In this document: positions 1-64,000 of the stretch, piece by piece
How positions within the stretch are numbered: position 1 is the first letter of the stretch
Layout of the letters: every line of letters starts with the position of its first letter
Virus record (IMG/VR): IMGVR_UViG_3300025401_000648
Strand: one strand, 5' to 3'
DNA from: a virus
Taxonomy: Duplodnaviria; Caudoviricetes
Length of the DNA: 64,000 nucleotides
Position numbers and translations under genes: made by a program
Notes under the pieces: generated by a model
The model's database searches: none
What the model was told of the DNA's origin: nothing
What the model saw: the letters and a program-made list of their open reading frames with translations, nothing else

Positions 1-2
1 TA

Positions 3-743
3 TCTGAATCTGATATTGGCAAGTTAGGGTTGGCCGCTCTTAAAATCAAAGACGATCAACCTGTAATCAAACGTCCGCTAAATTTTGTATTGGAAGAAAG
101 ACCGCTACCTGATGATTGTTTATCCATCGATACCTGGGTAGCAGAAGATTGTCAAGATCCAGAACTGCTGGCTGTAATTGAATATATTGTATCAACTCGC
201 AAAATGTCTTGGGATTGGTATGATTGGCATTGGAGTGCCACCCCCGGTTATAGAGACCGTGTGATTATTCCGTTTTATCATGAAGGTAAAATTGTGGGTT
301 ATACTGGGCGCAAAATAACAGACGGTAAGCCCAAGTATTTGACTGATGCTCAACCAGGATATGTGTTCAATATAGATGCTCAGATCAACAATAGGCAGTA
401 TACTATAGTTGTAGAAGGACAGTTTGATGCTATTGCTATTCAAGGATGTGCTATAGGTCATAATGAGCCTAACGAAACTCAGATCATGCGGATTAACGCA
501 TTGAATCGTGAAGTTATAGTTGTGCCAGATCGAGATCGCCCAGGTGCCAAGATGATAAAAACAGCCATTGAACAAGGATGGAGTGTGAGCTTGCCCCCTT
601 GGGAAGATGACATCAAGGATGTGGCTGATGCTGTAAAAAGATATGGAAGACTGTATACCTTAACCACAATTTTAAAGTACAAAGTGTCAGGCGAGATAAA
701 TTTACATCTATTAAAGAAGAAACTAGAGAATGTCGAAGAATAA
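3..743 (+). CDS. DNA primase (TOPRIM), 5'-truncated by window edge
   Basis: Frame open from nt 3; TOPRIM motifs VVEGQFDAIA and VPDRDRPG; IIPFY..GKIVGYTGR; directly upstream of helicase. Confidence 0.9.
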   Translation, partial: SESDIGKLGLAALKIKDDQPVIKRPLNFVLEERPLPDDCLSIDTWVAEDCQDPELLAVIEYIVSTRKMSWDWYDWHWSATPGYRDRVIIPFYHEGKIVGYTGRKITDGKPKYLTDAQPGYVFNIDAQINNRQYTIVVEGQFDAIAIQGCAIGHNEPNETQIMRINALNREVIVVPDRDRPGAKMIKTAIEQGWSVSLPPWEDDIKDVADAVKRYGRLYTLTTILKYKVSGEINLHLLKKKLENVEE

Positions 744-2178
744 ACAACCAAAACCCAATTACGATTACAACATGCAACGGCTCTACTTGGAAATGTTTCT
801 AAGTGATGCTGAAACTTTTATCAGATGCCAAAATATTTTTGATCCTGAAAACTTTGATCAAAAATTACAAACAGCCGCTGAATTTATTACCAAATATGTA
901 GATGAATATAAGGTCATGCCTGAAGTCAGTATTGTTAATGCCAGTACAAGAAGTGACTTTGCCTCAGTGACTTTGGAACGTGAAAACTATGACTGGCTGT
1001 TAAATGAATTTGAGCAGTTCAGTAGACACAAAGGCTTAGAGCGAGCAATTATTGCTTCTAGCGATTTATTGGAAACTGGTGATTATGGCCCAGTGGAAAA
1101 ATTGATCAAAGATGCTATACAGGTTAGCCTTAGCAGAGACATGGGCACTGACTATTTTGCTGATCCTAGAAGCCGACTGAGCAAGCTCAAAGACAATAAT
1201 GGACAAATTAGCACAGGATGGCCCAGCATTGATAAGAAATTGTATGGTGGATTTAACCGTGGCGAGTTGAATATTTTCTGTGCTGGATCAGGTGGCGGTA
1301 AGAGTTTGTTCTTGGCCAATATGGGTGTTAACTGGGCCTTGGCCGGATTAAATGTTATCTACTTGACATTTGAATTGAGTGAAGGCTTGGTCAGTATGCG
1401 ATTAGATAGTATGACTACTGGCATTAGTACTAGAGACATTTTCCGTAACATTGATGATGTGGAACTCAAGGTTAAAATGCTGGAAAAACGCAGTGGACAC
1501 CTACAAGTTAAGTATATGCCTAGTGGTAAAAATTGTAACGATATTCGGGCCTATTTGAAGGAATATCAGATCAAAACAGGGGTAAAACCAGACGTTTTAC
1601 TCATAGATTACCTCGATTTAATGATGCCTTTGTCAGTGAAGGTAAGTCCCAGCGATTTGTTTGTTAAAGACAAATATGTGTCAGAAGAGATTCGTAATTT
1701 GGCCATGGAAACACAATGTATTACGGTAACGGCTAGTCAGTTGAATCGTAGTGCTGTGGAAGAAATTGAGTTTGACCATAGTCATATTTCGGGTGGTTTG
1801 AGTAAGATCATGACAGCAGATAACGTGATTGGTATCTTTACAAGTCGTGCTATGAAGGAACGTGGACGCTATCAAATCCAGTTTATGAAGACACGTAGTT
1901 CAAGCGGTGTGGGACAAAAAGTTGAATTAGAGTTTAACTTGGATACATTACGCATTACTGACTGTGAAGAAGAACAGGAAGGCAGTTTTAATCAACAGCG
2001 TCAGAACAGTCCATCAAATAGTGTTATTGATGGGCTAAAACGTACTAGTCAAGTCAGCACTAGCACTGAACGAAGTGATCCTAAAGAAGGCTTTGATTTT
2101 AGTAAGTTGCCCAAGCCGCGGACAAATGCTCCAGCAATTAGAAGTATGATCAGTAGTCTAAATCCAGAAAAGGATTAA
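730..2178 (+). CDS. Replicative DNA helicase, DnaB/T4 gp41-like
   Basis: Walker A GSGGGKS, Walker B LLIDYLDL, TASQLNR, QFMKTRSS; overlaps primase end. Confidence 0.93.
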   Translation: MSKNKQPKPNYDYNMQRLYLEMFLSDAETFIRCQNIFDPENFDQKLQTAAEFITKYVDEYKVMPEVSIVNASTRSDFASVTLERENYDWLLNEFEQFSRHKGLERAIIASSDLLETGDYGPVEKLIKDAIQVSLSRDMGTDYFADPRSRLSKLKDNNGQISTGWPSIDKKLYGGFNRGELNIFCAGSGGGKSLFLANMGVNWALAGLNVIYLTFELSEGLVSMRLDSMTTGISTRDIFRNIDDVELKVKMLEKRSGHLQVKYMPSGKNCNDIRAYLKEYQIKTGVKPDVLLIDYLDLMMPLSVKVSPSDLFVKDKYVSEEIRNLAMETQCITVTASQLNRSAVEEIEFDHSHISGGLSKIMTADNVIGIFTSRAMKERGRYQIQFMKTRSSSGVGQKVELEFNLDTLRITDCEEEQEGSFNQQRQNSPSNSVIDGLKRTSQVSTSTERSDPKEGFDFSKLPKPRTNAPAIRSMISSLNPEKD

Positions 2179-2753
2179 AACCAAAGACTGGCTTGATGAT
2201 ACGCACTGGCATCAATAGCCTGTTGCCATTGATGTTCGCCACCATGCGAACTTAGTACTAGATCAACAGTAGCAGGTACAGTTTCCCAACTCATACTGTT
2301 ACGCATGATTTTTTTACTGGGACGGACTGATAGGCTTTGTGCTAGCTCAATTCCTTCCCAACTCCAGTATCCAGCACATGCCCTAAACATGCTAGGGCCT
2401 TCTCCAGCACTCAGCGCAGTGAGTACTGATATATCGTTGGTTATGGATAACTCATCATTGATAGACACTGTTGAGCGACCTGACCAATCTTTACTGTGTA
2501 TGACATGTACTCGATCTTGACCATTTGGGCCACCAAACCATATGGGATCATGGCCGTCAATATCTATACCAATTCTACTACTGATTTCTTGAAGTGTTTG
2601 GTTAGGGATGGCTTGATTAATTTGTATACCAATAGCAATGTCAGGAGTATGACTTACCACTAATATTACACCATGTTCAAGCGCATGGTGGCTGGTTCTA
2701 GGACTAGAACATAATAAGTAGCCAAAATAAGTTTTATTTTTAACTGTTGTCAT
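2175..2753 (-). CDS. yqgE: YqgE/AlgH (DUF179) family protein
   Basis: VILVVSH..GIQIN, FGGP, HVIHS, GYWSW pattern; ATG at 2753 preferred over TTG 2759. Confidence 0.75.
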   Translation of the reverse strand: MTTVKNKTYFGYLLCSSPRTSHHALEHGVILVVSHTPDIAIGIQINQAIPNQTLQEISSRIGIDIDGHDPIWFGGPNGQDRVHVIHSKDWSGRSTVSINDELSITNDISVLTALSAGEGPSMFRACAGYWSWEGIELAQSLSVRPSKKIMRNSMSWETVPATVDLVLSSHGGEHQWQQAIDASAYHQASLWF

Positions 2754-2758
2754 ATCCA

Positions 2759-2778
2759 ATATTTATTGGAATAAATAT
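2759..2778. promoter_or_regulatory. Back-to-back TAAATA late-type promoters (perfect inverted repeat)
   Basis: ATATTTATT-GG-AATAAATAT between divergent ATGs at 2753 (-) and 2785 (+); resembles T4 late consensus TATAAATA. Confidence 0.65.
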
Positions 2779-2784
2779 CCAGTC

Positions 2785-3480
2785 ATGATATCAAACGAAA
2801 TTTCTAAACCCATAGAGTATCACAAGGTGCTTAATCCCAAACTGTGGGATCACAATCGTTTAAAAAGCAATGTTAGGGGTGCCTTGTTACGTATTGCTGA
2901 AGATTTTAAAAATTATATTGAGACTCCATTTCGTGTGGTAGACATAGTGATCACTGGTGGTAATGCCAATTACAATTACACGACGCATAGCGACATTGAT
3001 CTACACCTCATAGCAGACTATGATAGTGTGGAATGCGACAGTACTGCGGCTGAATTATTTGACACCAAGAGATTATTGTACAAACGTGATTATGATATCA
3101 ATATTCACGCTGTGCCTGTAGAGTTATACGTGGAAGATAAAGATCATCCTGCTGTTAGTGGAGGGTGCTATAGTGTGTTACATGGTCGTTGGATCAAACA
3201 ACCCAACTCCAATCTTCCCGACTATGACAAAGAAAAACTAGAGCATATGGTTGCTGTATGGCATGAAATACTGAAAAATGCCACAAAGACAGGTTCTTTG
3301 GATGCATGTAGAAATGCGGTACAGCTACTACGCAAATACCGCAAGTTGGGATTACAAACTAAATCAGGAGAGTTTAGTATTCCCAATCTAGTGTACAAGA
3401 GTTTACGAAACGATCACACACTGGCAGGAATCACAATCTTAATTGATCGACTACACGATCAAGAATTAAGCCTAAAATAA
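2785..3480 (+). CDS. Nucleotidyltransferase, Pol-beta superfamily
   Basis: GGNANYNYTTHSDIDLHL (G[GS]..DxD) plus third acid in VELYVED. Confidence 0.7.
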   Translation: MISNEISKPIEYHKVLNPKLWDHNRLKSNVRGALLRIAEDFKNYIETPFRVVDIVITGGNANYNYTTHSDIDLHLIADYDSVECDSTAAELFDTKRLLYKRDYDINIHAVPVELYVEDKDHPAVSGGCYSVLHGRWIKQPNSNLPDYDKEKLEHMVAVWHEILKNATKTGSLDACRNAVQLLRKYRKLGLQTKSGEFSIPNLVYKSLRNDHTLAGITILIDRLHDQELSLK

Positions 3481-4527
3481 TTATTTGTGTTGGCTTACAA
3501 TTTCAGGCTTAATTATGGCCTGTATGCCGTAAGCATCGTTAGTCCATACAACTAGGTTTTTCAGGGCTGTTATAGTCAACATACTGTCTAATCTCTTTTG
3601 TGCTTGTCGAACTTCGTCGCCCACTAACCAAGGATATGCTCCAACTCTGCTGGTAATAATTTGTTGACTTTCTGGATCAGCAATCATCTTTCGGGCCGCG
3701 GCAATCAATCTATCCTTGTTGGGGTTATTTTTATTGACCCAAATAACTTTTTGTAATACGTCCCTATAGCTTTTGACCAATAGCCAAGCATCGTAAAACT
3801 CGCCACTAGGATCTTTGCCCCATTTGGCCTTATATGCTTCGTTAAATGTACTTTGGCCCTTGGGAAAGTTTGTATCTGAAATTAACTTGCCTGTCTTAAT
3901 GTCCATGAGTCCTGCTGAGAACCATGTTTGATTAAATGCCAATGGTTCAATTTGTTGTTTGTAGAGAAAGGGATTTTCTCTAGTAACATTTAGCTCGCCT
4001 CTGATAAATCCCAGTGCTGTTTCAGAATTTTTCATACCCCGAACATAGATAACATGTTTACGAAAACAATCCAAATAGTCTGCCATCTTGGGCAACGGTC
4101 CACAAACCATCATGGTTATGGCCATGGCATCAGGATTCATACCAGACCCTGCGGCAAACTTGATGATGTTTTTGTAGGGGTCCTGTGTTTTATTATAGCT
4201 CACAATGATAGTTTGATTTTGTGCTAGGATAGGTTCATAGTCGTTAAAATTAAACTTAACATCTTCTAGTAGGTATGCTTCTGCTTGCCCGCCGTTGCTG
4301 TACCACATATAGGAGTCATCATAACGATATTTTTCTGCCCATTTGTTGCCGGCAGGAATATCTCGAGCGCCCTGTATAATTTCTGATCGAATAGGCTCGC
4401 CCAAGGCCTTGGCCAGTTCTGGAATAACCACAGTGGGCCACCCGGTGGCGCTGGGTACTACCACAGTCATATCTGCCAGTGCCAAATTACAGGCACAGAA
4501 TAAAATAATTAGTAAAAGTTTCTTCAT
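3481..4527 (-). CDS. tctC: Periplasmic substrate-binding protein, TctC/Bug-like
   Basis: Signal peptide MKKLLLIILFCACNLALA; TVVVP..G, I.GA..IPAGN, GELNVTRE; adjacent to TctA. Confidence 0.6.
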   Translation of the reverse strand: MKKLLLIILFCACNLALADMTVVVPSATGWPTVVIPELAKALGEPIRSEIIQGARDIPAGNKWAEKYRYDDSYMWYSNGGQAEAYLLEDVKFNFNDYEPILAQNQTIIVSYNKTQDPYKNIIKFAAGSGMNPDAMAITMMVCGPLPKMADYLDCFRKHVIYVRGMKNSETALGFIRGELNVTRENPFLYKQQIEPLAFNQTWFSAGLMDIKTGKLISDTNFPKGQSTFNEAYKAKWGKDPSGEFYDAWLLVKSYRDVLQKVIWVNKNNPNKDRLIAAARKMIADPESQQIITSRVGAYPWLVGDEVRQAQKRLDSMLTITALKNLVVWTNDAYGIQAIIKPEIVSQHK

Positions 4528-4533
4528 TTGTCC

Positions 4534-5991
4534 TCAATGATAGTTAATGGTTGTGCGGTTAAAAAATAACCCGTATACTAGTATTATTACACCAAAAGCA
4601 AGCAGACACAAACTAATTGGATGATGCAGGAGATCTTGAAATTTATACAGTGCCAAAAATTGCCCTGTGGTTAGTTCCAATCTATGACTAAGAGTAAAGC
4701 CTATGATAAAACTGATCCTACTGATTTTGAAATATTTAAAACATAGTCCCACTGCGGTCATTATGGACAATATGGCATAATCCTCCCAGCCGCCTGTATA
4801 GTCGACGCAGGACCAAACAATCAAGGCAATCAAAGGGGCCGCCCAATACTTAAAGGGCACACGGGTTATTGCTGTGGCATATTTTATGAACGCTATACTG
4901 ATAAAAAATGTTAGAACCAAACTTAGCATGAAACCAAAACTCAAGGCATCAAAAAATTTGTGATTTGACAGCAGTGTTTGGCTTCCTAGATCCAATCCCA
5001 CATAGGCCAGTAGGCTCATAACCACTGCTTCAAAAGGAGCCGCAGGTACACCAAACAATACCGTGGGCACATAGGCAGTGGCCTTTTGAGCCAGTGTGGC
5101 ACCCTCAGGACCAATTACACCTTTGACATTGCCTGATCCAAAAGGCATGGTTTCATTTTTGTTTGTGGCCACAGTTTGTCCATAGCTTAACCAATCCACA
5201 ATAGCCCCGCCTATACCAGGCAGTATACCAATTACCCCACCTATGATTCCACCTCTGACACTGATCCATCGGTTCGCCCACCAATCCCCAAATCCTTGTC
5301 GTATTTGTAGCCAATTATCTTGAGATGACTGTAGGTATGTGGTTTTAATTCTAACAGCGTTTATGATTTCAGGCAGTGCCATCAACCCTGCCATGACTGG
5401 AGCAAATTGTATACCATCGGCTAGATAAAACCAGCCACCAGTAAATCGTTCAGCGTTAGTCACAGGATCAGTACCAATCGATCCAGCAAATATACCCAAT
5501 ACCAGTCCCAGTATACCTCTTGCCCAATACTGACTGCTTAAGAAACAGATGCTGGTAACAGCCAAGATTAAAAATGCCCACTGTTCAGGTATACCAAAAC
5601 TCAACACCACATTGGCATAGTAGGGCAATAGTAAAATAGTTAACGTTCCCCATACTACGCCCTGACTCACTGAACTAAACACACTGGCACTCATGGCTCT
5701 GGCAGCTTCACCGCGTTGAGCCATGGGATATCCATCCACCATGGTGGCAGCACTACCCCCGCCTCCTGGTATGTTCATGACCACACTGGCAAACAGATCG
5801 CCCACACTGGCTGATACAACCACGGCAGTGGTAAACACAATAAGACTGTAGGGGTCGCCTCGGAAATAGGATATAAAACTATAGATAGTCAGCAAGGCTG
5901 TGCCGGCACCTGCCACAGGAATAATGCCAAACACAAATCCATATAGAGTGCCCAATAACAGCCAAGGTGTATATTGAATTACAAAGTCCAT
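4534..5991 (-). CDS. tctA: Tripartite tricarboxylate transporter large permease, TctA family
   Basis: 485-aa multi-TM protein; G.VFGIIPVAG, NIPG...SAAT.VDGYPMA.RGEA, GVIGILPGIGG, G...GVIGPE. Confidence 0.85.
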   Translation of the reverse strand: MDFVIQYTPWLLLGTLYGFVFGIIPVAGAGTALLTIYSFISYFRGDPYSLIVFTTAVVVSASVGDLFASVVMNIPGGGGSAATMVDGYPMAQRGEAARAMSASVFSSVSQGVVWGTLTILLLPYYANVVLSFGIPEQWAFLILAVTSICFLSSQYWARGILGLVLGIFAGSIGTDPVTNAERFTGGWFYLADGIQFAPVMAGLMALPEIINAVRIKTTYLQSSQDNWLQIRQGFGDWWANRWISVRGGIIGGVIGILPGIGGAIVDWLSYGQTVATNKNETMPFGSGNVKGVIGPEGATLAQKATAYVPTVLFGVPAAPFEAVVMSLLAYVGLDLGSQTLLSNHKFFDALSFGFMLSLVLTFFISIAFIKYATAITRVPFKYWAAPLIALIVWSCVDYTGGWEDYAILSIMTAVGLCFKYFKISRISFIIGFTLSHRLELTTGQFLALYKFQDLLHHPISLCLLAFGVIILVYGLFFNRTTINYH

Positions 5992-6527
5992 TATCTAAGA
6001 CGCCACTCAGCGTAGATTCGATTGGTTTGATCCCATCGCAATTCCACAATTTTAAAACCAAACACATCGGCAAGTCTAATATGTTCTTCAAAAGACCAAG
6101 GATAAAAATCAATTAGTTCAGTTTCCACAGCACCGTGGTCTTGGACTCCAGGATTACAACGCCAATATATTCTTCCCTTGGGTAACAGTAGATTTTTTAC
6201 TAGGCCAATTTGATTTTCTATGGTTTCCCTTGATCCAAAGTTTATGCTGCCAAGACAAAATGCCACATTGAACTGCTCTCGATTGACTCGAGCAAATTCC
6301 TCCAAGGTCAGTCTATGATCTGCCTCATCAAAAGCAGGATCTATGCCTATTAGATTAGGTATAAGTTTTTTGAAATGATTTCGACCACAACCAATGTCTA
6401 TAACTTGCTCATTGGCGTTAATACGACTGGCCAGTTGTAGCCCAGAATAAATGACCCTGTCTATGTTGCTGATAGGCAGTGTGCTCCAGACTTCTCTGAA
6501 ATAATGTGTTAGTTCCTGTTGATTCAT
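5991..6527 (-). CDS. Class I SAM-dependent methyltransferase
   Basis: Motif I VIDIGCG, LIGIDP, FCLGSINF. Confidence 0.75.
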   Translation of the reverse strand: MNQQELTHYFREVWSTLPISNIDRVIYSGLQLASRINANEQVIDIGCGRNHFKKLIPNLIGIDPAFDEADHRLTLEEFARVNREQFNVAFCLGSINFGSRETIENQIGLVKNLLLPKGRIYWRCNPGVQDHGAVETELIDFYPWSFEEHIRLADVFGFKIVELRWDQTNRIYAEWRLR

Positions 6528-7126
6528 GCAATCCGTACATGTGTGTCATTGGCAATGAAATCTAAAAATTCTTTTGGCGGGGTGATGCCAAGAATTCGGC
6601 ATAGTTCATGATTGTCCCTGATGTCATTACCTGTCCAATATTTTAACAGACAATAGTTCTGAAGAGCAATATGTTTGGACATCGTGTCTAAATCTCGATA
6701 GAATTGATAGTTGGGATAGGTGATATTGAATTCACCGCATTTTATCCACCAATCCAAACAATCGCGGTCATTACGGTAGACTAGAACTATGGGGCAGTCG
6801 GGCCAGTTAGCCCTCAAAAAATCTATATGATAAACAAAATGATGACAGCGTATGATGCGTATACCCTGTCCTGAGAAGGGGCGATCAAATTCTGCCTCGC
6901 ACTGTTCAGGCGTACGATCACTGAGTCGATCAAACCATTGCCCAAATTCCATGCCTGGATCAAAGTATGAACCACCATGAAACCCCGAAATAATTTCGGT
7001 ACCCGCATGACTGTAGGTGCGATCCTCAGTATAGTCGGTGCTGTCAATGTCCACACTGTCTTTGATCAGTCGTGGTATACTGCTCCACCTAGAGCCTGGG
7101 GCGCCGGTTACAAAGATATATTTCAT
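6524..7126 (-). CDS. P-loop / sulfotransferase-like protein
   Basis: N-terminal IFVTGAPGSRWS, later IIRCH and IVLVYR, similar to 5'-PSB/3'-PB layout; function not established. Confidence 0.45.
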   Translation of the reverse strand: MKYIFVTGAPGSRWSSIPRLIKDSVDIDSTDYTEDRTYSHAGTEIISGFHGGSYFDPGMEFGQWFDRLSDRTPEQCEAEFDRPFSGQGIRIIRCHHFVYHIDFLRANWPDCPIVLVYRNDRDCLDWWIKCGEFNITYPNYQFYRDLDTMSKHIALQNYCLLKYWTGNDIRDNHELCRILGITPPKEFLDFIANDTHVRIA

Positions 7127-7134
7127 ATCTTTAC

Positions 7135-8415
7135 TTATTGCGGGGTATCAGCTGTGGGTAAATTATCTGGAAGGGTTAGGCTACGATCTAATTCAGATCC
7201 ACGTTTATGCTGACTGAGAATTTCAGGAATATTGAACACACTGTAACTATATTGTTTGACCGTGGTCTTCATGGTTGTGTAAGTAGCACATTCAGTTTGA
7301 TAAAGAGTTTCAAAATTTGTCATGGCCCAACGTTGAAAATCTTCAGTGTTATAAAATGCTTGAAAATTATTGCCCAGAGTGTTTTTATTCATACGGACTA
7401 GATTATCCAAGTGCATTTGGTATTTGAATATGAATCTAAAGTAGCCGGCCAGTTGATATGCGTATTCAACTGTCATAGGAAACTGACTTAATTTTGGAGC
7501 CACAGCAGAATTATACAGTGCTTGACTCACTGCGGTATCACATTGATGTATTCTAGAATGATTACTTACAAAATAGTCTTCTGCGGATAGATATTTGTCC
7601 GAATCATTCACGGGTGATTTATAAAAGTCATCAATTCTCGAATCGCCCACACTGCCTTGATGACATTTAAAAAATCTCTTGCCCAAACTAAAATTGTGCT
7701 GTAGTACGGGAAACAGTTGATCATTACAGTCACCAGTGATCACAGTCCTATTGCTTACCGGTTGTTTTAAAAAGTCAAAATGTGAGGGCATTGCATCATT
7801 AATAAGATAATTGTTCAAAGGCAGACAATCAAAATTTTGTCGTACATGGTCGTACATCTCAGGAAATTCTCTTTGGCTGTTGGCATCAAAGGCCACACTG
7901 AATTTAATATTGTTTTTGACCAAGGCAGCAAGTATGGCTGTGGAGTCAATACCTCCGCTCCACATGACCACAGGATTCAAATTAGCATAGCTACCAGCAG
8001 TCTCATCCATGATCTCTGCGTAGGTCTTGGCAGTGTAAGTGTCAGACGGTATGGTAATTGGTGATCCGGATAAAAATATTCCTGAACGGTCAGTGAAATT
8101 ATCAGCAGGGTATCTACGCACAGGCAACAAGATCAAGGACCTATAGATTTGATTGAATTCTGAATCATTTTGAATACATTCAGCATCTAATGCCAAATCT
8201 GACATTTCTCTGTCGTCAGTGACGTCATATATGCTGACCAACTGTGTTCTTGGATCCTGAAGATCTCCCAATAATACCAAATCCACAGGATCAGTGAGTA
8301 CAGTGGCAGCAGGTACATAGGTCAAAATATTACCCATATAGACCTTGATTTCGTAGTCCTGGGCATTGGATAGTGACGCAACCTGCTGACGAAGAAGATC
8401 TAATGTATCTGACAT
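7135..8415 (-). CDS. PP-loop ATPase, asparagine-synthase C-terminal-like (no Ntn glutaminase domain)
   Basis: VMWSGGIDST PP-loop and VITGDCNDQLF motif; about 110-aa unrelated N-terminal domain. Confidence 0.65.
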   Translation of the reverse strand: MSDTLDLLRQQVASLSNAQDYEIKVYMGNILTYVPAATVLTDPVDLVLLGDLQDPRTQLVSIYDVTDDREMSDLALDAECIQNDSEFNQIYRSLILLPVRRYPADNFTDRSGIFLSGSPITIPSDTYTAKTYAEIMDETAGSYANLNPVVMWSGGIDSTAILAALVKNNIKFSVAFDANSQREFPEMYDHVRQNFDCLPLNNYLINDAMPSHFDFLKQPVSNRTVITGDCNDQLFPVLQHNFSLGKRFFKCHQGSVGDSRIDDFYKSPVNDSDKYLSAEDYFVSNHSRIHQCDTAVSQALYNSAVAPKLSQFPMTVEYAYQLAGYFRFIFKYQMHLDNLVRMNKNTLGNNFQAFYNTEDFQRWAMTNFETLYQTECATYTTMKTTVKQYSYSVFNIPEILSQHKRGSELDRSLTLPDNLPTADTPQ

Positions 8416-8426
8416 AATTTAATTTT

Positions 8427-8981
8427 TTAATTGTATCTAAAGGTTTGATAGCCGGAACCATTAGAATATGCGGGAGCGTATAATAGCCCTGTATTGGAAA
8501 ATCCTCCCCATTGATAATAACTGTAACCGCCACCTTGGTAATAATAATATGCGCCGCCAGGAGTGGCTGTGTAATTATAACCAGTGAGTGAGTTGAAAAA
8601 ATATCTAGGTGGATAGCCATTCATGATCAAGCCACTATAATAATAGGGGTAATAGTTGTAAACATAAATATTGAACACACTATAGCCGTTGATTGTAAAG
8701 CCAGGATTGTTATAGGTTTGAGATTGGGTGGTGGGGTTGGTGTTGCGATCACTGGTGTAATACCAATTCCAACTATAGTATAGAGTGGTACCATAACTGC
8801 GTCCGTAGAATTGGCCCATGTTGATGGCTTGGTTGGCGCTCTGCCCCACCAGTTGCTCTGGGAAGGTGTCTCCCATGGCAATACCTCCGTGATAGGCATA
8901 GAAAGCACCCAGCTCATAGCCGATGCCATTGGAGGCACCGTCGTTGCCTAATCCCAGTGTTCCGCTTGATGGTAATGTCAT
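8427..8981 (-). CDS. Putative virion protein with MTLPSSG N-terminal module and Tyr/Gly/Asn-rich C-terminus
   Basis: MTLPSSG...INMGQFYG module as in 26047; TAAATA at 8987-8992 just upstream of ATG 8981. Confidence 0.55.
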   Translation of the reverse strand: MTLPSSGTLGLGNDGASNGIGYELGAFYAYHGGIAMGDTFPEQLVGQSANQAINMGQFYGRSYGTTLYYSWNWYYTSDRNTNPTTQSQTYNNPGFTINGYSVFNIYVYNYYPYYYSGLIMNGYPPRYFFNSLTGYNYTATPGGAYYYYQGGGYSYYQWGGFSNTGLLYAPAYSNGSGYQTFRYN

Positions 8982-9006
8982 AGCAGTATTTAGCTGTGTC
9001 AATTAG

Positions 9007-9035
9007 TTGATTTTGTTCATGGGGCCCAGTATAAT
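9007..9035 (+). promoter_or_regulatory. sigma70-type promoter for the nucleotidase gene
   Basis: TTGATT-17 nt-TATAAT. Confidence 0.6.
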
Positions 9036-9070
9036 TACAGTATATAACCAAGAGAAAGAACACACAAAAT

Positions 9071-9580
9071 ATGCCCACAATCTACATAGACATGGACGGA
9101 GTGGTTGCAGACTGGGAGACCGCTGCCGAACAATTTATCCAACAGCAAAAAGACATCAACAGCCTATGGCCCGACGAGGAATGGCAACGAATACGCAGTC
9201 AAGATCATTTTTATCGGCACTTGCCAGAAATGCCCCGAGCACATGAGCTCATGGCTCTGGCTCGTAGATTTAGAGACGAATTGGGTTGGCAGTTGTGCAT
9301 GCTCACAGCCATACCACACAAAAATGACATGCATGAAGTGTTCCATGATAAAATTGATTGGATGGCCGAACGCTGGCCCGAGGTACGTGTACACTTTGGT
9401 CCCTACAGCTATGACAAACAACATCACTGTGAACCCGGGGACATCTTGGTGGATGACCGAACCAGCAACTGTTTAGAATGGCGTGCCCGGGGTGGCACGG
9501 CTGTTCAGGTCACCAAGGACTACGATCTAGCGCTACTAGAGCTGGCGGAATTATTTAGAATCATCAGGCTCGGTGCCTGA
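9071..9580 (+). CDS. 5'(3')-deoxyribonucleotidase, HAD superfamily
   Basis: IYIDMDGVVAD, ILTA-like MLTA, DK, ILVDDR motifs. Confidence 0.85.
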   Translation: MPTIYIDMDGVVADWETAAEQFIQQQKDINSLWPDEEWQRIRSQDHFYRHLPEMPRAHELMALARRFRDELGWQLCMLTAIPHKNDMHEVFHDKIDWMAERWPEVRVHFGPYSYDKQHHCEPGDILVDDRTSNCLEWRARGGTAVQVTKDYDLALLELAELFRIIRLGA

Positions 9581-9814
9581 TATTATGGCCGTGCTGGTGT
9601 CACGGTCTATTGTCATATAACCTTCACAGGTCATATTCCAGTCGTCACCACCCCCACCTGATCCTGTGACGGAATCTGTGACCGTGAGCCCTTCTATGCG
9701 GAAGTGCTTGAACAAGAACTCCCTACCGTTCTCAAACACACGCCACACATGTTCGGCAGTGCCACGTCCCGCCTGTCCACGACTCTTGTTGAATCTTATG
9801 TGATAGGTGTTCAT
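9551..9814 (-). CDS. Hypothetical phage protein
   Basis: 87-aa ORF coupled by 4-nt overlap to the upstream oxygenase. Confidence 0.6.
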   Translation of the reverse strand: MNTYHIRFNKSRGQAGRGTAEHVWRVFENGREFLFKHFRIEGLTVTDSVTGSGGGGDDWNMTCEGYMTIDRDTSTAIISGTEPDDSK

Positions 9815-10524
9815 ATGATCTCAGGCGGCTCGGGTGGGGGCAAAGGCGCCACAGCGAGATTGAAGTGTATGAAGCGTAGAGGCTTCTTACCACCGTGACG
9901 TGTAAAGCTGTGGGGCACATAGCTGTTGGTAAAGAACAACAAGCCTTCACGGGGAGCAAATATGATACTGCCACTGGCCATGGTGGCATCACGCCCATTG
10001 CGTTCAGGGAGATTGGTCATGTTCTTGCCTGGACGTGGATCGTGTAGCTGTATGATACTGGAATCCTTGGGCACGTCTAGGAAGTAAAAGCCCGATAGTT
10101 GACTGCCATGCCCATGTGTGTGATATTCCATACTGCTGTGCAGGTGATGTTCCTGGCACCATACCTCGGTCATGGCAATCTGTAGATGATCCATGGCATA
10201 GCCCTGACTGTTTAATATGTTCCAGCCAGTCTGTGCCACATAGTCCAAGAAGGGCCGTAGTGCCTCCTCGCCAGTGAGATTGGCAGTTTGATACACGGGG
10301 TATAGGGGATTGAGCTTGGTGCTCTTCCTAGTCAGTGACAGATGCTGTAGACTGATTCCTCGCAATGTGTCCAGGAAATCCTGTTTGACTATGGTATAGG
10401 CTCCGGTGACAAAGTGCTGATGTAGACTCAGTAGATCACCCTGCGGAGGTATTGTGGCCTCGGCTGCAGGTGTTTCACCCATGATGACTTCTGCGGTATG
10501 GTCAGTGGCAGTGGTTGATGTCAA
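9811..10524 (-). CDS. 2OG-Fe(II) oxygenase, TIGR02466-like
   Basis: HTH..SQLSGFYFLDVP, HDPRP, LLFFTNSYVPH, FN. Confidence 0.8.
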   Translation of the reverse strand: MTSTTATDHTAEVIMGETPAAEATIPPQGDLLSLHQHFVTGAYTIVKQDFLDTLRGISLQHLSLTRKSTKLNPLYPVYQTANLTGEEALRPFLDYVAQTGWNILNSQGYAMDHLQIAMTEVWCQEHHLHSSMEYHTHGHGSQLSGFYFLDVPKDSSIIQLHDPRPGKNMTNLPERNGRDATMASGSIIFAPREGLLFFTNSYVPHSFTRHGGKKPLRFIHFNLAVAPLPPPEPPEII

Positions 10525-10817
10525 AGTGTGGGCTCTTGAGGTGGTGTGAGTTGACTGCGATGATAGGCCGCGGCTTCAGCTGCCGCTCTAGCTTCAATGG
10601 CTAGGTTGGCCGCATCCTTGGCTGCGCGATTGGCTGCAGCTTCAGCAGTGATCCTTGCCTGTTCAGCTAGATCCGCGGCTGCTTGAATCTTGGCTTCTAA
10701 CTCCGCACGAGCCCGATCCACAGCAGTGGTGGCCATGACTGATTGTTTTTTGGCCTGAGCAAACAGCTCCTGCTCAGTTTGTTCAATGCGTTGATATAAG
10801 GTACTAAACCATCCCAT
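10521..10817 (-). CDS. Ala-rich coiled-coil hypothetical protein
   Basis: AGGAGA Shine-Dalgarno before ATG 10817; AAA..AA.EA repeats. Confidence 0.65.
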   Translation of the reverse strand: MGWFSTLYQRIEQTEQELFAQAKKQSVMATTAVDRARAELEAKIQAAADLAEQARITAEAAANRAAKDAANLAIEARAAAEAAAYHRSQLTPPQEPTL

Positions 10818-10940
10818 GAGATATCTCCTAATGTGTATATACAGCAATTATATAGGTATATTTACCCCAGGTCAATGTGCATGGTAAAAAATTTCTGTAA
10901 AAAATTTCGTCCAGGGGATCTTTAGAACGCTAGATAGTTT

Positions 10941-11204
10941 TCAAGCGCCAAATCTCAGTAGAAACAAGCTGACACTGCTTTCACGACGAAAAGCCACACC
11001 ACAGTAAAAGGCCTGCTTGAGAGTCCACATATCCCACGTCCAATCCCGATAGTGTGGGCCAACATGACGTTCTAACCATGACTCCACACAGTTGACCTGT
11101 TCAATCCAATCGCCCTGTCCTTGGTGTCTAGGATCTTCTATATAGGGCCATGGAGCAACAGCATGATAGGGTAATACGGGATACTTATCCCAAAGCATGT
11201 GCAT
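10941..11204 (-). CDS. Small hypothetical protein (..WL....W....FLLRF type)
   Basis: Same C-terminal pattern as 25800..26021; TAAATA 5 nt upstream. Confidence 0.6.
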   Translation of the reverse strand: MHMLWDKYPVLPYHAVAPWPYIEDPRHQGQGDWIEQVNCVESWLERHVGPHYRDWTWDMWTLKQAFYCGVAFRRESSVSLFLLRFGA

Positions 11205-11364
11205 AGAAATATTTACGCCAAAACGGAAAAAGGGCCGAGAGTTCCAAGGGCCAGAGCGAAGCGCGGAGCGCGAAAAATTTTAGGGAGAAGATTTTCCGGA
11301 GTGGCCGAGGGATAATATCCATAATACTGAACACGGTACAATCCACAGCGCAGTCTACTGTAAA

Positions 11365-11396
11365 ATCTACAGTGGATCTACAGTGAATCTACAGTA
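11365..11396. repeat. Tandem repeat, 3 x ATCTACAGT, 11-bp period
   Basis: Copies start at 11365, 11376, 11387 in non-coding DNA. Confidence 0.8.
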
Positions 11397-11408
11397 TGCC
11401 CACTGACA

Positions 11409-11858
11409 TCAAAACTGCCAAGACCATCCAAAGCGTAGAACATTATTAGTCACAGCAATGCCCTCTACAATAGTGGTCACAGTGAGTATGTCCCTACGAT
11501 ACTGGGGCAATTGATCAGCTAGTATAAAGATCAAAGGACTTAGCATAAAATGAAGATCCAAGGCCTGAGTAGTGGGATATCTACCTAATAGGGGATTGGT
11601 TTCAAAACAGGCATGATGACACCACCCCGTTTGAGCTATAGTACGAGTAGTGTGCCAATCCATGAACAAGAGAGCGCCTGCCGTATAAGCTAGATGTCGA
11701 TCCTGAGGTGTCCAAGATTCTGCGGCGTTGAGCGTGAGATTTAGGGTGCTAGTGGGTTCTAATGTAGCGTCTACAGTGGTATCCCCAGTGTCAGCATGGG
11801 CAAACACGCTAGCACAAGTGAGTAGGAAGATTATGACGTAGCGTAGATATGGCAGCAT
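11409..11858 (-). CDS. Secreted/membrane hypothetical protein
   Basis: Signal peptide MLPYLRYVIIFLLTCASVFAHA, DW.TT, CFETNPLLG; TAAATA 5 nt upstream of ATG 11858. Confidence 0.6.
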   Translation of the reverse strand: MLPYLRYVIIFLLTCASVFAHADTGDTTVDATLEPTSTLNLTLNAAESWTPQDRHLAYTAGALLFMDWHTTRTIAQTGWCHHACFETNPLLGRYPTTQALDLHFMLSPLIFILADQLPQYRRDILTVTTIVEGIAVTNNVLRFGWSWQF

Positions 11859-12073
11859 GTCTATATTTACTCTTAGGGGCCGGTCTATGCATGCATGAAA
11901 ACCTGTGATAAAAAATAAAAACAACCTGGTGATCTAGATCTGGCGGGTTCTAATATAAGTCGGGTTTTTTTGATGAAATTTTTGGCATTGCTTTTGTTGT
12001 TTTTATACAACAGTTTAATATGCATACCAGGCCCCACCAACCAACCCACCGGTGACCCACCATGCCACCAGTC

Positions 12074-12108
12074 AAAAAAAAGCCCCGTCAACGCCAGCTC
12101 AACGGGGC
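12074..12108 (-). terminator. Rho-independent terminator closing the early minus-strand cluster
   Basis: GCCCCGT/ACGGGGC stem followed by 8 T on the minus strand. Confidence 0.8.
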
Positions 12109-12130
12109 CCAAACGCTCTACGCTAGACTC

Positions 12131-12475
12131 TTAGTCCATACGGCTACCGCTGTAGATCTTAGCCTCAGGGAATATGCTACGGAAGTAGCGAGCAAAAGCT
12201 TCTGCTCCTGCTTCCTTAACAGAGATGCTCTGCGTGGGCAAGCCTGCTGGATCCCACAAGGTCAACGTCTTAGGCCTGTAGCTCTTACGGAAGCCTGCAG
12301 CCATAAGCGCCTTTGCTTCCCGGCTGTTAGTACGCTCTACGAAGATGTCCACCCAGCCAAAGCCACAAGCGTCACGCTCGCCTACCTGCGCATACATCTG
12401 CTGGGCAGCCGCCACAGCTTCTTGTTGAGCACCCGCCACAGCAGAGATGATCTGCTCTTTAGTAAAACCTTTCAT
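12131..12475 (-). CDS. Hypothetical early protein (CGFGWV type)
   Basis: Own promoter and AAGGAG RBS; DACGFGWVDI motif. Confidence 0.75.
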   Translation of the reverse strand: MKGFTKEQIISAVAGAQQEAVAAAQQMYAQVGERDACGFGWVDIFVERTNSREAKALMAAGFRKSYRPKTLTLWDPAGLPTQSISVKEAGAEAFARYFRSIFPEAKIYSGSRMD

Positions 12476-12531
12476 ACTAGCTCCTTAGTGTGTTGTGTAA
12501 GTCTATATTATAAGGCCCTTTCGGGCCTTTG

Positions 12532-13359
12532 TCAACCGCAGATTGCGTACTCAGCCAGCTCAGCCCAGTTACGACTGCCTGCCCGGCGGATCTTGACGCA
12601 TTGGATCAGAGTACGCAGGCTCAACTCTTTCACACGGTCCTGTACCTCGGCGATCAAGTCCATGGCGTCCTCTTTGTGGACCTGTTCGTACTCGGGCATG
12701 AACTCACCACTGGTCAGTAGGTGACGCATACGTTCAACCTTTTGCTCTGTGGTCATGCTCAAGTCCACACACAGGCTTCGTGTCACAACGGCTTGATCCA
12801 ATTGTGAGGAGCTCATGTTACTGATGAAGACCACACGACCTTTGAAGAGGAATGAGTTAGGCAGGTCCTCGTCCTTAAAGTCCGCACGCCATGTCACCAC
12901 TCGCTGGCTGTATGAATCCAATGCTGTCTTCAGCAGGCTCAAGCTCACTGGATCTTTGAGTACGCTATCACAGTCGTCGAACACTAAGACTGAGTCCTTG
13001 TTTTCATACAGCAAGCGGAACAGACCCTTTGCTGTACTGTAGCCTTTGACCACTGTATAGCTCTTACGAGCGCGGATCTCACCTGCCTCTTGTAGGGTCA
13101 CGTCCGTGAAGCCCCGGGCTCGGAGTGCTTGGACCACAGTATGGCTCTTGCCAAGTCCACCGGGACCGCAGATGATCACTGACGCTTGATCACCACCAGC
13201 CACCATGTTCACCATGTCAGTGACAAAGCCAAAGCGCTGATTGATTGTGAACTTACTGGGCACCACCACATTCTTGGGTGCTGTATAAGTGATAGAGACT
13301 GGACCGCTACCATCTCTGCGTTGACGGGGTGAACCATCGTTTTTGTAACCTCTTGGCAT
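12532..13359 (-). CDS. AAA+ family ATPase
   Basis: Walker A GPGGLGKS, Walker B VLVFDDCD, FKGRVVFISN, TRS. Confidence 0.85.
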   Translation of the reverse strand: MPRGYKNDGSPRQRRDGSGPVSITYTAPKNVVVPSKFTINQRFGFVTDMVNMVAGGDQASVIICGPGGLGKSHTVVQALRARGFTDVTLQEAGEIRARKSYTVVKGYSTAKGLFRLLYENKDSVLVFDDCDSVLKDPVSLSLLKTALDSYSQRVVTWRADFKDEDLPNSFLFKGRVVFISNMSSSQLDQAVVTRSLCVDLSMTTEQKVERMRHLLTSGEFMPEYEQVHKEDAMDLIAEVQDRVKELSLRTLIQCVKIRRAGSRNWAELAEYAICG

Positions 13360-13397
13360 ACTTGCTCCTAGTGTGTGTAAGTGTATATTATACGGCC

Positions 13398-14114
13398 TTA
13401 GGCCGCTTCTGTCAACCGAATTACGAAGCCTGTGTAGTCTTTTTTGGCACGTCCCTTGGCCTTCAAACCAGCGATGCTGCCTTGGGGATCTAGGAAGCGG
13501 AGGTCATGCTCATCAGCATTGATCACTGGGAGACCCATGTGTTCTTCAGGCAGACGATCAAACACCGCCGCAATATTGAGGCCTTGCTCGATGGCTTTGG
13601 CCACATCCGCATCGTTGCCGTCGGCTTTGGAAAATGTCAAGTGGTAGTTCTTGTACTGGCCGACCTTACGACCCAGGACCTTAGTGTAGTCATAGAACTG
13701 TACAGTAGGGAACAGTTCAAAAATGTTCTTGCCCGCTTCAGCTTCGTACTTCTCCCAGCTCAAGTCTGAGGTACCATTCAAGCGGAACACGGGAGTCAAG
13801 CCCTGCCGTTCTGCGAACTTAATACCCCGACGGATGTCTGCGACCAAGTTGGTCATAAACTCTTCACGATTGAAGAAGAACTCCACTGTCTTGCGGATAC
13901 GAGCCTTTTGGATTGTATTGGTATTCTCACCGCGCTTGAACATGCCACCTCTGCCTGCTGTATTAAGGCAAGCGGATGCGCAACCTGCTGTGGCCTTGGG
14001 GCAGGTGTTGCGCCCGCTAAGGGTGGATGGGGCAAGGTGTAGGATGAATGATAGGTAGCCAAGTTTCGTTCCCTTTTGGATCTTGGGATTCGCTGTACTT
14101 AAGAGCTTGAACAT
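13398..14114 (-). CDS. Gene product 88 (GP88)-like protein
   Basis: ILHLAP, CPKATAGCASACLNTAGRG, RLNGTSD, FYDYTK, DLRFLD. Confidence 0.8.
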   Translation of the reverse strand: MFKLLSTANPKIQKGTKLGYLSFILHLAPSTLSGRNTCPKATAGCASACLNTAGRGGMFKRGENTNTIQKARIRKTVEFFFNREEFMTNLVADIRRGIKFAERQGLTPVFRLNGTSDLSWEKYEAEAGKNIFELFPTVQFYDYTKVLGRKVGQYKNYHLTFSKADGNDADVAKAIEQGLNIAAVFDRLPEEHMGLPVINADEHDLRFLDPQGSIAGLKAKGRAKKDYTGFVIRLTEAA

Positions 14115-14156
14115 AGTGTGTGTCCTTTAGTGTGTGTAAGTCTATATTATAAGGCC

Positions 14157-14378
14157 TTAGCCTAGGCTTGTCAACCATTCCTTAACATCAGGATCAACTT
14201 CCATCATGCGATCAAACTGGGCCGCAACCAGCATGTCACGCATGGCATAGTATTCGGCGCCACCCGCACGGCAGAGATCTTCCACGGCATGCATGGAAGG
14301 CATGCGCCATAGCATCTCGCAGATGAACTTTTGGTTGGGTGTGAGACCAGTGATAGTCAATTCGTCGTCGTCTCGCAT
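14157..14378 (-). CDS. Hypothetical early protein
   Basis: 73-aa ORF, TAATG-coupled to the upstream micro-ORF. Confidence 0.7.
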   Translation of the reverse strand: MRDDDELTITGLTPNQKFICEMLWRMPSMHAVEDLCRAGGAEYYAMRDMLVAAQFDRMMEVDPDVKEWLTSLG

Positions 14379-14467
14379 TAGAATTCTCCCATGACAATCA
14401 TGGCCACGAACATGGCCAACAAGGGTGCTCCTAGGACTACGAACAAGTTGAACAAGGCTGTGAACAT
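14378..14467 (-). CDS. 29-aa hydrophobic micropeptide MFTALFNLFVVLGAPLLAMFVAMIVMGEF (not in ORF track)
   Basis: Own promoter 14496-14524, AAGGAG RBS, stop overlaps next ATG. Confidence 0.7.
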   Translation of the reverse strand: MFTALFNLFVVLGAPLLAMFVAMIVMGEF

Positions 14468-14504
14468 TGGGGCTCCTTTTCTAGTGTATGCCTGTATTAT
14501 ACAG

Positions 14505-14702
14505 TCAATCTATTTGGATGTCAACCAAACGGCCTTCTCTAAAGATAAAGTATTCGTTGATAGGGCGGTTGCTGGATCCACGCCACGACCAAATGCAGTC
14601 GTTGCCGGGCATGAGTTCATATTCCTCGATGCCCCGGGCTTTATAGTGCTCGGTGACCAAGAGCACCTCCAAAGGGTTAAGACGTCCGTCGATCATTACC
14701 AT
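14505..14702 (-). CDS. Hypothetical early protein
   Basis: 65-aa ORF overlapping the upstream gene end. Confidence 0.65.
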   Translation of the reverse strand: MVMIDGRLNPLEVLLVTEHYKARGIEEYELMPGNDCIWSWRGSSNRPINEYFIFREGRLVDIQID

Positions 14703-14908
14703 TCTTTGTGATCTCCCAATGCTTCGTTGTCTCTGTAGCCTGCTGAGTAGGCTGTGATTTCCTCAGCGGTCATGTCTTTGAGCTCTACTAGATCTGAGGT
14801 GCTGGTAGCGCCCCGATAGTAGTGAGGATTGTAGGGTCTACGGTAGTAGCTATCGGCACTGCCCCTATCGTAGGGACCTCCGTGTCGTTGATCATATGAT
14901 GTTGCCAT
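14696..14908 (-). CDS. Conserved small phage protein (HGGPYDRGSADSYY type)
   Basis: Own promoter and RBS; recognisable motif. Confidence 0.75.
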   Translation of the reverse strand: MATSYDQRHGGPYDRGSADSYYRRPYNPHYYRGATSTSDLVELKDMTAEEITAYSAGYRDNEALGDHKEW

Positions 14909-14973
14909 TAGTGCTCCTAGTGTGTGTAAGCCTTAATTATACGGTAAAACCAAAGACCCGTCAACCTCTAGGG

Positions 14974-15084
14974 TTATTGATCTTGTCCTAGTAGGAAATC
15001 AAGTAAGTCTATGTCCAAGCGCCAATGGCTGTCATAGACCTGTGATTCTGCCCACATGAGGAATTCGTCGCTGTACTGGTTCAT
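14974..15084 (-). CDS. 36-aa acidic micro-ORF MNQYSDEFLMWAESQVYDSHWRLDIDLLDFLLGQDQ (not in ORF track)
   Basis: TGATG coupling to upstream gene; fills the gap. Confidence 0.55.
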   Translation of the reverse strand: MNQYSDEFLMWAESQVYDSHWRLDIDLLDFLLGQDQ

Positions 15085-15395
15085 CACATGCTCCAGTAGA
15101 GTTCTGAGCTGGGATCGCAAGCTCTGGGACACTCAGTTTCGATGACTACATCAGCGCCTGTCATCAAGCTCTTCACAGTCTTGTAAGTAGGAAAGTATTC
15201 AAACGAGAATCCGTCCTTGGGCTTATACAAGCTCTTGAGCTCACGGACTTCTCGCTCCATACCTGCTTCGTCCCGCCCCGTGAACTGATAAGTGCCAACG
15301 CATCGTTGTCCTACCTTGTTGCGGCTACCGTACTTGGACACCCTAGTCAAGCGCCGATCTGCCTTGTAGATCCGCAGTGTGTACTCTTGTTTCAT
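15084..15395 (-). CDS. Hypothetical early protein
   Basis: Own promoter and RBS. Confidence 0.75.
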   Translation of the reverse strand: MKQEYTLRIYKADRRLTRVSKYGSRNKVGQRCVGTYQFTGRDEAGMEREVRELKSLYKPKDGFSFEYFPTYKTVKSLMTGADVVIETECPRACDPSSELYWSM

Positions 15396-15438
15396 ATCAG
15401 CTCCTTAGTGTCTATGTGTGTATTATAGCACCATTTGA

Positions 15439-15846
15439 TTAGTCTGTCAACTGTCGATCCTTGAAAGTTTCATCATTGGCTAGAGGCTGTAGGAGATGGA
15501 TCAAGCCACCTTCCATGGCACTGAGTTCAGTCTCGCGCTCTAGTCTGATGTAGTTCAAGGTCCATAGGCTGGGAGTGACATTGAAGTGTTCATTCAACCA
15601 CTGCCAGCCCTTGGGATAGATTTGATGCTTCTTAGGCGCCCCGTGTGCCTTGGGCCAATGACTGTCCTGTCGGCTACGGATGAATCCCTTGCCCACATAG
15701 ATTACTCGTTGTTCTTCATCGGTTAGGATGTAGACTCCACGTAGGGTTCTTGGCAGGCTGGCCCAGTCCTGGAATGGCCGGTGTTCAACACGGCAGTCGA
15801 TGTTAAAGAACTCTTGAACCCTTGTGACTGTGTCTAATACTGTCAT
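15439..15846 (-). CDS. GIY-YIG nuclease family protein
   Basis: GVYIL-x7-IYVGKG, R..SH, E...I..LQP. Confidence 0.75.
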   Translation of the reverse strand: MTVLDTVTRVQEFFNIDCRVEHRPFQDWASLPRTLRGVYILTDEEQRVIYVGKGFIRSRQDSHWPKAHGAPKKHQIYPKGWQWLNEHFNVTPSLWTLNYIRLERETELSAMEGGLIHLLQPLANDETFKDRQLTD

Positions 15847-16046
15847 GCCAACTCCTTAAAGGTTCTGTGTCTAAGATCTATGGTGTAGGGCTTCTTCCAC
15901 AGCTCTACCTGTGTGCTGTCCTGTTTCACATAGCCAATAGCCCGTGCTGTACGTCCCCGAGGCGGCTCTGTGAACACATAGACATGATTGGCTGTGGGAT
16001 GCTCACCCCAGTCTGTGGTCTCTTGAAAAATATAGTGTCGAATCAT
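15843..16046 (-). CDS. Hypothetical early protein
   Basis: ATGA-coupled at both ends. Confidence 0.65.
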   Translation of the reverse strand: MIRHYIFQETTDWGEHPTANHVYVFTEPPRGRTARAIGYVKQDSTQVELWKKPYTIDLRHRTFKELA

Positions 16047-16117
16047 AATTTAGTGAGTATCCATACTTTGATTGCAAATATAGCTGCCACTGCCAGTGTG
16101 ATGTAAAGTGTCTGCAT
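16043..16117 (-). CDS. 24-aa hydrophobic micropeptide MQTLYITLAVAAIFAIKVWILTKL (not in ORF track)
   Basis: Own promoter 16146-16174, AAGGAG RBS, ATGA overlap downstream. Confidence 0.7.
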   Translation of the reverse strand: MQTLYITLAVAAIFAIKVWILTKL

Positions 16118-16183
16118 CTTGGGCTCCTTTTTAGTGTATGTGTTAATTATACTGCCATTTTAGTGAGTTGTCAACCAAAGGTG

Positions 16184-16292
16184 AACCCCGCGGCGTTTCA
16201 CAACGGGCGGGGTTCTATGCCCTTGGGACACTACCCCCTCGGGACTTTTGCTCGGGACACTACCCCCGAGGCTGACCAGCATCGCACTGGTC
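16184..16292. repeat. Structured non-coding element: 14-bp direct repeat plus three stems
   Basis: GGGACACTACCCCC at 16225-16238 and 16254-16267; AACCCCGC/GCGGGGTT (16184-16214); GACCAG/CTGGTC (16274-16292). Confidence 0.7.
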
Positions 16293-16300
16293 GGAGCAAT

Positions 16301-16513
16301 CTATGCTGTCTTAAATTCTTTGCCAACGTAAAAATCAATCAATCTACGTTGGATCATTGTTACCAAATCACCTGCGTCATCGGTCACGATGAATCGTACG
16401 GGGCAATTACCCCAGGTGTGCCTGTTCTGAAACTCAGCAAACCAACGCCTATGATCCCTGTTAGTGGGGTCGAAGGCCACATAGGGCCTTCCCAAATATG
16501 CCAGTTTGCTCAT
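16301..16513 (-). CDS. Hypothetical protein
   Basis: Start refined to MSKLAY, 1 nt after the upstream stop. Confidence 0.7.
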   Translation of the reverse strand: MSKLAYLGRPYVAFDPTNRDHRRWFAEFQNRHTWGNCPVRFIVTDDAGDLVTMIQRRLIDFYVGKEFKTA

Positions 16514-16514
16514 A

Positions 16515-16898
16515 TTAGAAGGATGCTTCTTCCATGTCAGCCAACTGCTTCTCAACTTGAGCCTTGGTAACCTTGGCTGCCTTAATCTTGATACCTTCCA
16601 GTGTGGGCTTGGTCTTCACGGCCTTGGCCACTTTCACTGTCTTAGGTGCTTCACTGCGCTTGTCCAACTCGGCTTCCAATGCTGCCTTGGCCGCAGGGTT
16701 CTTGTCGGCAAAGCCAATCTCCAACAATTTTTGAACTGCCTGCTCCTTGGTCAAAGGCTCAGTGAAGGCTTCAATCTGGACATCAGTGTGTCCGCCCTTC
16801 TCAAGAACCTTAACGCGAAGAGCGTCATTGGCAAATCGTGCTTTGTATTCGCCATTCAGTTTAGAATAGCCAGCGTGTGTAAAAGTCTTAGTAGTCAT
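16515..16898 (-). CDS. Lys/Ala-rich hypothetical early protein
   Basis: Promoter 16953-16981 and AGGA RBS. Confidence 0.75.
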   Translation of the reverse strand: MTTKTFTHAGYSKLNGEYKARFANDALRVKVLEKGGHTDVQIEAFTEPLTKEQAVQKLLEIGFADKNPAAKAALEAELDKRSEAPKTVKVAKAVKTKPTLEGIKIKAAKVTKAQVEKQLADMEEASF

Positions 16899-16988
16899 TT
16901 CAATTTCCTATGTGTGTGTTGATCAATCAGTGGCCCATCCACTGTACTTACTATTATACTGCCTTTTGAATTGGCTGTCAACCATTTT

Positions 16989-17180
16989 TTATGAATTAAC
17001 CGTTTCAAAAGGACTGTATTGTTCCTGGGGGAAAGCATCTTCCCATTCCACATTGACCTGTTCAATCCAATCGTAGACCATGTCAATGGGGCACTCCAAC
17101 ATCATGGCAATGGTCTTGGGACTATAACCTTCAATGTATAGTTGCTCAATGTCGTAGCTCAAATCCTTAATTTCAGTCAT
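16989..17180 (-). CDS. Small HTH-like protein
   Basis: IEQLYIEGYSPKTIAMMLECPIDMV resembles a short helix-turn-helix. Confidence 0.55.
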   Translation of the reverse strand: MTEIKDLSYDIEQLYIEGYSPKTIAMMLECPIDMVYDWIEQVNVEWEDAFPQEQYSPFETVNS

Positions 17181-17388
17181 CGTAGGCCTCCTCGCCCATC
17201 TCTGTTACTCGTTCTTCAACCACAACCAAATCAACAATCCTAGCTGTTTGGTCCACGTCGCTGATACCTTGGAATGCTGTGCGGAAACTTTGGTACTCGG
17301 CCAGGAAGTCAAACACAGCCAATTTGTCCCATTCATCAGGAACCTCAAGCTCCTGTGTCAAAACGGTTTGAACTCGTACTGTTTTCAT
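17173..17388 (-). CDS. Hypothetical protein
   Basis: Coupled overlaps at both ends. Confidence 0.65.
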   Translation of the reverse strand: MKTVRVQTVLTQELEVPDEWDKLAVFDFLAEYQSFRTAFQGISDVDQTARIVDLVVVEERVTEMGEEAYDD

Positions 17389-17861
17389 GCTACCTCCTCT
17401 TCAGCGGCCAAAGCCTCTGCCAACGGCACCAACTGCTTATACAACGCTTCATTGCGTTCATGTGTAGTGCCGCAGTACCAAACACCATCTCGCATGATGT
17501 AGTAGTATTCGCCACAGCAGTTATCAACCTGCTCAAAGAACTCTTCAAATGTGTGTGCTACCTTCCAGCTGACATTCTCTTCGCCGCGATCGCGTCCGTA
17601 AAAGGTACACATATCCTCGGTCAGTTGCTTGAACGCTTCTACTTCCTCTGCGGGCAAGACAAACTGGCTAAAGGCGTGCTTCTCGCCAATGTTAGGACGC
17701 AGGCTACTCAAGTCGCCCAGTGCTACGAGGTTATTGGCTTTGGCAGAGTCGTAGTGCTCTTGTAGGATAGCGCCATTGTGTGCCAAGTAGCCGTCCCAGT
17801 GGCAGTAGACTGACTTAACAATGTCACCGTGCATAATCCCAATACGTGAACGTGTTCCCAT
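17385..17861 (-). CDS. Conserved phage early protein (MGTRSRIG..YCHWDGY type)
   Basis: Recognisable motif; own promoter and RBS. Confidence 0.8.
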   Translation of the reverse strand: MGTRSRIGIMHGDIVKSVYCHWDGYLAHNGAILQEHYDSAKANNLVALGDLSSLRPNIGEKHAFSQFVLPAEEVEAFKQLTEDMCTFYGRDRGEENVSWKVAHTFEEFFEQVDNCCGEYYYIMRDGVWYCGTTHERNEALYKQLVPLAEALAAEEEVA

Positions 17862-17890
17862 GTAGTGCTCCTAGTGTGTGTAAGTGTTAA

Positions 17891-18109
17891 TTATACAGTA
17901 ACTCGATGCCAGCTGTCAACCGAACTAACGGCATCCCAAACAGCTTCGCGCACCGCTGTGTCTGTAGCCTCGCTGTAGACTTCTTCCTTGCTCACAGCAA
18001 TCAACAGGTTCATCACAGTGGCCCAGTTCAGAAAACGCTTGTTGGCCATCTCAACAATGTCGTTGATCACAGCATTGCCAGCATCTGTGAACATTCCATA
18101 GTCTTTCAT
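17891..18109 (-). CDS. Hypothetical early protein
   Basis: Own promoter and RBS; its stop overlaps the next -10 box. Confidence 0.75.
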   Translation of the reverse strand: MKDYGMFTDAGNAVINDIVEMANKRFLNWATVMNLLIAVSKEEVYSEATDTAVREAVWDAVSSVDSWHRVTV

Positions 18110-18170
18110 ATCAGCTCCTAGTGTGTGTAAGTCTTAATTATAACACAGGCCTGAGCCTGTGTCAACTCGT

Positions 18171-18461
18171 TTATGCGTGTTCTTTGTCTTCGACTAAGGT
18201 CAACATGTTAGCGGGCACACGCCAAAGTCCCTGCACGGTCTTGACTGTGACATACTTGATGGCGATCTTTGTAACAAAGCCAGTGATGTTCTGTCCAGTC
18301 TTGTTAGATGTGAAGCTGACGTTGTCGCCAACCATCAAACTACGGATTGTGGTCTTCTGCAGACGCGATTTGGCATACTTGACAGCATCGATGATGCTGG
18401 ACAATTCACTGTTGGTAAACGAACCAAACATGATTGCACTGTTGATTTTTTCGATATCCAT
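18171..18461 (-). CDS. Hypothetical protein with SH3/KOW-like C-terminus
   Basis: VGDNVSF...G.VTKI..K.VTV; own promoter. Confidence 0.7.
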   Translation of the reverse strand: MDIEKINSAIMFGSFTNSELSSIIDAVKYAKSRLQKTTIRSLMVGDNVSFTSNKTGQNITGFVTKIAIKYVTVKTVQGLWRVPANMLTLVEDKEHA

Positions 18462-18513
18462 GATAGCTCCTAGTGTGTGTAAGTCTTAATTATACTGCCC
18501 TTTGGCTGTCTTG

Positions 18514-18741
18514 TCAACCAAAGTACTTGATTAAACCTGCGGCACAGATAGCTATACCCACAACGTTGGTCACAATCTGTGGCTTATTACGTACCCGAAA
18601 GCTCCAAACCAAGTACAGCAGACCCCCTAAGGAGCCTGCCACGATATTCCAAGGATACATGTCCAAGGACATCAAAGTATACATGGCCATGAAGCAGGCA
18701 GTGCCTGCCCACTGGATGATGTCATTAGTCTTCAAGTTCAT
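18514..18741 (-). CDS. Small multi-pass membrane protein
   Basis: Three hydrophobic segments; start refined to MNLKTND (alternative TTG 18735). Confidence 0.65.
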   Translation of the reverse strand: MNLKTNDIIQWAGTACFMAMYTLMSLDMYPWNIVAGSLGGLLYLVWSFRVRNKPQIVTNVVGIAICAAGLIKYFG

Positions 18742-19312
18742 CCTCATTCTCTGCTTCGTATTCAGCCATGCCGTCTGAGATACCAAACATGTCATCCAAA
18801 TCCGCAGGGATCGCATCCTTGACAGTCACACTCGTGTAACCACCAATGTCATAAGTTTCATCACCGTTCTCATCGTGGATTCCACAGAAAGCCATGCCAG
18901 GCTCATAGTAGTAGGCACGCACTGTGAAGCCCTGCTCCATCAGTGCCTCATAGACTCCAGTAGGAGGGCTCCATGCTGAATCAAAGCCAAAGGTAATGCC
19001 CTTGTCATGTTGGGCATCATACTCAACAGTATCGTAGGGATTCACATCCCACTTGGTGCCCCATTCGTTGACACAGAAGTCATACCATGTAGCGTAGCCA
19101 TGCTTCTCACGATTGGCATTCTCTTGCTCTACGAGCTTGATCTGCTCAGGGCTATCATCAGCACCCACGCGGCCAGCCACAATGTGTAGGCTTTCTGGAA
19201 CGGGACGGGCAAAGTTACAGAACTTGCCTTCGTTAATTGCTTCAACCAAAGCATACATCTTGGTCTTGTCTTCGTGGTTGATCTCAACTGTGTTGTTGCA
19301 CCAATTTGGCAT
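18725..19312 (-). CDS. DUF1281/YubB ferredoxin-like domain protein
   Basis: MPNWCNN, EWGTKWD, FDSAWSPP, YYEPG..FCG. Confidence 0.8.
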   Translation of the reverse strand: MPNWCNNTVEINHEDKTKMYALVEAINEGKFCNFARPVPESLHIVAGRVGADDSPEQIKLVEQENANREKHGYATWYDFCVNEWGTKWDVNPYDTVEYDAQHDKGITFGFDSAWSPPTGVYEALMEQGFTVRAYYYEPGMAFCGIHDENGDETYDIGGYTSVTVKDAIPADLDDMFGISDGMAEYEAENEDELED

Positions 19313-19361
19313 ATTCGCTCCTTAAAGTGTGTTAGTGTAAGTGTATATTATACAACCAAAA

Positions 19362-19574
19362 TCATGCTTTGTCAAGCATTCGCATCAATTCATTGTTCAA
19401 AAAGTCCATCTCAGTCCGCTCCACATAGAAGTCTGTGGTGGGATCGTAGTAGGCACCTTCCTGGGGATCGTAATACAAGACACGACCTGAGAAGTTGAAC
19501 GGACCTTCAAGCCCCTTACGGGGGCCATACTTGTCACGCATCCTATCCCCAGTGTCCAAAACGCGATATCCCAT
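19362..19574 (-). CDS. Conserved small phage protein (GLEGPF..YYDP.EG.YYDP type)
   Basis: AAGGAG RBS before ATG 19574; own promoter. Confidence 0.75.
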   Translation of the reverse strand: MGYRVLDTGDRMRDKYGPRKGLEGPFNFSGRVLYYDPQEGAYYDPTTDFYVERTEMDFLNNELMRMLDKA

Positions 19575-19641
19575 TGTCAGCTCCTTTGTTGCTAAGTCTT
19601 TATTATACGATCGGTTAAACCATTTGTCAACCAAAAAAACA

Positions 19642-19716
19642 TGGCGCCGTGGATGGGACTCGAACCCACCTGATACTGATAGACAATCAGTTGCCCTCCC
19701 CGAGGACTACCACGGC
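19642..19716 (-). tRNA. tRNA-Asp (GTC) with encoded CCA
   Basis: GCCGTGG/CCACGGC acceptor stem, ACTGA-TTGTCTA-TCAGT anticodon arm, GTGGG-TTCGAGT-CCCAT T arm. Confidence 0.93.
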
Positions 19717-19792
19717 TTGAATTAGATTGGGCGGGCTGAGCGAGCACCTCGTTTAATGTTCAGCCCTCAGGCCAACACCCTGTAACTAGCTA

Positions 19793-19983
19793 GTTAGAAA
19801 AGAACTAAAGGAACTCCGGACTACTTGCTCTATACCGTCTATAGTGCTAGTGCCTTCGTCATTACTGCCTGCCTTATCCGCCGTTGCTCGAGGCCTTCAT
19901 GCCCTGGATACCAGGTACCCGTCGGTACGCTTCCATCTCTCCAGGCGCCTAGCGGTGTAGGTAACCTTTAATGCTTTCCTAAC
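19793..19983 (-). ncRNA. Candidate structured ncRNA, about 190 nt
   Basis: Own promoter 19997-20025, no RBS/ORF; 5' GTTAGGAAAG-C-ATTAAAGG pairs with 3' CCTTTAGT-T-CTTTTCTAAC; several internal hairpins. Confidence 0.7.
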
Positions 19984-20053
19984 TGTCTATGTCTTTATTA
20001 TAGCACCGGTTTAACCATTTGTCAATCCCGGGCTATAATACCCTTTCTTTCTA

Positions 20054-20125
20054 CTAGGACTTTGGTGCTGTAGGACAGCTCTTAAGTCCGTTCCAGTGCC
20101 ACTTGCGACAATGTGTACATTCCAT
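20054..20125 (-). CDS. 23-aa Cys/His micropeptide MECTHCRKWHWNGLKSCPTAPKS (not in ORF track)
   Basis: Own promoter 20152-20180 and AAGGAG RBS. Confidence 0.65.
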   Translation of the reverse strand: MECTHCRKWHWNGLKSCPTAPKS

Positions 20126-20183
20126 ATGTGCTCCTTAGTGTGTAAGTATGTATTATACTGCCTTTTGGGCGCCTTGTCAACTA

Positions 20184-20393
20184 TTACAACCAGCAGTCGT
20201 CCGCATCTTCCACAGTCTCAGTCTGTCCCCCAATGTAGCCTCCCTGGAAGCCATTGGGGTTTTCCAAAACCAATCGAGTGCGATTGAACCCGCCCTCTGT
20301 GATTCGCACAACGCGACCACTCTGTTCAATGTCTGCTTTGAACGACACCCAGTCGCCTACCCGTACTTCTTGTCCGTCAACGTAGGCTCTCAT
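20184..20393 (-). CDS. Hypothetical SH3-like protein
   Basis: Start refined to MRAYVDG, 1 nt after the upstream stop; VGDWVSFK.DIEQSG. Confidence 0.7.
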   Translation of the reverse strand: MRAYVDGQEVRVGDWVSFKADIEQSGRVVRITEGGFNRTRLVLENPNGFQGGYIGGQTETVEDADDCWL

Positions 20394-20394
20394 A

Positions 20395-20775
20395 TCAGCA
20401 CTCCGGATCAAAGTCATGCCACTCTTGGGCCTCATCGGGTTGGCCATCGCTTTCGCAAAGCCCGTCAAACTCCATCAACTGCTCAAGCGCATCACGCACT
20501 CGCCCACTCTCCGAAGTGTAGAAAGTATACTCGCCCAATGTCGTGCGACCCTCGCCTTCTCGGATGTATTCAAAGCCACCGTAGTAGTCCAAGCGTGAGC
20601 CTGTGTATGACACAATAGTGTCTTCATCTACAAACAACCTTCCGCAACGGCTATCCAAGCCCAAGTGTTCAGCTGGCTCTTGTCGCAGGCCCTGCACGTG
20701 ACGCTCCACTACCTCAGCGATAGCATCCAGCAGGTCTGGTGTTGAATCAAACTGTGTATCTGTAAAGTAACCCAT
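20395..20775 (-). CDS. Hypothetical protein with DGQPDEAQEWHDFDP.C tail
   Basis: Own promoter and RBS; recognisable C-terminal motif. Confidence 0.75.
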   Translation of the reverse strand: MGYFTDTQFDSTPDLLDAIAEVVERHVQGLRQEPAEHLGLDSRCGRLFVDEDTIVSYTGSRLDYYGGFEYIREGEGRTTLGEYTFYTSESGRVRDALEQLMEFDGLCESDGQPDEAQEWHDFDPEC

Positions 20776-20838
20776 TTCAGCTCCTAGTGTGTTAGTGTAA
20801 GTATGTATTATAAGGCCTTTTTAGGGGCCTGTCAATGC

Positions 20839-21045
20839 CTAGCTACAAAATATTTCTTTGCTAAGGATCTTGTCCTCTACCAACTGATAGCAGGCATTTA
20901 GTGTGTAGGTCATGATCAAGTGTGCGTTGGCCCGCTGACTTCGGGGCAAGCTGTCAATCAAAGCCTGGATCTCGCCCAATGATGGGGAGGTGAAAAAATT
21001 GTTACGGGGAATGGGGTTCTGTACCACGTCGTATGTTCCGCTCAT
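20839..21045 (-). CDS. Hypothetical early protein
   Basis: Own promoter and RBS. Confidence 0.7.
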   Translation of the reverse strand: MSGTYDVVQNPIPRNNFFTSPSLGEIQALIDSLPRSQRANAHLIMTYTLNACYQLVEDKILSKEIFCS

Positions 21046-21083
21046 CGCATGCTCCTTAAAGTGTGTTAGTGTATATTATACTA

Positions 21084-21227
21084 TCAATCTGCTAGTGTGT
21101 CAACTATTATTGTCTCAGTAAACTCGTCCTCAACACGCTCTAGTGCTACCTCTAGTGCCTCTGTTTCGTCTGTAGCTTCAACTTCAATCTCAAATTCTCT
21201 TGTAATTTGTACTAAAAATGTTTTCAT
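21084..21227 (-). CDS. 47-aa acidic protein MKTFLVQITREFEIEVEATDETEALE... (not in ORF track)
   Basis: Own promoter 21247-21275, AAGGAG RBS; EVEA.DE.EA pattern similar to DpnD/PcfM-like domains. Confidence 0.7.
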   Translation of the reverse strand: MKTFLVQITREFEIEVEATDETEALEVALERVEDEFTETIIVDTLAD

Positions 21228-21321
21228 CTTCGCTCCTTAAAAACTTATTATAACGCATTCTGTCCAAAATGTCAAATGCGCTATAAAAAGCCCTTACGGG
21301 CTGTAGGGTTATTATATAACA

Positions 21322-21477
21322 TTAATCCACGTAGTAGTCAACCGTTTGCAATAGTGTGCTCATTGCGTTCTCTAACTCGTTAAAGCACTCCAGTTCCACT
21401 AGTTTCTCGCCATCGCATGTTGCTGTTAACAGCATAGCTTCCACTTCCGCTAGTTTAACAAGTATTGCATCTTTCAT
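21322..21477 (-). CDS. Hypothetical 51-aa protein
   Basis: Promoter 21506-21534, AAGGAG RBS before MKDAILV. Confidence 0.7.
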   Translation of the reverse strand: MKDAILVKLAEVEAMLLTATCDGEKLVELECFNELENAMSTLLQTVDYYVD

Positions 21478-21651
21478 TTGTGCTCCTTTTTTAGTGTATG
21501 TGTGTATTATACTGCCAATCCGCCAGCGTGTCAACAAGTTTATTGTAAAGTTTTGTAAACCATGACTGTTGTGAAAATACAACACAAAAAACAGTTGACA
21601 CAGAGCCAGTACTGCGCTATAATACACACTTACACTAAAAGGAGTACTAAA

Positions 21652-21891
21652 ATGGGTCAATACGCTAACACAGTAAACGCATACGCTATGTCCGCCGCTC
21701 GCGCAAAAGTATACACTATGCAAAACACGCTACAGAGCTACGGTCAGACCGCTTATATGCTAAATGTAAGCACAGCCAAGTTCCGTAAGGACATCGAAGC
21801 TAAAAAAGTAAAATTTATTGCCCTATTGGAAAAAGAGCGTGTTGCGCAATTACAACAAGAGCTGGCACGTTTACAAGCAAAAACTGCTTGA
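21652..21891 (+). CDS. Hypothetical early protein
   Basis: Promoter 21595-21623, AAGGAG RBS before MGQYANT. Confidence 0.75.
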   Translation: MGQYANTVNAYAMSAARAKVYTMQNTLQSYGQTAYMLNVSTAKFRKDIEAKKVKFIALLEKERVAQLQQELARLQAKTA

Positions 21892-21943
21892 CATCTCGCC
21901 CCGAAAGGGCGTATAATACACACTTAAACACTAAAGGAGCACT

Positions 21944-22168
21944 ATGTCAAAAGCACTTAACAAACGCATTGCCGACGCCTTCGCTACAATTTACGACCAG
22001 GGCGATAACGGACTAGAGTACATGGACGGCCACACTGCGCTGGACCCGGCTCTAATGGAGCACTTTTACAATGACACAGTAGAGACACTGTCTAAAGCAG
22101 ATCGCACCCGCATGGCCCTAATGTTGGAGACCATTGCCAGCGATATGGACATGGACTTAGAGTGTTAA
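21944..22168 (+). CDS. Hypothetical early protein
   Basis: Promoter 21888-21917, AAGGAG RBS. Confidence 0.75.
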   Translation: MSKALNKRIADAFATIYDQGDNGLEYMDGHTALDPALMEHFYNDTVETLSKADRTRMALMLETIASDMDMDLEC

Positions 22169-22175
22169 AAGTGAT

Positions 22176-22190
22176 GGGGACTAGGTCCCC
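22176..22190. terminator. GC-rich hairpin between convergent transcripts
   Basis: GGGGAC-TAG-GTCCCC; no clear T-tract. Confidence 0.45.
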
Positions 22191-22202
22191 TATACACTAG
22201 TA

Positions 22203-22383
22203 CAGCACGTGAGCAAGTATCTCCATGCTGTCCCGCCTCGCTTGTTCCTGCTGTGATCAAGCTCACCACTAGCCTTAACCTGTTAGAGTTTAGGTCACGA
22301 GTTCGGACTGTGTGCGCCGGATCTATGATCACTAGCTCAATGTGATTTAGCTGACCCGACGGACTCTAACCTCCTGATCAGCA
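22203..22383 (-). ncRNA. Candidate structured ncRNA downstream of tRNA-CAT
   Basis: Nested helices: 22249-22260/22374-22383, GTTAGAGT/ACTCTAAC (22282-22289/22363-22370), 22292-22297/22352-22357, plus hairpin 22203-22230; no RBS-led ORF. Confidence 0.5.
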
Positions 22384-22425
22384 TCACACATCTTTATCCA
22401 CTGGTCCTACGGTTTATCAAACATT

Positions 22426-22503
22426 TGGTGGGCCGTCTTGGAGTCGAACCAAGCACCAATGGATTATGAGTCCACTGCTCTAACCAACATGAGCTAACGG
22501 CCC
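22426..22503 (-). tRNA. tRNA with CAT anticodon, probably Ile2 (lysidine type), encoded CCA
   Basis: GGGCCGT/ACGGCCC acceptor stem, A discriminator, CTCATAA loop, TTCGACT T loop. Ile2 vs Met assignment is an inference from the GGGCC acceptor and G1-C72 pair. Confidence 0.9.
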
Positions 22504-22528
22504 TATATACACTCTATACACTCTATAC

Positions 22529-23061
22529 AGCGGGGTTTTTCTTGCATGCAAGAACTTAGACTACGAGCTCCTGTTGCTGAATCCACTATATACAGTGTGT
22601 ATTAGTATCTTAGTCTATGTACTTATTATACACGGACGCCACGGTGTGAGCAATCAGGAAGTTGTTGACACCGTTGTACACACGCAACACTAGGGTAAAA
22701 TAATGGTAGAAAAATTGTGAAGAAAACACGAGAAATCCCAGTCTAATCCTGGTGTGAAAATGGTGAGAAATGGTGGAGAATCATGGTGTTCTAGCGGGGT
22801 TTTTGGTGTGAAACAGTGCCTAAACTAGGGATTTTTGGCTAAAATTTTTTTGGATGGGTGGAGTCACCGTCGGCTATAGTCAAATGGTCCGTTGAAGATT
22901 CAGTCAAAATCCGTTGAAGATTCACCAGTTCTTCACCAATTCTTCAGTCTGAATCCCGTCACAATCTTCACCAAGTTTCTACCCGTTCTTCAACTGCTTA
23001 CAGCGGGGTTTTCACACTGGATGATGCTGTCCGCGCTGAGTTCGTACAGCGGGGTTTTTAC
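22529..23061. repeat. Non-coding region with 4 x AGCGGGGTTTT and other short repeats
   Basis: Copies at 22529, 22793, 23002, 23049; CCGTTGAAGATTCA x2 near 22890-22925; TATACACTC tandem at 22506-22528. Confidence 0.75.
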
Positions 23062-23651
23062 GCCACTACTTCAAACAGTGTGTTCACGTGTTGAAGTCTG
23101 ATATCACGTTCCTGCAGGCTATTACTAATAGCCATGCGTTCGAATGTGGGTACTTCGTAGGTCCAAAGATTGTTGACGTTATCCTGTCGACGTGCGATTC
23201 TATTAGGCGTTCCATCTGGGCTGAATGGAATTTCCAAATTACCCCGGTCTGTAGTAATATGCTCATACTCACATCGGGGAATAATAAACCAATAAAACTG
23301 GTTGGGTCCTAGATGATTGCCACGTCGATTTAGAATCTGTACTCTGAGATCACCAGTCTTGTTATGTAATCCCGATATGTTAGCTCCATAGCTCTTGCCC
23401 TTGCTGTGTCCACGACAAGTAGCGTATTTGACTTCACTACCATCGCGGATATCCCAACCCTTTTGACTGTCATGCCACCATCCACTGAGGTTAGCCACTG
23501 CCAACTCCATGAGAGTACTTACTTGTAGTCCGCCCAATTTAGCCAGCAGGGTTACAGTTTTTGGATCCATAGACTCACCCCCGGGAATATATCTACGGAA
23601 CTGTTCAAAGTGTAGGCATTCCTGTTCAGTGGCTGATTTAATTGTGCTCAT
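23058..23651 (-). CDS. Hypothetical protein, possible PD-(D/E)xK nuclease
   Basis: MELAVA...GWDIRDGSEVKYAT resembles E..D..E.K; weak. Confidence 0.45.
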   Translation of the reverse strand: MSTIKSATEQECLHFEQFRRYIPGGESMDPKTVTLLAKLGGLQVSTLMELAVANLSGWWHDSQKGWDIRDGSEVKYATCRGHSKGKSYGANISGLHNKTGDLRVQILNRRGNHLGPNQFYWFIIPRCEYEHITTDRGNLEIPFSPDGTPNRIARRQDNVNNLWTYEVPTFERMAISNSLQERDIRLQHVNTLFEVVA

Positions 23652-23677
23652 GGTTCTCTCTCCGATCTTGTGAGGGT

Positions 23678-23875
23678 TTATTTTGTAAATCTTGGCATAC
23701 CTGCCTCAGTGCCTGCATATTGGAAATTATCCAGTAGGGGCACCAGCCGGGCCATGGCCGTGGCATTGTGTCGTTCTATTACTCGATGCTCGCCATCAAT
23801 CAACATGTAATACAAATTAGTTGTACCTTCGTCAACCTGCGGCCCAAAAATATATTCCAAATCTTCTAATATCAT
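23678..23875 (-). CDS. Hypothetical protein
   Basis: ATGA-coupled to the paralog array. Confidence 0.6.
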   Translation of the reverse strand: MILEDLEYIFGPQVDEGTTNLYYMLIDGEHRVIERHNATAMARLVPLLDNFQYAGTEAGMPRFTK

Positions 23876-24117
23876 AGTTCAACTCCAAAATGTTGTTTAA
23901 TCGCTTGTGTGCCCTTGCGTTTCATACTGCCTTGATATGGCACCATTTCTTTCCAAGTATCTACTTCTGCTTCAAACGATTGAGCACATTCTCTCACAAT
24001 CAACTCGGCGAACTTTTCTGAAAATTGTAGCAAGCCTTCATATGTCATGGTGTCCCAGGTGTGACTGAATTCGCTATCTAGTGTCTTTCCCATAAGGGCT
24101 TTAATTCGTTCGTTCAT
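23872..24117 (-). CDS. MNERI/FAELIVREC/HFGVE family paralog 1
   Basis: Start refined to MNERIKALM; shared motifs. Confidence 0.8.
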   Translation of the reverse strand: MNERIKALMGKTLDSEFSHTWDTMTYEGLLQFSEKFAELIVRECAQSFEAEVDTWKEMVPYQGSMKRKGTQAIKQHFGVEL

Positions 24118-24272
24118 AACCCTATCTGCTTTCCGAATAAACAATACACCTCAAACCATCGTGTGGGTGGATTCTCAATGAAGTAAGGATTCACACGGAA
24201 TGTGATTTCCCAATCTCTTGACCACTGAAAATGTCTAGTGCCAAATCTAATATTAAACCAAAGATTGCTCAT
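24114..24272 (-). CDS. 52-aa aromatic-rich protein MSNLWFNIRFGTRHFQW... (not in ORF track)
   Basis: ATGA overlaps at both ends fill the gap exactly. Confidence 0.7.
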   Translation of the reverse strand: MSNLWFNIRFGTRHFQWSRDWEITFRVNPYFIENPPTRWFEVYCLFGKQIGL

Positions 24273-24484
24273 TCTTCAACTCCGAAATGTTCTTTTACAA
24301 ATTTACCAATGCTTTGCCATTTTTCTCTAGTAGCATCAGCATTGTCGGCAACCTCGGCACATTCCCGAACGATCAACTCGGCGAACTTTTCTAATTCGTC
24401 ATTATCAAATACAGTTAGTCCATCATTGTCATTATCAGGATGTTTAAGAGCCTGTAGGGCAAGTTGTTTGGCTTGCTCATTCAT
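24269..24484 (-). CDS. MNERI family paralog 2
   Basis: LEKFAELIVRECA...KEHFGVEE. Confidence 0.8.
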   Translation of the reverse strand: MNEQAKQLALQALKHPDNDNDGLTVFDNDELEKFAELIVRECAEVADNADATREKWQSIGKFVKEHFGVEE

Positions 24485-24687
24485 TATTTGACTCCAAAAT
24501 TTGGATAGTATTCCACAACCTGTTTGATAATAACTGAACCATTTGATTCAACACAGCGGCACACCCGCCCGGTAGAAGGAAATTTCCTACTTACCCAGTC
24601 TGGTTGAACGGTCTCCTGTTCATCAATTTCAAATGACGCATAATACGCCAGCAAATCTTTTTCTTCCGATTCTGTTAGTTTAATCAT
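24484..24687 (-). CDS. Hypothetical protein ending in the family FGVK tail
   Basis: Unrelated body; 3' end TTTTGGAGTCAAATAA shared with 24687..24911. Confidence 0.7.
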   Translation of the reverse strand: MIKLTESEEKDLLAYYASFEIDEQETVQPDWVSRKFPSTGRVCRCVESNGSVIIKQVVEYYPNFGVK

Positions 24688-24911
24688 TATTTGACTCCAA
24701 AATGTTCTTTAATCGTTCTCACACAACCATTAGCGGCACTACGAACATCATTCAAGCGACTGTCATTGGCAATAGCATTAGCACATTCTCTCACAAGCAA
24801 CTCGGCGAATTTTTCTATATCTTCATTAGATTCAACCCAATAGTAACTGTAATCTTTTTGTGATAGAGATAAGCCAGCCTGTTCAGCAAGTTCTTTAATT
24901 CGTTCGTTCAT
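24687..24911 (-). CDS. MNERI family paralog 3
   Basis: MNERIKELAEQAG...FAELLVRECA...KEHFGVK. Confidence 0.8.
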   Translation of the reverse strand: MNERIKELAEQAGLSLSQKDYSYYWVESNEDIEKFAELLVRECANAIANDSRLNDVRSAANGCVRTIKEHFGVK

Positions 24912-25083
24912 CTTTTGTTTTCTTAATGAATAGTTGCGTACCAGCAGGAAGATTCTTAAACATCATGGGCACAGTTCGTTCGTCAGATTGATCGGTATGG
25001 ACTGTATGCCCGTCCCATAATTGTCTAACTTGGGGGAACTTTTCTGTTCCTATCACTCCTGCTATTTCAAATTCTTCGTTCAT
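24895..25083 (-). CDS. Hypothetical protein
   Basis: Starts ATGAACGAA like the family; overlaps both neighbours. Confidence 0.6.
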   Translation of the reverse strand: MNEEFEIAGVIGTEKFPQVRQLWDGHTVHTDQSDERTVPMMFKNLPAGTQLFIKKTKDERTN

Positions 25084-25289
25084 TCTCCAACTCCGAAATG
25101 TTTTTTTATATAATCCGCCGCAATAACAGGAGTGTGCCCGTGTTCGTTTTCAATTTCTACATACACATTTGGAAATAATCCAGCACATTCCCGAACAATC
25201 AACTCGGCGAATGTTTCTAGTAGGTCGCCGCCCTCTTCATAGTGAATTATTCCTGCTTCTAGTATTAATTCCTGAATTCGTTCGTTCAT
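25080..25289 (-). CDS. MNERI family paralog 4
   Basis: MNERIQELILEAG...FAELIVRECA...KKHFGVGE. Confidence 0.8.
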   Translation of the reverse strand: MNERIQELILEAGIIHYEEGGDLLETFAELIVRECAGLFPNVYVEIENEHGHTPVIAADYIKKHFGVGE

Positions 25290-25498
25290 TGTTCAACTCC
25301 GAAATGTTGTTGGATTCTGCGGGCGAGGATTCCCACCAGCTGGGGAGGTTCTGCTTGGGGTGGATTGGTCTTTACCCCAGTTACCACCTGTTCCACGCAC
25401 GCCGCCACAACCAGTTCAGCTAGCCTTTGGGCACGTCCTGCCATTTCAGGTGCCGCATAGCCTGCTTGAAGCATCAACTGTCTTAATCTAGGGTTCAT
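25286..25498 (-). CDS. MNERI family paralog 5 (divergent)
   Basis: MNPRLRQLMLQAG...LAELVVAAC...QHFGVEQ. Confidence 0.75.
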   Translation of the reverse strand: MNPRLRQLMLQAGYAAPEMAGRAQRLAELVVAACVEQVVTGVKTNPPQAEPPQLVGILARRIQQHFGVEQ

Positions 25499-25537
25499 CG
25501 GGGCCTTTCTTTCTCTATATATGTGTGTAAAAACTAT

Positions 25538-25566
25538 ATTATACAGTGAGCTAGGGCCTTTGTCAA
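25538..25566 (-). promoter_or_regulatory. sigma70 promoter driving the paralog operon
   Basis: TTGACA-17 nt-TATAAT. Confidence 0.85.
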
Positions 25567-25627
25567 TCTGCTCAATGTTGTCACAACTCAGTCAACACAA
25601 TGGGGTATTAGGGCGTTATTAGTGTAT

Positions 25628-25768
25628 ATGAGCCTATTTCTACTACAGATAAGGGAATTACTTTCAAGGGGTTTGGATCCCTTGGAAATAGCACACAGGC
25701 TACACTTGGATCCTGATCTAGTAGTTCGTTGTATAGATTTGATCACATCAGCTAGGGATCTAGTCTAA
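25628..25768 (+). CDS. 46-aa HTH-like protein MSLFLLQIRELLSRGLDPLEIAHRLHLDPDLV... (not in ORF track)
   Basis: HTH-like pattern resembling 16989..17180. Confidence 0.5.
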   Translation: MSLFLLQIRELLSRGLDPLEIAHRLHLDPDLVVRCIDLITSARDLV

Positions 25769-25799
25769 AATCTGCGCTTCGCGCCGGACTTCTCAGGGC

Positions 25800-26021
25800 T
25801 TATACTTGGCCCCACTTCAATAAAAACATGGTATAGAGTCTACGGGTCATTGTGACTTGACTGGTCTTGGCTTCATACTGCCATTCCTCACGATTTTGGC
25901 CCAGTAGCCATGTCAGTATCTGATCACTCTTGGTTGAGATACAGGCGCCCCTATCGTGGTCCATGTTGGTCTTGGTGAGTTTTTGCCAAATCACTGGGGT
26001 CTTGGGCTCATGAGGAATCAT
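25800..26021 (-). CDS. Small hypothetical protein (..WL....W....FLLKW type)
   Basis: Similar pattern to 10941..11204; TAAATA 4 nt upstream. Confidence 0.6.
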   Translation of the reverse strand: MIPHEPKTPVIWQKLTKTNMDHDRGACISTKSDQILTWLLGQNREEWQYEAKTSQVTMTRRLYTMFLLKWGQV

Positions 26022-26046
26022 CGCTTATTTAACATAAGGTAAATAC

Positions 26047-26829
26047 ATGACTATGACTTTACCTGCATCAGGCTCACCCATTAGTTTTAGCCAAGTTGAC
26101 GTTGAATTGGGCTATACCTCATCCAACCCCTTGAGTTTGAGTTCGGCTCGACAGCTCAGTGGCGACATCACGGGTGCTATACACATGAGCGACCTCTATG
26201 GTAAAAGCTCATTTGCCCCAAGATATTTTACCTCCAGTACCACTTGGACCAGCACACAGACACTGGCATTGAAGGTTCTGTCTGTGAGTGGTGGCGCTGG
26301 TGGAGGCACGGGCGCAGGAGCAGGCGGGGGCGGTGCTGGTGAAGCTGTGACTTCCAGCACATTCCAAGTACAGACTGGGGACACTTTGATAATCACAGTG
26401 GGCCTGGGCGGCGGCATAGCTTCAAGAGGTCAAACCACCACAGTGGTCAACTCACGCACAGGTGAAACAGTCACTGGCGTATCGGGCTATCCAGGACAAG
26501 CATCACATAGTGGGGTGGGTGGTACGGGTGGTATCACCATCAGCCCCACAGGACAGACATTCTATGGTGGCACAGGATCTGCCGCTGGAGCAGGTGGCGG
26601 GGGTTCAGGCGCCGCTGGCGCTGGTCTCCCGGCGTTTGGCACTATACCTGGCTCAGGCACTGCCGCTCTAGCCATACACATCAATTCAACCACAACCATT
26701 TATGTGAGTGCGGGTGGATCAGGACTAGCACCTGGAGTCGGCGTGGGCTCAGCAGGCTTGGATAACACTGGATCGGGTGGCGATGGCAACAGCCCAGGCG
26801 CTTCGGGTCTAGTGGTTCTTTATACATAA
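26047..26829 (+). CDS. Gly-rich virion/tail-associated protein
   Basis: MTLPASG..ISFSQVDVELG..MSDLYGKS module followed by a Gly-rich domain. Confidence 0.7.
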   Translation: MTMTLPASGSPISFSQVDVELGYTSSNPLSLSSARQLSGDITGAIHMSDLYGKSSFAPRYFTSSTTWTSTQTLALKVLSVSGGAGGGTGAGAGGGGAGEAVTSSTFQVQTGDTLIITVGLGGGIASRGQTTTVVNSRTGETVTGVSGYPGQASHSGVGGTGGITISPTGQTFYGGTGSAAGAGGGGSGAAGAGLPAFGTIPGSGTAALAIHINSTTTIYVSAGGSGLAPGVGVGSAGLDNTGSGGDGNSPGASGLVVLYT

Positions 26830-26849
26830 TACGAGAGTAACAAAGAGAT

Positions 26850-29351
26850 ATGGCAAAATTACCTGGATATAGTAAAATACAACTAAGCTATCTTACCCCT
26901 GGTCAGTACTCCTATACAGTGCCTGCGGGAGTCACAACAATGAAGATTACCGCAGTGGGTGGTGGTGGTGGGGGTGGCGGCTATTTTCAAACGAATCCCT
27001 ACAGTGCTGGCGGTGGTGGCGGTGGTGGCGGTGTGGCTCATACCAACTGCTACCCAGTGACTCCAGGCGAAGTCTTGACTATTACAGTGGGCACAGGCGG
27101 CAATGGTGGTAGCGGTGGCGGGGGTAACAATGGCGGAGATACCTGTGTGAAAAAAAGCGGCGGCTGCAGCACAGTGGCTGGCTTTGGCGGCGGTGGCGGC
27201 AACGGCCCCACTGGCGGCGCAGGAGGCCTAAATAATATTTCGTCCAGCTATGGTGGCGGTACTTACTACCATAGTGGTTGTTTTCCTGGCGGTTACTGTG
27301 CGGGCGGCGGAGGGGGTGGAGCTGGTAACATTGGTGGCGCGGCTACACAGGGTAGTGGTGGCACTGGCGGTATTGGCGTATCAATATGTGTAGCTGGTAG
27401 TACCCTTACATTTGGCGGCGGAGGAGGTGGAGGCGGCTACACTACCGGTGGGGTTGCTGGTTGCGGTGGCGGCGGCCGAGGCGCCCAGGCCTATAGTGCT
27501 AATGGTAGTAGTGCTGTCAGTTCAGGCGGTGGTGGGGGTGGTGGCGGCCCTGGCTATATTTGTTGCGGACTTTATCCAGCAGGTATTGGTGGTGCTGGCT
27601 ACAATGGTGCTGTCTATATCTGTGCTCTAGCTACTCCAACCTGCTGTATATCATTTGCGGAAATCAGCTGTACATTCCACGTTCCAGGCTATAGCCCAGG
27701 CACCAACGGAGTTAGACGCTTTTACAGTAGCAACAACGATGCCGCTACTTTCACCTATACAGTTCCCGCAGGTGTTAATAGCTTAAATGTTGTATTAGTT
27801 GCTGGTGGGGGTGGTGGGGGCGGCACCAGCGGCAATACCAGTTTTTATCCAGGTGGTGGGGGTGGAGCTGGAAATAGTAGTCAAATTTGTTCTTATGCTG
27901 TTACCCCAGGCGAAGTGCTGACAATTCAAATAGGCGGTGGAGGCTACGGTGGCACTACTGGTAGTGGAGGTACAGGTGGAGTGACCAGTATCATCAAATC
28001 CAAAGGCGCAGGCCTTTTCTGTCAGCAGGGCGGCGTTGGCGGAAGCGCAGTGTCTGGTTGCTATGCGGGGGGAGGTGGATCCTTCAGCGCGGGTGGCGCA
28101 GGCTACCCTGGCAATGTTGGTGCTGGTGATTCTTCTGGCGGAGGTGGTGGTGGAACGTGGTGTTACCACCCAGGATGCTGTCATGCTACCCTTCACCCTG
28201 GTTGCCCTGGTACTAACAGTAACGGCGGTAATGGTGGCATAGGCAGAATCTACAGCTTGCCTGGACTTACGATCTATACTGGTGGTGGCGGCGGCGGGGG
28301 TGGTTATCTTTCGGGTGGCGCTGCCAGCAGTGGCTACGGTGCTGGCTGTGGCGGACACTACAATGGAGGAACTGGTAATGGCGCATCGGCACGTGTTGGG
28401 TCAGGTAGTGGAGGCGGCGGTGGCGCCCCTGGTGTGTGTTGCGGTTGCAGCCAAACTCGTGGGGGTAAAGGTGGTCAAGGAGGCAGCGGAGCTGTTTATC
28501 TCTATGCGGCAGGCAGTGGAGGCTCAAGTCCTGATGTGTATTTTTCCAACTACTATAGAAATGGTGCGCTAGTGCCCTGTATACCACAAAATTCCAAAAT
28601 ACCTACCAGCGGACAACTTCAAATTTGTGAGTTCTACGGGGCAGAAAATACTTTCGCCTACACATATTATCTCCCGGCCTGCAGCTATGCCTACAATCTA
28701 TGTTTACCCTGTGCGGCTTCGTCATCAGGTGCTAATATAGCCTGTACCGTTACCCCAGTTTATGCCAATATCGTAATATGTGGAGTACTTGGATCCAATA
28801 TAAACGGGCAGGCTGCACTCAAAATTGGTCCTAGTTCATCTTGGGGTATACCACCTATTGTTAAAATCACAGTGGGCAGTAAGGGTGTTATCACAGGTCG
28901 AGGTGGTAGTTATATTAATGGCGTTCAATCGCCCACTGCGGCCATATGTTTTATCTGTGGCACCAATACCATTGTGACCAATAATGGTATCATACAGGGA
29001 GGCGCTGGTGGGTCATGTCAAAGCTATGGATTTGCCGCTGGGGCAGGGTATGCCTACGGATTGGGACATTTGGGAAATAGTGGGCATGGCAATTATAACA
29101 GTACCTTGTTCAGTGGTGGAGCTTATCAAATCGTGGATACACGTGGTAAGAAGGGTGGCGGATACTACACAGGCGGATGCGGTGGTGGTTGGGTAGCTGC
29201 CGCCTGTCAAAGTAGTAATACCAATGGTTATGGTGGTAGCGGACAAGCACCTGCCGCGGCATTTTCCTCATCCAATGGTAAATCGCCCAGTAGCATTACA
29301 TTTGCGACCAAGGGAGATATTCGTGGTGTCTGTGGTCTAGGCCGTATATAA
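26850..29351 (+). CDS. Gly- and Cys-rich tail-associated protein with a duplicated YTVPAGV/GGGGGG domain
   Basis: Two YTVPAGV...GGGGGG...VTPGEVLTI repeats; internal YYRNG..VP..IPTSG..EFYG module. Confidence 0.7.
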   Translation: MAKLPGYSKIQLSYLTPGQYSYTVPAGVTTMKITAVGGGGGGGGYFQTNPYSAGGGGGGGGVAHTNCYPVTPGEVLTITVGTGGNGGSGGGGNNGGDTCVKKSGGCSTVAGFGGGGGNGPTGGAGGLNNISSSYGGGTYYHSGCFPGGYCAGGGGGGAGNIGGAATQGSGGTGGIGVSICVAGSTLTFGGGGGGGGYTTGGVAGCGGGGRGAQAYSANGSSAVSSGGGGGGGGPGYICCGLYPAGIGGAGYNGAVYICALATPTCCISFAEISCTFHVPGYSPGTNGVRRFYSSNNDAATFTYTVPAGVNSLNVVLVAGGGGGGGTSGNTSFYPGGGGGAGNSSQICSYAVTPGEVLTIQIGGGGYGGTTGSGGTGGVTSIIKSKGAGLFCQQGGVGGSAVSGCYAGGGGSFSAGGAGYPGNVGAGDSSGGGGGGTWCYHPGCCHATLHPGCPGTNSNGGNGGIGRIYSLPGLTIYTGGGGGGGGYLSGGAASSGYGAGCGGHYNGGTGNGASARVGSGSGGGGGAPGVCCGCSQTRGGKGGQGGSGAVYLYAAGSGGSSPDVYFSNYYRNGALVPCIPQNSKIPTSGQLQICEFYGAENTFAYTYYLPACSYAYNLCLPCAASSSGANIACTVTPVYANIVICGVLGSNINGQAALKIGPSSSWGIPPIVKITVGSKGVITGRGGSYINGVQSPTAAICFICGTNTIVTNNGIIQGGAGGSCQSYGFAAGAGYAYGLGHLGNSGHGNYNSTLFSGGAYQIVDTRGKKGGGYYTGGCGGGWVAAACQSSNTNGYGGSGQAPAAAFSSSNGKSPSSITFATKGDIRGVCGLGRI

Positions 29352-29376
29352 ATATACACATATAAAGGTATACAAT

Positions 29377-29718
29377 ATGAAATATCAAATCATGCGTTAC
29401 GATCCAGATAGATTGGTTGCTTTCGTGAAAGTAGCCAGCACATCGTCTAGAATTTTAAATGGCCCTGAAGTGCCAATCAGTATTGAAAATATACAAAGCA
29501 CCAGTGACTTTGAAAAAGCCATTTACATTGCCTATGCGGCCACAATCAGTCCTAGATTGAAAAGTAACTTTAGTCAAGAACTTGAAAATTTTATCACAAC
29601 GGCCACTAATCAAGTCTTGGACTTTTCCATCCCAATCGTGCCAATTGGCACAGCACAAAGTTCAGGGTCTGATGCGCCCACTGACACAGCCAGCACAGCC
29701 ACAGTACAGGTGTTATAA
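29377..29718 (+). CDS. Hypothetical protein
   Basis: TATAAATA at 29347-29354 and AAAGG RBS. Confidence 0.65.
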   Translation: MKYQIMRYDPDRLVAFVKVASTSSRILNGPEVPISIENIQSTSDFEKAIYIAYAATISPRLKSNFSQELENFITTATNQVLDFSIPIVPIGTAQSSGSDAPTDTASTATVQVL

Positions 29719-30275
29719 TGGCAACCAAACGCACATCAAGACAGGTTCTACGTAACGCACAGCTGATCATGACAGCCACCTCATTTGAAAATGGTGGCGA
29801 TTCAGTGACATCTACAATGAACATTACCACCAGCACTCTTGATAAAAGTGTGTATGTTAGACGTCATGTGATAACCAAAGGCCATTTTACAGTGAGTTTT
29901 CCAGGAACGGACACTCCTAGCGAATCAGGCGGCGCAGGTGATGGTTTGGACAAAGTGTTTCCCAAACAGGATTCATATGTGATTTCTAGCTCAACGTTTG
30001 TGGTCACTGCTAACGAACCTAACAGTGAATACTACTGTGTGTTTCCCATCTATCCAGGAGATAACATTGGACAAGTTACCACTGAGTTATCAGCTGGTGA
30101 ACAATATGTGGTCAATACTCGTTCGGTGGCCTTTGTCTACGGCGATGATTTTTCAGTAAATGGTGCCCGTGCCACTGCCAATCCCACAGTCTTGGCCTGC
30201 GAACATACCAGTGCTACAATCACAGCCAATACCCTGGCTTGTGAAATACTACAGTTTGGTGTTCCTGCGCTGTGA
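29718..30275 (+). CDS. Hypothetical beta-rich protein
   Basis: TAATG-coupled 185-aa ORF. Confidence 0.65.
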   Translation: MATKRTSRQVLRNAQLIMTATSFENGGDSVTSTMNITTSTLDKSVYVRRHVITKGHFTVSFPGTDTPSESGGAGDGLDKVFPKQDSYVISSSTFVVTANEPNSEYYCVFPIYPGDNIGQVTTELSAGEQYVVNTRSVAFVYGDDFSVNGARATANPTVLACEHTSATITANTLACEILQFGVPAL

Positions 30276-30808
30276 AAAACTTTGCTCGATTAACGGGCAA
30301 AGTTGATACTAAACCGTTACTTACTGCCTTAGAAAAAAACTCCAATCTTTGGAATATCATAGATCTTAGAAAAAGAACTCCTATCACACATGATGAAGTG
30401 GATGACATCATATTGAGATTTGATGATATTACTAGATATTCGGGAGGGATGGATTGTGTAAATTACTTACCCTATAAAAAACTCTGTCCTGAACTTGATG
30501 ATGCGGTGTTAGCAGTCAAACACATGGTTAATGGTGATCAAGTGGGAAGGCTGATAATTACTCGTATCAGTCCAGGACGAGGTGTCAAACCACACATAGA
30601 TACTGATCGAGCATCGCAGTATTATCGTCGATACCACCTCTGCCTATATGGTGTAGAAGGCAACACCTTCACCGCAGGCGATGAAACTGTGACCATGCGA
30701 ACTGGGGAAGTTTGGTGGTTTGATAACACTGTCACTCACCACTGTTTGAATACAGGCAGTGAGGATAGAATACATCTAATACTTGATGTCAGCGTTTTGC
30801 CAGATTAG
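30272..30808 (+). CDS. Aspartyl/asparaginyl beta-hydroxylase-like 2OG-Fe(II) oxygenase
   Basis: PHID, RYHLCL, WWFDNTVTHHCLNTGSEDRIHLILD. Confidence 0.85.
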   Translation: MKNFARLTGKVDTKPLLTALEKNSNLWNIIDLRKRTPITHDEVDDIILRFDDITRYSGGMDCVNYLPYKKLCPELDDAVLAVKHMVNGDQVGRLIITRISPGRGVKPHIDTDRASQYYRRYHLCLYGVEGNTFTAGDETVTMRTGEVWWFDNTVTHHCLNTGSEDRIHLILDVSVLPD

Positions 30809-31637
30809 CCATCAACTGCTGTGCGGCATTGCGTTTGATCTGTGGCTGGTTGGGTGCTTCTGTGATACTGCGCACTTCTTGACCATTAGGTGCTTCTGTG
30901 GGCAAGTAACTCCAATCTTGTAGCAGTACTGGATTACCATCCACTTTACGATCCCATTTGCGTTTGAAGTACTTGTCTGCTGTCTGTGCTAGATTCAATT
31001 GATCCACCATGTTGGCAAACACACTGTCAATGAGAATCAAGATCTCTGCGCCATTTAGAATTTTAATCCAATCAAAGATATTGTCAGTGACTTCGGTGAT
31101 TTCAATTTGCTGTAGCTCAGGATCAATCTCGCTCAAATCAAAATCGTAGCTGACATCGCTGGCACGCTGTTGATAGACCATGTAGCGTGGTTGTTTGACC
31201 AATTGATCATACAGGGCCTGCTCACGATCATGATTGCGGGTAATACATTGATCCAGTTCCCATTTCTTCTTGAATGGTACTCCGGCGTTGGCGTACTTGT
31301 ACTGATCAAACTTCATCATGGCAAACAAGTCTGGATCAGTCTTCTCTGGTACAGAACTCAAATATTGATATAGATACAAAATGTTATCCCAATCAGTAAT
31401 GCCTTGTTCTGCCAACAGTTTTAGTGGCGTGTCCAAAAAGAAATAGCCTGTGGTGTCTACAGGCACTGGTAGCCAGTTGACCCATGGGGCAGTATCTCGA
31501 AATGATGGAATGAATGGTTCACAAATGGGCCAATATATTTCATAACCCTGTTTGTGATGTTCCCAAGCAATAGGCAGGGCGATGACAATGTCACCATAGC
31601 CCCTGCTCTGTATGATTCCTAGTTTTTGTTTATCCAT
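30789..31637 (-). CDS. Glycosyltransferase-like protein (GT9-like)
   Basis: RGYGDIVIALP; ILIDSVFANMVD. Confidence 0.55.
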   Translation of the reverse strand: MDKQKLGIIQSRGYGDIVIALPIAWEHHKQGYEIYWPICEPFIPSFRDTAPWVNWLPVPVDTTGYFFLDTPLKLLAEQGITDWDNILYLYQYLSSVPEKTDPDLFAMMKFDQYKYANAGVPFKKKWELDQCITRNHDREQALYDQLVKQPRYMVYQQRASDVSYDFDLSEIDPELQQIEITEVTDNIFDWIKILNGAEILILIDSVFANMVDQLNLAQTADKYFKRKWDRKVDGNPVLLQDWSYLPTEAPNGQEVRSITEAPNQPQIKRNAAQQLMANLAKR

Positions 31638-31779
31638 TTATCTGAGTATAGTTAAGTACGTTGCCACGACCATACTGTGCTTCGCCAATCATTTTGGCCT
31701 GCATGGCATTGTCAGCTTGTAGACGAACGTGTGCTGTTTGGAGATTATTCAATCTTACCCAAAGTTCAAAAGTGTACAT
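31630..31779 (-). CDS. 49-aa protein MYTFELWVRLNNLQTAHVRLQADNAMQAKMIGEAQYG... (not in ORF track)
   Basis: Own promoter 31811-31839, AGGA RBS, overlaps next start. Confidence 0.7.
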   Translation of the reverse strand: MYTFELWVRLNNLQTAHVRLQADNAMQAKMIGEAQYGRGNVLNYTQING

Positions 31780-31810
31780 AGTGTGTCCTATCTGTGTGTT
31801 GTAAAATTAT

Positions 31811-31839
31811 ATTATACTGCCAAAATCAAAATTTGTCAA
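31811..31839 (-). promoter_or_regulatory. sigma70 promoter
   Basis: TTGACA-17 nt-TATAAT. Confidence 0.8.
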
Positions 31840-32613
31840 TTAAAAATAATTTCCATTTTCGTGATTGGCAAAGAAACTTTCGTTGCGTTCCATGGGCAGA
31901 TCTCTACGAGTTTCGTAAGCATAGGGTACCCTTAGTCCTTGCGCTATACTGAGTGCCACACTTTGATTTCCCACAAACTGATCACAGCCAGCAATGACTT
32001 CAGCCAACTCCAACATGTTCTTGGTTGGATAGTAGTCCAAGTTCCAACCTGTGAGTTTTTTGAATTCTTCGTACTCTTGGGGCAGTCCCACAAACACAGA
32101 TTCTTGATCCACACCCTCGTCTCGCCATAGTGTCCACTGTGGGTTACAGCCCGGCGGAGTAAATCCTCGGGGTGTGCGATTAACCACCACAGGCTTGCCA
32201 GGAATTGGTTTGGGATTTGGCACACTTAGCCAAGGACCATAACCAACGTCCAAGTGCATGTCAGGATCTGTGATACCAAATGCCAAACAGTATGTGGTCA
32301 CATAGTTAGCTGGGTGCCCTACGAACAAAGGACGGAATCTATCCAAATTGTGCGTAACAGCGTCAGTCTTTGGATCAAGGGGACGAAAATCTGTAATATA
32401 GGGTTGAGCCAACATAAACTCTCGCATGAACTCAAAATCCTTTTCAGTCATGCGTCCTTGATGGAAAGGATCTGGAGCATTGCCGTAATAGTGTTGGGCA
32501 ATCCAATCAACTTGTCCTAGGTGGAGATAAAACTCACCTCCACCAAAATATTTTGTTAAGGCCAGGCCATATACAATATCGCCCAAGGTTCCGCTGTGTT
32601 TAAATGTTTTCAT
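31840..32613 (-). CDS. Glycosyltransferase-like protein (GT9/ADP-heptose transferase-like)
   Basis: HSGTLGDIVYGL; LAEVIAGCDQFVGNQSVALSIA. Confidence 0.65.
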   Translation of the reverse strand: MKTFKHSGTLGDIVYGLALTKYFGGGEFYLHLGQVDWIAQHYYGNAPDPFHQGRMTEKDFEFMREFMLAQPYITDFRPLDPKTDAVTHNLDRFRPLFVGHPANYVTTYCLAFGITDPDMHLDVGYGPWLSVPNPKPIPGKPVVVNRTPRGFTPPGCNPQWTLWRDEGVDQESVFVGLPQEYEEFKKLTGWNLDYYPTKNMLELAEVIAGCDQFVGNQSVALSIAQGLRVPYAYETRRDLPMERNESFFANHENGNYF

Positions 32614-32697
32614 AGTGATTAAATTATATAGGTATTTAATAAAAGGATCAACAGCCTAAAAAAAATGTGGCTAAATATAGGATCAAGGGCCAACTGA

Positions 32698-35682
32698 ATG
32701 ACTATTTTATCACACAACACCTACGATTCAATACAAACAACTGCTAGTATGGTATTGTCTTCGTACTATGGAAATGCTATACAATCATCTGTAATCAGCG
32801 CAGGTGCTTCAATTAAAACATCAGATTGGACCAAACTTTATAATGATTTGGATGCTTGTCTAACTCACCAAACAGGCAATCATGTGGCATTTCCCTGTAT
32901 CACTACTGGTAGTATTATCCGACAGGTGTTTGTAAACAGCCTAACCAATGTGGCCAGCACTGTATATGCCAATCGATCTAATGCCATTAACACTCAGTTG
33001 ACATCACAGCCTACTACCTCTGTTAGAACCACAACCTGGGGCAGTGATATAGCACACCGAGTTGAATACAGTTGGAACTCTGTTGGCGATGTGGCACACT
33101 TTTTTCAAACTGGTGGATATATAGTTCCAAGTTTGGCCATAGCAGTTAATAATCTAAGTAACACACTTAATATCAATTGGTCGCAGTTGATTACCAGTAC
33201 CTACAATGACTTTAATTTTCAAAATTATATCTTTGATTTGGCCACGTATCTTAATCCCCCAGCGGCCTACGTAAACAACAATATCAATATAGGCACTATC
33301 ACTGTAACCTATACATTTACCACACCAACAACATTGGTAGCTTCAATAGTATTTCATCCGGAAGGGGACTATCTATCAATATTGGTATTACCCACCGCAG
33401 GGTTCACTACCTACAAATCCAGTGGAGCTGTATACGCTCCGGCAACCAGTGTTCAATTAATTGAGACATTGGATGTGGGTGGTGCCTCACTGTATCCTTC
33501 TTTATATTTCCATCCAATCGCAGCCAATACTGTAAACCAATTGAGCACCGGCACAGTGTCTGTTCTAGTTACCAACAGCGGCACTGGATACTGTTCAATC
33601 AGTAATCTATTGTTTACACCAGATCCCGCAAGCAATTTTACCACATACCATATCAGTATCAGCACAGCCACCATACAGGCAGGGGCATCTGCCACTTTGA
33701 CTCTACAGTATGGTACTACCAATTCTGCGCAAGGCACGTACAACAACAATTCTATCACAGTAGTCAGCAACAATGTTAATGGAAATGCCAGTGCCACATT
33801 CCAAAGCATAGTTACATTTCCCATCTTTGCTGTCAATATCAGTCCAGCTACATTGACTAGTACCTTGACCACTAGTAATGCTGTGATACAAAATTTTGCC
33901 TTCAGCGCCGGAGCATCTGGTGTTGTCCAAAGTATCACTGCTAGTTTGACCACAAACACAAACTTTGGTCTGTACCTTAGTCAGCCTATGGATACCCCAG
34001 AAATCATATATGTAGAAAGTTTTGGTGGATTTTTTGGTGGGTCGGATTTTGTTATCAATGTCATACCTTCAAAACATTTTCCTGGCAGCATCAGCACAGT
34101 GTTTACACCACCACTGCCAGCCATAAACTATTCAAATACAGCCAGTACTGTGCCACCACCCACATCCATCACTGGTAACTACCCTACACAATTACTGGCC
34201 ACATTCAATCCGGTGGACAATAGACAAACTCCTGTATTTGTTTCAATACCAATAGATTATACGTTGAACATACAAAATCAACATCTGGGTAGTTGGTTGA
34301 GTCCTCGAGACTATACCAATGCCATAGCAGGGTTCAGTTATGATGTTATAGAAGGTCAAAAATATCTAACCATAGGGTTTGGCATGGGTGGTGATGGTAG
34401 TCCTGAATTATACAATAGTGGTACAGCCTTTGTATCTGCTAGTACATTAGGAATTGGTGCTGATGTCAAGCCTGGAGCAGGTATTGCTCTTTATCCTTCT
34501 ACAACTGGCACAAACTATGGTTCATTTTTACAGACATACGGTGCTTGGATCACACCTAATGGTGGTAATGGATACAACACAGATCTAATTGTGGATTATG
34601 AATTTTTTGTTCCGACTAGTGGGACTTATAATTTTGAGTTCAGTGCTGACGCGACTGGACAATTATCTATCAATGGAGTGTTGGTAGCCGATTGGTCAGA
34701 TCCTACTAGTTCGATTACTGGATATACTAATCTAGTAGCAGGCATAAACACAGCCACTATTATATCTAATGCCTATGCCAATACCAATAATCAATCATTA
34801 TACGCAAGTGGTGGAGCATTAAGTAGTAGTACTGTGGTCTATATTGGGCCCGTTTACGAAACAAAAAATAATACCACAACTATTATCTCAGGAACTTCTA
34901 GTAGCGGACTCGGTAGTTTTGGCGTAACAATCAGTGATTTTGGCGGTACAGTGTGGTGGAGCACACTAACGCCACAACGTCCTGCCCTTCAGCCAGCCTA
35001 TGAGTTTTGGGGAGAAGTTTACAGAATTCCAATTTCAGGAGATGCTCGCACATACAACAGTGGTGATTATCCTGTTAAACTAACAGACTTTGCTGGTGGA
35101 AGAACCTATGGTAGTTTTTGTGGCACGGGTACTAATGCTGGTTCTGCGTTTACAATTATTGATGATGGCAACGGTAATTTGAATGTAACATTCAATCCCT
35201 GGCCGGCAACAGCTTCAACAGGATTTTCAGCAGTTGATATAACATTATCCCTATTCCAATATCTACCATACTATTATGAAAATATTCTAGCACGTATTTT
35301 AAATTTAGAAGCTCCGTTTGATAATGCTCAATACACACATTATTTTACGGGATTTGGCAATGATGGTGCTGTAAGAACCAGTACAGTGCCGTTTCCAAAT
35401 CCCATAGTAATAAATGGTGTTCTAGCTGTGGCAGGGGTAGGTGGCACACAACATCTATCATTTTTACAAACTGCTGTACAAGACTTGATTCAGGTAGGTA
35501 CTATTGCCTTAGAAGTAGGCGGCGCCGCTGTGGGAATCACAGCATTGGCAATCGCAGCCGGACTTACTGACGCTATTGGAGCCACGGTAGGCATTGCAGC
35601 CGTCACTGGTGGTTCTATCGCAGGTGGTATTGTAGGAGCCGCTACAACTGTTATTGAAGTACTATCATTCTGTGGCTTTTAA
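32698..35682 (+). CDS. Large structural protein (Thr/Asn-rich, Ig/PA14-like segments, hydrophobic C-terminus)
   Basis: 994 aa; HFFQTGGYI N-terminal module; YNFEFSAD..QLSING PA14-like segment; TAAATA upstream. Confidence 0.65.
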   Translation: MTILSHNTYDSIQTTASMVLSSYYGNAIQSSVISAGASIKTSDWTKLYNDLDACLTHQTGNHVAFPCITTGSIIRQVFVNSLTNVASTVYANRSNAINTQLTSQPTTSVRTTTWGSDIAHRVEYSWNSVGDVAHFFQTGGYIVPSLAIAVNNLSNTLNINWSQLITSTYNDFNFQNYIFDLATYLNPPAAYVNNNINIGTITVTYTFTTPTTLVASIVFHPEGDYLSILVLPTAGFTTYKSSGAVYAPATSVQLIETLDVGGASLYPSLYFHPIAANTVNQLSTGTVSVLVTNSGTGYCSISNLLFTPDPASNFTTYHISISTATIQAGASATLTLQYGTTNSAQGTYNNNSITVVSNNVNGNASATFQSIVTFPIFAVNISPATLTSTLTTSNAVIQNFAFSAGASGVVQSITASLTTNTNFGLYLSQPMDTPEIIYVESFGGFFGGSDFVINVIPSKHFPGSISTVFTPPLPAINYSNTASTVPPPTSITGNYPTQLLATFNPVDNRQTPVFVSIPIDYTLNIQNQHLGSWLSPRDYTNAIAGFSYDVIEGQKYLTIGFGMGGDGSPELYNSGTAFVSASTLGIGADVKPGAGIALYPSTTGTNYGSFLQTYGAWITPNGGNGYNTDLIVDYEFFVPTSGTYNFEFSADATGQLSINGVLVADWSDPTSSITGYTNLVAGINTATIISNAYANTNNQSLYASGGALSSSTVVYIGPVYETKNNTTTIISGTSSSGLGSFGVTISDFGGTVWWSTLTPQRPALQPAYEFWGEVYRIPISGDARTYNSGDYPVKLTDFAGGRTYGSFCGTGTNAGSAFTIIDDGNGNLNVTFNPWPATASTGFSAVDITLSLFQYLPYYYENILARILNLEAPFDNAQYTHYFTGFGNDGAVRTSTVPFPNPIVINGVLAVAGVGGTQHLSFLQTAVQDLIQVGTIALEVGGAAVGITALAIAAGLTDAIGATVGIAAVTGGSIAGGIVGAATTVIEVLSFCGF

Positions 35683-35703
35683 ACAACAAAACCCCAAAAA
35701 CCC

Positions 35704-35732
35704 TTGACTTTGCCCTAATTTCACCGTAAACT
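35704..35732 (+). promoter_or_regulatory. Probable sigma70 promoter
   Basis: TTGACT-17 nt-TAAACT. Confidence 0.55.
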
Positions 35733-35782
35733 AACGGTTGATTGTATAACTATTCTTACCGCGTAAACGAAAAGGAGGTCTT

Positions 35783-36361
35783 ATGACTGATATTGCGAAC
35801 AAGCGAGGAATGGACAAGGTTGAGATACCACGTTCGATTCTCACATTTATTAATCTGATGTTCATGAGTATATTGCTATGGGGATCAGTTACTCTACTAC
35901 AATGGGCATGTGATACTAAATTTGCCCATGCCAAGGCAGTAGAAACCAGCGACATTACCGCTGAATTTAGAGAACACCAATTAGGATGTTTAGCTAAAAA
36001 TATATATTATGAAGCAGGCAGTGAACCATTTGAAGGCAAAGTGGCAGTAGCACAAGTTACCTTGAACCGTGTAAACAGCGGGCAGTTTCCCAATGATGTA
36101 TGTAAGACTATATACCAAAAAAGTGTAGTCTATGAAAAAGTTATTTGTCAATTTAGTTGGGCCTGTGATAGGGCAGTTAAATTTAATCCTATTAACAAAA
36201 ACAACTACGATGAAAGCATGATTGCGGCACAAAAAGTCTTGTTAGAAGACTACAGGCTACCAAGCCTACATGACGCACTTTACTATCATGCGGACTATAT
36301 TAATCCGCATTGGGGTAAGGAAAAAGTAGCAAAAATTGGTCATCATATCTTTTACAAATAA
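35783..36361 (+). CDS. Cell wall hydrolase, SleB/Hydrolase_2 family, with N-terminal TM
   Basis: CLAKNIYYEA.SE..EGKVAVAQVTLNR, CQFSW, YYHADY, IGHHIFY. Confidence 0.9.
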   Translation: MTDIANKRGMDKVEIPRSILTFINLMFMSILLWGSVTLLQWACDTKFAHAKAVETSDITAEFREHQLGCLAKNIYYEAGSEPFEGKVAVAQVTLNRVNSGQFPNDVCKTIYQKSVVYEKVICQFSWACDRAVKFNPINKNNYDESMIAAQKVLLEDYRLPSLHDALYYHADYINPHWGKEKVAKIGHHIFYK

Positions 36362-36372
36362 GGAACTTTAAC

Positions 36373-36705
36373 ATGAGTAAACTCAACAGTATTTTTAATC
36401 TTTTCCAAGCTGGTATCTATGCTGTATACCATTTTGTTAAAAACCATTTGGTCAATGTGTCAGCACACGCACTAGGTTGGATTGTGATTTTGATGTTACA
36501 TTTTGCCAGTGTGCCCACATTCCTAAGCATATTAGCGGCCAAGACAGATGTGCTTCCGCCAATTGACATCATGATCTTCATCTGGGCCGCATTGAGCACA
36601 TTGTTTATCAAGGCGTTACTGGAAAAAGATCGTTTGTACATTGCCACTATCTGTGCTGGGTTTATTGCTCAAACTGTTATGATGGGACTTATCATTTTTA
36701 AGTAA
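36373..36705 (+). CDS. Small multi-pass membrane protein (holin-like position)
   Basis: Three hydrophobic segments, directly after the hydrolase. Confidence 0.55.
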   Translation: MSKLNSIFNLFQAGIYAVYHFVKNHLVNVSAHALGWIVILMLHFASVPTFLSILAAKTDVLPPIDIMIFIWAALSTLFIKALLEKDRLYIATICAGFIAQTVMMGLIIFK

Positions 36706-36716
36706 CTAAATACTTG

Positions 36717-36971
36717 ATGCGAATAAATGAACTATTAGAAAAGAAACTGCCTGCCCCCACACAAAGTCAATGCGATGTGAGGGCAAGTAGACTTTCCAAT
36801 GTAAGGTATGCCCAATGTGTTGGTATGGGTATGCGAGCTCACGACACAGATCATACAGATGGTACTGGTCGCCAAGGCGTCAAAGGCAGTGGCCGCAGTC
36901 AAAACGGACGCAAGATTAAAAGCAAAAAGTATGGTGGCCCTAATACATATTGGCCCGGCAGTAGAAAATGA
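36717..36971 (+). CDS. Basic hypothetical protein
   Basis: MRINELLE start; TAAATA 4 nt upstream. Confidence 0.65.
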   Translation: MRINELLEKKLPAPTQSQCDVRASRLSNVRYAQCVGMGMRAHDTDHTDGTGRQGVKGSGRSQNGRKIKSKKYGGPNTYWPGSRK

Positions 36972-37291
36972 TTAGCATCACAGAAGCAGCCAAAGAAAAA
37001 ATCAACGACATATTATACCAAGAAAAGAACCCCAATGCGGCATTGAGAACATTTGTTCAAGGTGGCGGTTGTAGCGGATTCCAATACGGTTTTACTCTAG
37101 AAGATGTACAAAATGAAGATGATTTTGTGTTGGATACCGGAGTGTTCAAAGTACTTGTTGATGCCATGAGCATGATGTATATGGAAGGCGCTGTAATTGA
37201 TTACAAGGAGGATTTAATGTCTAGCCAATTTGTAATCAATAATCCCAATGCTATTAGCCAATGTGGATGCGGTAGTAGTTTTTCAGTATAA
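36968..37291 (+). CDS. erpA: A-type Fe-S cluster carrier, ErpA/IscA (HesB family)
   Basis: GGGCSGFQYGF, VDAMS, NPNA..QCGCGSSF. Confidence 0.92.
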   Translation: MISITEAAKEKINDILYQEKNPNAALRTFVQGGGCSGFQYGFTLEDVQNEDDFVLDTGVFKVLVDAMSMMYMEGAVIDYKEDLMSSQFVINNPNAISQCGCGSSFSV

Positions 37292-37302
37292 AGGATAATA
37301 CG

Positions 37303-38088
37303 ATGAAATTTGATATGATGGACATAGAAAAAATGGCTGAGGAAAATGACTCGGTCAACGAGCAAGTTACAGCATTTGTCAATAAAATAGAAGCTGATAA
37401 CGAAGTACTATTTGATGTATCAGAAAGACAAGTCAAAAACTTCTACATGAATCATGGAAACAAGGATTTGGTAAAACACTTTACTAGTCGCATGGTCAAT
37501 GAGCGTATGAACATGACTGAGTTAGCCAAACAGATTGCCAATGCTGATGCTGGCATGGATCCAAAAGAATTACAGTTGCTGGCTAAGCAGGCCTTGGATG
37601 AGGCTAATCATTTCCGTATGGTCAAAGATGTAGTTGAACATTTGAATGGCGGCCCAATTGATGTTAAAGAATTCGTTGAATGGGATCAGGCCAATAATGT
37701 CAGCTCAAAAGGTGCCAAACTTATTGCCAAATATGATTGCGATAATGATGAAATGGCCATGGCACTTTATCAATTCATCTGTGAAGGTCGTGCCGCACGT
37801 AACTGGTTCATGATGTCCACATGTGTTACCGATCCATTCATTGCCAATACCTATGCTAGAATCGCCCGTGATGAAAAATTCCATTCAAAGATTGGACGTC
37901 GCAAACTAATGCAACTTTGTGATACTCCAGAAAAACAAGCACGTGCCTTGAAGATTGCCAATCAAATGCGAATTGATCTATATGAAATCAACTGTAGCGG
38001 ATCTGGAGAGATGCCAGGCACTCGTGAGCTAATTGAACAGGCCTACGGCAAGGCAGAAGAGTTTGAAAATAGCAATCAGCCAGCGTGA
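37303..38088 (+). CDS. Ferritin-like diiron protein
   Basis: E(R)..., DEANH, EG, DEKFH: duplicated ExxH ligands. Confidence 0.75.
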   Translation: MKFDMMDIEKMAEENDSVNEQVTAFVNKIEADNEVLFDVSERQVKNFYMNHGNKDLVKHFTSRMVNERMNMTELAKQIANADAGMDPKELQLLAKQALDEANHFRMVKDVVEHLNGGPIDVKEFVEWDQANNVSSKGAKLIAKYDCDNDEMAMALYQFICEGRAARNWFMMSTCVTDPFIANTYARIARDEKFHSKIGRRKLMQLCDTPEKQARALKIANQMRIDLYEINCSGSGEMPGTRELIEQAYGKAEEFENSNQPA

Positions 38089-38611
38089 ATCTGTTATAGG
38101 CGGTAGTGCTCTTAAACACGACTGCCTAGCACAAGTTTGGTACAAGTTTTTAAGCAAACATCAAATCATTCCCATCCCTAATGTGGATGTAGATTATGTC
38201 TACGATTTTGACATGCTGATATTAAGTGGCGGGAATTTTAGTTTTCCCAGGTTCCATACAGAATTAAAATTATATAATCATGCCATGGATAACAATCTGC
38301 CCATATTGGGAGTTTGTCATGGCGCATTTTTTATTGCCGAGTTAACTGGTGCCCATTGCGAGGATATTGACGGCCATAGAGGCTTTGACCATGTTATTGA
38401 ACTAGAAGGTGAAGAAGTGGTTGTTAATAGTTGGCACGGTAGTACCATTAAGTCTTTGGGTCCAGACTATACTGCTATTGGTGTAGACAGTGAGAATAAC
38501 ATAGAAGCATTCAAACATAACTATAAACCTATTTGGGGTTTGTTATGGCATCCAGAAATCATGGTTAATCCTGTGTTGCCTAAAGAATTGGCCGAACTCC
38601 TAAAAATTTAA
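38063..38611 (+). CDS. Class I glutamine amidotransferase / peptidase C26
   Basis: LILSGG, LGVCHG nucleophile, WHPE; likely TTG start (KIAISQR). Confidence 0.85.
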   Translation: MKIAISQRESVIGGSALKHDCLAQVWYKFLSKHQIIPIPNVDVDYVYDFDMLILSGGNFSFPRFHTELKLYNHAMDNNLPILGVCHGAFFIAELTGAHCEDIDGHRGFDHVIELEGEEVVVNSWHGSTIKSLGPDYTAIGVDSENNIEAFKHNYKPIWGLLWHPEIMVNPVLPKELAELLKI

Positions 38612-38613
38612 TA

Positions 38614-40062
38614 ATGAACAATCACTGCCTAATACTGAGCTCCAAGCACATTTATGACCACGGTAGAAATGTTGGTGCTTATAGCATAGCTTCTCATTTA
38701 AGAAGGAATGGATGGGATTGTACGGTTGTGGATTATTTTCTACAATGGAAACAATTAGAACTTATTGAGTATTTAGAAAAACATATTACTAATGATACCA
38801 AGTGGGTTGGAATTTCTTACACATGGTTGTTCAATCAACGAAATACCAATGAGGCACTACCCACCATACATAATCTAATTCAGAACATAAAGAAAATTAA
38901 TCCTAATGTATTGTTGATAGCTGGTGGACAGAGTCCTTACGAACAAGACCTAGGTGTTGACTATTATATCTATGGGTATGCTGAACATGCCATACTTAAG
39001 ATATTGGATTATGAGTTTAATGATGGCGCCCCTGTATTTTACACAAAATTATTTGGAGGCAAATTAGTTGATGCCATGCATAACTATGCGTCTTACAATC
39101 TACCAACCTATACAATAGACTACGAAGATACTGATTTTATTTCTAAGGGAGATGTACTTAGCGTAGAGTTTAGTAGAGGTTGTAAATTTAAATGTGACTT
39201 TTGTACATTTCCTTTTATAGGTATCAAAGAGGATACATCAACTTCTGAAGAACTGCTGTATAGAGAGTTAATGACCAATTATCACACATGGGGTGTCAAA
39301 ACCTATATTGTCGCAGATGAAACAGTCAACGATAGAATTGAAAAATTAATCAAGATTAAGAATGTGGTAAACCGCTTGGACTTTAAACCAGATTTTACAG
39401 CTTTTGCTAGAGTAGACTTATTTAGAAGTCACCCCGAGGCAATTGAACTCATGGCAGAATGTCGTATTTGGGGACATTATTATGGGGTTGAAACATTTAA
39501 TCAAAAATCTGGTAAAGTCATTGGCAAGGGTCAAAATCCTGAATACATAAAAGAATCATTACTTAAAGTCAAAGATTATTTCCAAAAGAATTTGGGGCAA
39601 TATCGAGGTACAATAGGTATGATTTGTGGCTTACCGCACGAATCACTTGATAGCCTTCGTGAGTCATACAAGTGGCTAGTGGAAAACTGGAGTGATCAAA
39701 ACGTCATTTGGTGGCCACTACAAATTGTTGATAACGGTAATTTATCAGCAATGGGTAAAGATTTTGCTAGTTACGGATACAAAAAATTAGATGTAAACGC
39801 AAACACTCACAGATTATCAACCCTGGCATTGAACAATACAGAAATCTATTGGGAAAACGAATATACCAACATATTTGAAATTGATGAACTTATCCAAACA
39901 GAATTCACTCATAAATTCTATTTTGATAATTTTAAACTTTGGTTTTTGTTGCCTTACGCAGAATATGAAAAATGTAAAAACTATCGAGATGGCGATGTCT
40001 GGGCTAATCTAGTACATCAAGCCAAAATACAAGAATACATCAATAATAAAAAACATTCTTGA
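38614..40062 (+). CDS. Cobalamin-binding radical SAM enzyme
   Basis: B12-binding-like N-terminus (G.YSIASHL, VGIS, IAGG); RGCKFKCDFC CxxxCxxC; ADE, GVET, GLPHES. Confidence 0.85.
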   Translation: MNNHCLILSSKHIYDHGRNVGAYSIASHLRRNGWDCTVVDYFLQWKQLELIEYLEKHITNDTKWVGISYTWLFNQRNTNEALPTIHNLIQNIKKINPNVLLIAGGQSPYEQDLGVDYYIYGYAEHAILKILDYEFNDGAPVFYTKLFGGKLVDAMHNYASYNLPTYTIDYEDTDFISKGDVLSVEFSRGCKFKCDFCTFPFIGIKEDTSTSEELLYRELMTNYHTWGVKTYIVADETVNDRIEKLIKIKNVVNRLDFKPDFTAFARVDLFRSHPEAIELMAECRIWGHYYGVETFNQKSGKVIGKGQNPEYIKESLLKVKDYFQKNLGQYRGTIGMICGLPHESLDSLRESYKWLVENWSDQNVIWWPLQIVDNGNLSAMGKDFASYGYKKLDVNANTHRLSTLALNNTEIYWENEYTNIFEIDELIQTEFTHKFYFDNFKLWFLLPYAEYEKCKNYRDGDVWANLVHQAKIQEYINNKKHS

Positions 40063-40087
40063 CTTTTTTATCAAATGATCGTATAAT
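40059..40087 (+). promoter_or_regulatory. sigma70 promoter for DNA ligase
   Basis: TTGACT-17 nt-TATAAT; the upstream stop TGA lies within the -35 box. Confidence 0.75.
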
Positions 40088-40118
40088 ATTAGTATCACAG
40101 TTAGACACAGGACAAACT

Positions 40119-41432
40119 ATGTATCAAATCATTCAAGAGCTTGAAGCAGACAACAGCCGTCTTGCCAAAGAAGCAATTATTTTCCGTGAAGCACAAGCCA
40201 ACAACGTGGAGTTCTTTGAAGGACTTCGTTTGGCATTTGACCCCATGATCACATTTGGTGTTAAGAAAGTGCCCACACATGGTGGCGGTGAAGGACAGGG
40301 TTTGCCATGGGCGGCCTTCAAGGAACTGTGTTTGGGATTGAGCCGTAGAGACTTTACTGGACATGCGGCGCGTGATGCCATTGAGTTGGCCTTGAGCGCC
40401 AGCACTAAGGAACAATGGAATGGCTGGTACCGTCGTATTCTTATCAAAGACATGCGAGCAGGTTTTGGTGAAACCACTGTGAACAAGATGGTTGAAAAAG
40501 CACAACATCCTGAATTTGCTATTCCCTTATTTGAATGTATGTTGGCGCATGACGGTGCCAAGCATGAAAAGAAAATCACAGGCAAAAAACTACTGGAACC
40601 CAAGTTAGATGGTGTTCGAGTTATCACTGTGATCAACGCAGGTAATAAGACAGCCACAATGTACAGCCGTAACGGCAAGTTGTTGGAAAACTTCACGCAC
40701 ATTACCACAGCCATTGAAGCAAATATTGACCTATTTGAGCGTAGCATGGTGCTGGATGGTGAAATGGTATCCAGCTCATTCCAAGCACTAATGAAACAGG
40801 TACATCGTAAGAGTGATGTACAAAGCGAAGACGCACGTCTAATGCTGTTTGATATTCTACCAATGACTGAGTTCCAAGCAGGTGTCAGCACCATGGGACA
40901 ACGCCGCCGTAGCAATCTACTCAAGAGCATGAAAGATACGTTTGATAAGATTGGTAGTATTGACATTATTCCACAAACAGAAGTAGACTTGGACAGTTAT
41001 GTGGGTGAGCTGGAATTTAAACAGTATAACAAAGATGCTATTAAAGCTGGCTACGAAGGCATCATGATCAAGGACATTGATGCTCCCTATGAAGCCAAAC
41101 GCAGTGCCAGCTGGCTCAAGATGAAACCTTTTATTGAAGTTAGTTTGACAGTTACCGCAGTGGAAGAAGGCACAGGCAGAAATGAAGGCAAACTAGGCGC
41201 CTTTATCTGTGAAGGACAAGATGATGGACTTCAAATTCAAGTCAATGTTGGCTCAGGGTTCAGCGATGCCCAGCGTAAAGACTTTTGGGATAGCAAGGAC
41301 ACCCTGGTGGGACAGATTGTAGAAGTTAGAGCAGATGCGGCCACTAAGAACCAAGACAGCGAAGAAGTTTATTCTTTGCGTTTCCCACGCTTCCTCAGAT
41401 TCCGTGGATTCCTAGCAGGCGAAAAACTCTAA
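40119..41432 (+). CDS. ATP-dependent DNA ligase
   Basis: EPKLDGVR, LDGEM, FDIL, EGIMIK, KMK, LRFPRF; start refined to ATG 40119 downstream of the promoter. Confidence 0.95.
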   Translation: MYQIIQELEADNSRLAKEAIIFREAQANNVEFFEGLRLAFDPMITFGVKKVPTHGGGEGQGLPWAAFKELCLGLSRRDFTGHAARDAIELALSASTKEQWNGWYRRILIKDMRAGFGETTVNKMVEKAQHPEFAIPLFECMLAHDGAKHEKKITGKKLLEPKLDGVRVITVINAGNKTATMYSRNGKLLENFTHITTAIEANIDLFERSMVLDGEMVSSSFQALMKQVHRKSDVQSEDARLMLFDILPMTEFQAGVSTMGQRRRSNLLKSMKDTFDKIGSIDIIPQTEVDLDSYVGELEFKQYNKDAIKAGYEGIMIKDIDAPYEAKRSASWLKMKPFIEVSLTVTAVEEGTGRNEGKLGAFICEGQDDGLQIQVNVGSGFSDAQRKDFWDSKDTLVGQIVEVRADAATKNQDSEEVYSLRFPRFLRFRGFLAGEKL

Positions 41433-41471
41433 GACGAGTAAATAATTCTTTAAAGGAGATGGTAGTACATC

Positions 41472-41690
41472 GTGGCAAAGCAAGATAGTATCGAAATGAT
41501 GGGCGTGGTCGAGGAAACACTGCCTAATAGTATGTTTCGAGTTAGATTAGAAAATAATGCTCTAGTATTGGGGCATATCAGTGGCCGTATACGCCAAAAT
41601 AAAATCCAAATCCTACTTGGTGATCGGGTGCGTACAGAAATTAGTCCCTACGATTTAACCAAGGCAAGAATAGTTTTTAGAGAAAAATAA
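41472..41690 (+). CDS. infA: Translation initiation factor IF-1
   Basis: [25 protein letters not shown]...[29 protein letters not shown]. Confidence 0.95.
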
Positions 41691-41712
41691 AAAAGCCCCA
41701 TTAGGGGCTTTT
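41691..41712. terminator. Bidirectional rho-independent terminator
   Basis: AAAAGCCCC-ATTA-GGGGCTTTT between convergent infA and HNH genes. Confidence 0.88.
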
Positions 41713-42224
41713 TATTCTAAGTAACCTTCCCAATTAGAGTAAGGTAAATCCCATCTTAATCTTTTACGCTTTTCAGCCAATTGGAAGTAAGTGGGCTTGT
41801 AGGGCTTGATCTTGGGAACAATTTTCTTATTGTTACCCTTGGTTGAGTTACAGGTAGAACAAGCACATACACAATTTTCAAAAGTGGTCTTACCACCGTG
41901 ACTAACTGGTAGCACATGATCCAATGTAGCAGTCTTGCGGGCAACATCATCTCCGCAGTATTGACATACATAGCTGTCCCGTAGGAAAACATTGTGCTTG
42001 CTGAAACGCACATTGGTTTTCTTCTTTTGGTAATCTTTTAGGATCATAACTGATGGAACACGGGTGCTCCAACGTTCACTTCTAACGACCCAATCTTCAT
42101 GCCATTCCAGAACAGTGGCTTTATCGCTGACAAGATAGCGAATAGATTCTTCCCAAGAGATCACACTTAGGGGAAGTAGACTAACTGGGCTAGCATCCGC
42201 ATTTAAAATTAAACAAGCTGACAA
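41712..42224 (-). CDS. HNH endonuclease
   Basis: CQYCG, TLDHVLP..GG, CVCAC..CN..KG; start refined to TTG 42224 after GAGG. Confidence 0.88.
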   Translation of the reverse strand: MSACLILNADASPVSLLPLSVISWEESIRYLVSDKATVLEWHEDWVVRSERWSTRVPSVMILKDYQKKKTNVRFSKHNVFLRDSYVCQYCGDDVARKTATLDHVLPVSHGGKTTFENCVCACSTCNSTKGNNKKIVPKIKPYKPTYFQLAEKRKRLRWDLPYSNWEGYLE

Positions 42225-42292
42225 AATATCCTCACTAATTCTACAGTATTTACCTGTATAAAAAACAAGCCTTAGTATAACATCATTAAATG

Positions 42293-42580
42293 TCAAAGTC
42301 TATCAATTTCAATATCTGAATCTATGGGCATGTTCCAAATACGTCTACGTTCCACCCCCTTTTCTTGTGCAAATCTCTTGGCATCACACTGGGAGCAAAC
42401 ATGATAATAATCATTGTTTAGACGTTTTTTGTTTATTCTAGCAAGGTCTCGTTCAAATTCAGTTTCACAGGCGTCACACTTTAATATCACCACAGACTTT
42501 TTTCGTGTGTAGGTATGACGACCGCCCAGTTTGCTATCCCGGGTATAAACTTGTGTGGCTTTTTTGATTCCAATGAACAT
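42293..42580 (-). CDS. Small Zn-ribbon-like protein
   Basis: CDAC and CSQC pairs; TAAATA 4 nt upstream. Confidence 0.7.
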   Translation of the reverse strand: MFIGIKKATQVYTRDSKLGGRHTYTRKKSVVILKCDACETEFERDLARINKKRLNNDYYHVCSQCDAKRFAQEKGVERRRIWNMPIDSDIEIDRL

Positions 42581-42645
42581 AGTGTATTTACATTAGGTTT
42601 ATAGAATCCCTAACTAAATATGAGTAATCCACTAAGGAATACCCG

Positions 42646-43749
42646 ATGACAATCCTATATGTAAACACAGGCACAAGTGCTAACGCAGGCAATGGCGACA
42701 GTATTCGATTGGCCTTTACCAAAGTTAATGGCAATTTTGCTGAAATAGTAGGTGATATCGCCGCATTGAACGCAGGCGGGTTTACCACTATAACCGTAGC
42801 AACCACAATGACCAGTCAAGATATTGTATCAACTGGCACAGCCTATTTTAATAATGCATCATTTAGTGGTACAATTACAGGAACAACAGTGTTTGACAAT
42901 ATCACTGTTAAGAATGTTGCCCAAGCCTATCAATTTATTGGCACCAATATTAATGTTACCAACGCAGCCTTCCATGATGTGGCCATTACTGGAAGCCTAT
43001 CAGGCAACTTACAATTTGCCAATTTGACTGTGACTAATACACTCACTGTTGGCACAGTTCATGCTCTACAAACAATCAACGTGGGCGATTATACCATTGC
43101 TCAAACCAATCAATATAATGATTTTAGTATTATTAAAAATGACGTCAATGGATTGGCTCTAGTGTTATTGAACACGCAAGCGGATAGTTTTAACGAAATT
43201 CAATTACAGGATAACATCAGTGGCGGATTGACTCTAGCACACCAAAACAGTACGAATCCATCGGGGCTTTATACAGCTGGGCAAAATTATATCTATGGTG
43301 AAACACCTACAGATGTTATCAATTTTGGTGCTTATTCAGATATTAACTTTTTTGCCAGTGTGGCTAATTACAACAATCCTAATAATACATACAATAATCC
43401 TTTGGCAAATATCAGTGCCGAAACACAACAAATATCATTTAATACCACTGTGTCATTTAACAGTACAGTATTGGGTATCCAACAAGGTGAAATAATACAG
43501 AGTGCTACTCCACCAAGTCCTGCTTCTACTACTACTTTATGGTACGATACAATTACTGGGCGTACCTATGTATACGATAACGGATGGGTTGACTCTAGCC
43601 CATCGGGTAATAATGTGGCCATTGTTAGTCCGCCAGCATACAGTACCAGTACTGGATTTATAGGACAAATAGCTCACGATGCAACCTATGTGTATATCTG
43701 TGTAGGAACAAGTACATGGGTACGCAGTTCGATTGTTGGTGGATGGTAA
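42646..43749 (+). CDS. Baseplate/tail fibre-like structural protein
   Basis: VNTG..AN.G.GDSIR.AF.KVN.NF N-terminus; GQIAHD..YVYICVGT.TW C-terminus. Confidence 0.75.
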   Translation: MTILYVNTGTSANAGNGDSIRLAFTKVNGNFAEIVGDIAALNAGGFTTITVATTMTSQDIVSTGTAYFNNASFSGTITGTTVFDNITVKNVAQAYQFIGTNINVTNAAFHDVAITGSLSGNLQFANLTVTNTLTVGTVHALQTINVGDYTIAQTNQYNDFSIIKNDVNGLALVLLNTQADSFNEIQLQDNISGGLTLAHQNSTNPSGLYTAGQNYIYGETPTDVINFGAYSDINFFASVANYNNPNNTYNNPLANISAETQQISFNTTVSFNSTVLGIQQGEIIQSATPPSPASTTTLWYDTITGRTYVYDNGWVDSSPSGNNVAIVSPPAYSTSTGFIGQIAHDATYVYICVGTSTWVRSSIVGGW

Positions 43750-43771
43750 TACAAATTAGGAATCATAACGA

Positions 43772-46700
43772 ATGGCCCAATTAAATTTCCCACTAAATGC
43801 TACAACTGGGACGCAGTATACTGGCGACAATGGTACTACCTATATATTTGACGGCACAAGATGGATAGGTCATAGTCCTAATTTAGAAATAGCAACTAAT
43901 TCTATCAGTAATAACATGCACGTCATCCAAGTTGATGGTGCTGGTAACTTGGTATTGCCTGACTATGTCTTACCTATTACCACTGGACTACCAGGACAGA
44001 TGCTGACATGGCCTAACACTGGTACAGTACTAACTTGGACTACGGCCACAGGCGAATCAGGTGGTCATGGATTTACTGGCAGCGTAGGTCCTGTGGGTTA
44101 TACTGGATCATCTAGTACAGCATCAGGATACACTGGTAGTTTGGGATATACAGGTAGCATTGGTCCACAAGGCTATACTGGTTCATCTAGTACAGCGTCA
44201 GGATACACTGGTAGTTTGGGATATACAGGCAGTATAGGTCCACAAGGCTACACTGGTTCAGCCAGCACACAAATTGGTTATACAGGCAGTATAGGCCCAC
44301 AAGGGACACAGGGTTATACTGGTAGTGGTGGTTATGCTGGTAGTCAAGGTAATCTAGGTTATACAGGAAGTTTAGGTGATACTGGTTATACAGGCAGTAT
44401 AGGCCCGCAAGGTTACACTGGCAGCATTGGACCATTAGGCTACACAGGTAGTATTGGTCCACAAGGTATCACAGGATACTCAGGTAGTCAAGGCATTATT
44501 GGATATAGTGGTAGTATTGGTCCACAAGGCTACACTGGTAGTGTTGGTGTAAGCGGACCCAGCGGCCCAAGCGGCCCGCAAGGACCTATAGGATTACAGG
44601 GTGTTAGTGTTACTTTAGTAGGTAGTACTAGTACAAGTACACTATTACCAGTAACAGGAAATCCTGGTGATGGTTGGATTGTAACACAAACTGGCGACTT
44701 ATGGTTTTGGAGTACAGCGCATAGTCGTTGGGAAGATATTGGAAAAATTATAGGACCTGCCGGACCTCAAGGACCACAAGGTTATACCGGTTCAGCGAGC
44801 ACACAAATTGGTTACAGTGGCTCAGTTGGTCCACAAGGATATAGTGGTAGTATTGGTCCACAAGGCTACACTGGTAGTGTTGGCACTAGAGGAAATACTG
44901 GTCCAACTGGCCCACAAGGAGCAACTGGATATACTGGTAGCTTTGGTTCATTGGGCTACAGTGGTAGTGCCGGAGTTGTTGGCTATACTGGTAGTATAGG
45001 CCCACAAGGATATAGTGGTAGTCTAGGATATTCAGGTAGTGCCTGGACAGGGACACTAACAACCAGCACACTGGTAAATGGAATTTATTCAGTATCAGTA
45101 GATTCAACAGGCAGTGTTAATTTGGTAAATGCTTCAGATGGAGCAGGCGCTTTATTACAAAGTAATGTTCCTGTTAGAATTGATAGTAATGGCAATGTTT
45201 GGTCATTTAAAGCCGATGGCGGCGAGATACTTACCATTACTCCATTTGGCGGCGATAACTTTGCTAGTCTATATGGACAAAATAATTTAACATTGAGCCT
45301 TGGCAATAATGATGCTGTAATTAATGTTAGTATTGGCGGCGCAATTACTGTTGTTAATTCTGGAACAGGATATATTGCTGGCACATTACCTAGTGTCAAT
45401 GGTGTTAGGTTTAATATCACAACAACTCCTGTTGTCCCTTCTATGGTATTACCAGGGGGTTCAACAATCAGCACAACAGACAGCGGTGAACAAACTATAA
45501 TAGCCAACGGTGTTGCTGATATTAATGTGGATGGCGATAATGGTAGAGTGGTTATAAACGCCAATACCTTTACCTATATTTTTGCTGGCGGATTGACATT
45601 CCCAGACTCAACAGTACAATCTACAGCGTTCACTGGTACAGCAACATCATTGGCCAACGGTGGACCTAGCATCACAGTAGACAATGGTGGCAATCTTACA
45701 GTTCCAGGAACTGTATTTGCCAATGGAGTAACTGTTACTGGTGGAATAACTATACCTAACAATGGACAGGCTGGTAGCATTCAATCACAAAACGGCCAAG
45801 GTAATATATATTTTAATACTGATAATAGTTTAATATTCATTATCACTGGAACTTATCAAGTATCATTTAATCCCGACGGAACTGTTACATTCCCTGGTTA
45901 TATATTCCCTGAAGGTACTCCTACTGCTGGACAAGTACTAACCGCTAGTAGTGACAATCCATTATACCTAGAATGGGATACTCCTAGCGGCGGATCTGGA
46001 TTTGCTACAACAAGCACATTAATCAACGGAACTAGTACATTTACTCTAAATGCTAATGGTAGTTTAACATTCCCAGACTCAAGTGTACAAACCACAGCAT
46101 GGACTGGAGTATTGCCTAATCCGGCATTTGTTGGAAGTACCTATACTGGTTTAGCCAGTGCTGTGGCCTTAAACATAAACAACACAGGGCCAGTAGGTCA
46201 AGTTAAAACACAATTAAACTTGATCAATACCGCAGGCAACGCAGGTACTGGTAGTGCTATTGATTACTTTACCTATGTTGATCAAGGTAACGGTTTGCCT
46301 GGTGCTAGACTACAGGCAGTAGACGACAACGCCTATAGTGCTAATTTCAGTATAGCATTAAAAGGCAAAGGCAACACTGGCAACAACGGATTAACAACAG
46401 TATGGAACTTTGGCTCAGATGGTACGCTAACATTACCCGGTCTAATCAACTTTGGTCAAAACAACGCTACTCTTGCTCCGCCACAGCCCGGAGGTGCTAC
46501 TGATAGAATTCGTATATGGGATTTCCAAAATGCTAACCCAAGCGGAGTTAATTATGCTATCGGTGCTGAAGGTAGCCACATGTGGTTTGCCACAGATGTT
46601 GTTGATAATACAGGTGGTTTTAAATTCTACAGCACAACTACACAGGTATTCAAAATTGGTGGAGATGGTAGTCTAAACTTTGCCGATGGTAGCATACAAA

Positions 46701-47668
46701 CCACAGCATGGACAGGATCAACAAGGTGGAGTGTTACTCCAGCAGTAGAAGGATGTCCGATCTACACAGAACTTACTCCGGATCATTTTTATGCTTATAC
46801 ACAACAAAGTCACGCTGAATTAGAAAATACTGGCTATTGGAATGTTGGTAGTAATTACTACGGAACTTATGTAGGGAACGATTATAATACTTTAACCAAT
46901 CTTTATATCATTGCTAATGATACTACTGGTACTGTTTCTATTTTAACCGCTGGGTTAACAAATAGATGGACATTTGGTTCAACTGGTACCTTAACATTAC
47001 CTAATGGTGGTGCTATTGGATCTACTAGTGGTAATGGTATTGCGTTAACTACAGACCGTGGCACAGTATTATTTGGGAACAGTCCAGAAATCTGTGGTCC
47101 TACCGGCGCATCGCATTTCCACATAATGAAACAAGATCCTACGCTGGTGGATCTATTCTTTGGTGATGACTTTAACAATCTTAAACTACCAACAACAGGT
47201 GGAGTTTCTCTACAGGCGTTTAATACGCAAACCACTATCAGTAGCACCTGGACATTTGGTACAAATGGTACCTTAACAGCACCAGGAGATATATTACCTG
47301 CTACTAATAAAACACAAAGTTTAGGATCTCCTACACAACAATGGAAATCCTTATATGTAAGTACCAGCACAATCTACATGAACAATGTTCCGTTGACTAT
47401 TGACACAACAGTCAACCAGATCATAGTTGGTAATCAAGATACTGGCAATGTAGTCAATGTGGCCAGTGAAGCCTATGTGGCCCAACAGATAGCCACAGTA
47501 TCTCGCCCTATGGCAATAGATGGTGGAGGTTCTAGCACATTGTACGAAATAGAAACAGCCTACGTAGATGGAGGTACAGCCAGTGTAAGGCATGGAAGCC
47601 AAGACTCTGTGTTTGATGGCAGTTACGGAAATAATTATAGTTTGAACGGCGGAGGCGCAAATGGCTAA
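43772..47668 (+). CDS. Collagen-like tail fibre (GYTGS repeats)
   Basis: LNFP....GTQY N-terminus; G-X-Y tracts about 44070-45045; repeated LTFPD.TVQTTA modules. Confidence 0.8.
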   Translation: MAQLNFPLNATTGTQYTGDNGTTYIFDGTRWIGHSPNLEIATNSISNNMHVIQVDGAGNLVLPDYVLPITTGLPGQMLTWPNTGTVLTWTTATGESGGHGFTGSVGPVGYTGSSSTASGYTGSLGYTGSIGPQGYTGSSSTASGYTGSLGYTGSIGPQGYTGSASTQIGYTGSIGPQGTQGYTGSGGYAGSQGNLGYTGSLGDTGYTGSIGPQGYTGSIGPLGYTGSIGPQGITGYSGSQGIIGYSGSIGPQGYTGSVGVSGPSGPSGPQGPIGLQGVSVTLVGSTSTSTLLPVTGNPGDGWIVTQTGDLWFWSTAHSRWEDIGKIIGPAGPQGPQGYTGSASTQIGYSGSVGPQGYSGSIGPQGYTGSVGTRGNTGPTGPQGATGYTGSFGSLGYSGSAGVVGYTGSIGPQGYSGSLGYSGSAWTGTLTTSTLVNGIYSVSVDSTGSVNLVNASDGAGALLQSNVPVRIDSNGNVWSFKADGGEILTITPFGGDNFASLYGQNNLTLSLGNNDAVINVSIGGAITVVNSGTGYIAGTLPSVNGVRFNITTTPVVPSMVLPGGSTISTTDSGEQTIIANGVADINVDGDNGRVVINANTFTYIFAGGLTFPDSTVQSTAFTGTATSLANGGPSITVDNGGNLTVPGTVFANGVTVTGGITIPNNGQAGSIQSQNGQGNIYFNTDNSLIFIITGTYQVSFNPDGTVTFPGYIFPEGTPTAGQVLTASSDNPLYLEWDTPSGGSGFATTSTLINGTSTFTLNANGSLTFPDSSVQTTAWTGVLPNPAFVGSTYTGLASAVALNINNTGPVGQVKTQLNLINTAGNAGTGSAIDYFTYVDQGNGLPGARLQAVDDNAYSANFSIALKGKGNTGNNGLTTVWNFGSDGTLTLPGLINFGQNNATLAPPQPGGATDRIRIWDFQNANPSGVNYAIGAEGSHMWFATDVVDNTGGFKFYSTTTQVFKIGGDGSLNFADGSIQTTAWTGSTRWSVTPAVEGCPIYTELTPDHFYAYTQQSHAELENTGYWNVGSNYYGTYVGNDYNTLTNLYIIANDTTGTVSILTAGLTNRWTFGSTGTLTLPNGGAIGSTSGNGIALTTDRGTVLFGNSPEICGPTGASHFHIMKQDPTLVDLFFGDDFNNLKLPTTGGVSLQAFNTQTTISSTWTFGTNGTLTAPGDILPATNKTQSLGSPTQQWKSLYVSTSTIYMNNVPLTIDTTVNQIIVGNQDTGNVVNVASEAYVAQQIATVSRPMAIDGGGSSTLYEIETAYVDGGTASVRHGSQDSVFDGSYGNNYSLNGGGANG

Positions 47669-48401
47669 TAGAATACAACTTAGACGAGATACCTACGCTA
47701 ACTGGACTAGAGTAAATCCTATCCTGGCAGACGGTGAACCAGCATTAGAAATAGACACAGGTAAGATCAAGTACGGTGATGGTAATACAACCTACAACAC
47801 CTTAACATATTCAGCAATACCAAATCAGTTAGTTGAGGGTGATTACACAGCAACATTAGATGCTGAAGGTAACTTGACAATTCCGGGTACTATTGTTGCA
47901 TCTACTGCGGCCAATATTATTGTTAACGGTAATACACTGACATTTGATAGCAATGGCAATTTAAGTGTTCCTAATAATCTGTTACTAAATGGAGTTGGCA
48001 TTGCTAGTATAACTAGTCCTACAAACATTACCTTAACAGCGGCCAATAAGGTTGTTGTTAACGGAGCACTGACAGTTGGACGTTTTACAGGTACCAATGC
48101 TGTAACAGCGGCTAACGGTGATATTATATATAATACCACATTGGGCGTGTTTCAAGGATACGCGGCTGGTACATGGACATCGTTGGGATCTTATAGTTCT
48201 ACAACAAACATTTATACTACTGCTACCGTTGATGAGCCAATGGATCTTGTGCCAATTGACGGTGGTAGTGCTGGAGCAGTATTTGAAATAAACAAGGCCT
48301 TTGCCGACGGCGGTACAGCGGCCAATGTATTTGCGCCCAGTGATTGGGTGTTTGACGGTAATATAAGTTCTAGATATACCTTAGATGGTGGGGCGGCCTA
48401 A
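47661..48401 (+). CDS. Tail protein with Mtd_N-like domain
   Basis: RIQLRRDT.ANW..VNPILA.GE...E.DTGK.K.GDG. Confidence 0.8.
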   Translation: MANRIQLRRDTYANWTRVNPILADGEPALEIDTGKIKYGDGNTTYNTLTYSAIPNQLVEGDYTATLDAEGNLTIPGTIVASTAANIIVNGNTLTFDSNGNLSVPNNLLLNGVGIASITSPTNITLTAANKVVVNGALTVGRFTGTNAVTAANGDIIYNTTLGVFQGYAAGTWTSLGSYSSTTNIYTTATVDEPMDLVPIDGGSAGAVFEINKAFADGGTAANVFAPSDWVFDGNISSRYTLDGGAA

Positions 48402-50353
48402 TGAGTAATAAAATACAGTTAAGAAGAGATACCGGTACAAACTGGACACGAGTAAATCCTACACTAAGCATGGGAGAACCCGGCTTTGAAATTGACACAG
48501 GTAAATTTAAGATCGGTAACGGCTCAGACAGTTGGAATTCGTTATCTTATGTTGTGGGTAACAGTTCTGGTATCACAGTATTAACAGCAGAAGAAATTGA
48601 AACAGCATTAGGATTTACTCCTATAGCATCTACATCAACTCTACATAATGGCACTTGGACTTTTGAATTATCTAGTATCGGAAGTGTAGTTACTGATGGC
48701 GCCGTATTAACTCCTTGGGGTGGACTAATAACCAGTGATGGTACTAACTTTTATCTAGGAGCAACTGCCGGAGCAAGCGTAAAAATTGGCAGTGATAACA
48801 ATAATGAAATTTGGACATTTGGTACGGATGGTGTATTAACTCTTAGCACAGCATCAGTAATACAAGGACAGGGAACAGATCCTAATGTCTATGTAGAAAC
48901 ATTTGGTAGTGGAACAACTAGCACTTGGACATTTGGTACAAATGGTGTGTTAAAATTGCCTGCGGCAACTCCGATTATACAAGGTAGTGGGTCAGGTACC
49001 GCAGTTACGATTATTGCTACTACTGGTACTAATACAGCCACTTGGGTATTTTTACCCGATGGTAACATTATATTCCCAGACACATCGGTACAGACTACAG
49101 CCTACACAGGTGCTACTGGTCCTGCTGGATTCTCTACAACAAGTACATTAATAAATGGGTCTGACTCATTTACATTAAATGCTGATGGTAGTTTAACATT
49201 ACCACAAGGTGGAACAATCACAGAAGGCACAAGCCCTGCTGGATTAGGTCATACTATAACTCTTACCCCTGCTGGAGGCAACGATTCTAATCAGCAATTA
49301 TTAATCTATCCAACCGTAACAGAAGGCAACCATCTACACTTAACCAGCGGAGCATTAGGTACTACAAGTATTTTCCTTGGTAATGATAATCAATATGTAA
49401 GAACTCGTGCCGACGGCGCTATGGCTATTGGTACCAGTGACTCACAACCGGATACAAGTGGGCTTGGACACCGCTGGGTATTTGATACTTCTGGAGTTTT
49501 AACATTCCCAGACGGTACGACCAACTCTGGCTCTACTGTAATTGCTCCTGGCAATTATGATATTCAAAGTATCGGTTATACAGAAATTCAAACTAGTGCT
49601 AATAGTGGTGCTAAAACCTGGACCTTTGGAACAGACGGTATTTTAACTGTTCCTATAACTGCCAGTGGCGCTGGACAAATAAGTGGTGGAACTAATGGAC
49701 TAGAGTTAGTATCTAACAGCAACACCTGGGGCTTTGGCACAGATGCGAGTACAACAATACCTGGCATCGTAAACTTGCCTTACCTTGGACAAATTGGTAG
49801 CATTGGTGGTCAAGGATATGGTACAGAGATTAAAAACACTGACGGATATGTTGGCGGAGTACAATTAAACTGGACTGATACAACCAAACTTAGAGTTGAC
49901 AATGACGGTGTAAACATCACCACAGGCGGCAGTGGACCTAACTGGCATTTTAGTGATAGTGACGGCGGTACTTTATCACTACCTGGCGGCATTAACATAG
50001 CAGGCAATCTTACAACTAATAATTCTACACCAATAAGCACGATCGGCGGCGCCCCGGTAATTATCTACACAGCTACTTCTGTTAATATTCTTGCTGTAGA
50101 AATCGTAGTAAGAGCACTGGTTGACTACGGAGGTAGTGTAGAACTGGCCACTATACATGCTGTCAAGTCAACTGCCAATAATACTGCCAACATAATTGTT
50201 TCGGGACAGGTTAGACAAAGTGGCGGTAGTGGCAATTACGGTGACACTACATATACTGTATCATTAGATGGTAGTAATTTCCTTCAGGTCACTGCTCAAC
50301 CGCACGGCAGTAACGATGCTAACTTTATAATCTCAGTAACAGAGTTTAATTAA
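48401..50353 (+). CDS. Tail fibre with Mtd_N-like domain
   Basis: Same N-terminal module; WTFGTDG.L repeats. Confidence 0.8.
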   Translation: MSNKIQLRRDTGTNWTRVNPTLSMGEPGFEIDTGKFKIGNGSDSWNSLSYVVGNSSGITVLTAEEIETALGFTPIASTSTLHNGTWTFELSSIGSVVTDGAVLTPWGGLITSDGTNFYLGATAGASVKIGSDNNNEIWTFGTDGVLTLSTASVIQGQGTDPNVYVETFGSGTTSTWTFGTNGVLKLPAATPIIQGSGSGTAVTIIATTGTNTATWVFLPDGNIIFPDTSVQTTAYTGATGPAGFSTTSTLINGSDSFTLNADGSLTLPQGGTITEGTSPAGLGHTITLTPAGGNDSNQQLLIYPTVTEGNHLHLTSGALGTTSIFLGNDNQYVRTRADGAMAIGTSDSQPDTSGLGHRWVFDTSGVLTFPDGTTNSGSTVIAPGNYDIQSIGYTEIQTSANSGAKTWTFGTDGILTVPITASGAGQISGGTNGLELVSNSNTWGFGTDASTTIPGIVNLPYLGQIGSIGGQGYGTEIKNTDGYVGGVQLNWTDTTKLRVDNDGVNITTGGSGPNWHFSDSDGGTLSLPGGINIAGNLTTNNSTPISTIGGAPVIIYTATSVNILAVEIVVRALVDYGGSVELATIHAVKSTANNTANIIVSGQVRQSGGSGNYGDTTYTVSLDGSNFLQVTAQPHGSNDANFIISVTEFN

Positions 50354-51181
50354 ATGTCAATAACCATACGATCAGCACAGACTATAGGCAACGGAGTTAC
50401 ACTACAGGGAAATCCCTATACTCCTCCTTATGTTACTGAAGGATTAATACTTTATTTAGATAGTCGAGTTCCAGCCAGTTGGCCAGGGTCAGGATCAACT
50501 TGGTATGACCTAAGCGGTCACGGAAATAACGCTACTTTTTATGCTAACCCTAGTGCTTTAGATAATAACGGAACTATTATTGATGGCAATGTCTTAGATA
50601 GTTCAACAATGTCCACTGACGGCCAAGGTGATATCAGATTCAATGCGGCCACTTGGCAATATGCCGCACTACCCAATATAGGCACCAACATAATACAATG
50701 GACTGTTAATACTTGGTTCAATGCTGTAACTTGGCCCCCTAGTGGTCTATTACCTCAAATATTTGGCGGAGAGTATTTGGGCGGAGCATCGGGCATCAAT
50801 ACTGTTAACATGACATTAACATCATATAATGGTAGCGGAACTAGTGACAACTATATTCGAGCTGGATGGTTTGATGGCAATGGGTCAGCTTGGCAGTTGA
50901 CTAACGGATATCCGATCACTACAGGTACTTGGTATAATTTAGTAGGCACTTATGACGGCAACTATATAAAATTGTATGTTAATGGTAGCTTACAGGAAAC
51001 TTCTCCTAATGTTCCTTCAACAACATTGGGCAGTACATTAGGGTATCGTATAGCTCGTCGATGGGATGGTCACGATACGTTCGATGCTTATATTCCTGTA
51101 GTTATGTGTTACAATCGTGCGTTAACCGATCAAGAAGTTGCCTACAACTTTAACAGTTACAGATCAAGGTACGGAGTATAA
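50354..51181 (+). CDS. LamG/ConA-like domain virion protein
   Basis: LILYLD...S.PGSG.TWYDLSG; WYNLVGTYDG..IKLYVNG; YNRALT. Confidence 0.82.
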   Translation: MSITIRSAQTIGNGVTLQGNPYTPPYVTEGLILYLDSRVPASWPGSGSTWYDLSGHGNNATFYANPSALDNNGTIIDGNVLDSSTMSTDGQGDIRFNAATWQYAALPNIGTNIIQWTVNTWFNAVTWPPSGLLPQIFGGEYLGGASGINTVNMTLTSYNGSGTSDNYIRAGWFDGNGSAWQLTNGYPITTGTWYNLVGTYDGNYIKLYVNGSLQETSPNVPSTTLGSTLGYRIARRWDGHDTFDAYIPVVMCYNRALTDQEVAYNFNSYRSRYGV

Positions 51182-51182
51182 T

Positions 51183-51893
51183 ATGAGTCTAATCATTAAT
51201 TCAGGATTTGCGATAGGACCGGGAGTTATATTAAACTCTGGACACCCAACATCTTTGGGTCCTAGTTACCCAACTGATAGTCTAGTACTTTATCTTGATG
51301 CTAGCAATACAGCAAGTTATCCGGGAACAGGTAGCAATTGGAATGATTTAAGCGGTGCTGGAAATAATTTTGTGTTTAATAACGGTGTATCATTTACCAG
51401 TGCTGGCCAACAAAGTTATTTTTACTTTGGCGGTGTAGCAGAAGGCGGAGCAATATTAAATTCCACTTCTTATACTAAGATTGCTATATTCCAAGCGGCG
51501 GGTGCTTTTAGTAATATTATCAGCGCCGACGGTAGCGCCGATCATGCTTTCTGGGGAGCCGGTGGTACAATCCTTCAATCTGGACATAATGGTAGTTGGT
51601 ATACTATACAAAGTTCTACACCGGTTACCCCTAATCAATGGACATTTGGCGCTGTGAGTTTCAATACTACAACAGGATGGAAATTATATCTACAAAATGA
51701 AGCACCAACTACAAGTGGTGATACAACACCGCCTAATACTAACCCTGCTACTGTAGAAATTGGCGGATTTGAAGGTAATACTAACAATATGAACGGAGAT
51801 GTAGCCCTAGTTATGATCTACAATCGTGTGCTTACTGATGCTGAAATAGCAGAAGTCTACGCATATTTCCAAACAAGGTTTAGCCTACCTTAA
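51183..51893 (+). CDS. LamG/ConA-like domain virion protein (paralog)
   Basis: LVLYLDA...SYPGTG.NW.DLSG; IYNRVLT; start refined to MSLIINSG. Confidence 0.82.
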   Translation: MSLIINSGFAIGPGVILNSGHPTSLGPSYPTDSLVLYLDASNTASYPGTGSNWNDLSGAGNNFVFNNGVSFTSAGQQSYFYFGGVAEGGAILNSTSYTKIAIFQAAGAFSNIISADGSADHAFWGAGGTILQSGHNGSWYTIQSSTPVTPNQWTFGAVSFNTTTGWKLYLQNEAPTTSGDTTPPNTNPATVEIGGFEGNTNNMNGDVALVMIYNRVLTDAEIAEVYAYFQTRFSLP

Positions 51894-51926
51894 AGTAATA
51901 AATAAGAACATCGGAGAATTTACAAA

Positions 51927-54900
51927 ATGGCAAGTAAAATACAATTAAGACGCGATCTAGCCCAAAGTTGGACATCAACTAACCCAATTCTAGCCCAAGG
52001 CGAACCTGGTTTTGAAACAGATACCGGTCTATTTAAGATAGGTGACGGTACTACAGCATGGGTAGATTTAACCTACGCAGGCGGAAATAGCGGCGGTGGC
52101 ACATCAGAACAGTGGGTAGGACTATTGGGCATTGGTCCAGATGGTCTATGGCCAGGAATGACATCAATTAGCCAAGATGGCAATAATTGGACAGCACCAA
52201 CTCCTATTGTACATTGGAACGGAGCAGGAGTAGGGACAAGTAATGGATTCTATGCCTATAATCTAGCAGTCGGCGGCGGCAAAGTTGTTTATCTAATGGG
52301 ATACGGACCTGGTACTGCAATAGCATCAGCCGCAACGGCCTTTGACAGTCCTTTAGTTAGCATTCAAGAATGTACTTACTGTACTCCCGATGAAAACCAA
52401 TATCCAGTTTGGTGGAATAACATACAGTATGTCAACGGGTATTTTGTGGCCACGGGCTACTATTACACAGACGGCGATGCTCCGTATGAGTATTTTCCCT
52501 GCTTTATCTATAGCCAGGACGGAGTCAATTGGACATGGGGTAATATAGACGAAACCTATGTTAATAGCCTAGCAACCGCTTCATACAATAGTAACCCTGA
52601 ACTTCAAGGTGTAATGGCCACTAGTGCCAGTTACAACGGAGAAGGTTGGGTTATATCATTAGGATGGTACACAGACGGATACTATGGTACTCCTGGAAGT
52701 CCTGGTGCTTACTATATTACTGGCCTAAACCAAGCATGTAATTCTTCTTCATGGTTTTCAACTGGCGGATCTCAATACAATTACAGTGATATCCAATGGA
52801 CTGGCAATGCTTGGGTAGGTACAGACTACGAACAAAGTATTTTTAGCAATAACAGCAGAAATCCTACACAAGGCTCATGGACCACTATCAGTGTTACTAG
52901 TGCCACATTTGCCGCGTTTGGCGATAATGACAGTAACATAGAAGGTTATGGTGTAGTTGGACAAGGTGGTACAGTTGACGGTAGCGATTGGTGGGTATTA
53001 GGATTAGAAGATGGTAGATTGTTAACTACCAAAGACGGCGGGGTAACTTGGCAAGGATTTACATTCCTACCTGCTTATGATCAAATGACTTCAATATCAC
53101 AGGCAAGTCCTACTGTTGTTGGCTTTGAAGGTTCTCCAACTAATCAAATTAAAGTAACAGGTTTACCTGTAGGAACATTTGGTACAGGTGCTAATGCCGC
53201 AACCTACACAGGTGGATCAGGTACATTCTATGTAAATCAAGATACCTATGGGTTATATTCAGATGTTAATCTAACAACACCAGTAACTAGTGGTGCGGCT
53301 TTTAGCACTATTTCTGTATCATTAAGTGGCGGGTATGAGGTGACTGGTAATACTATGATAGTACCTGACTTGGCATCTAGTGGCATCTTGATAGGTATGC
53401 AGATTTATTTCGACAGTACGTACACTCAAGATGATTTTGGTCCAACTATAGTAACAGGTATTAACACCTCTACAAATACAATTACTTTTAGTAATGCGAT
53501 TACGGCCAACGAAGACATTGATTATGCTTATTTTGGCCCAGCGGTAAGTTACAGTACAAGTGTTTGGAACCCTTTACAAACGCTTATAGCCGGAGGCAAA
53601 TTGATAATCGGTGCTCAGTACGAAGATACATTGTGCTACCTATCAACTACAGATCTGGTCAACTATAATTACAGTTTTGGTTACAATTTTACCAATGCTA
53701 TCAGCGCATATATAAATGAGTATGAAAGCAATTGGTGGGATAATGAATGGTCATTTGGAGATTGGCCGCCAGCAGTGGCCTACGGAGAAGTTGGTAATGT
53801 GGCTAACTTATTAATATCGAATAACGCATTGGCAACTCCTCCTCAAACATTTCTAGCAAATGATTATTGGTTACCACATAGTGAAGCCAGTGGTGTATCA
53901 AATTCATTGAGCCTAGGTGATGTACTACAGGTTAACCTGTTTGGTTACAATGATTATACTTCAGGTGGATCAGTTGTTAATCAAAACTTCTTAATGGATC
54001 CTAATACAGGCATATGGAGTATAGGCTCAACTAACATAAATGGAGAAGGTCAAGTACTAGAAATGGGAGGGCCCTACAATGTATCCAGTATCAGTAACGG
54101 TGCTTATCGCAATCAATACTATAACAGCGGTCAAAGCCAAGGTGGATTAACTGATATTTTAATCTCAGCAGGTTATAATCCTGATAATTGGTGGTTTACT
54201 GCTTCTACAGGTGACTATCCTAGTACCCTAATAATGCCCGCTGGTGGCACTATTGGCTATGATAGTGAAGGTACTGTGGAAAATGTTATCACAGTTGGCA
54301 CAGATGGTACTATATCAATTGGTGCCAATGCTGGAACAACAAGTCAAGCATATGATGCTATTGCCATAGGTAAAGGTGCTGGTAATTATAATCAACACGG
54401 TGAAGCGATTGCTATCGGTCGTGGTGCTGGAGCCGTTAACCAAGGATCTAATGGTATTGCTATCGGTCGTTGGGCATCATCACAAGGTCAAGGTAATAGT
54501 GCTATTGCTATTGGACACTATGCGGCTGGTGTAGAAAATGCTACTACTAGTACAGGTGGCACAGTACAATCTCCATATAGTATTGTTCTAAATGCTACTG
54601 GGCAAGCAGTACAAGATGCTGGTACAAGCACATTTGTAGTTAAACCTGTTAGAAACAATATTGGTCCTACAAGCCTGTACTATGATTCATCTAGTGGTGA
54701 AATTACATACGGTACTGCCCCGGGTCCAATTAACAGTGGCTGGAATAATTCAAAAGGCACATCAATCACAAAAGATTTTATTGCTTACAAAGTTGATACC
54801 GGTACTGGTGGACTACAGTTATTTGTCCAATCAACATCTACATCGACTCTTATTACATATTCAGGATCTGCTATTACTACAACAGGCGGAACTACTTCAA

Positions 54901-55106
54901 TGACTCCATTCGCATCAGCCGCAGAAGTTCCTATTACCGGATCAGCATGGTCGCCTATTTCTACTGCTATCAATATTGAATCAGATACTATAACAGTACT
55001 AGTATCTGATGTTAATAATGATACTATTCATAGAGTCACTGTAATTACTACACCTGGTACAAATGGTGACGGAAATAATACAATCATAGTCGAAAAATTG
55101 CTATAA
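51927..55106 (+). CDS. Long tail fibre / receptor-binding protein with Mtd_N-like domain
   Basis: Mtd_N-like start; propeller-like S.DG.NW motifs; YadA-head-like AIAIG repeats near 54350-54540. Confidence 0.78.
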   Translation: MASKIQLRRDLAQSWTSTNPILAQGEPGFETDTGLFKIGDGTTAWVDLTYAGGNSGGGTSEQWVGLLGIGPDGLWPGMTSISQDGNNWTAPTPIVHWNGAGVGTSNGFYAYNLAVGGGKVVYLMGYGPGTAIASAATAFDSPLVSIQECTYCTPDENQYPVWWNNIQYVNGYFVATGYYYTDGDAPYEYFPCFIYSQDGVNWTWGNIDETYVNSLATASYNSNPELQGVMATSASYNGEGWVISLGWYTDGYYGTPGSPGAYYITGLNQACNSSSWFSTGGSQYNYSDIQWTGNAWVGTDYEQSIFSNNSRNPTQGSWTTISVTSATFAAFGDNDSNIEGYGVVGQGGTVDGSDWWVLGLEDGRLLTTKDGGVTWQGFTFLPAYDQMTSISQASPTVVGFEGSPTNQIKVTGLPVGTFGTGANAATYTGGSGTFYVNQDTYGLYSDVNLTTPVTSGAAFSTISVSLSGGYEVTGNTMIVPDLASSGILIGMQIYFDSTYTQDDFGPTIVTGINTSTNTITFSNAITANEDIDYAYFGPAVSYSTSVWNPLQTLIAGGKLIIGAQYEDTLCYLSTTDLVNYNYSFGYNFTNAISAYINEYESNWWDNEWSFGDWPPAVAYGEVGNVANLLISNNALATPPQTFLANDYWLPHSEASGVSNSLSLGDVLQVNLFGYNDYTSGGSVVNQNFLMDPNTGIWSIGSTNINGEGQVLEMGGPYNVSSISNGAYRNQYYNSGQSQGGLTDILISAGYNPDNWWFTASTGDYPSTLIMPAGGTIGYDSEGTVENVITVGTDGTISIGANAGTTSQAYDAIAIGKGAGNYNQHGEAIAIGRGAGAVNQGSNGIAIGRWASSQGQGNSAIAIGHYAAGVENATTSTGGTVQSPYSIVLNATGQAVQDAGTSTFVVKPVRNNIGPTSLYYDSSSGEITYGTAPGPINSGWNNSKGTSITKDFIAYKVDTGTGGLQLFVQSTSTSTLITYSGSAITTTGGTTSMTPFASAAEVPITGSAWSPISTAINIESDTITVLVSDVNNDTIHRVTVITTPGTNGDGNNTIIVEKLL

Positions 55107-55115
55107 GGATAACAA

Positions 55116-55724
55116 ATGACAACAACATCAACAAACACAGCAAGTTCAGCAACAGTAGTCATACTGAACCCCACTATCACTAGTACTACTGGTGTAATTG
55201 GCTGTTCAACATTGGCTACCGCGCTAACTCCGGGACAAATAGTAACTATTACTGGCGCATTTTCAAGTGGCGGTATCGCAGGCTACAATAGTACTAGCAC
55301 AACAGGTACTACCTACTATGTAATCGGTGCTCCAACTACTACAGCATTTCAGTTGTCGGCAACTAGAGGCGGTGCCGCAGTTACATCAACTGTAAGCACA
55401 GGTGTAATTACAGGCGCTACTATGATAGCGTCACATGAAGTGGTAATTTATACAGGTACAGGATGTAGAGCCAGTATTTCTGCTAAAGCACTATTGAAAA
55501 GTAACAGCGTAAACTTCAAAGAAGTTAGAATAACTGGATCTAGTAAGAAACGCAAAGAGATGCAGTCAGCGACAAGCGCAACACACAAAGTAACTCCTCA
55601 GGTAGTAGTCAACGGTGTACATATTGGTGGAGCAAAGGCATTGAAGACTAGTTCGTTTATCAATCCACACGCTATGGCCGCAAAACCAGCACCAAAAACA
55701 TTTAATATTAAGAAAAAATCTTAA
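55116..55724 (+). CDS. Fusion of a Thr-rich virion beta-domain and a glutaredoxin-like domain
   Basis: VIYTGTGCRAS..AKALL..N.VNFKE; TPQVVVNGVHIGG. Confidence 0.7.
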   Translation: MTTTSTNTASSATVVILNPTITSTTGVIGCSTLATALTPGQIVTITGAFSSGGIAGYNSTSTTGTTYYVIGAPTTTAFQLSATRGGAAVTSTVSTGVITGATMIASHEVVIYTGTGCRASISAKALLKSNSVNFKEVRITGSSKKRKEMQSATSATHKVTPQVVVNGVHIGGAKALKTSSFINPHAMAAKPAPKTFNIKKKS

Positions 55725-55734
55725 TACTTAAAAC

Positions 55735-58713
55735 ATGAGTCTGGCAAAAAAGAAAACATCAATCAAGCCAAAGACACAGTCAGCACCGCAATATCACGAT
55801 GGACAAGAGTATGTTGTTTGTTTGGTAAAAGGGGTTGACTATGACTCAGTTTGGTCAGCACTAGAAACAGAAACCTACGGTCTAGCGACTATTCCAAATC
55901 GAGCCGCTCGTATTCTAAATGATCGTAAGGCCAGCCCTCGCAGTTGTCATTATAGTCTTACTAAAGCAGAAGCAGATCAGATTAGGCGTGATCCTCGAGT
56001 ACACTCTGTAGAAGTACCTCCGCAGTATAATCCTCGACTAGTACCTAGACACAAGGCTGTACAAACTGCCAACTTTAACAAATCAGAAAACACTCCTAAT
56101 AGCAATTATGTCAACTGGGGGCTATGCCGTGTAAATTCTCCTACCAATAACTACGGCTACACTCTTTCTCCAACTTCAGAAACTTATGCGTATGTATTAG
56201 ATGGTACAGGTGTTGATGTTGTTGTACAAGACAGCGGACTACAAATAGACCATCCAGAGTTTGCGGGTCGTGTACAACCTATCGATTGGTACACAGCCAG
56301 TGGCGTGGTCAGTTATAATAATATTGCCAGTATAGGAATTCCAGGATCACCTAATTATTTAGAAATAACTCCGGGCCCTGTCGCATCAAATTATGTAGCC
56401 GATCGTAACAGTCTATACTTCAATGGACATGATTGGCTCGGCTTGGCTTATAGCGTTAGTCTAGGTTCAGGTGATTTTAGCGCAGAAATGTTTTTCAAAA
56501 TAGATTCTAATGTCGATTTAACTACAACACAGATGGCATTTTTTGGTCCTAATGGAGACTATGGATTTGGAGTGTATACTGGAACCGGTGTTGGTGGTCC
56601 CACAAGCACAGATATTACTGTTGATTTGAATGGCCACGCTCACGCCAGTTTCCATTTTCCTACTATAACAGTTGGTGTATGGCATCATTTAGCAGTGACT
56701 CGTCAATCTGGTTATATGAATATATACCTAGATGGTGCTCAACCTTTGTCATACAATCAGGCCAACACTTATGATTTTTCCGGAGGGCTAGGTAGCATTG
56801 GAAATTGGGGTGGTGTATATTCTTTCAAAGGACACATAACCAATGTAAGAGTATCTAATGGTACTGCTCTATATGCGGCAGGTACCAGTAATATAACTGT
56901 CCCAACAGCACCTTTGAGCAACGCATCAAGCGTTGTTCTATTGATTAATTGTCTGGACAGTAGTACACCATTCTTAGATACTTCCAGTAGTCCTATTCCG
57001 CTTGAAAACGGTCACAATGACAGCACATCAGTTGTTACATTTAGTTCAGGAACTGGCGCACCTGAATTTACTGTAGAGTTTTGGTTCTATCTATTTACAG
57101 ATCCAGCAAGCCATCGCCATGCGTTTATAGGATCAAATAACAGCAGTGGACTTTCTATATACACCGGACAGGAAGCAAACTATGGTAGTGGTAATAGCAA
57201 TCACGCAATTAGTGTAGACTGGTACGGAACAGGCGGCACACAATTTAATTTTACTGCCACAATGACTACTGAAACTTGGTATCACTGTGCTCTTGTTCGA
57301 GACAGCAATTTTAATCAACAAATGTTCTTAAATGGAATCGCTTCGACCAGTACTACCTACGGACCTAACAACACAGTTAACCCCAATGGACATATTATAG
57401 AAATTGGTCATTGGGATTATGGCAATTTCTATCTAAATGGCGCAATCACTGATATTAGAGTGGTACAAGGTCATAATGTATATGATGCTACTACCAGTAC
57501 AATCACTGTGCCTACACAGATGCTGACTGCTGTAACAGGCACACAATTCTTAATGAATGTAACTTATTATACAGCATATACTGGTCCAATTGATGCCACA
57601 GGACTTAATACGATTTCTAATCCTGATAACGCAATTATCGAATTAGGTGACGGCCCAGTCGGAGTTCTTTATCAAAACTTTCAGCCGCCTGAACACTACA
57701 TGGATACTGTAGGACATGGTACGCATTGTACAGGCATTGCGGCTGGTAAAACATTTGGTTGGGCCAAAGGCGCTGATGTATATTCACTTAAAATCGCAGG
57801 CCTAGAAGGTCCAGATGATCCGGGCACGGGCATATTTTTTCCAGACAGTTTTGACGTTATCACAAAATGGCATTTGAATAAACCTTTAGATCCAGTAACA
57901 CAGACCAAGCGCCCTACCATTGTAAACATGAGTTGGGGATACGAAGGTGCTTATGGGTATAATACAACCAGTTATATTGTAGGTGGTAATTATAGAGGTA
58001 CGGCCTGGACCAGTTCTACATTACAAACACAGTATGGTATGATTATCAATAACGAGCCTGCTATAGACAGTGCATATCCAGCAAGAGATCCAAGTACAGA
58101 TGTTGCCTTGGAAGAAATGATCGATGCTGGTATTACAGTTTGTATTGCCTCAGGTAACGATGGTTACAAAATAGATTTGCCATCTGGTCCAGATTACAAC
58201 AATTGGTGGACTGACGGAACTTATCAGAATTTTTATCAACAAGGTAGTAGTCCATACAGTCTTCGTGCCAACATGGTTGGTGCTATTGATAGTGAGCCTT
58301 ATAGCACTTCAACAGAACAGAGAGTATTTTTTAGTAACGGCGGTCCGGGTGTAGATTTTTACAGTCCCGGAGTAGGTATTGCCAGTGCTACAAGTAATGA
58401 TCCAGCAGGGTTAATATCAGATGGTTATGCTGTGGGCAACTACTTCTTAGATCCTGCGTACAAACAGGCAATGGTTGATGGTACAAGTCAAGCAACACCA
58501 CAGGTTACGGGTTTGGGCGCACTATTTCTACAGATGAATCCTACTGCTACACCTGCGCAGGTTAAACAATGGTTCTTAGATAACGCACAATCTACGCTAC
58601 ATTCTACAGGTGTAAACAATGATTATACCAGTACAAACAGCGTTTGGGGCGGAAATCCTATAATGATTTTTAACCCTATTAATACTAGCACGGTGGCGGT
58701 CATCGGCGGCTAA
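55735..58713 (+). CDS. S8 subtilisin-like protease with inserted LamG domains
   Basis: VDVVVQDSG, GHGTHCTG, IASGN, GTSQATPQV; two LamG-like blocks between Asp and His. Confidence 0.88.
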   Translation: MSLAKKKTSIKPKTQSAPQYHDGQEYVVCLVKGVDYDSVWSALETETYGLATIPNRAARILNDRKASPRSCHYSLTKAEADQIRRDPRVHSVEVPPQYNPRLVPRHKAVQTANFNKSENTPNSNYVNWGLCRVNSPTNNYGYTLSPTSETYAYVLDGTGVDVVVQDSGLQIDHPEFAGRVQPIDWYTASGVVSYNNIASIGIPGSPNYLEITPGPVASNYVADRNSLYFNGHDWLGLAYSVSLGSGDFSAEMFFKIDSNVDLTTTQMAFFGPNGDYGFGVYTGTGVGGPTSTDITVDLNGHAHASFHFPTITVGVWHHLAVTRQSGYMNIYLDGAQPLSYNQANTYDFSGGLGSIGNWGGVYSFKGHITNVRVSNGTALYAAGTSNITVPTAPLSNASSVVLLINCLDSSTPFLDTSSSPIPLENGHNDSTSVVTFSSGTGAPEFTVEFWFYLFTDPASHRHAFIGSNNSSGLSIYTGQEANYGSGNSNHAISVDWYGTGGTQFNFTATMTTETWYHCALVRDSNFNQQMFLNGIASTSTTYGPNNTVNPNGHIIEIGHWDYGNFYLNGAITDIRVVQGHNVYDATTSTITVPTQMLTAVTGTQFLMNVTYYTAYTGPIDATGLNTISNPDNAIIELGDGPVGVLYQNFQPPEHYMDTVGHGTHCTGIAAGKTFGWAKGADVYSLKIAGLEGPDDPGTGIFFPDSFDVITKWHLNKPLDPVTQTKRPTIVNMSWGYEGAYGYNTTSYIVGGNYRGTAWTSSTLQTQYGMIINNEPAIDSAYPARDPSTDVALEEMIDAGITVCIASGNDGYKIDLPSGPDYNNWWTDGTYQNFYQQGSSPYSLRANMVGAIDSEPYSTSTEQRVFFSNGGPGVDFYSPGVGIASATSNDPAGLISDGYAVGNYFLDPAYKQAMVDGTSQATPQVTGLGALFLQMNPTATPAQVKQWFLDNAQSTLHSTGVNNDYTSTNSVWGGNPIMIFNPINTSTVAVIGG

Positions 58714-58737
58714 ATACCATAAACGGAGACCAATAAC

Positions 58738-59058
58738 ATGGCAGTCATTCTTAAAAACGGTGCTTTTTATCCAGGCACAACACAAAATAGCATAACATCT
58801 AGTACCAGTGTAGTTACTAGCGCATTTGGGCCCACTACAAGTATTATTCGTGTAGCAGTTCAAAACGATACTTATGTTCAACCAGTTGCTTCAACATCTA
58901 CTACAGCTACAATAAACAGCATGATTATTCCTGGCGGCGGCGTTGAATTTTTAGCTGTTCCATATGGATCTTATCTAGCGCATTTACAGGTTAGTTCCAG
59001 TGGCTGGATCAGTATTACAGAATTGGCAGGAACTACAAGAGATCATCAAGGTAGTTAA
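58738..59058 (+). CDS. Small structural hypothetical protein
   Basis: TAAATA and GGAG upstream. Confidence 0.65.
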   Translation: MAVILKNGAFYPGTTQNSITSSTSVVTSAFGPTTSIIRVAVQNDTYVQPVASTSTTATINSMIIPGGGVEFLAVPYGSYLAHLQVSSSGWISITELAGTTRDHQGS

Positions 59059-59303
59059 AGATAATGTGGAGACGTCCAGGCCATCCTAGAGCAGAAAGTA
59101 ATTATACAGTTGCTAAACAGCCAAATGGATTGTGGCTATAGGAACATATGATGCTTGTAGCCTTAATCAAAATCTACGTGATGCATTGACCAATTATTTC
59201 AATGACACTGATTTTACTAATACATGGATAAGTCAACGACAGAGTCAAATGTTTCTTGGCAAACGTAATGGTATCACATAAATACTGGAACTAGGAAATT
59301 ATT

Positions 59304-59645
59304 ATGAAAGCAAGCGATATTATTCAAGGATTGGCAGATTTAATTGCTGTTATCCAACGAGACGAACAAGCACAGCAGTTCCAAGAACCCTCAACCGTGG
59401 CCAAACCAGAAGTTGTTGCGGTGGTTGAGCCAGAAACTCCACAAGCAGAATTGGATGCTGATAAATTTGTTCCTCCCCTACAAGCAAAAATTGAATTATT
59501 AAAGAAAGCTGTTGATGTTCCTAGCACATATGATGGTGAAGGCGAAAAGGATGAGTTAAGCCGTATGAAACAAATGGCCGGAATTCAAAAGCCACACCCT
59601 GTGGTCCAAGATATGGCAGGTGAAGACGAACCAATGGACGTCTAA
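59304..59645 (+). CDS. Acidic hypothetical protein (VPPLQ..ELLK motif)
   Basis: Motif shared with 62567..62854. Confidence 0.7.
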   Translation: MKASDIIQGLADLIAVIQRDEQAQQFQEPSTVAKPEVVAVVEPETPQAELDADKFVPPLQAKIELLKKAVDVPSTYDGEGEKDELSRMKQMAGIQKPHPVVQDMAGEDEPMDV

Positions 59646-59657
59646 TAGGAGACTCCA

Positions 59658-62558
59658 GTGGCAATTACACAGAAAATATTTTCAAGTAGAGCAAATAACG
59701 TCAATTCCGCAAACTATGTGGGTGAACGCGGACATTTATTCTACGCTCAATCAACACAGACTGGAGTTAGTCCAAGTATACGTTACAGCGATGGCGTTAC
59801 TCCAGGCGGTTTGCCAATTGTTTCTGAGTCACCCCTACCTGCTAATGCCAATGGTATTTTGTATGATGATGGCTTTGGCAATTTAAGTTGGATTGGTATT
59901 GGTGCTTTCCAAGGCCCTCCAGGACAAAACGGTATTGCTTCTTTGAGTTTGGGTACTGGGCTTACTGGTAATATCAATAATAATGTATTGAGTTTAAGTG
60001 CCACTGGTATTGAAGGTGTTAATGGCACTACAAATCAAATTAACGTCGTGCCAGGATTGGGTGGAACAGTTACATTAAGTACTCCACAAAACTTAAACAC
60101 CACTGCTTCAGTTACATTTAAAAACATCACAGTGACCGGCAACTTGAACGTGTCTGGCACAGCTACCATTGCTACCAATGCCAGTGTTGAAGGTAAAATG
60201 TTGTATTTGGCTACCAGCGCTACAAATAGTTCTCAAATTGACGGTGGTGGTATACAATTGGGAACCAGTACTTTTGCCCAAACTTTGTTGTACAGTCAAA
60301 GCAACAACTGGTGGTCCACCAGTGACGATGTGGGATTTAATACCAACTTGTTGTTTGCGTCCACAGCCAGCATATCGGGGCAATTGAATGCCAATGGTCC
60401 TGTCAATCTAAACACGCAGTATCTCACAGTTGATTATCCCAACAGTCCTCTACAGATAGATGACAACATCAACAGCTACGCACAGGTTATTACACAAAAT
60501 CACTTCACTGGTACTAACGCATCAACAGACTTTGTAGCTACAAATGACATAGGCAATGATACTAGTCACTACATTGACATGGGTATCAATAGCAGTGTGT
60601 ACAGCACCAGTAGTTGGACAGTGAATGGGGCCAACGATGGCTACCTCTACGTTAATGGCGGCAGTGTGGCTATTGGAACAGACACACCTGGTAAAAACAT
60701 CACCATGTTTGTGGGTGGAACCACGGCCAGCAACATCATCAGTGTGGCCACTGCGTCACAGATAGTATACAACGTGAGTTTGGTTCCCGGCACGGATGTG
60801 ACTTATGACCTAGGTTCCGAACAATCGCGTTGGCGCACACTGTATGTGGGCACCGGATCTGTGTTTATCCAAGATGCCACTCTAGGGACCAATGCTGAGA
60901 TCACTGTCAATAATGGCGTGTTCCAAATCAACGGAGCCCCACAGGCCATATTGCCAGTAGTGGCTCTCAATACACTAACTTCAACTGGCAGTGCCGTCAG
61001 CTTAAATATTGGCAATGTGGGAGATACGGGTGGGATACAGCTACACAGAACGCTGACATTTGTCAACGGTACCTCTCAAATCACAGCCTGGAACGCCACA
61101 GCCACAGTGACATGGAGTCAGATTACTGGTGCTCCTAACGTAACAGGCTACACAGGCAGTGCTGGAACCGATGGCTATACTGGCAGTGCTGGGACTAATG
61201 GCTACACAGGCAGTGCTGGGACTAATGGAACCAATGGCTATACTGGCTCAGCAGGTACTAATGGGTATGCCGGTTCCGTGGGATTAAATGGCTATACCGG
61301 TAGTGTTGGCCTGCAAGGTTATAGCGGTAGTGCAGGTGTTAACGGATATACAGGTAGCATTGGATTACAGGGCTATGCTGGTAGTACTGGTGTAAATGGT
61401 TATACTGGTAGCGCCGGCGTAAATGGGTATACTGGCTCAGCAGGTACTAATGGATATACTGGTAGCCAAGGCCCACAAGGTCCTGCTGGTACCAGCGTTA
61501 ATATCAAAGGAAGTGTTGCTACAGCAAGCACAGCCACATTGAGTGCCATTGACCCTAGTCCCACAATAGGCGATGGATATATTGCCCAAGATACTGGTCA
61601 CTTGTGGGTTTATACAGGCGCAGGGCCTATAGACGGGTTTGTTGATGTGGGTAATGTTACTGGACCTGCCGGAGCACAAGGCCCCACTGGATATACAGGT
61701 AGTCGCGGCACTACTGGCTACAATGGTAGTACAGGTGCTACAGGTTACTCAGGCAGTATTGGATCAGCTGGTTATAATGGTAGTGTTGGTTCTATAGGAT
61801 ATACTGGAAGTATAGGTGGTCTTGGATACACTGGTAGTATTGGATCAATTGGATACGCAGGTAGCGCAAGCACTGTTGCTGGTCCACAAGGAACAATTGG
61901 ATACGCAGGTAGTATTGGTCCAATTGGATATACTGGAAGCCAAGGCATAATAGGTTATGTGGGTAGTGTTGGTTATACTGGCAGTGTAGGAGCACAAGGG
62001 CCGCAGGGCGTGACAGGATTTACTGGCAGTTTTGGTACAGCAGGGTATACTGGTAGTTTTGGCGCTAGTGGATACACGGGCAGTGCCAGCACAGTGAGCG
62101 GACCACAAGGTCCAATAGGATTTACAGGTTATACTGGCAGTGTTCCAACATCATATGTTAGCAGTATAACAGCAGGGTATGATATTAGTGTATCAACATC
62201 AACTGGCGCTGTAACAGTTAACAATCTATTCCAATCATCTACATCAACCAGTGTTAGTGGACTTACTGTCAGTTTTACTGGTAGTAGTTTTATTTCTTGG
62301 GCACCGTCAGCTGGTGGTGCTGAAACAATTACTCTAAGTAATTTTACAGCAGGTAGACGAGTAAAGTTATTCTTAACACCGCACGGAGCCCCTGACACAT
62401 TTACAGTAACAAGCCTACCTCCTGCTCAAAGTTTCAATGGCACTAACAGTTTCAAATTAGTGGGAGGAGCCGGAGCTCCAACTGCTATGTTGGTAGAATT
62501 CTTTTGTACAACTAATGCCATTGGCGGTGTTTATATGTATGTAACAGGCGGACAATAA
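59658..62558 (+). CDS. Collagen-like tail fibre (GYTGS repeats)
   Basis: YVGERGHLFY..IRYSDGVTPGG N-terminus; G-X-Y tracts about 61140-62140. Confidence 0.8.
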   Translation: MAITQKIFSSRANNVNSANYVGERGHLFYAQSTQTGVSPSIRYSDGVTPGGLPIVSESPLPANANGILYDDGFGNLSWIGIGAFQGPPGQNGIASLSLGTGLTGNINNNVLSLSATGIEGVNGTTNQINVVPGLGGTVTLSTPQNLNTTASVTFKNITVTGNLNVSGTATIATNASVEGKMLYLATSATNSSQIDGGGIQLGTSTFAQTLLYSQSNNWWSTSDDVGFNTNLLFASTASISGQLNANGPVNLNTQYLTVDYPNSPLQIDDNINSYAQVITQNHFTGTNASTDFVATNDIGNDTSHYIDMGINSSVYSTSSWTVNGANDGYLYVNGGSVAIGTDTPGKNITMFVGGTTASNIISVATASQIVYNVSLVPGTDVTYDLGSEQSRWRTLYVGTGSVFIQDATLGTNAEITVNNGVFQINGAPQAILPVVALNTLTSTGSAVSLNIGNVGDTGGIQLHRTLTFVNGTSQITAWNATATVTWSQITGAPNVTGYTGSAGTDGYTGSAGTNGYTGSAGTNGTNGYTGSAGTNGYAGSVGLNGYTGSVGLQGYSGSAGVNGYTGSIGLQGYAGSTGVNGYTGSAGVNGYTGSAGTNGYTGSQGPQGPAGTSVNIKGSVATASTATLSAIDPSPTIGDGYIAQDTGHLWVYTGAGPIDGFVDVGNVTGPAGAQGPTGYTGSRGTTGYNGSTGATGYSGSIGSAGYNGSVGSIGYTGSIGGLGYTGSIGSIGYAGSASTVAGPQGTIGYAGSIGPIGYTGSQGIIGYVGSVGYTGSVGAQGPQGVTGFTGSFGTAGYTGSFGASGYTGSASTVSGPQGPIGFTGYTGSVPTSYVSSITAGYDISVSTSTGAVTVNNLFQSSTSTSVSGLTVSFTGSSFISWAPSAGGAETITLSNFTAGRRVKLFLTPHGAPDTFTVTSLPPAQSFNGTNSFKLVGGAGAPTAMLVEFFCTTNAIGGVYMYVTGGQ

Positions 62559-62566
62559 ATAACACT

Positions 62567-62854
62567 ATGAGAGCCCGAGAATTTACTATCAACATTCCAA
62601 TTCACATCACACTTAACGGTGATGGCGAACCTGAAATAAACATGGGTGGCGATTCTGCCACGGATCTACAACAGAATCCTGTAATGGTTCCTCCCCTACA
62701 ACAGGGGTTGGAATTGGCCAAGGCCACCTTGGGCAAAGAAAGTCCAGTTATCGATAAACTAACTCAAAACGAACCCGAGCTTGGTAAAGAAGAAGATGAC
62801 TCAACTGGCATTGATCTAGAACGCATCAAACAACTAATCTCCCCTAGTCCCTAA
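62567..62854 (+). CDS. Acidic hypothetical protein (VPPLQ..ELAK motif)
   Basis: Paralog of 59304..59645; TAAATA 5 nt upstream. Confidence 0.7.
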   Translation: MRAREFTINIPIHITLNGDGEPEINMGGDSATDLQQNPVMVPPLQQGLELAKATLGKESPVIDKLTQNEPELGKEEDDSTGIDLERIKQLISPSP

Positions 62855-62871
62855 TACCAATAAATACTGGT

Positions 62872-64000
62872 ATGGCAATTTATAAGATCAAAGCAGGACA
62901 GATTCCCACTGTCCAAGCATCCACCTATGTAGGCGTTGAAGGTACAATCTTTTATGATCATACCGGACTCCTGCGCCTAAGTGATGGAGTTACGCCCGGT
63001 GGTATTCCCATTTCAACCAGCGGCGGCGGCGGATCTGGCAACGGTTATACTGGTAGCCAAGGTAATATTGGATATACCAGTTCATCGGGATATACGGGTA
63101 GCCAAGGTTACAGCGGATCAATAGGGCCACAAGGGCCATTGGGGTTTACTGGTTATACAGGTAGTATTGGCGTACAAGGTTATAGTGGCAGTGCTGGCTA
63201 CAATGGGTCATTAGGGTTTACTGGCAGTGTTGGTTATACAGGTAGTGCTGGTTATAACGGATCAGTTGGCTATTATGGCAGTGTTGGTTATACAGGTAGT
63301 ATTGGCGCACAAGGTTATAATGGTAGTGCGGGCTATAATGGTAGTACTGGACCACAAGGCCCACAAGGTTATAACGGAAGTTTGGGATATACTGGTAGTA
63401 CTGGACCACAAGGCCCACAAGGTTATACTGGATCAATAGGTCCACAAGGTCCACAGGGCTATGCTGGCAGCGCCGGATTTTGGGGTTCAGTTGGATACAC
63501 TGGTTCGCAAGGACAAATTGGATTTGCTGGAAGTGTTGGGCCACAGGGGTATAGTGGTAGTAACGGATTTACAGGCAGTGCAGGCTATAATGGCAGTGTT
63601 GGCTATACCGGATCAGCTGGTTATTTTGGTTCAACTGGGTTTACTGGTAGTGCTGGATATAATGGTAGCGTGGGCTACACAGGTAGCCAAGGTTCGCAGG
63701 GATACAGCGGCAGCGCAGGTCCAGTTGGTGGTAGCAGTGGGCAAGTATTATATAATAGTAGTGGAGTTGCCACAGGCACAAATAGTTTAACATTTGATGG
63801 CAACAACGTAAGCCTAACAGGGAATTTGACAGTTAGCGGTAACATAACATTCAACGGCACTGCTACTACCATTGTCAGCACTAACACATACTATACAGAC
63901 AACATATTAGAATTACATGTGCCTCCAGGCGGGGTAAACAGCCAGTGGACTACAGATGATCTCAAAGATATAGGTTTTAGATTTAACTATTATACCAATA
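62872..64000 (+). CDS. Collagen-like tail fibre, 3'-truncated (missing from ORF track)
   Basis: MAIYKIKAG..YVGVEGTIFY..LRLSDGVTPGG then GYTGS repeats; frame open to the window end. Confidence 0.85.
   Translation, partial: MAIYKIKAGQIPTVQASTYVGVEGTIFYDHTGLLRLSDGVTPGGIPISTSGGGGSGNGYTGSQGNIGYTSSSGYTGSQGYSGSIGPQGPLGFTGYTGSIGVQGYSGSAGYNGSLGFTGSVGYTGSAGYNGSVGYYGSVGYTGSIGAQGYNGSAGYNGSTGPQGPQGYNGSLGYTGSTGPQGPQGYTGSIGPQGPQGYAGSAGFWGSVGYTGSQGQIGFAGSVGPQGYSGSNGFTGSAGYNGSVGYTGSAGYFGSTGFTGSAGYNGSVGYTGSQGSQGYSGSAGPVGGSSGQVLYNSSGVATGTNSLTFDGNNVSLTGNLTVSGNITFNGTATTIVSTNTYYTDNILELHVPPGGVNSQWTTDDLKDIGFRFNYYTN

Follow-up and report, generated by a model that had tools for sequence, protein, structure and literature searches.

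The uncultured giant lake phage IMGVR_UViG_3300025401_000648 carries six tightly packed minus-strand genes at positions 3481-8981 of the window, by which we mean the entire 64-kb stretch of DNA analyzed here. Table 1 lists them in the order in which they follow a TAAATA box. The intergenic gaps along the operon are 11, 8, -4, -1, and 6 nt, and all six ORF calls were verified. A first-pass annotation had described six co-directional genes with the same gaps; its coordinates were reproduced exactly, and its identifications of all six gene products hold, as judged by profile, motif, and structure-model matches.

Table 1. Features of the operon and their positions in the window.
Feature	Length (aa)	Position	Strand	Basis or remark
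TAAATA box		8987..8992	-	5 nt before first ATG; candidate T4-late-type promoter element
Tyr/Gly/Asn-rich protein	184	8427..8981	-	candidate tail-fibre or adhesin-type protein
AsnB-type PP-loop adenylating ligase	426	7135..8415	-	motifs and structure model
Sulfotransferase-fold protein	200	6524..7126	-	Atlas structure matches, alignments
Class I SAM-dependent methyltransferase	178	5991..6527	-	motif I and profile matches
TctA permease (TTT family)	485	4534..5991	-	PF01970
TctC/Bug-fold periplasmic binding protein	348	3481..4527	-	signal peptide, structure model

The TAAATA element

The TAAATA hexamer occurs 32 times in the window; 20 of these copies lie at most 60 nt ahead of the start of an ORF, and nine are followed by the ATG of an ORF within 1-7 nt. 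The arrangement TAAATA-N5-ATG is kept in the homologous loci L012 and L013, in one of which the upstream region is otherwise unrelated. As read from the sequence, the TAAATA core is strongly enriched 5' of the ORFs in the window and conserved in homologous loci, which bears out the earlier suggestion of a late-type motif. The full T4 late promoter sequence, TATAAATA (at about -10, with no -35 element), is present in a single copy in the window, and the operon has the TAAATA core only. The spacing between the box and the ATG would leave little or no leader. A TTG at 9002 was considered as an alternative start and set aside, because the ATG at 8981 with TAAATA-N5 is conserved in the homologues. 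Twenty sequencing runs contain the operon stretch, nineteen of them 2017 freshwater metagenomes, and no RNA run was found among these 20.

Proteins of the operon

The synthetase domain of the ligase comprises approximately residues 106-414. It contains the PP-loop motif SGGIDS at residues 153-158 and the acidic motif TGDCNDQ at residues 227-233, which we take to stand where the catalytic motif SGEGSDE lies in E. coli AsnB. The AF2 model (pLDDT 85.6) aligns over ~190-220 residues with beta-lactam synthetase, ASNS, AsnB, TsnB9, and CarA (VIA-align, Z 11-13.9), compared with Z of 9.3 or less for other PP-loop enzymes such as GMP synthetase, LarE, and TtuA. In addition, Asn_synthase clusters were among its structure matches in the Atlas. 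At the level of Pfam profiles, the protein is below the PF00733 (Asn_synthase) threshold, and its only match, to PAPS_reduct, is sub-threshold and lies over the PP-loop. The family includes 228 representative relatives.

Like AsnB, beta-lactam synthetase, carbapenam synthetase, and TsnB9, the phage ligase has the SGGxDS PP-loop and the synthetase fold, but in it a 100-aa (approximately) N-terminal domain, whose fold is unknown, takes the place of the Ntn glutaminase domain. The latter is absent: the N-terminus, MSDTLD, has no Cys2, no GATase match was found, and the structural matches are confined to the synthetase domain. The ligase had also been likened, by analogy, to lasso-peptide cyclases. 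In lasso systems, however, the AsnB-like cyclase is accompanied by a short precursor (leader and core) and by a leader protease, whereas the obligatory neighbor of the phage ligase encodes a Tyr-rich protein of 180-220 aa. As the candidate substrate in the window has 184 aa and the operon contains no protease or transglutaminase-like gene, we rejected a lasso or other RiPP system, which would call for a short precursor together with a leader protease. A role of the ligase in simply providing asparagine for an Asn-rich protein was considered as well and, for want of support, dropped.

The Tyr-rich protein contains 18% Tyr, 16% Gly, and 10% Asn; its first ~60 aa form a conserved N-terminal module, and the C-terminal part is variable. 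Its ten relatives are all metagenomic. The protein itself matched no Pfam or PHROG family and no virion family. The same N-terminal module heads a protein in L097 (8237-9280) that is positive for PF05268, GP38 (E 1.3e-5), and a Gly_rich_2-like protein encoded at positions 26047-26829 of the window (E 1.6e-4); the matches to GP38 and Gly_rich_2 are limited to such paralogues. The likeness to the T2/S16-type gp38 tail-fibre tip adhesins and to Gly_rich_2 proteins consists in a module common to family-positive paralogues, and in an aromatic- and glycine-rich composition reminiscent of adhesin loops. Unlike gp38, the Tyr-rich protein is encoded among replication-type genes, outside the tail-fibre block. 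Proteins with the N-terminal module are also found without the ligase, namely, the Gly_rich_2-like protein of the window and one in L014.

The sulfotransferase fold of the 200-aa protein is a probable assignment: the protein matches Atlas models of Sulfotransfer_3, _1, and _4 clusters with TM of 0.58-0.66. Matches to PF13469 (Sulfotransfer_3) are faint, being seen in two of 13 relatives (best E 0.021), and a PDB profile search with the family found nothing. Its loop reads GAPGSRWS (GAPGS(K/R)WS in the family), His50 and His95 are conserved, and an R-x-x-D motif is present in most, not all, aligned relatives. As judged by motif comparison, the loop presumably has no Lys at the position of the lysine in PKxGTTW. 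Since the canonical PAPS-loop lysine appears absent, sulfation by this protein is unproven. There are 522 relatives in IMG/VR.

In the methyltransferase, all named residues of motif I, V-x-D-x-GCG (V42, D44, G46, C47, and G48), are invariant in the alignment. Its profile matches PDB methyltransferases weakly (E 1.5e-4 to 0.1), the best being phosphoethanolamine N-methyltransferases, and the match to Pfam Methyltransf_23 has E of 1.2e-3.

To our knowledge, TTT transporters are described as three-part, and no role is known for the small TctB subunit. The phage version resembles TTT transporters (TC 2.A.80) in having TctA with full-length PF01970 (E 6.4e-81, profile positions 3-422 of 423; multiple hydrophobic segments by hydropathy) and an adjoining gene for a secreted TctC/Bug-fold protein. 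The AF2 model of the latter has pLDDT of 91.7, and its top Foldseek matches in the PDB are MatC, BugE, BugD, TBP, and TphC; its profile gives matches of about E 1e-3 to chains of BugD and TctC. The sequence is highly divergent, too much so for PF03401, which was not matched. The protein has two invariant Cys residues, and in the clade of the window the first ligand-binding loop is missing five residues. Over 622 relatives are without a Pfam domain.

The phage version differs from other TTT transporters in the lack of TctB. The operon has no spare coding space, and no 4-TM TctB-like ORF lies in or beside it; the window contains a single small 4-TM ORF, at a distance of 30 kb. Similarly, no consistent small multi-TM ORF adjoins TctA in 27 related phage loci, so the earlier claim of a transporter without TctB stands for the operon and for the neighborhood of TctA in these loci. 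TctB is poorly conserved (PMC5812351), and therefore a copy may be present elsewhere in the 241-kb genome, or a host TctB may be used. The phage homologues of TctA are 57-72% identical and always adjoin a TctC-like gene. A further difference is that the transporter here is encoded by a phage, and that its genetic partners are tailoring enzymes instead of a TctDE regulator.

On viral contigs of SUP05, tctA has been reported to be a putative auxiliary metabolic gene (Roux et al., 2014, PMC4164917; also in the list of PMC6359870), and we found only passing mentions of viral tctA in the literature. As here, the SUP05 genes encode a TctA domain and lie on uncultured phage contigs, with the role stated as unknown. 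That report comprises a domain match only and describes no binding protein, absence of TctB, or linked enzymes (PMC4164917). The two-gene transporter and its conserved gene partners defined here go beyond it.

Three modules in related phages

The close ligase subfamily comprises six lineages: the window, the L012 group (L012, L013, and L095), L096, L097, L098, and the L121 group. A search with an HMM of the N-terminal module showed that, in each of the six, the gene immediately upstream of the ligase is a Tyr-rich one. In the L012 group, L096, L097, and L121, the ligase is a close homologue (42-60% identity) and the very next gene encodes a PF03401 TctC. Canonical TctC follows the Tyr-rich gene and the ligase in 4/4 relatives with visible downstream DNA. 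Behind distant homologues (25% identity) come TctC-like and TctA genes in L099 and L102, and a TctC-like gene at the contig end in L100. In L102, a T4-like phage, the insertion site of this trio is between terS and terL. The Tyr-rich protein is absent from this distant trio. Thus, counting the window as the third, the linkage of the ligase to a TTT binding protein occurs in three architectures.

The sulfotransferase-fold and methyltransferase genes form a pair found on more than 500 viral contigs. Among 80 sampled loci seeded with the sulfotransferase-fold gene, TctA and TctC-like genes are located between the two members of the pair in 16-18, and ~78% have the pair without any TTT gene. The order and strand of these four genes vary among loci. 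The HMM of the N-terminal module found nothing in the 80 loci except in L044, which is the L121 contig. In L121, L122, and L044, the gene order of the window is kept, as Tyr-rich gene, ligase, TctC, sulfotransferase-fold gene (52%), and methyltransferase (51%).

The sister phage L012 has DnaB, NT5C, and NTase 98, 92, and 91% identical to those of the window, and holds a different, three-gene version of the cassette in the same slot, in which the Tyr-rich protein and the ligase are only 60% identical to their counterparts. Such a swap of a whole cassette at one slot is as expected of a recombination hot spot.

The first-pass annotation had proposed an import-plus-modification system and a check of synteny across phage genomes. 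This comparison was run and the cassette genes are co-conserved, so the objection that they do not travel together fails. The proposal is partly supported. In revision of it, the cassette is not a single fixed six-gene system; it is a mosaic of three separately moving modules, namely, Tyr-rich protein and ligase, sulfotransferase-fold protein and methyltransferase, and TctA and TctC-like protein.

Bacterial relatives of the ligase (20-27% identity) were compared at 58 loci: TctC lies nearby at only one of them, and the Tyr-rich, sulfotransferase-fold, and methyltransferase families at none (0/58). Therefore, the link between the ligase and TctC in phages is not a general by-product of the abundance of TctC. 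The recurrent neighbor of the bacterial homologues is an unrelated cupin and hence provides no functional lead.

Several other genes accompany the cassettes. Related loci are rich in genes for small-molecule enzymes (GATase, 2OG oxygenases, AMP-binding enzymes, carbamoyltransferase). A Porin_4 gene adjoins the cassette in L013, as does a gene for a signal-peptide protein that looks like an outer-membrane beta-barrel in L097, and sugar-nucleotide enzymes are encoded nearby in L009, L011, and L012.

The DNA of the window has no match in INPHARED, and the ligase has no protein match among its cultured phages. TctA has only matches of 24-29%, mostly to fragmentary, unannotated records. For the sulfotransferase-fold protein, two records of marine single-cell viruses, both unannotated, are the only matches. 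A cupin oxygenase yielded one weak cyanophage match.

Possible functions of the cassette

As the cassette genes recur together in other uncultured phages, the six genes probably work together. The coupling of the ligase to TctC is well supported. Our tentative reading of the whole, to which we give somewhat less than an even chance, is that of a phage cassette linking solute capture to cytoplasmic tailoring chemistry, behind a T4-late-type TAAATA box. An organic anion captured by the TctC-like protein would be passed on to TctA and imported, the ligase would adenylate a carboxylate and form an amide bond, and the sulfotransferase-fold and methyltransferase enzymes may add further groups. The most likely acceptor would be the Tyr-rich protein, a constant companion of the close ligase subfamily; if so, an adhesin-like virion protein would be decorated late in infection. 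That it is the substrate of the ligase is a guess, rather more apt to fail than to hold. In an extended form that we regard as decidedly unlikely, the TctB-less importer would bring in an organic anion from outside the host, and the ligase and the two other enzymes would attach it covalently to the Tyr-rich protein as a tail-fibre adhesin. The decoration of the receptor-binding protein would then depend on the solute and be swapped as a cassette, retuning host recognition.

The same chemistry might act on a small molecule, which we consider possible, if on the unlikely side. The transporter would import a carboxylate, for instance, an amino acid, a pyridine carboxylate, or a di- or tricarboxylate; the ligase would amidate it, and the other two enzymes would tailor the product, which would feed replication or be a metabolite in its own right, the Tyr-rich protein being a mere structural neighbor. 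The minimal recurrent unit of ligase, TctC-like protein, and TctA in L099 and L102 has no Tyr-rich protein; those relatives of the ligase domain with solved structures (AsnB, beta-lactam synthetase, CarA, and TsnB9) use small molecules; the known ligands of TctC are small carboxylates (PMC5812351); and the abundant small-molecule enzymes of related loci fit as well. However, if the Tyr-rich gene were unrelated, its place directly upstream of the ligase in every close lineage would be difficult to account for. It is also conceivable, with rather low probability, that there is no joint function, and that independent morons gathered at a recombination-prone slot behind one promoter, so that adjacency would reflect shared insertion sites and not a pathway. 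This agrees with the different cassette in the slot of L012, the variable order and strand of four of the genes, and the occurrence of each module alone. Still, these pairings are seen again and again over 25-60% sequence divergence and in unrelated backgrounds, including the terS-terL site of the T4-like phage, and the single bacterial locus with TctC among 58 speaks against a general by-product of TctC abundance.

AsnB-like amidotransferases and sulfotransferases tailor bacterial surface glycans. Together with the outer-membrane-type genes adjoining the cassette in L013 and L097 and the sugar-nucleotide enzymes near those of L009, L011, and L012, this could point to the cell envelope: the binding protein and permease would alter host uptake or signaling, the enzymes would modify envelope glycans or lipids and block other phages, and the Tyr-rich protein would act at the envelope. 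We find this very improbable, as neither a signal peptide nor a membrane segment is seen in the three enzymes or the Tyr-rich protein (N-termini by inspection; the hydropathy scan covered TctA and the TctC-like protein), the operon in the window has no glycosyltransferase, and the late-type promoter fits poorly with exclusion functions, which in phages are usually early.

If the tailoring cassette acts on the adhesin-like protein, it would represent a new type of virion maturation; if it acts on a metabolite, a widespread, unrecognized phage auxiliary pathway. A large, purely viral lineage with TctA and a TctC-fold protein but without TctB is a natural test of the requirement for TctB. The recurrent pairings of TTT binding protein with ligase and of ligase with Tyr-rich protein link four protein families that have no Pfam assignment, and provide a handle on their function. 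The cassette families are abundant in lake and marine viromes, with over 600 clusters of the viral binding protein family and over 500 viral contigs carrying the sulfotransferase-fold gene.

Operon layout and the transporter genes

The window is a piece of a large uncultured phage whose genes include a DnaB-type helicase, an ATP-dependent ligase and several tail-fibre proteins, and contigs carrying its proteins reach 241,628 bp. The stretch is present nearly whole in many 2017 freshwater metagenomes, and a DNA search with the window found no match among cultured phages. All six minus-strand ORFs of the first-pass annotation were recovered at exactly the positions it gave, with spacings of 11, 8, -4, -1 and 6 nt. 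Near the cassette, just past NT5C, there is a 2OG-FeII_Oxy_5 oxygenase gene (9811-10524, minus strand, E 7.7e-10), 75% conserved in L012, a sister phage.

Features of the six-gene operon and TAAATA sites closely followed by a start codon
Feature	Position	Strand	Remarks
Tyr-rich protein	8427-8981	-	18% Tyr, 16% Gly, 10% Asn
PP-loop ligase	7135-8415	-	SGGIDS; structural alignment of model
Sulfotransferase-fold protein	6524-7126	-	likeness by structure only, TM 0.58-0.66 to sulfotransferase clusters
Class I SAM methyltransferase, small	5991-6527	-	
TctA, full-length	4534-5991	-	PF01970, E 6e-81
TctC-like binding protein	3481-4527	-	signal peptide; fold match to TTT binding proteins
TAAATA-ATG close sites	2765, 8992, 11215, 11869, 42590	-	
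TAAATA-ATG close sites	2772, 26040, 62556, 62861	+	

The TctC-like product has no match in Pfam; its mature part would span residues ~19-348. The top PDB matches of its predicted model (pLDDT 91.7, built with 37 homologues) are binding proteins of tripartite tricarboxylate transporters (TTT), namely MatC, BugE, BugD, TBP, TphC and AdpC, and at the sequence level its profile hits BugD and a TctC, with E values of about 1e-3. The family comprises more than 622 clusters, metagenomic throughout, and the nearest Atlas clusters are viral; in the window's clade the first glycine-rich loop is missing five residues. The TctA and TctC-like genes (module 1) are adjacent in each locus fetched via either gene.

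The operon had been described as lacking TctB, and this holds, as there is no space left for a further gene. The sole small 4-TM ORF in the window is 30 kb from the operon, and in 27 related phage loci no small membrane ORF occurs consistently beside TctA. TctB, a 4-TM protein, is poorly conserved and has no known function, and in archaea TctA occurs on its own (PMC5812351). Therefore, the absence of TctB, together with this account, makes the TctB-less pair of TctA and TctC a feature of this viral lineage; the viral pair may use TctB of the host. In the literature, viral tctA is mentioned only as a domain hit with a role not known (PMC4164917, PMC6359870). We found there no account of a TctB-less two-gene transporter or its viral binding-protein family, nor of a transporter linked to genes for a ligase, a sulfotransferase-fold protein, a methyltransferase and a Tyr-rich protein. 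Known superfamilies account for all parts of the cassette.

The ligase and its neighbours

The predicted ligase model (pLDDT 85.6) aligns at Z 11-13.9 (residues ~106-414) with beta-lactam synthetase, the asparagine synthetases of human and E. coli, TsnB9 and carbapenam synthetase, while other PP-loop enzymes score at most 9.3, a clear step below these AsnB-type matches. The glutaminase domain is absent. A search seeded with the ligase yielded close homologues (42-60% identity) in uncultured phage contigs, namely the L012 and L121 groups, L096, L097 and L098. In each of these lineages the Tyr-rich protein, detected with an HMM of its first ~60 residues, is encoded directly 5' of the ligase (module 3), and in all loci with visible downstream DNA a canonical PF03401 TctC follows directly 3'. 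L121 (the same contig as L044) and L122 have the order Tyr-rich protein, ligase, TctC, sulfotransferase-fold protein, methyltransferase, that is, the window's order minus TctA. Downstream of distant homologues (25% identity) come a TctC-like gene and TctA, and the Tyr-rich protein is absent; in L102, from a T4-like phage, this trio is flanked by terS and terL. Among bacterial loci with distant ligase homologues TctC is nearby in only one of 58, and the link between ligase and TctC is therefore phage-specific.

Several other genes were seen in these neighbourhoods. Bacterial homologues (20-27% identity) have a cupin protein of ~210-234 aa as a partner in 13 of the 58 loci, and in Tenacibaculum sp. 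MAR_2009_124 (L129 4957-9453) the ligase-homologue/cupin pair is flanked by two aconitase genes. Genes for radical SAM proteins are found repeatedly close to the cassette (L123 3-857, L011 5002-6417, L013 6520-7920). Directly 5' of its ligase homologue, which is followed by a methyltransferase-like fragment, L123 encodes a protein whose Cys motif is SPASM-like; peptides are frequent substrates of SPASM enzymes. Beside the Tyr-rich/ligase/TctC unit, L097 encodes a 178-aa signal-peptide protein (4831-5367) that reads as an outer-membrane-type beta-barrel, and L013 carries a Porin_4 gene (9334-10242), also of outer-membrane type.

The sister phage L012 is nearly identical to the window in DnaB (98%), NT5C (92%), NTase (91%) and AlgH (89%). 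Its Tyr-rich and ligase genes, found in the same slot, are only 60% identical and are followed by a canonical TctC (11888-12847); the TctA, sulfotransferase-fold and methyltransferase genes are all absent from the slot. At this variable site the entire cassette is swapped as one unit. When L012 9389-14153 is compared with 2175-9580 of the window, the boundaries of the swap fall at gene ends.

A mosaic assembled at a hot spot, with no joint function of its genes, is a rival reading of the cassette. The best explanation for finding the AsnB-type ligase repeatedly next to a TTT binding protein, in three architectures and between deeply diverged homologues, is functional coupling. In such a coupling, the adenylating, amide-forming ligase would act on the anion brought in, or on a compound derived from it. 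As the Tyr-rich protein is strictly paired with the close ligase subfamily, it could be the partner or acceptor of these ligases, to which the pairing points; a small-molecule pathway with the Tyr-rich protein as a bystander remains a competing account, and so does a role directed at the envelope.

The Tyr-rich protein has ten relatives and itself matches no family in Pfam or PHROG. The same N-terminal module is found at the start of three other proteins: one in L097, which is above the PF05268 GP38 adhesin threshold; a glycine-rich one in L014, adjoining a weak GP38 match; and one in the window (26047-26829, plus strand), where the module is fused to a glycine-rich domain with Gly_rich_2 near threshold (E 1.6e-4). 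Directly 3' of the latter, 26850-29351 (plus strand) encodes an 833-aa protein that matches Gly_rich_2 (E 1e-24) and, weakly, a tail-fibre-assembly PHROG. Indirectly, these sequence relationships make the Tyr-rich protein a candidate virion protein. The gene pair at 26047-29351 is inside a GC-rich patch (54%).

The sulfotransferase-fold module

The sulfotransferase-fold protein has a loop seemingly without the usual catalytic lysine. Seeding IMG/VR with this protein alone gave 522 relatives, and 80 loci were fetched. A cupin-type 2OG oxygenase-like gene was present in 74 of them, mostly right after the sulfotransferase-fold gene, a methyltransferase in 66, a class I GATase in 27, and the TctA-TctC-like pair in only 16-18. 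Therefore, the sulfotransferase-fold/methyltransferase pair (module 2) is part of a far larger module, in which the transporter is an occasional insertion. In many loci (e.g., L003 9275-9991 and L121 9823-10599) this wider module has three further genes, the cupin 2OG-oxygenase-like gene (HxD...H motif, weak matches to Asp/Asn beta-hydroxylase), a gene with ExxH-type motifs and a ferritin-like look, and the class I GATase; none of the three is in the window operon.

TAAATA motifs upstream of genes

The window contains 32 copies of TAAATA, 20 of them no more than 60 nt 5' of an ORF start. In nine, including the cassette's copy, the ATG follows after only 1-7 nt, and other copies lie ~20 nt ahead of the gene and are accompanied by a Shine-Dalgarno sequence. 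Genes of the tail-fibre region are among those served. The motif fits a putative T4-late-type promoter core, behind which leaders may be very short or absent; the nine short spacings suggest that one class of late-type transcripts would be almost leaderless. L012 retains the TAAATA-N5-ATG arrangement of the cassette, and so does L013, where the upstream DNA is otherwise unrelated.

Follow-up and report, generated by a model that had tools for sequence, protein, structure and literature searches.

The analysed window, a 64,000-nt stretch of phage DNA, carries a 9.4-kb array (positions 12507-21917) of strong host-sigma70 early promoter/leader cassettes that most probably double as short-homology crossover points, following the mechanism of promoter-early stem-loop (PeSL) cassettes. 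PeSLs have been described in the T4-type phages RB49/phi1, T4/PST and KVP40/nt-1 (Arbiol et al. 2010, PMC2839356; Comeau et al. 2014, PMC4122927), and the comparison with them drawn in an earlier note on this DNA is apt. Cassette shuffling of this type is already known in T4-like phages, and the array is no new kind of system. Its carrier is a large uncultured freshwater phage. The helicase encoded in the window was nearest, within the cultured-phage collection, to those of PA5oct (51% amino acid identity) and Atu_ph07, and more distant relatives (G003-G005) encode Gp23.

A pattern search found 21 exact TTGACR-N17/18-TATAAT sites in the array, 19 on the minus strand and two on the plus strand (21595-21623 and 21888-21917), diverging near 21.56 kb, in agreement with the earlier note. 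The whole window contained 23 matches to TTGACR-N16-18-TATAAT, compared with 0.08 on average and never more than 2 in the 100 dinucleotide-preserving shuffles of the window that set the chance level; the two matches outside the array (25538-25566 and 31811-31839) were both on the minus strand. All exact matches were oriented as the genes are. Twenty of the array promoters scored 12/12 against the consensus and one (14936, TTGACG) scored 11/12, with a spacer of 17 bp in 19 promoters and 18 bp in two. The spacers share a signature that is kept across several phages, consisting of an A/T tract followed by GG at -17/-16, with TGG before the -35 box. An extended -10 (TGn) was present in just three of the 21 promoters, and the 12 nt upstream of the -35 box, which are coding DNA in half of the cases, showed no conservation except tgG; on both counts the promoters fall outside the T4-type "uber" early promoter class. 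The features are as follows.

12080-12110, minus: strong intrinsic terminator (12-bp stem, then T-run), closing the array after gene 12475-12131
12507-12535, minus: promoter cassette with a strong GC hairpin in the spacer (MFE -13.5, z -6.1); stop TGA of the AAA gene in the -35
12532-13359, minus: AAA-type ATPase, T4 NrdC.10 homologue (phrog_1250), by homology
13387-13415, minus: promoter cassette with spacer hairpin (z -3.3); end of the GP88-like gene (RLTEAA*) in the spacer
13398-14114, minus: GP88-family protein (PF17338), by family match
14146-14174, minus: promoter cassette; upstream gene end (WLTSLG*) in the spacer
14496-14524, minus: promoter cassette within the 3' end of gene 14702-14505
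14936-14964, minus: promoter cassette (TTGACG), by pattern match
15422-15450, minus: promoter cassette; upstream gene end (QLTD*) in the spacer
16146-16174, minus: promoter cassette; 125-nt intergenic region upstream of it rich in hairpins
16953-16981, minus: promoter cassette with an atypical ~55-nt structured leader; spacer equal to that of the orthologous G1 promoter at 12/17 positions
17890-17919, minus: promoter cassette with 18-bp spacer, wholly within the upstream gene; stop TAA in the -10 hexamer
18137-18165, minus: promoter cassette with an 8-10 bp spacer hairpin (MFE -16.3, z -5.9)
18489-18517, minus: promoter cassette; stop TGA of the upstream membrane-like gene in the -35
19347-19375, minus: promoter cassette; stop of the upstream gene in the spacer
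19580-20129, minus: exchanged 550-nt module (tiny ORF, C_b, ncRNA, tRNA-Asp, C_a), by comparison with L048
19602-19630, minus: promoter cassette C_a, by pattern match; identical cassette in L048
19642-19716, minus: tRNA-Asp (GTC)
19997-20025, minus: promoter cassette C_b, driving ncRNA and tRNA-Asp, with neither SD nor ORF; spacer 17/17 identical in L048
20152-20180, minus: promoter cassette driving a 23-codon ORF; L048 homology starts at its SD
20807-20835, minus: promoter cassette with spacer hairpin (z -3.7)
21075-21103, minus: promoter cassette; stop of the upstream gene in the spacer
21247-21275, minus: promoter cassette with short leader, preceded by the array's only canonical terminator (21289-21302)
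21506-21534, minus: first minus-strand promoter, at the divergent control region, by pattern match
21595-21623, plus: promoter driving gene 21652-21891, by pattern match
21888-21917, plus: promoter with 18-bp spacer and hairpin, driving gene 21944-22168; upstream stop TGA in the -35
25538-25566, minus: outlying perfect promoter, sole head of an operon of about eight genes (25498-23678)

Ten of the 21 promoters overlapped the 3' end of the upstream coding sequence on hand curation, the number given previously. The upstream stop was a TGA within TTGACA at 12532, 18514 and 21889, lay within the spacer at 13398, 14157, 14505, 15439, 19362 and 21084, and fell within the -10 hexamer at 17891; the C-terminal tails RLTEAA, WLTSLG and QLTD were verified in genes overlapping promoters. 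On the downstream side, an AGGAG-type Shine-Dalgarno (SD) sequence and an ATG followed 19-34 nt past the -10 box in 19 of the 21, and the stretch between was CA-rich and G-poor (0-3 G). The two exceptions were 16953, with its structured leader of roughly 55 nt, and 19997, which drives an RNA gene. The exact string quoted earlier for the leader, ACTTACAC(AC)ACTA(A)GGAG, was found in only five promoters, the remainder being CA-rich variants. Spacer folds clearly beat those of shuffled spacers in five to six of the 21 cassettes (mean z -1.35), namely 12507, 13387, 18137, 20807, 21888 and perhaps 18489/16953. GGCC or GGTTnAACC dyads were frequent in the spacers, palindromes not being universal.

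Between them, the 19 promoters on the minus strand serve 28 protein genes and one RNA module, about one promoter per 1.5 genes rather than about one per gene as first stated. Most array genes gave no family match in searches; nearly all are ORFans without assignable function, which leaves no footing for their earlier description as host-takeover genes. Canonical terminators were almost absent from the array, with a single one at 21289-21302, so transcription probably accumulates until the terminator at 12080-12110.

With the AAA-type ATPase gene (12532-13359) as the anchor for finding relatives, 11 were compared, all of them below the 95% identity that a clean event-by-event count would call for. 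Gene content and order differed in all 11, and the window, G1, L048, L045, L040, L120, L114 and L141 drew on the same pool of small genes, arranged along one strand in differing orders. Adjacency was kept in at least one relative for 5 of 10 promoter-less junctions versus 1 of 16 promoter-bearing ones (Fisher one-sided p=0.018), suggesting that gene order breaks preferentially at promoter-bearing junctions. Order among relatives was not fixed, and breakpoints lay in the cassettes instead of avoiding them, the two points on which the earlier note had proposed to check its reading.

These patterns might also arise if the cassettes were purely regulatory, being alike through the need for a maximal sigma70 promoter and leader, with order changes produced by illegitimate recombination and selection. 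The intergenic DNA of the array is almost entirely cassette, so viable gene-order changes must break in or beside one, and since promoter-less genes need a promoter ahead of them for expression, selection alone could yield the adjacency bias. The short exact identity between cassettes also favours this explanation: its median length was 9 nt, the longest run was 30 nt, and stretches of at least 20 nt occurred in only 5 of 210 pairs; the repeats had been proposed as recombination homology of ~60 bp, a length that did not hold, whereas crossovers inside the cassettes did. Orthologous promoter spacers of the window and G1 were no more alike than random pairs, indicating that most cassettes evolve freely and are not homogenised, and one indel, of gene 17388-17173 (missing from G1, L045 and L120), had no flanking cassette.

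Against purely regulatory cassettes stands the manner in which cassette heads change partners. The 14496 head occurs in the window, L040 and L045, joined to another leader and gene in each of the three, and the 14936 head recurs in L040 and L120 with 1-2 spacer mismatches, each time before different leaders and genes. In three heads the switch to a different tail fell exactly on the -10/leader boundary and every product was an intact cassette, whereas random joints would often ruin the promoter.

The permuted RNA module shared with L048 argues in the same direction. The module at 19580-20129 is a circular permutation of L048:1963-2520, with 539/551 positions identical (97.8%); before permutation, window 19580-20158 and L048 were 94.5% identical. 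The remaining genes common to the window and L048 showed only 68-72% identity, and the module flanks were unrelated (49% identity, the random level). Each junction fell within a cassette, at the SD in one case and at the -35 in the other, on strings of 7 nt and 9 nt, respectively, common to the partners. C_a with its leader (19578-19632) was identical to L048:1961-2013 at 53/53 positions, and this 53-nt cassette flanks the module on its 3' side in the window and on its 5' side in L048. The spacer type of the module cassettes was present in 5/8 minus-strand (array-strand) promoters of the L048 contig and confined to two cassettes in the window, which suggests their import from an L048-like donor. 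In view of the permutation and of the joints on short common strings, we consider purely regulatory cassettes unlikely.

The L048-type junction reached a depth of 832 in one lake metagenome and 227 in another, in both of which the window phage had a single-contig depth of roughly 5-60. In the assembled contigs of public runs, the "goes back 550" joint stood at the depth of another, abundant phage, indicating a genome arrangement and not a circle.

It is also doubtful that the clade-wide extra conservation in the cassettes (TGG, A/T tract and GG, spacer dyads) marks a site which a specific factor recognises. Such a factor might be injected and modify the polymerase, act as a repressor in early shut-off, or help recombination by directing exchange to the cassettes, and the array would then work as a gene-shuffling or regulatory system under active targeting, not as a passive by-product of strong promoters.

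We regard it as very improbable that the array is an RNA-polymerase sink withholding host holoenzyme, with the small genes secondary. Perfect -35 and -10 boxes would give maximal binding, and strong T4 early promoters are established to outcompete host promoters (PMC2988021). However, 19 of the 21 sites are tightly coupled to an SD and an ORF, many such ORFs are kept in relatives, and no sequence feature separates a sink from ordinary strong promoters. A cell holds thousands of RNA polymerase molecules, against which about 21 sites per infecting genome are few, and sequestration of polymerase by them is speculation.

Least probable of all is a dedicated site-specific (integron-like) system with a recombinase recognising a cassette sub-site such as the spacer dyad or the GG signature: although the signature is kept across several phages, several spacers are palindromic and Arbiol et al. 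speculated that the PeSL stem-loop is a protein target (PMC2839356), a scan of ~50 window ORFs revealed neither an integrase nor any other recombinase, palindromes are not universal, and crossovers occurred at three sub-sites (SD, -35, -10/leader boundary), which fits short-homology recombination.

If the cassettes are both promoters and crossover points, as we prefer, the array would be a hyperplastic early region in which small genes, in units of one to three, each time stand under the same regulatory cassette, composed of TTGACA-17 bp-TATAAT, an A/T tract with GG, sometimes a GC spacer hairpin, a CA-rich leader, AGGAG and ATG. We infer promoter use and timing from the sequence, which no RNA run contained: unmodified host RNA polymerase would start transcribing every unit simultaneously, as soon as the DNA has entered, and the unstructured leader with its strong SD would give efficient translation. 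The comparison shows that promoter-led modules have changed place, supplanted one another and passed between co-occurring phages, with crossovers at the SD, the -35 or the -10/leader boundary, each joint leaving a presumably working chimeric cassette.

The PeSLs of RB49/phi1 are near-perfect sigma70 promoters with stem-loops mostly between -35 and -10, and were shown to be active as promoters and terminators (PMC2839356). The window cassettes resemble PeSLs in the near-perfect promoter, the SD and ATG at the 3' end, the clustering ahead of ORFans within a hyperplastic early region, and in having cassettes as the bounds of gene gain, loss and replacement, the crossovers mapping between -10 and ATG. 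In some of the window cassettes a spacer hairpin, a design also present in the RB49 sequence, recalls the stable stem-loop that PeSLs typically carry between the -35 and -10 or overlapping them, as a terminator or attenuator. The permuted module is the arrangement that a mini-circle intermediate, formed between neighbouring cassettes, would predict. The array is a denser, more uniform and more compact form of PeSL, with about half of its promoters in the last codons of the upstream gene: 21 exact-consensus sites were present in 9.4 kb compared with 22 (of ~51 annotated PeSLs) over the 164 kb of RB49, and 10/21 promoters lie inside the upstream coding sequence whereas PeSLs follow the stop, in an AT-rich spacer. 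The window also differs in having a clear hairpin in only five to six of 21 cassettes, and its spacer signature (GG at -17/-16) and CA-rich leader are clade-specific. PeSLs belong to T4-type phages, an affiliation that is at most tentative for the window phage.

T4 early promoters are of the UP/-35/TGn/-10 type with a GTTTAC-type -35 (PMC2988021). The array resembles them in its many very strong host-sigma70 promoters and in extra conserved positions beyond the hexamers, and differs in its exact TTGACA, its rare TGn (3/21) and an upstream region that is often coding instead of an A/T-rich UP element. T4 early promoters fire immediately on infection and compete with the host, and the array would be expected to do the same. 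PA5oct, whose growth is rifampicin-sensitive and depends on host RNA polymerase, has transcription start sites defined by RNA-Seq, around which 32 putative promoters carrying TTGAC and TATAATA motifs were identified (PMC7318152). It is a jumbo phage whose promoters include the same -10 followed by A, but its 12 exact sites lie dispersed over 287 kb, with no array having a common leader. Integron arrays share with the window the row of small, same-strand, exchangeable genes; no integrase was found among the ~50 window ORFs scanned, nor any attI or attC-like site, each unit has its own promoter rather than one Pc, and junctions are at variable sub-sites. On these grounds the array does not belong to the integron family, and the "integron-like" of the earlier wording is unsupported.

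The cassettes may be usable, just as they stand, as very strong and compact promoter/leader parts, and their conserved spacer signature is a testable handle on promoter recognition in the freshwater host. The same 550-nt RNA module, opened at two cassette points in two co-occurring phages, provides a clean natural example of an arrangement that a circular or tandem intermediate predicts. With the array, the PeSL idea reaches beyond the three pairs of cultured T4-like phages and takes in a wild community of large freshwater phages.

Matches to the pattern TTGACR-N16–18-TATAAT numbered 23 in the 64-kb window; chance predicts 0.08, and none of 100 shuffles gave more than two. The region 12507–21917 contained 21 of these promoter sites. 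Two are plus-strand (21595–21623 and 21888–21917) and the other 19 minus-strand, and the strands diverge at about 21.56 kb across a 60-bp control region; the promoter-cassette array described in an earlier note was thus borne out, far above chance. All 12 consensus positions matched at 20 sites and 11 at one site, with a spacer of 17 bp at 19 sites and 18 bp at two. Aligned on the hexamers, the cassette consensus was tgG-TTGACA-(9 free)-aa.GGc.g-TATAAT-A.A.ACTTACAC..., and an AGGAG-type SD and ATG lay 19–34 nt past the −10 in 19/21 cassettes, with 0–3 G residues between the −10 and SD/ATG in these 19. The leader was looser than proposed: the exact string quoted in the note occurred in only 5/21, and the other cassettes had CA-rich variants.

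The promoter overlapped the upstream CDS in 10 of the 21 cassettes, exactly as claimed, and the stop TGA lay within the −35 at 12532, 18514, and 21889; in one case (17891), the stop of the upstream gene was inside the −10 hexamer. In the hand-curated gene set, the 19 minus-strand promoters served 28 protein genes and one RNA module, and the suggested density of about one promoter per gene is corrected to approximately one per 1.5 genes. The majority of the array genes had no family match. The gene 15846–15439 looked GIY-YIG-like in its motifs by eye, but this assignment was rejected as it had no Pfam match even at E = 1. Three further features were observed in the array:

16183–16292, minus strand: two direct-repeat hairpin units and a 9-bp GC stem, part of a 125-nt intergenic stretch immediately 5' of promoter 16146–16174
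16899–16952, minus strand: the only long leader of the array (about 55 nt) and perhaps a translational operator, 5' of the conserved gene 16898–16515
21535–21594: the 60-bp divergent control region, with an inverted repeat (TGTTGT..ACAACA) that may be an operator

In the closest related contig (G1, at about 9913–9973), the orthologous promoter of the 16898–16515 gene kept 12/17 spacer positions and also had a long leader.

Spacers folded far more stably than shuffled spacers in 5–6 of 21 cassettes, such as 12507 (−13.5 kcal/mol, z −6.1) and 18137 (−16.3 kcal/mol, z −5.9), and the remainder were indistinguishable from shuffles. Only one canonical terminator (21289–21302) was found within the array, which is closed by a strong terminator at 12080–12110. 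We infer that the hairpin spacers, with the U-rich transcript of the −10, would act as attenuators, as in the promoter-early stem-loop (PeSL) cassettes of T4-type phages. PeSLs combine a strong, near-perfect sigma70 promoter with a stem-loop, mostly between −35 and −10 or across the −10, and carry the next gene's SD and ATG at their 3' end; they cluster 5' of ORFans in hyperplastic regions and are crossover points, with crossovers mapped between −10 and ATG and mini-circles detected by inverse PCR (PMC2839356; PMC4122927). The description of these elements in the earlier note agrees with this published definition. It is also established that T4 early promoters compete strongly for host polymerase (PMC2988021).

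The window and seven related metagenome contigs (G1, L048, L045, L040, L120, L114, and L141) drew on one pool of small genes in differing same-strand orders. The promoter-led units 19574, 19312+18726, and 18461 were in reversed order in G1, and the homologue of 21045 adjoined the AAA gene in G1, L086, and L141. Neighbor adjacency was kept in at least one of 11 relatives at 5/10 promoter-less junctions versus 1/16 promoter-bearing junctions (Fisher one-sided p = 0.018), and at 5/5 versus 1/6 when restricted to junctions with both genes present in some relative. However, because the intergenic DNA of the array is cassette almost throughout and promoter-less genes are tied to a promoter, selection alone could yield this bias. 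Exact homology between cassettes was short (median 9 nt, maximum 30 nt, at least 20 nt in 5/210 pairs), and the gene 17388–17173 was an indel without a flanking cassette (one case).

Recombination at the cassettes was further indicated by chimeras. The head of promoter 14936–14964 recurred in L040 and L120 with 1–2 spacer mismatches, and each of the three copies (window, L040, and L120) led into a different leader and gene. The head 14496–14524, which belongs to the coding end of the upstream gene, likewise preceded three different leaders/genes in the window, L040, and L045, and in both sets the break was the −10/leader boundary. Spacer similarity between orthologous promoters of the window and G1 was at background level and is therefore uninformative.

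A recently exchanged RNA module was shared with L048, a contig of another phage:

19997–20025, minus strand: promoter driving the RNA and tRNA-Asp
19717–19990, minus strand: untranslated RNA of about 270 nt between this promoter and tRNA-Asp
20054–20125, minus strand: Cys-rich 23-codon ORF (CxxC...C) with its own perfect promoter and SD

Window 19580–20158 and L048:1985–2567 were 94.5% identical, whereas every other shared segment was 68–72% identical. The alignment began at the SD 5' of the 23-codon ORF and ended in the −35 of the next promoter, spanning promoter 19997–20025 (spacer 17/17 identical), the RNA, and tRNA-Asp. The 53-nt cassette 3' of the tRNA in the window (19578–19632) was identical to L048:1961–2013, which lies 5' of the tiny ORF, on the opposite side of the module. 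With the L048 segment circularly permuted, 539/551 positions (97.8%) matched the contiguous 550 nt of the window, and the flanks were no more alike than unrelated DNA (48.6% and 49.7% versus 49.7%). Permuted identity between unrelated flanks indicates that both genomes carry the same "circle" opened at two different points of its cassette: the window opens it at the SD and L048 at the −35. Two opening points require cassette-by-cassette crossovers via a circular or tandem-duplication intermediate. The spacer type of promoter 19997–20025 and cassette 19602–19630 occurred in 5/8 minus-strand (array-strand) promoters of the L048 contig and in no other window cassette, from which we infer import of the module from an L048-like donor.

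The 3' half of the RNA and the tRNA were 100% identical over 226 nt in L048; the RNA had no Rfam family at gathering score and probably represents a structured ncRNA made on one transcript with the tRNA. The 23-codon ORF was 91% identical in amino acids in L048 and travels with the module.

The same lake samples contained the L048-type junction at depths of 832 and 227, the seven letters common at the joint being the SD; contigs of the window phage reached single-contig depths of about 5–60 in these samples. Depths were taken from assembled contigs, and of the joints only 20129→19580 (side 53) was retained, solely as evidence for the L048-type arrangement. Most other joints (sides 20–35 nt) originate in the cassettes of phages more abundant than this one and were set aside; contig breaks at cassettes were rejected as biology because they reflect assembly-graph repeats.

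The window is phage DNA. Its sequence occurs almost letter for letter in 24 freshwater metagenome runs of 2017, and no RNA run containing it was found; searching 50,697 phage records for near-identical matches to the region gave none. Its DnaB-type helicase best matched the jumbo phages PA5oct and Atu_ph07 (51% amino acid identity), and it also encodes an ATP-dependent ligase, many collagen-like tail-fiber genes, a T4 NrdC.10 homologue, and a GP88-family protein. Other features of the window were as follows:

4534–5991, minus strand: phage-encoded TctA-family subunit of a tripartite tricarboxylate transporter (Pfam PF01970, E 6e-81), an unusual auxiliary metabolic gene that may point to the host group
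23678–25566, minus strand: row of eight small paralogous genes headed by a single perfect promoter (25538–25566), unlike the neighboring array with a promoter per unit
38614–40062, plus strand: B12-binding radical-SAM protein, adjoining the ATP-dependent DNA ligase gene 40059–41432

Scans of IMG/VR and JGI metagenomes with the AAA protein (12532–13359) found no relative above 80% amino acid identity. The AAA protein of G1 (= L002, 36 kb) was 80% identical, and the first 15.3 kb of this contig held 26 exact promoters with the leader as in the window. L083–L092 were only 65–82% identical to G1 in nucleotides. More distant relatives, of which G003–G005 encode the T4 capsid protein Gp23, also had arrays, with a common spacer signature and a leader flavor differing per relative.

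This signature, an A/T tract then GG at −17/−16 plus TGG or TGC directly before the −35, was conserved in the window cassettes, G1, L007, L016, and L045, but the promoters of RB49 and PA5oct lack it. The type PeSL phage RB49 had 22 exact-consensus sites over 164 kb, several with GGGG...CCCC spacer hairpins; PA5oct had 12 scattered exact sites and RsoM2USA none. Putative TTGAC/TATAATA promoters have been reported around RNA-Seq-defined transcription start sites in PA5oct (PMC7318152). A TAACCCTAG-type motif, which has stops in two of the frames and lies directly 5' of the −35 (window 14965–14978), marked one cassette sub-family recurring in L045, L040, L120, and G1.

Gene order, the exchanged module, and the head/tail chimeras support the recombination proposed in the earlier note; nothing favors an integrase-type mechanism, and the note's term "integron-like" and its idea of polymerase titration are unsupported. 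The array is best interpreted as PeSL-like early promoter/leader cassettes, densely and compactly set within a hyperplastic region of the genome of a large freshwater phage. This kind of system is already described, and the points of interest left are the natural example of circular permutation and the clade-specific spacer signature.

Follow-up and report, generated by a model that had tools for sequence, protein, structure and literature searches.

Our analyses give good support to the conclusion that the 191-nt non-coding RNA encoded on the minus strand of the 64-kb stretch of DNA examined here (the window) represents a real and new structured RNA family of freshwater jumbo phages, of which the window holds a canonical copy. 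An undescribed phage structured RNA had been proposed at this position in the original prediction, and that description is supported: the RNA belongs to no Rfam 15 family, the window is phage-like, homologues are numerous and covariation among them is strong. The phage-like character of the window is seen in its tail-fibre families, DnaB helicase, ATP-dependent DNA ligase and GP88 family. Judged by the helicase, the closest cultured relatives are the jumbo phages PA5oct (51.5% at the amino acid level) and Atu_ph07. As far as we have seen, the RNA family is confined to uncultured freshwater jumbo phages that are distantly related to PA5oct-like phages.

The RNA operon

On the minus strand a sigma-70 promoter is followed by the 191-nt RNA, a small element that we refer to as module X, a tRNA-Asp(GUC) gene and a T-run (Table 1). 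Transcription would be expected to start about 6-8 nt ahead of the GUUAG motif, around position 19990, and no minus-strand ORF of at least 30 amino acids lies within 19983-19793. Judged from its sequence, the T-run likely marks the end of the RNA operon; the terminator scan made no call on it, and the next promoter begins at 19630. Between 15 and 26 kb of the window there are 17 perfect sigma-70 promoters, approximately one per small gene. The consensus promoter and the lack of a downstream ORF that were noted originally are therefore both confirmed, the promoter being perfect and carrying a TG extension, and the anatomy as a whole (promoter, RNA, small element, tRNA, T-run and no ORF) supports the proposal of a dedicated RNA operon. 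The small hairpin RNA that formed part of that proposal corresponds to module X, a conserved element of about 60 nt with a covarying hairpin. It consists, in order, of CAGGGUG, the covarying hairpin, AUUAAACGAGG, a short hairpin, GCCCGCCC and the tail AAUCUAAUU. Twenty-five nhmmer matches to module X reduced to 11 distinct variants, among which RNAalifold identified compensatory changes in the first hairpin; the module has no Rfam match.

Table 1. Features of the RNA operon and of the 191-nt RNA, with positions in the window
Feature	Position	Strand	Evidence or remark
Sigma-70-type promoter, TTGACA (20025-20020), 17 nt, TG-TATAAT (20002-19997)	19997..20025	-	12/12 matches, TG extension
Structured ncRNA, 191 nt, GUUAGGAAAG to CUUUUCUAAC	19793..19983	-	Full covariance-model match, 164.1 bits
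P1 5' strand, GUUAGGAAAG-C-AUUAAAGG, pairs with 19811-19793	19965..19983	-	99.4% of cells paired
P2a (CCUAC) and P2b (CCGCU) 5' strands	19951..19961	-	C-G to G-C 55:19; G-C to A-U 56:18
P3 arm: outer helix 19948-19940 with 19908-19901, internal loops, apical P3b 19928-19915	19901..19948	-	Covariation
Junction AUGAA and short variable P4 hairpin	19886..19900	-	AUGAA nearly invariant; P4 pairs covary
Single-stranded junction CAGUAAU between P2a and 3' arm	19861..19867	-	AGUAAUGA >90% conserved
3' arm: base helix GAC (19860-19858)/GUU (19814-19812), irregular hairpin, P6 (19844-19830)	19812..19860	-	Covariation
P1 3' strand, CCUUUAGU-U-CUUUUCUAAC	19793..19811	-	Covariation, window mapping
Module X, ~60-nt conserved structured small element	19720..19782	-	nhmmer and RNAalifold consensus
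tRNA-Asp(GUC), encoded CCA, short D-loop, anticodon loop UUGUCUA (U at position 37)	19642..19716	-	ARAGORN; Rfam tRNA 43.2 bits
T-run UGUUUUUUUGG, seven T, directly after tRNA CCA	19631..19641	-	Sequence

Homologues and covariation

Homologues were collected with probes against IMG/VR and one metagenome scan with the 5' signature of the RNA, which together yielded over 119 stretches, most of them of lake metagenome origin. The first 24 bases were set by the scan pattern, and their conservation is to that extent built in; the sequence downstream was free. Six loci returned by short IMG/VR probes (L089, L090, L092, L093, L095 and L096) were rejected as chance matches in coding DNA. From freshwater viral and metagenome contigs we extracted 74 distinct full-length homologues of 191-245 nt. 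A covariance model of 204 positions and 51 pairs (R1) scored 110-202 bits on one strand of the homologues versus 15-30 bits on the other, which fixes the RNA strand and excludes a DNA-level inverted repeat. The window matches R1 over model positions 1-204 on its minus strand (164.1 bits, E 6.8e-51; plus strand 23.4 bits), a match that is by construction since the window is a seed sequence. Independent support comes from sequences outside the seed, namely L220 (167 bits), L222 (65 bits), L006 (54 bits) and the second copy in L205 (63 bits). One copy, scoring 167 bits, is found in a complete phage genome of 346,856 bp that has terminal repeats (G002); in this copy the outer P1 sequence is entirely different and pairing is retained. 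L222 and L006 represent a divergent subfamily with a wholly different, still paired P1, which also retains both GACG loops, CAUGAA and GUAAUG. Tandem paralogous copies are present in L205, L118 and L166, and the second L205 copy is promoterless with a compensated P1.

The folding energy of the single sequence is unremarkable when compared to shuffles (z = -1.51), and the case for a folded RNA thus rests on comparative evidence. We examined two alignments, one fitted to R1 and one made with MAFFT, which is blind to structure. In the model-fitted alignment 96.2% of paired cells were able to pair (85.1% after shuffling), 30 of the 51 pairs had changed on both sides, and the covariation score was 0.368 versus 0.166 for shuffled alignments, falling to 0.093 or less when partners were slid by 1-3 columns; none of 500 shuffles reached the observed values. 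The MAFFT alignment gave 94.8% paired cells (86.1% shuffled), both-side changes at 27/51 pairs and a score of 0.313, again versus 0.166 for shuffles and at most 0.089 for slid partners. A homologue search and covariation analysis of the kind suggested for checking the original proposal thus yielded 74 full-length homologues and strong covariation on both alignments.

The conserved fold

The fold was derived from module-wise folding, RNAalifold and pair statistics. A 19-bp helix (P1) closes the molecule, which contains two three-way junctions and carries two arms, both ending in a GACG loop that is nearly invariant. The sequence of P1 is wholly replaced yet paired in L220, L222, L006 and the second L205 copy, and the flanking (G)ACA and UGU(C) can lengthen the helix to 22-23 bp. 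Between P1 and P2a lies a UUA junction. P2a is formed by CCUAC (19961-19957) and GCAGG (19872-19868), with one A.C mismatch in the window copy, and P2b by CCGCU and GGCGG (19882-19878); the family-wide forms of these helices are CCUAC/GUAGG and CCRYU/GGYGG, respectively. P2b, P3 and P4 meet in the first three-way junction, whose conserved strands are (C)AUGAA and GGAGAAGC, the C of CAUGAA (19901) being the last base of the P3 arm. The outer helix of P3 pairs GCGCCUGGA with UCCAGGGC (given also as GCGCCTGGA/TCCAGGGC), and changes on both sides were seen at 6/7 of its pairs and at all five pairs of P3b. The P3b loop (19923-19920) is GACG in 63 of the 74 homologues and GCCG in five variants, including that of the complete phage G002. 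P4 often ends in a GNRA loop and accommodates insertions of 0 to about 60 nt among the homologues. The CAGUAAU junction persists as GUAAUG in the divergent subfamily. The base helix of the 3' arm, in which A-U has changed to G-C in four sequences, adjoins P1 without a spacer and so creates the second three-way junction. All three P6 pairs have changed on both sides, and the P6 loop, GACGG at 19839-19835, is GACG plus one further nucleotide in 70/74 homologues. The 3' arm occurs in two architectures, each ending in a hairpin capped by A-GACG-(U/G), with a conserved A preceding the loop. Homodimerisation through self-pairing of this loop was considered and rejected, because only loops of the GACGU type (36/74) contain the palindrome ACGU, and those of the GACGG type (32/74) do not.

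Much of the secondary structure noted at the outset is borne out by this fold. The 18-bp pairing of the two ends is present (18-19 bp) and is kept across homologues, including those with wholly different P1 sequences, and the two loops sharing GACG are found at 19923-19920 and 19839-19836 with the conservation given above. Of the inner stems that had been listed, CCGCT/GGCGG, GTACC-GACG-GGTAC and CTATA-GACGG-TATAG correspond to P2b, P3b and P6, respectively. The remaining three are complementary in the window but are not the covarying pairs: CTAC/GTAG gives way to the conserved CCUAC/GCAGG of P2a, AGGC/GCCT is displaced by P2a (AGGC overlaps its 3' strand) and the P4 hairpin, and CCTGG-TAT-CCAGG is replaced by the outer pairing of P3.

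Comparison with known RNA families

A scan of the entire window against Rfam 15 at gathering thresholds matched two tRNAs only, and a permissive scan of 19500-20200 (E<=10) returned, besides tRNA, only chance-level matches below 15 bits. The covariance scan by which a known family would have come to light thus found tRNA as the sole family and none for the RNA. Ten homologous loci likewise gave tRNAs only, and the tRNA island of G002 gave tRNAs and one permuted tmRNA only. Membership in an Rfam 15 family, whether tmRNA, RNase P, SRP, 6S, Y RNA/YrlA, riboswitches, ribozymes, GOLLD, ROOL, raiA or others, was not found. The locus had no blastn match among 50,697 GenBank phage records, a search of 185,579 prokaryote species genomes for the exact pattern of the 5' signature produced 0 matches, and R1 detected nothing at E<=1 in the cultured relatives PA5oct and Atu_ph07. 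Our literature search found no published description; the RNA may still be an unnamed cluster of a 2023 survey of ~10,000 viral candidate RNAs (PMC10690425).

Several other readings were considered and rejected. RNase P-like, 6S-like and SRP-like readings had no Rfam match, and we recognised neither a P4 pseudoknot nor a central bubble nor domain IV by inspection. A retron msr-msd RNA would have inverted ends, which are present, but the five flanking ORFs scanned are small and have no RT domain in Pfam, and the downstream partners vary. For the SRP Alu domain the GUAAU-like junction is the only resemblance: the two loops are identical (GACG/GACG) and not mutually complementary, and no SRP model matched at E<=10.

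Genomic contexts and association with tRNA-Asp

A promoter of the form TTGAC(A/G)-16..18-TATAAT-like precedes the RNA in 61 of 72 contexts, ending 12-13 nt (13 nt in 60 of them) before GUUAG, and the remaining 11 copies come after another conserved non-coding module. Downstream sequence of 250 nt or more was available in 66 contexts. The downstream neighbour was a new promoter and ORF in 24 of these, module X in 12 (as in the window), a tRNA within 15 nt in 8, module Y (tRNA-like, with a T-arm-like hairpin and 3' GCCA) in 7, module Z in 7, module W in 3 and another element in 5. Such varied neighbours favour a free-standing RNA over a cis-regulatory leader. Pfam analysis of the neighbouring small proteins was uninformative.

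A tRNA was present within 450 nt in 19/66 contexts, and in all 19 it was tRNA-Asp(GUC), on at least three unrelated tRNA backbones. The other 47 contexts had no tRNA nearby, and neither did the divergent subfamily. Sixteen of the 19 adjacent tRNA-Asp genes have U37; three have the ordinary A37, and the loops of the RNA are unchanged there. The genome of G002 encodes 27 tRNAs and a permuted tmRNA. A single one of these tRNAs is a tRNA-Asp; it follows 11 nt after the end of the RNA, differs from the other 26 in having a pyrimidine at position 37, and shares its loop, UUGUCUA, with the tRNA-Asp of the window. Where the flanking protein gene occurs in a related neighbourhood without the RNA, tRNA-Asp is absent as well, which indicates that the two travel as a cassette in a region of otherwise shuffled promoter-gene cassettes. 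The adjacency of the tRNA-Asp gene could be inherited synteny.

Release of the RNA by tRNA processing, as first proposed, is plausible. In the eight contexts where tRNA-Asp starts within 15 nt of the RNA end (+2 in most), its position directly after the RNA means that RNase P would make the RNA 3' end. In the window, module X intervenes and another cut would be needed.

Expression in lake metatranscriptomes

Logan contigs, from runs that were chosen for holding this stretch, were used as expression data. In three lake metatranscriptome libraries, contigs of 158-493 nt cover 19792-20019, and a fourth library together with a further contig from one of the three covers the tRNA/module X part. Flanking coding sequence is uncovered by the contigs of those libraries, and we draw nothing from its absence. 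The RNA contigs are of the L085-type variant, in which compensatory changes at RNA positions 31/104 and 42/78 preserve P2b and P3. We regard these contigs as a weak hint of expression, their depth being 3-4 in pre-selected runs with DNA carry-over possible.

Possible functions

The best explanation of these observations, and one that we consider fairly probable, is that the RNA is a stable, highly structured trans-acting molecule, transcribed by the host polymerase, which uses its GACG loops as a docking surface. Host RNA polymerase would transcribe it early, at the head of a stable-RNA operon that continues with module X and tRNA-Asp. RNase P would cut at the tRNA, and RNase III or E would make a further cut in the long P1 duplex or close to it. 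The pair of identical GACG loops might act as a bivalent docking surface, for which the preferred partner would be the anticodon loop of the co-encoded tRNA-Asp, so that two tRNA-Asp molecules might be held, chaperoned, shielded or titrated. GAC is an Asp codon and GACG is complementary to U33-G34-U35-C36; the AGACG of the 3' arm extends the complementarity to UGUCU, with the unusual U37 of the tRNA-Asp included. We advance such docking of the tRNA-Asp anticodon loop tentatively, and the specific form of it in which each GACG loop mimics an Asp codon and the RNA as a whole is a bivalent, trans-acting binder that captures the phage U37 tRNA-Asp is doubtful. Loops of four or five bases have a poor geometry for loop-loop pairing. 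The P3b loop of G002 is GCCG, and G002 has no tRNA with a matching anticodon. The loops of the RNA are the same beside the three A37 tRNA-Asp genes, and most contexts have no nearby tRNA at all. By our own estimate, the post-hoc chance of finding GAC in a conserved loop of 4-5 nt beside a GUC tRNA is roughly 3-5%. GACG-capped hairpins elsewhere showed no excess over permuted loops, either in the window or in the complete phage, and the picture of a sponge with a regulon is therefore without support.

A protein that reads both loops is about as likely a partner as tRNA-Asp. It is possible that the RNA is a protein-binding scaffold or decoy, in which two GACG hairpins, their geometry fixed by the junctions, take up a phage or host protein as two copies or as a dimer and the adjacency of tRNA-Asp reflects shared transcription and processing only. 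Its action would resemble that of sponge RNAs or of the paired anticodon-like hairpins in the thrS operator. Loop sequence is conserved while the stems covary, the tolerance of GCCG is more readily explained by recognition of G-N-C-G than by codon pairing, hairpins with GACG-type loops are also present in another co-located small module, and 47/66 contexts are without a nearby tRNA. To set against this, no candidate protein was found, the neighbouring genes vary and have no informative Pfam domains, and there is no excess of GACG hairpins in the window or the complete phage genome that would mark other targets.

That the conserved junctions are the active site of a self-cleaving or processing ribozyme, which would cut a polycistronic precursor at the RNA's own ends and separate tandem copies, modules and tRNAs, seems quite improbable. 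The head-to-tail units of L205, L118 and L166, which have no intervening promoters, would suit such an activity, as would the high conservation of the junction nucleotides and the conserved (G)ACA and UGU(C) flanking the unit; however, no Rfam ribozyme family matched, neither a pseudoknot nor a known catalytic core was recognised, and the long terminal duplex and adjacent tRNA provide ordinary RNase III and RNase P routes. We give very little credence to a cis-acting leader, that is a riboswitch or T-box-like sensor controlling the downstream tRNA or gene. The RNA is located at the 5' end of its transcript, an RBS and ATG lie 2 nt after P1 in L009, L010 and L050, and the GAC of the loops is codon-like. 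On the other hand, there is no consistent expression platform, the downstream elements differ and in 24/66 contexts begin with a new promoter. A T-box riboswitch in particular was rejected: Rfam T-box and riboswitch models were silent, no T-box sequence or terminator/antiterminator was seen, and the UGG element (UGGN) occurs in one of the two 3'-arm types only. Finally, the idea that the locus functions as DNA, either as a miniature inverted-repeat transposon or as an inverted repeat bound by a protein, or that the fold is due to chance, is disfavoured to the point of being negligible. The 19-bp terminal inverted repeat, the perfect 21-nt inverted repeat of the homologue L097 and the modest single-sequence z-score are what such readings have to offer. 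They are opposed by G.U pairs on one strand only, by the difference in bit scores between strands, by covariation of the inner helices, by the fixed promoter spacing and by the lack of target-site duplications and of a transposase; a miniature inverted-repeat transposable element was rejected on these grounds.

Relation to known systems and significance

In its arrangement the RNA most resembles T4 rnaC and rnaD (species 1 and 2), which in the T4 record are also phage small stable RNAs of unknown function situated in a tRNA cluster beside a tRNA. They are co-transcribed with tRNAs and excised by host RNases. They differ from the present RNA in size (139 and 119 nt), in lying downstream of tRNA-Arg and in having no pair of GACG loops. 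R1 run with filters off on the T4 tRNA region scored at most 1.5 bits over rnaC/rnaD, and we found no homology of sequence or structure. GOLLD and ROOL are likewise elaborate, strongly covarying phage or prophage RNAs whose function is unknown and which are often found beside tRNA genes, GOLLD being partly lake-derived; they are, however, 3-4 times larger, and their Rfam models are silent here. Both are reported to form RNA-only multimeric assemblies (bioRxiv 10.1101/2024.12.08.627333).

T-box Stem I is comparable only if tRNA docking is assumed, in which case both would be structured RNAs that present a codon with a purine after it to a tRNA anticodon loop. The T-box sequence, terminator/antiterminator, K-turn and distal T-loop platform of T-boxes are all absent from the phage RNA, and whereas a T-box acts in cis with one internal specifier loop, the phage RNA has two tetra- or pentaloops and is trans-encoded with its own promoter. 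It shares with SRP Alu two hairpins that emerge from a junction closed by a long helix and the GUAAU-like single-stranded junction, but it is without an S domain and its two loops are identical. In CsrB/RsmZ-type RNAs and in the thrS operator, with its two anticodon-like hairpins, one short loop motif is likewise repeated while stems vary; in contrast to these, the phage RNA has two sites only, a rigid conserved scaffold, and GACG rather than GGA or an anticodon.

New classes of large structured RNA with good support are seldom found, and earlier ones (riboswitches, ribozymes, GOLLD and ROOL) opened new biology. The RNA described here is abundant in lake viromes and sits in a translation-RNA island of jumbo phages, and its clean layout of two junctions and two identical loops lends itself to biochemistry and structure determination. 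Should the proposed role of the tRNA prove wrong, the family could still be entered in Rfam and taken into functional screens of PA5oct-like jumbo phages. Its coupling to one tRNA species with an abnormal U37 loop is a testable lead on how giant phages manage their translation apparatus or defend it. If tRNA capture is true, the phage could hold, meter or protect tRNA-Asp, for example from anticodon nucleases, and the RNA would be a virus-encoded, free-standing counterpart of the T-box specifier principle.

Small structured RNAs beside the large RNA

In the window, the large structured RNA and tRNA-Asp are separated by a second conserved small structured RNA, which we term module X (see the table). 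It forms a hairpin that covaries across 11 variants and contains the invariant sequence AUUAAACGAGG, while its tail, CCAAUCUAAUU, is common to other small modules; an Rfam search returned no match for it. At five homologous loci from freshwater contigs, the same interval holds a tRNA-like element, module Y, called by neither ARAGORN nor Rfam. Its acceptor-like stem of 5 bp ends in GCCA, and a T-arm-like hairpin (CUGAG-UUCGCAA-CUCAG) precedes a hairpin that resembles an anticodon arm and whose 7-nt loop reads UGAGACU.

Coordinates of features in the window and at related loci
Feature	Location	Strand	Remarks
TctA tricarboxylate-transporter subunit	window 4534-5991	(-)	full-length; Pfam 272 bits
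tRNA-Asp(GUC)	window 19642-19716; relative's copy L220:1721-1795	(-) in window	U37; loop UUGUCUA
Module X	window 19720-19782	(-)	between large RNA and tRNA
Four copies of AAACCCCGCTRKA	window 22526-23057	(-)	0.19 expected
Module Y	L128 about 2066-2145; also L103, L112, L136, L209		~70 nt; between large RNA and tRNA-Asp
Permuted tmRNA (RF04321)	L230:10852-11219 = G002 110852-111219		104.7 bits

Variant lineages of the large RNA

One sub-lineage of the large RNA, represented by loci L009, L010, L050 and L195, has lost both GACG loops and carries UUGAG-like loops together with the palindromic UAGCUAG. In the first three of these the RNA is followed directly by a ribosome-binding site and an ORF instead of tRNA-Asp, and in L195 by a promoter together with a further small RNA module. 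In the divergent subfamily (L222, about 1500-1560 (-); L006, about 3650-3720) the 3' strand of the closing helix, P1, lies within the TTGACA-TATAAT spacer of the next gene's promoter, so that the RNA gene overlaps the promoter that follows it.

Genomic setting

Window positions 15000-26000 contain, mostly on the (-) strand, 17 perfect TTGACA-17/18-TATAAT promoters, compared with an expectation of 17.8 weaker matches of any kind; this amounts to about one perfect promoter per small gene, and such gene-plus-promoter cassettes have been shuffled from one related phage to another. The AAACCCCGCTRKA repeats occupy an ORF-poor stretch adjoining tRNA-Met, at the point where the promoters diverge; they could represent replication-origin iterons or sites bound by a regulator. 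Elsewhere in the window we noted that this phage DNA encodes a TctA subunit, which is likely an auxiliary metabolic gene.

In G002, a complete phage relative of 347 kb, the permuted tmRNA, 27 tRNAs and the new RNA lie in one island, and among those 27 tRNAs tRNA-Asp is the sole one without a purine at position 37. U37 was found in 16 of the 19 tRNA-Asp genes adjoining the large RNA. Anticodon-loop variants are proposed in an eLife paper (2023, PMC10264068) as a means of evading tRNA-targeting defences, and the U37 of the phage tRNA-Asp may be a variant of this sort.

Follow-up and report, generated by a model that had tools for sequence, protein, structure and literature searches.

Large phages often carry tRNA genes, and structured RNAs keep appearing beside them (T4 rnaC/rnaD, GOLLD, ROOL); the role of these tRNA-linked phage RNAs is a long-standing question. 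The annotation of phage T4 places tRNA-Arg, rnaD (species 2, 119 nt) and rnaC (species 1, 139 nt) adjacent to one another on one strand, the latter two being small stable RNAs. Both are cut out of the tRNA precursor. In E. coli, the sRNA sponge 3′ETS-leuZ originates from the 3′ external transcribed spacer of the glyW-cysT-leuZ tRNA operon; it is about 50 nt long, consists essentially of a seed and a terminator, and acts by base pairing with Hfq. ROOL RNAs measure about 500–600 nt. Both GOLLD and ROOL are phage RNAs that often lie beside tRNA islands, many GOLLD RNAs exceed 800 nt, and one GOLLD example is located downstream of a Met-tRNA (PMC12286853). Theta ribozymes, which are minimal HDV-like ribozymes, also adjoin phage tRNAs; their cleavage sites lie no more than 5 nt to either side of the tRNA end, and CCA is encoded by just 4.5% of the tRNAs that they accompany (PMC10879173).

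The locus described here lies in a 64,000-nt stretch of DNA (the window) from an uncultured large freshwater phage. On the minus strand, a tRNA gene with the anticodon CAT is followed by a trailer that runs as far as an intrinsic terminator and that is probably the gene for an uncatalogued structured noncoding RNA of a small clade of freshwater phages, transcribed together with tRNA(CAT). Judged by comparison among relatives, the trailer is a conserved noncoding RNA with a predicted fold, and it represents a new family within the known kind of phage tRNA-linked RNAs. A search of Rfam 15 with cmscan, at the gathering threshold and at E ≤ 10, returned nothing over 22168–22425. The only matches in the region are two tRNAs, and elsewhere there are two chance-level matches.

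Like T4 rnaD and rnaC, the trailer is noncoding, belongs to a large lytic phage, and resides on the same strand as a phage tRNA, directly 3′ to it. Instead of two shorter RNAs there is here a single one of about 245 nt that has a terminator of its own, and it is known from metagenomes alone. Homology to rnaC/rnaD was ruled out by the scores of our covariance model, R1, there being no similarity in sequence or structure: cmsearch of the T4 tRNA region with filters off gave at best 4.7 bits (E 0.24), and the best match overlapping rnaC or rnaD reached 3.1 bits (E 0.8). The resemblance to 3′ETS-leuZ is one of position, between the last tRNA and the intrinsic terminator of the operon, such that tRNA 3′ processing would release the trailer. 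In contrast to that sponge, the trailer has a 180-nt multi-junction core and no exposed seed. The only complementarity to the common early leaders of the phage spans 7 nt (CUAGUGU with ACACUAG, in six leaders). Pairing with these leaders or their ribosome-binding sites was rejected, as a 7-nt match is expected by chance (about 0.3 such matches) and the segment is paired inside the terminator stem.

With GOLLD and ROOL the trailer shares a phage origin, an elaborate predicted fold and linkage to a tRNA, but at about 180–250 nt it is far smaller, and it matches neither Rfam model (gathering threshold, E ≤ 10). Theta ribozymes offer a further parallel as structured RNAs located directly 3′ to a phage tRNA with a possible part in its maturation. 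Here, however, the fold begins 13–19 nt past an encoded CCA, the spacer is unstructured, the RNA is much larger and comes from fresh water rather than gut, and no HDV-type Rfam family matches at E ≤ 10. A riboswitch or attenuator would be expected to control a same-strand gene behind the terminator, whereas convergent genes are found there instead. T-box-like pairing of UGGU with the ACCA end of the tRNA was also dismissed because the motif is not conserved, reading CGGU in the relative L003.

A second folded RNA in the window, at tRNA-Asp (19717–20025), belongs to the same phage and early region, is likewise part of a tRNA transcription unit, and is unmatched in Rfam. Its position is 5′ to the tRNA, whereas the CAT trailer lies 3′. 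An earlier suggestion that the trailer mirrors this locus did not hold up: the two have no likeness in sequence or structure, and R1 finds no second copy in the window. Since R1, run over the window, does not detect the tRNA-Asp leader RNA, the two tRNA-linked RNAs are unrelated and their link is positional only. The occurrence of two unrelated tRNA-linked folded RNAs within 3 kb suggests that tRNA transcription units may be favored for expressing such RNAs.

The tRNA(CAT) transcription unit

The phage encodes a DnaB-type helicase, a GP88-family protein, tail fibers and a TctA transporter. Its early region (12–26 kb) is dense in perfect TTGACA-17-TATAAT promoters with a common leader. Two minus-strand tRNAs are called by ARAGORN and Rfam alike: Asp at 19642–19716 and CAT at 22426–22503. 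The elements of the unit that contains the second tRNA are as follows.

22625–22653, minus: probable sigma70-type promoter, read directly from the sequence, with −35 TTGCTC (22653–22648), a 17-nt spacer and −10 TATAAT (22630–22625)
22504–22618, minus: conserved 5′ leader of the tRNA transcript, about 115 nt from a putative transcription start, which includes the last of the AAACCCCGCT copies as well as a small palindromic hairpin (CUUGCAUGCAAG)
22426–22503, minus: CCA-encoding tRNA, anticodon CAT (Met according to ARAGORN; 61.2 bits with the Rfam tRNA model)
22413–22425, minus: single-stranded, A/U-rich spacer that follows CCA, where an endonuclease would probably enter and cut
22168–22199, minus: intrinsic terminator, GGGGAC-CUA-GUCCCC within a 12-bp extended stem, followed by UUUU
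21944–22168, plus: convergent gene of 74 aa, whose stop codon adjoins the terminator

The tRNA is thus as the preliminary description had it, with a CAT anticodon and an encoded CCA. In the light of the TilS determinants, it may be a lysidine-type tRNA-Ile2 that reads AUA rather than a tRNA-Met. The acceptor-stem pairs C4-G69 and C5-G68 are common to this tRNA and T4 tRNA-Ile.

The upstream TTGCTC-17-TATAAT promoter proposed at the outset is present at 22653–22625. Because its −35 element matches TTGACA at only three of six positions, it is not listed by a consensus scan. The −10 region (GTATAATAAGTAC) is invariant in six related loci (the window, L010, L003, L033, L032 and L001). No promoter separates the tRNA from the trailer, and behind the CCA the minus strand runs for 250 nt to the terminator. 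The spacer that follows CCA varies in length, from 13 nt in the window to 19 nt in L003 and L033. The absence of an ORF led by a ribosome-binding site, which had been noted previously, is confirmed in that the sole ORF (55 aa, GTG start) has no counterpart in L003. Also present as first reported are the CAGCA..TGCTG hairpin (22231–22202) and the GGGGAC/GTCCCC hairpin with its T run (22199–22168). Beyond the terminator are two convergent plus-strand genes (21562–22168), and the next minus-strand gene has a consensus promoter of its own at 21534–21506.

Two sets of repeats lie upstream of the tRNA. Four exact copies of AAACCCCGCT, all on the minus strand, occur in the window between 22529 and 23057 and are confined to the 530 nt that separate a 197-aa gene from the tRNA. 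About 25 nt lie between the end of the last copy and the tRNA, and this copy is kept in L003, L010, L032, L033 and L001. This element could be a phage-specific promoter, an operator or an RNA motif. Repeats of the TATAGAGTG type make up 22504–22530, directly ahead of the tRNA, and vary in number and sequence in every relative.

Relatives that carry the trailer

Relatives were reached through two neighboring genes, the 197-aa gene upstream (17 homologous clusters) and the 74-aa convergent gene. In every close relative recovered, that is, in the contigs encoding the closest members of these neighbors, the tRNA and the trailer occupy the same place. Identity of the RNA to that of the window is 100% in L034, 97.7% in L010–L015 and L028, 84% in L003 and 83% in L033. 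The L032 contig contains the tRNA and ends after 40 nt of the trailer. L033 is a natural recombinant in which the 197-aa gene is window-like (98.5% amino acid identity) but the 74-aa gene and the RNA resemble those of L003, with the crossover located between the 197-aa gene and the RNA core. The product of the 74-aa gene belongs to a very widespread freshwater-metagenome family (>213 clusters at 90% identity), mostly found in other gene contexts, and has no Pfam or PHROG match.

Two IMG/VR records found with a pattern for the 3′ half of the tRNA, L001 and L002, carry the same tRNA with a gene behind it and no trailer. Both tRNA and trailer are missing in farther relatives of the 197-aa gene (53–61% identity) and of the 74-aa gene (77–86%). 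Given its absence from L001, L002 and these more distant relatives of the neighbors, the trailer RNA is dispensable for the wider group.

Direct searches point the same way. With blastn, the locus matched INPHARED phages at the tRNA only. Exact trailer patterns, including AACCGTAGGACCAGTGG, gave no match in scans of IMG/VR, in which the sole match to GCGCACACAGTCCGAAC as an exact pattern is a chance occurrence in a giant-virus coding region. A two-block pattern run over metagenome contigs recovered a single genuine locus, identified before by other means, together with a chance match in coding sequence, and a pattern scan of genome contigs gave no match. The covariance model R1 found no further copy in the window, in 18 loci, or in the complete L001 and L002 records of IMG/VR. 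Within the reach of these methods and databases, the RNA appears confined to a small clade from lake metagenomes.

Comparative fold of the trailer RNA

The preliminary description drew the trailer as one long nested rod, extending from TGCTGATCA (22383–22375) to TGATCACAGCA (22260–22250). Each of its complementary segments is indeed present, and all 29 rod pairs are standard in the window. Comparison with relatives nevertheless refutes the rod, which is a very improbable fold for this RNA. The best structure that contains it has an energy of −64.1 kcal/mol, as against a minimum free energy (MFE) of −80.2 kcal/mol, so that the rod costs 16 kcal/mol. Only 16/29 homologous pairs are standard in L003 and L033, and half of those 16 belong to one conserved match, GUUAGAGU/ACUCUAAC. 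The outer helix keeps two of nine pairs in L003, and the two L010 substitutions that fall there both break it, yet the same substitutions improve or spare hairpins H1 and H3 of the structure presented below.

When the alleles are aligned, long invariant blocks are interrupted by short stretches that differ almost wholly between the window and L003 types, and these variable stretches pair locally with each other. The predicted fold, which the comparison supports, has a stem (P1) that joins two three-way-junction domains and is followed by hairpin H4 and the terminator. Its elements, all on the minus strand, are listed here.

22233–22412, minus: structured core of 180 nt, closed by the 4-bp P1 (22412–22409 with 22236–22233; RNAalifold)
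22305–22407, minus: domain 1, in which P2 (22407–22404 with 22308–22305, and 22401–22399 with 22312–22310; RNAalifold) encloses H1 and H2a
22339–22392, minus: H1, with outer, inner and apical stems and the 7-nt loop UUAGAGU (22369–22363)
22316–22336, minus: H2a, GAUC-AUA-GAUC, an extended bulged stem that is invariant and has its variable bases in bulges
22237–22301, minus: domain 2, in which P3 (22301–22297 with 22241–22237; RNAalifold) encloses H2b and H3
22277–22296, minus: H2b, GACCU/AGGUU, with a loop containing ACUCUAA (22289–22283); register uncertain
22250–22269, minus: H3, from RNAalifold and two-sided changes
22202–22231, minus: H4, the CAGCA..TGCTG hairpin of 11 bp and a single bulge, found for every allele in both the MFE and the centroid structure
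22283–22369, minus: tentative 7-bp contact between the H1 loop (22369–22363) and the H2b loop (22289–22283), GTTAGAGT/ACTCTAAC

The strongest changes are found in H1, which holds in L003 despite a different sequence. Between the window and L003 types, seven to eight of its pairs, located in the outer and inner stems and including one apical pair, have changed on both sides. L010 contributes U.G to C-G and G-C to G.U within H1 and converts a U.U of the outer stem to U.G. In H3, two adjacent pairs differ on both sides between L033 and L003 (U-A to C-G, G-C to A-U), accompanied by a change of U.G to C-G. The remaining stems vary less: P3 shows two one-sided changes with pairing kept (U-A to U.G and U.G to C-G), and P1 a single one-sided change in L033, U.G to U-A, which also retains pairing. 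No pair varies on both sides in P1, P2, H2a or H2b. P2 yields no covariation signal because its pairs are invariant. For H2b, RNAalifold favors another register, and there are no double-sided changes to decide between the two. All three allele differences in H4 fall in its loop.

Run blind on a MAFFT alignment, RNAalifold recovered P1, P2, H1, H2a, P3 and H3, among which eight pairs have substitutions in both partners. The comparative structure, itself derived partly from the sequences used to score it, pairs 96.9% of cells in that alignment, as opposed to 28–43% when partners are slid by 1–3 columns; pairs changed on both sides number eight in the structure and 0–2 in these slid controls. The covariation score was reached by none of 500 shuffles. 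After a one-base realignment in H1, 10 pairs are compensatory, nine have one-sided changes, 36 are invariant and three include a non-pair. These counts come from four distinct alleles in two deep lineages, all from lake metagenomes, and so represent few independent events per compensatory change. The fold is specific to the minus strand owing to its 27 G.U cells, with 219/226 cells forming standard pairs there as compared with 192 on the opposite strand. Relatives carry the RNA, and their substitutions keep its pairing.

Energetically, the common fold is within 3–5 kcal/mol of the MFE in three alleles. In L010 it is 10 kcal/mol away when H1 is placed in its first register, a gap that a one-base shift removes. 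In both allele types the 3′ arm of H1 could instead pair with the start of H2a to give an alternative hairpin. A switch based on it was rejected and is kept solely as a caveat, as this hairpin is 4–10 kcal/mol less stable than the model and is largely explained by palindromes. The folding energy of the trailer as a whole is not unusual when compared with shuffled sequences (MFE z −1.47, with 16/200 shuffles folding as well), nor is that of the 180-nt core (z −0.38) or the opposite strand (z −0.54). An ordinary folding energy had been proposed as grounds for rejecting the candidate, but this is a weak test, because H1 alone, folded from the window, has an MFE of −20.6 kcal/mol and a z of −3.68, matched by none of 200 shuffles, and because the comparative evidence is independent of energy.

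Rates of change differ sharply along the RNA. When the window is compared with L003, the two flanking genes agree at 70% of their third codon positions. The RNA contains three scaffold blocks, of 21, 42 and 28 columns, which are 100%, 88% and 93% identical, or 84/91 together (92%, p = 8e-6), a comparison that supports purifying selection on the scaffold. The two arms of H1, at 9/35 identical positions (26%, p = 7e-7), have diverged faster than the synonymous rate and yet remain paired. Their divergence might reflect old alleles spread by recombination or diversifying selection on the helix.

The apical loop of H1 may also contact the loop of H2b, clamping the two domains together. This tentative interaction is the least secure part of the model. 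All seven of its pairs can form in all four alleles, with one-sided changes of A-U to G.U and U-A to U.G, and the predicted duplex energy is −5.4 to −6.3 kcal/mol. No pair of the contact changes on both sides, and the H2b register preferred by RNAalifold would compete with it. The two partners are what is left of the rod, since GUUAGAGU/ACUCUAAC is its only conserved part, the first sequence being the H1 apical loop and the second residing in the H2b loop. What survives of the initial proposal is therefore that a structured, conserved, noncoding RNA trails the tRNA; its rod architecture does not, and the helices retained are solely GTTAGAGT/ACTCTAAC, as a probable loop-loop contact, and the two 3′ hairpins.

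Possible roles of the trailer RNA

From sequence features, we infer that the trailer is cotranscribed with the tRNA, released by tRNA processing, stable, and active in trans. A transcript begun at the promoter (22653–22625) would comprise the leader of about 115 nt, the tRNA, the 13-nt spacer, the 180-nt core, H4, and the terminator near 22168. Maturation of the tRNA, by RNase P at its 5′ end and an endonuclease in the A/U-rich spacer, would free a trailer of about 245 nt, which its compact fold and terminator hairpin would protect. Once free, the RNA could work in trans during early infection, with that of a protein-binding scaffold or decoy as its most likely role. The arrangement would parallel that of T4 rnaD and rnaC directly behind tRNA-Arg.

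A role in cis on the tRNA transcript seems unlikely. The trailer would in that case protect the 3′ end, gate maturation or enforce termination, the last preventing an antisense run into the convergent plus-strand genes (21562–22168). Such a role would fit the constant fusion of the trailer to the CAT tRNA in one transcription unit and the strong terminator that adjoins a convergent gene. In addition, the terminator stem and the 3′ strand of P1 both contain GGGAC, which makes alternative pairing with GUCCC conceivable; the alleles show no variation that bears on it. A 180-nt two-domain fold with junction blocks conserved at 92% goes far beyond what 3′ protection or termination would need, and the same tRNA does without the trailer in L001 and L002. 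Improbable, too, is a catalytic or ligand-sensing core, be it a self-cleaving ribozyme that frees the tRNA 3′ end or a sensor that controls read-through of the terminator. The compact multi-junction fold, probable loop-loop clamp and strongly conserved junctions would suit such a core, and small ribozymes beside phage tRNAs have already been described (PMC10879173). Yet no ribozyme or riboswitch family matches at E ≤ 10, there is no same-strand gene behind the terminator for a sensor to control, and the fold starts 13–19 nt past the CCA after a variable spacer, whereas cleavage by theta ribozymes falls no farther than 5 nt from the end of the tRNA (PMC10879173).

It is quite improbable that the trailer is spacer DNA without a function at the RNA level, a remnant of cassette shuffling whose palindromes form hairpins and in which palindrome-templated mutation or recombination has mimicked covariation. 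The locus is a recombination hot spot, as exemplified by the recombinant L033, its variable arms hold palindromes (TGATCA in the window, GCATGC in L003), the folding energy of the whole stretch is ordinary, and the RNA is represented by only two deep lineages, some relatives being without it. These palindromes are not conserved, though, L010 having destroyed two TGATCA sites, and the changes that keep pairing in H3, P3 and P1 lie outside them. A spacer would also not be expected to contain G.U pairs that make its fold strand-specific, or blocks of 21, 42 and 28 columns at 100%, 88% and 93% identity next to genes whose third codon positions are 70% identical.

A bolder reading is rather unlikely: the trailer might represent a new class of compact phage RNA in which two three-way-junction domains are clamped together, H1 sets strain specificity, and alleles are exchanged by recombination, or alternatively a new ribozyme or sensor core. 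If true, it would fit diversifying selection on the recognition of a partner, for example a host defense nuclease that is decoyed beside the phage tRNAs or, alternatively, a phage protein that tells self from co-infecting relatives. To the tRNA-linked phage RNAs the trailer adds a small example, of about 180–250 nt, with a clear transcription unit. Given its narrow distribution, its present value is as a well-defined candidate rather than as a mechanism. Its assets include a testable secondary structure, natural allelic variants, a recombinant phage, and a hypervariable helix whose arms nevertheless stay paired.

Elsewhere in the window, a gene for a full-length subunit of a TctA-family tricarboxylate transporter is located at 4534–5991 on the minus strand (Pfam E = 6e-81); it is unusual among the auxiliary genes of phages.
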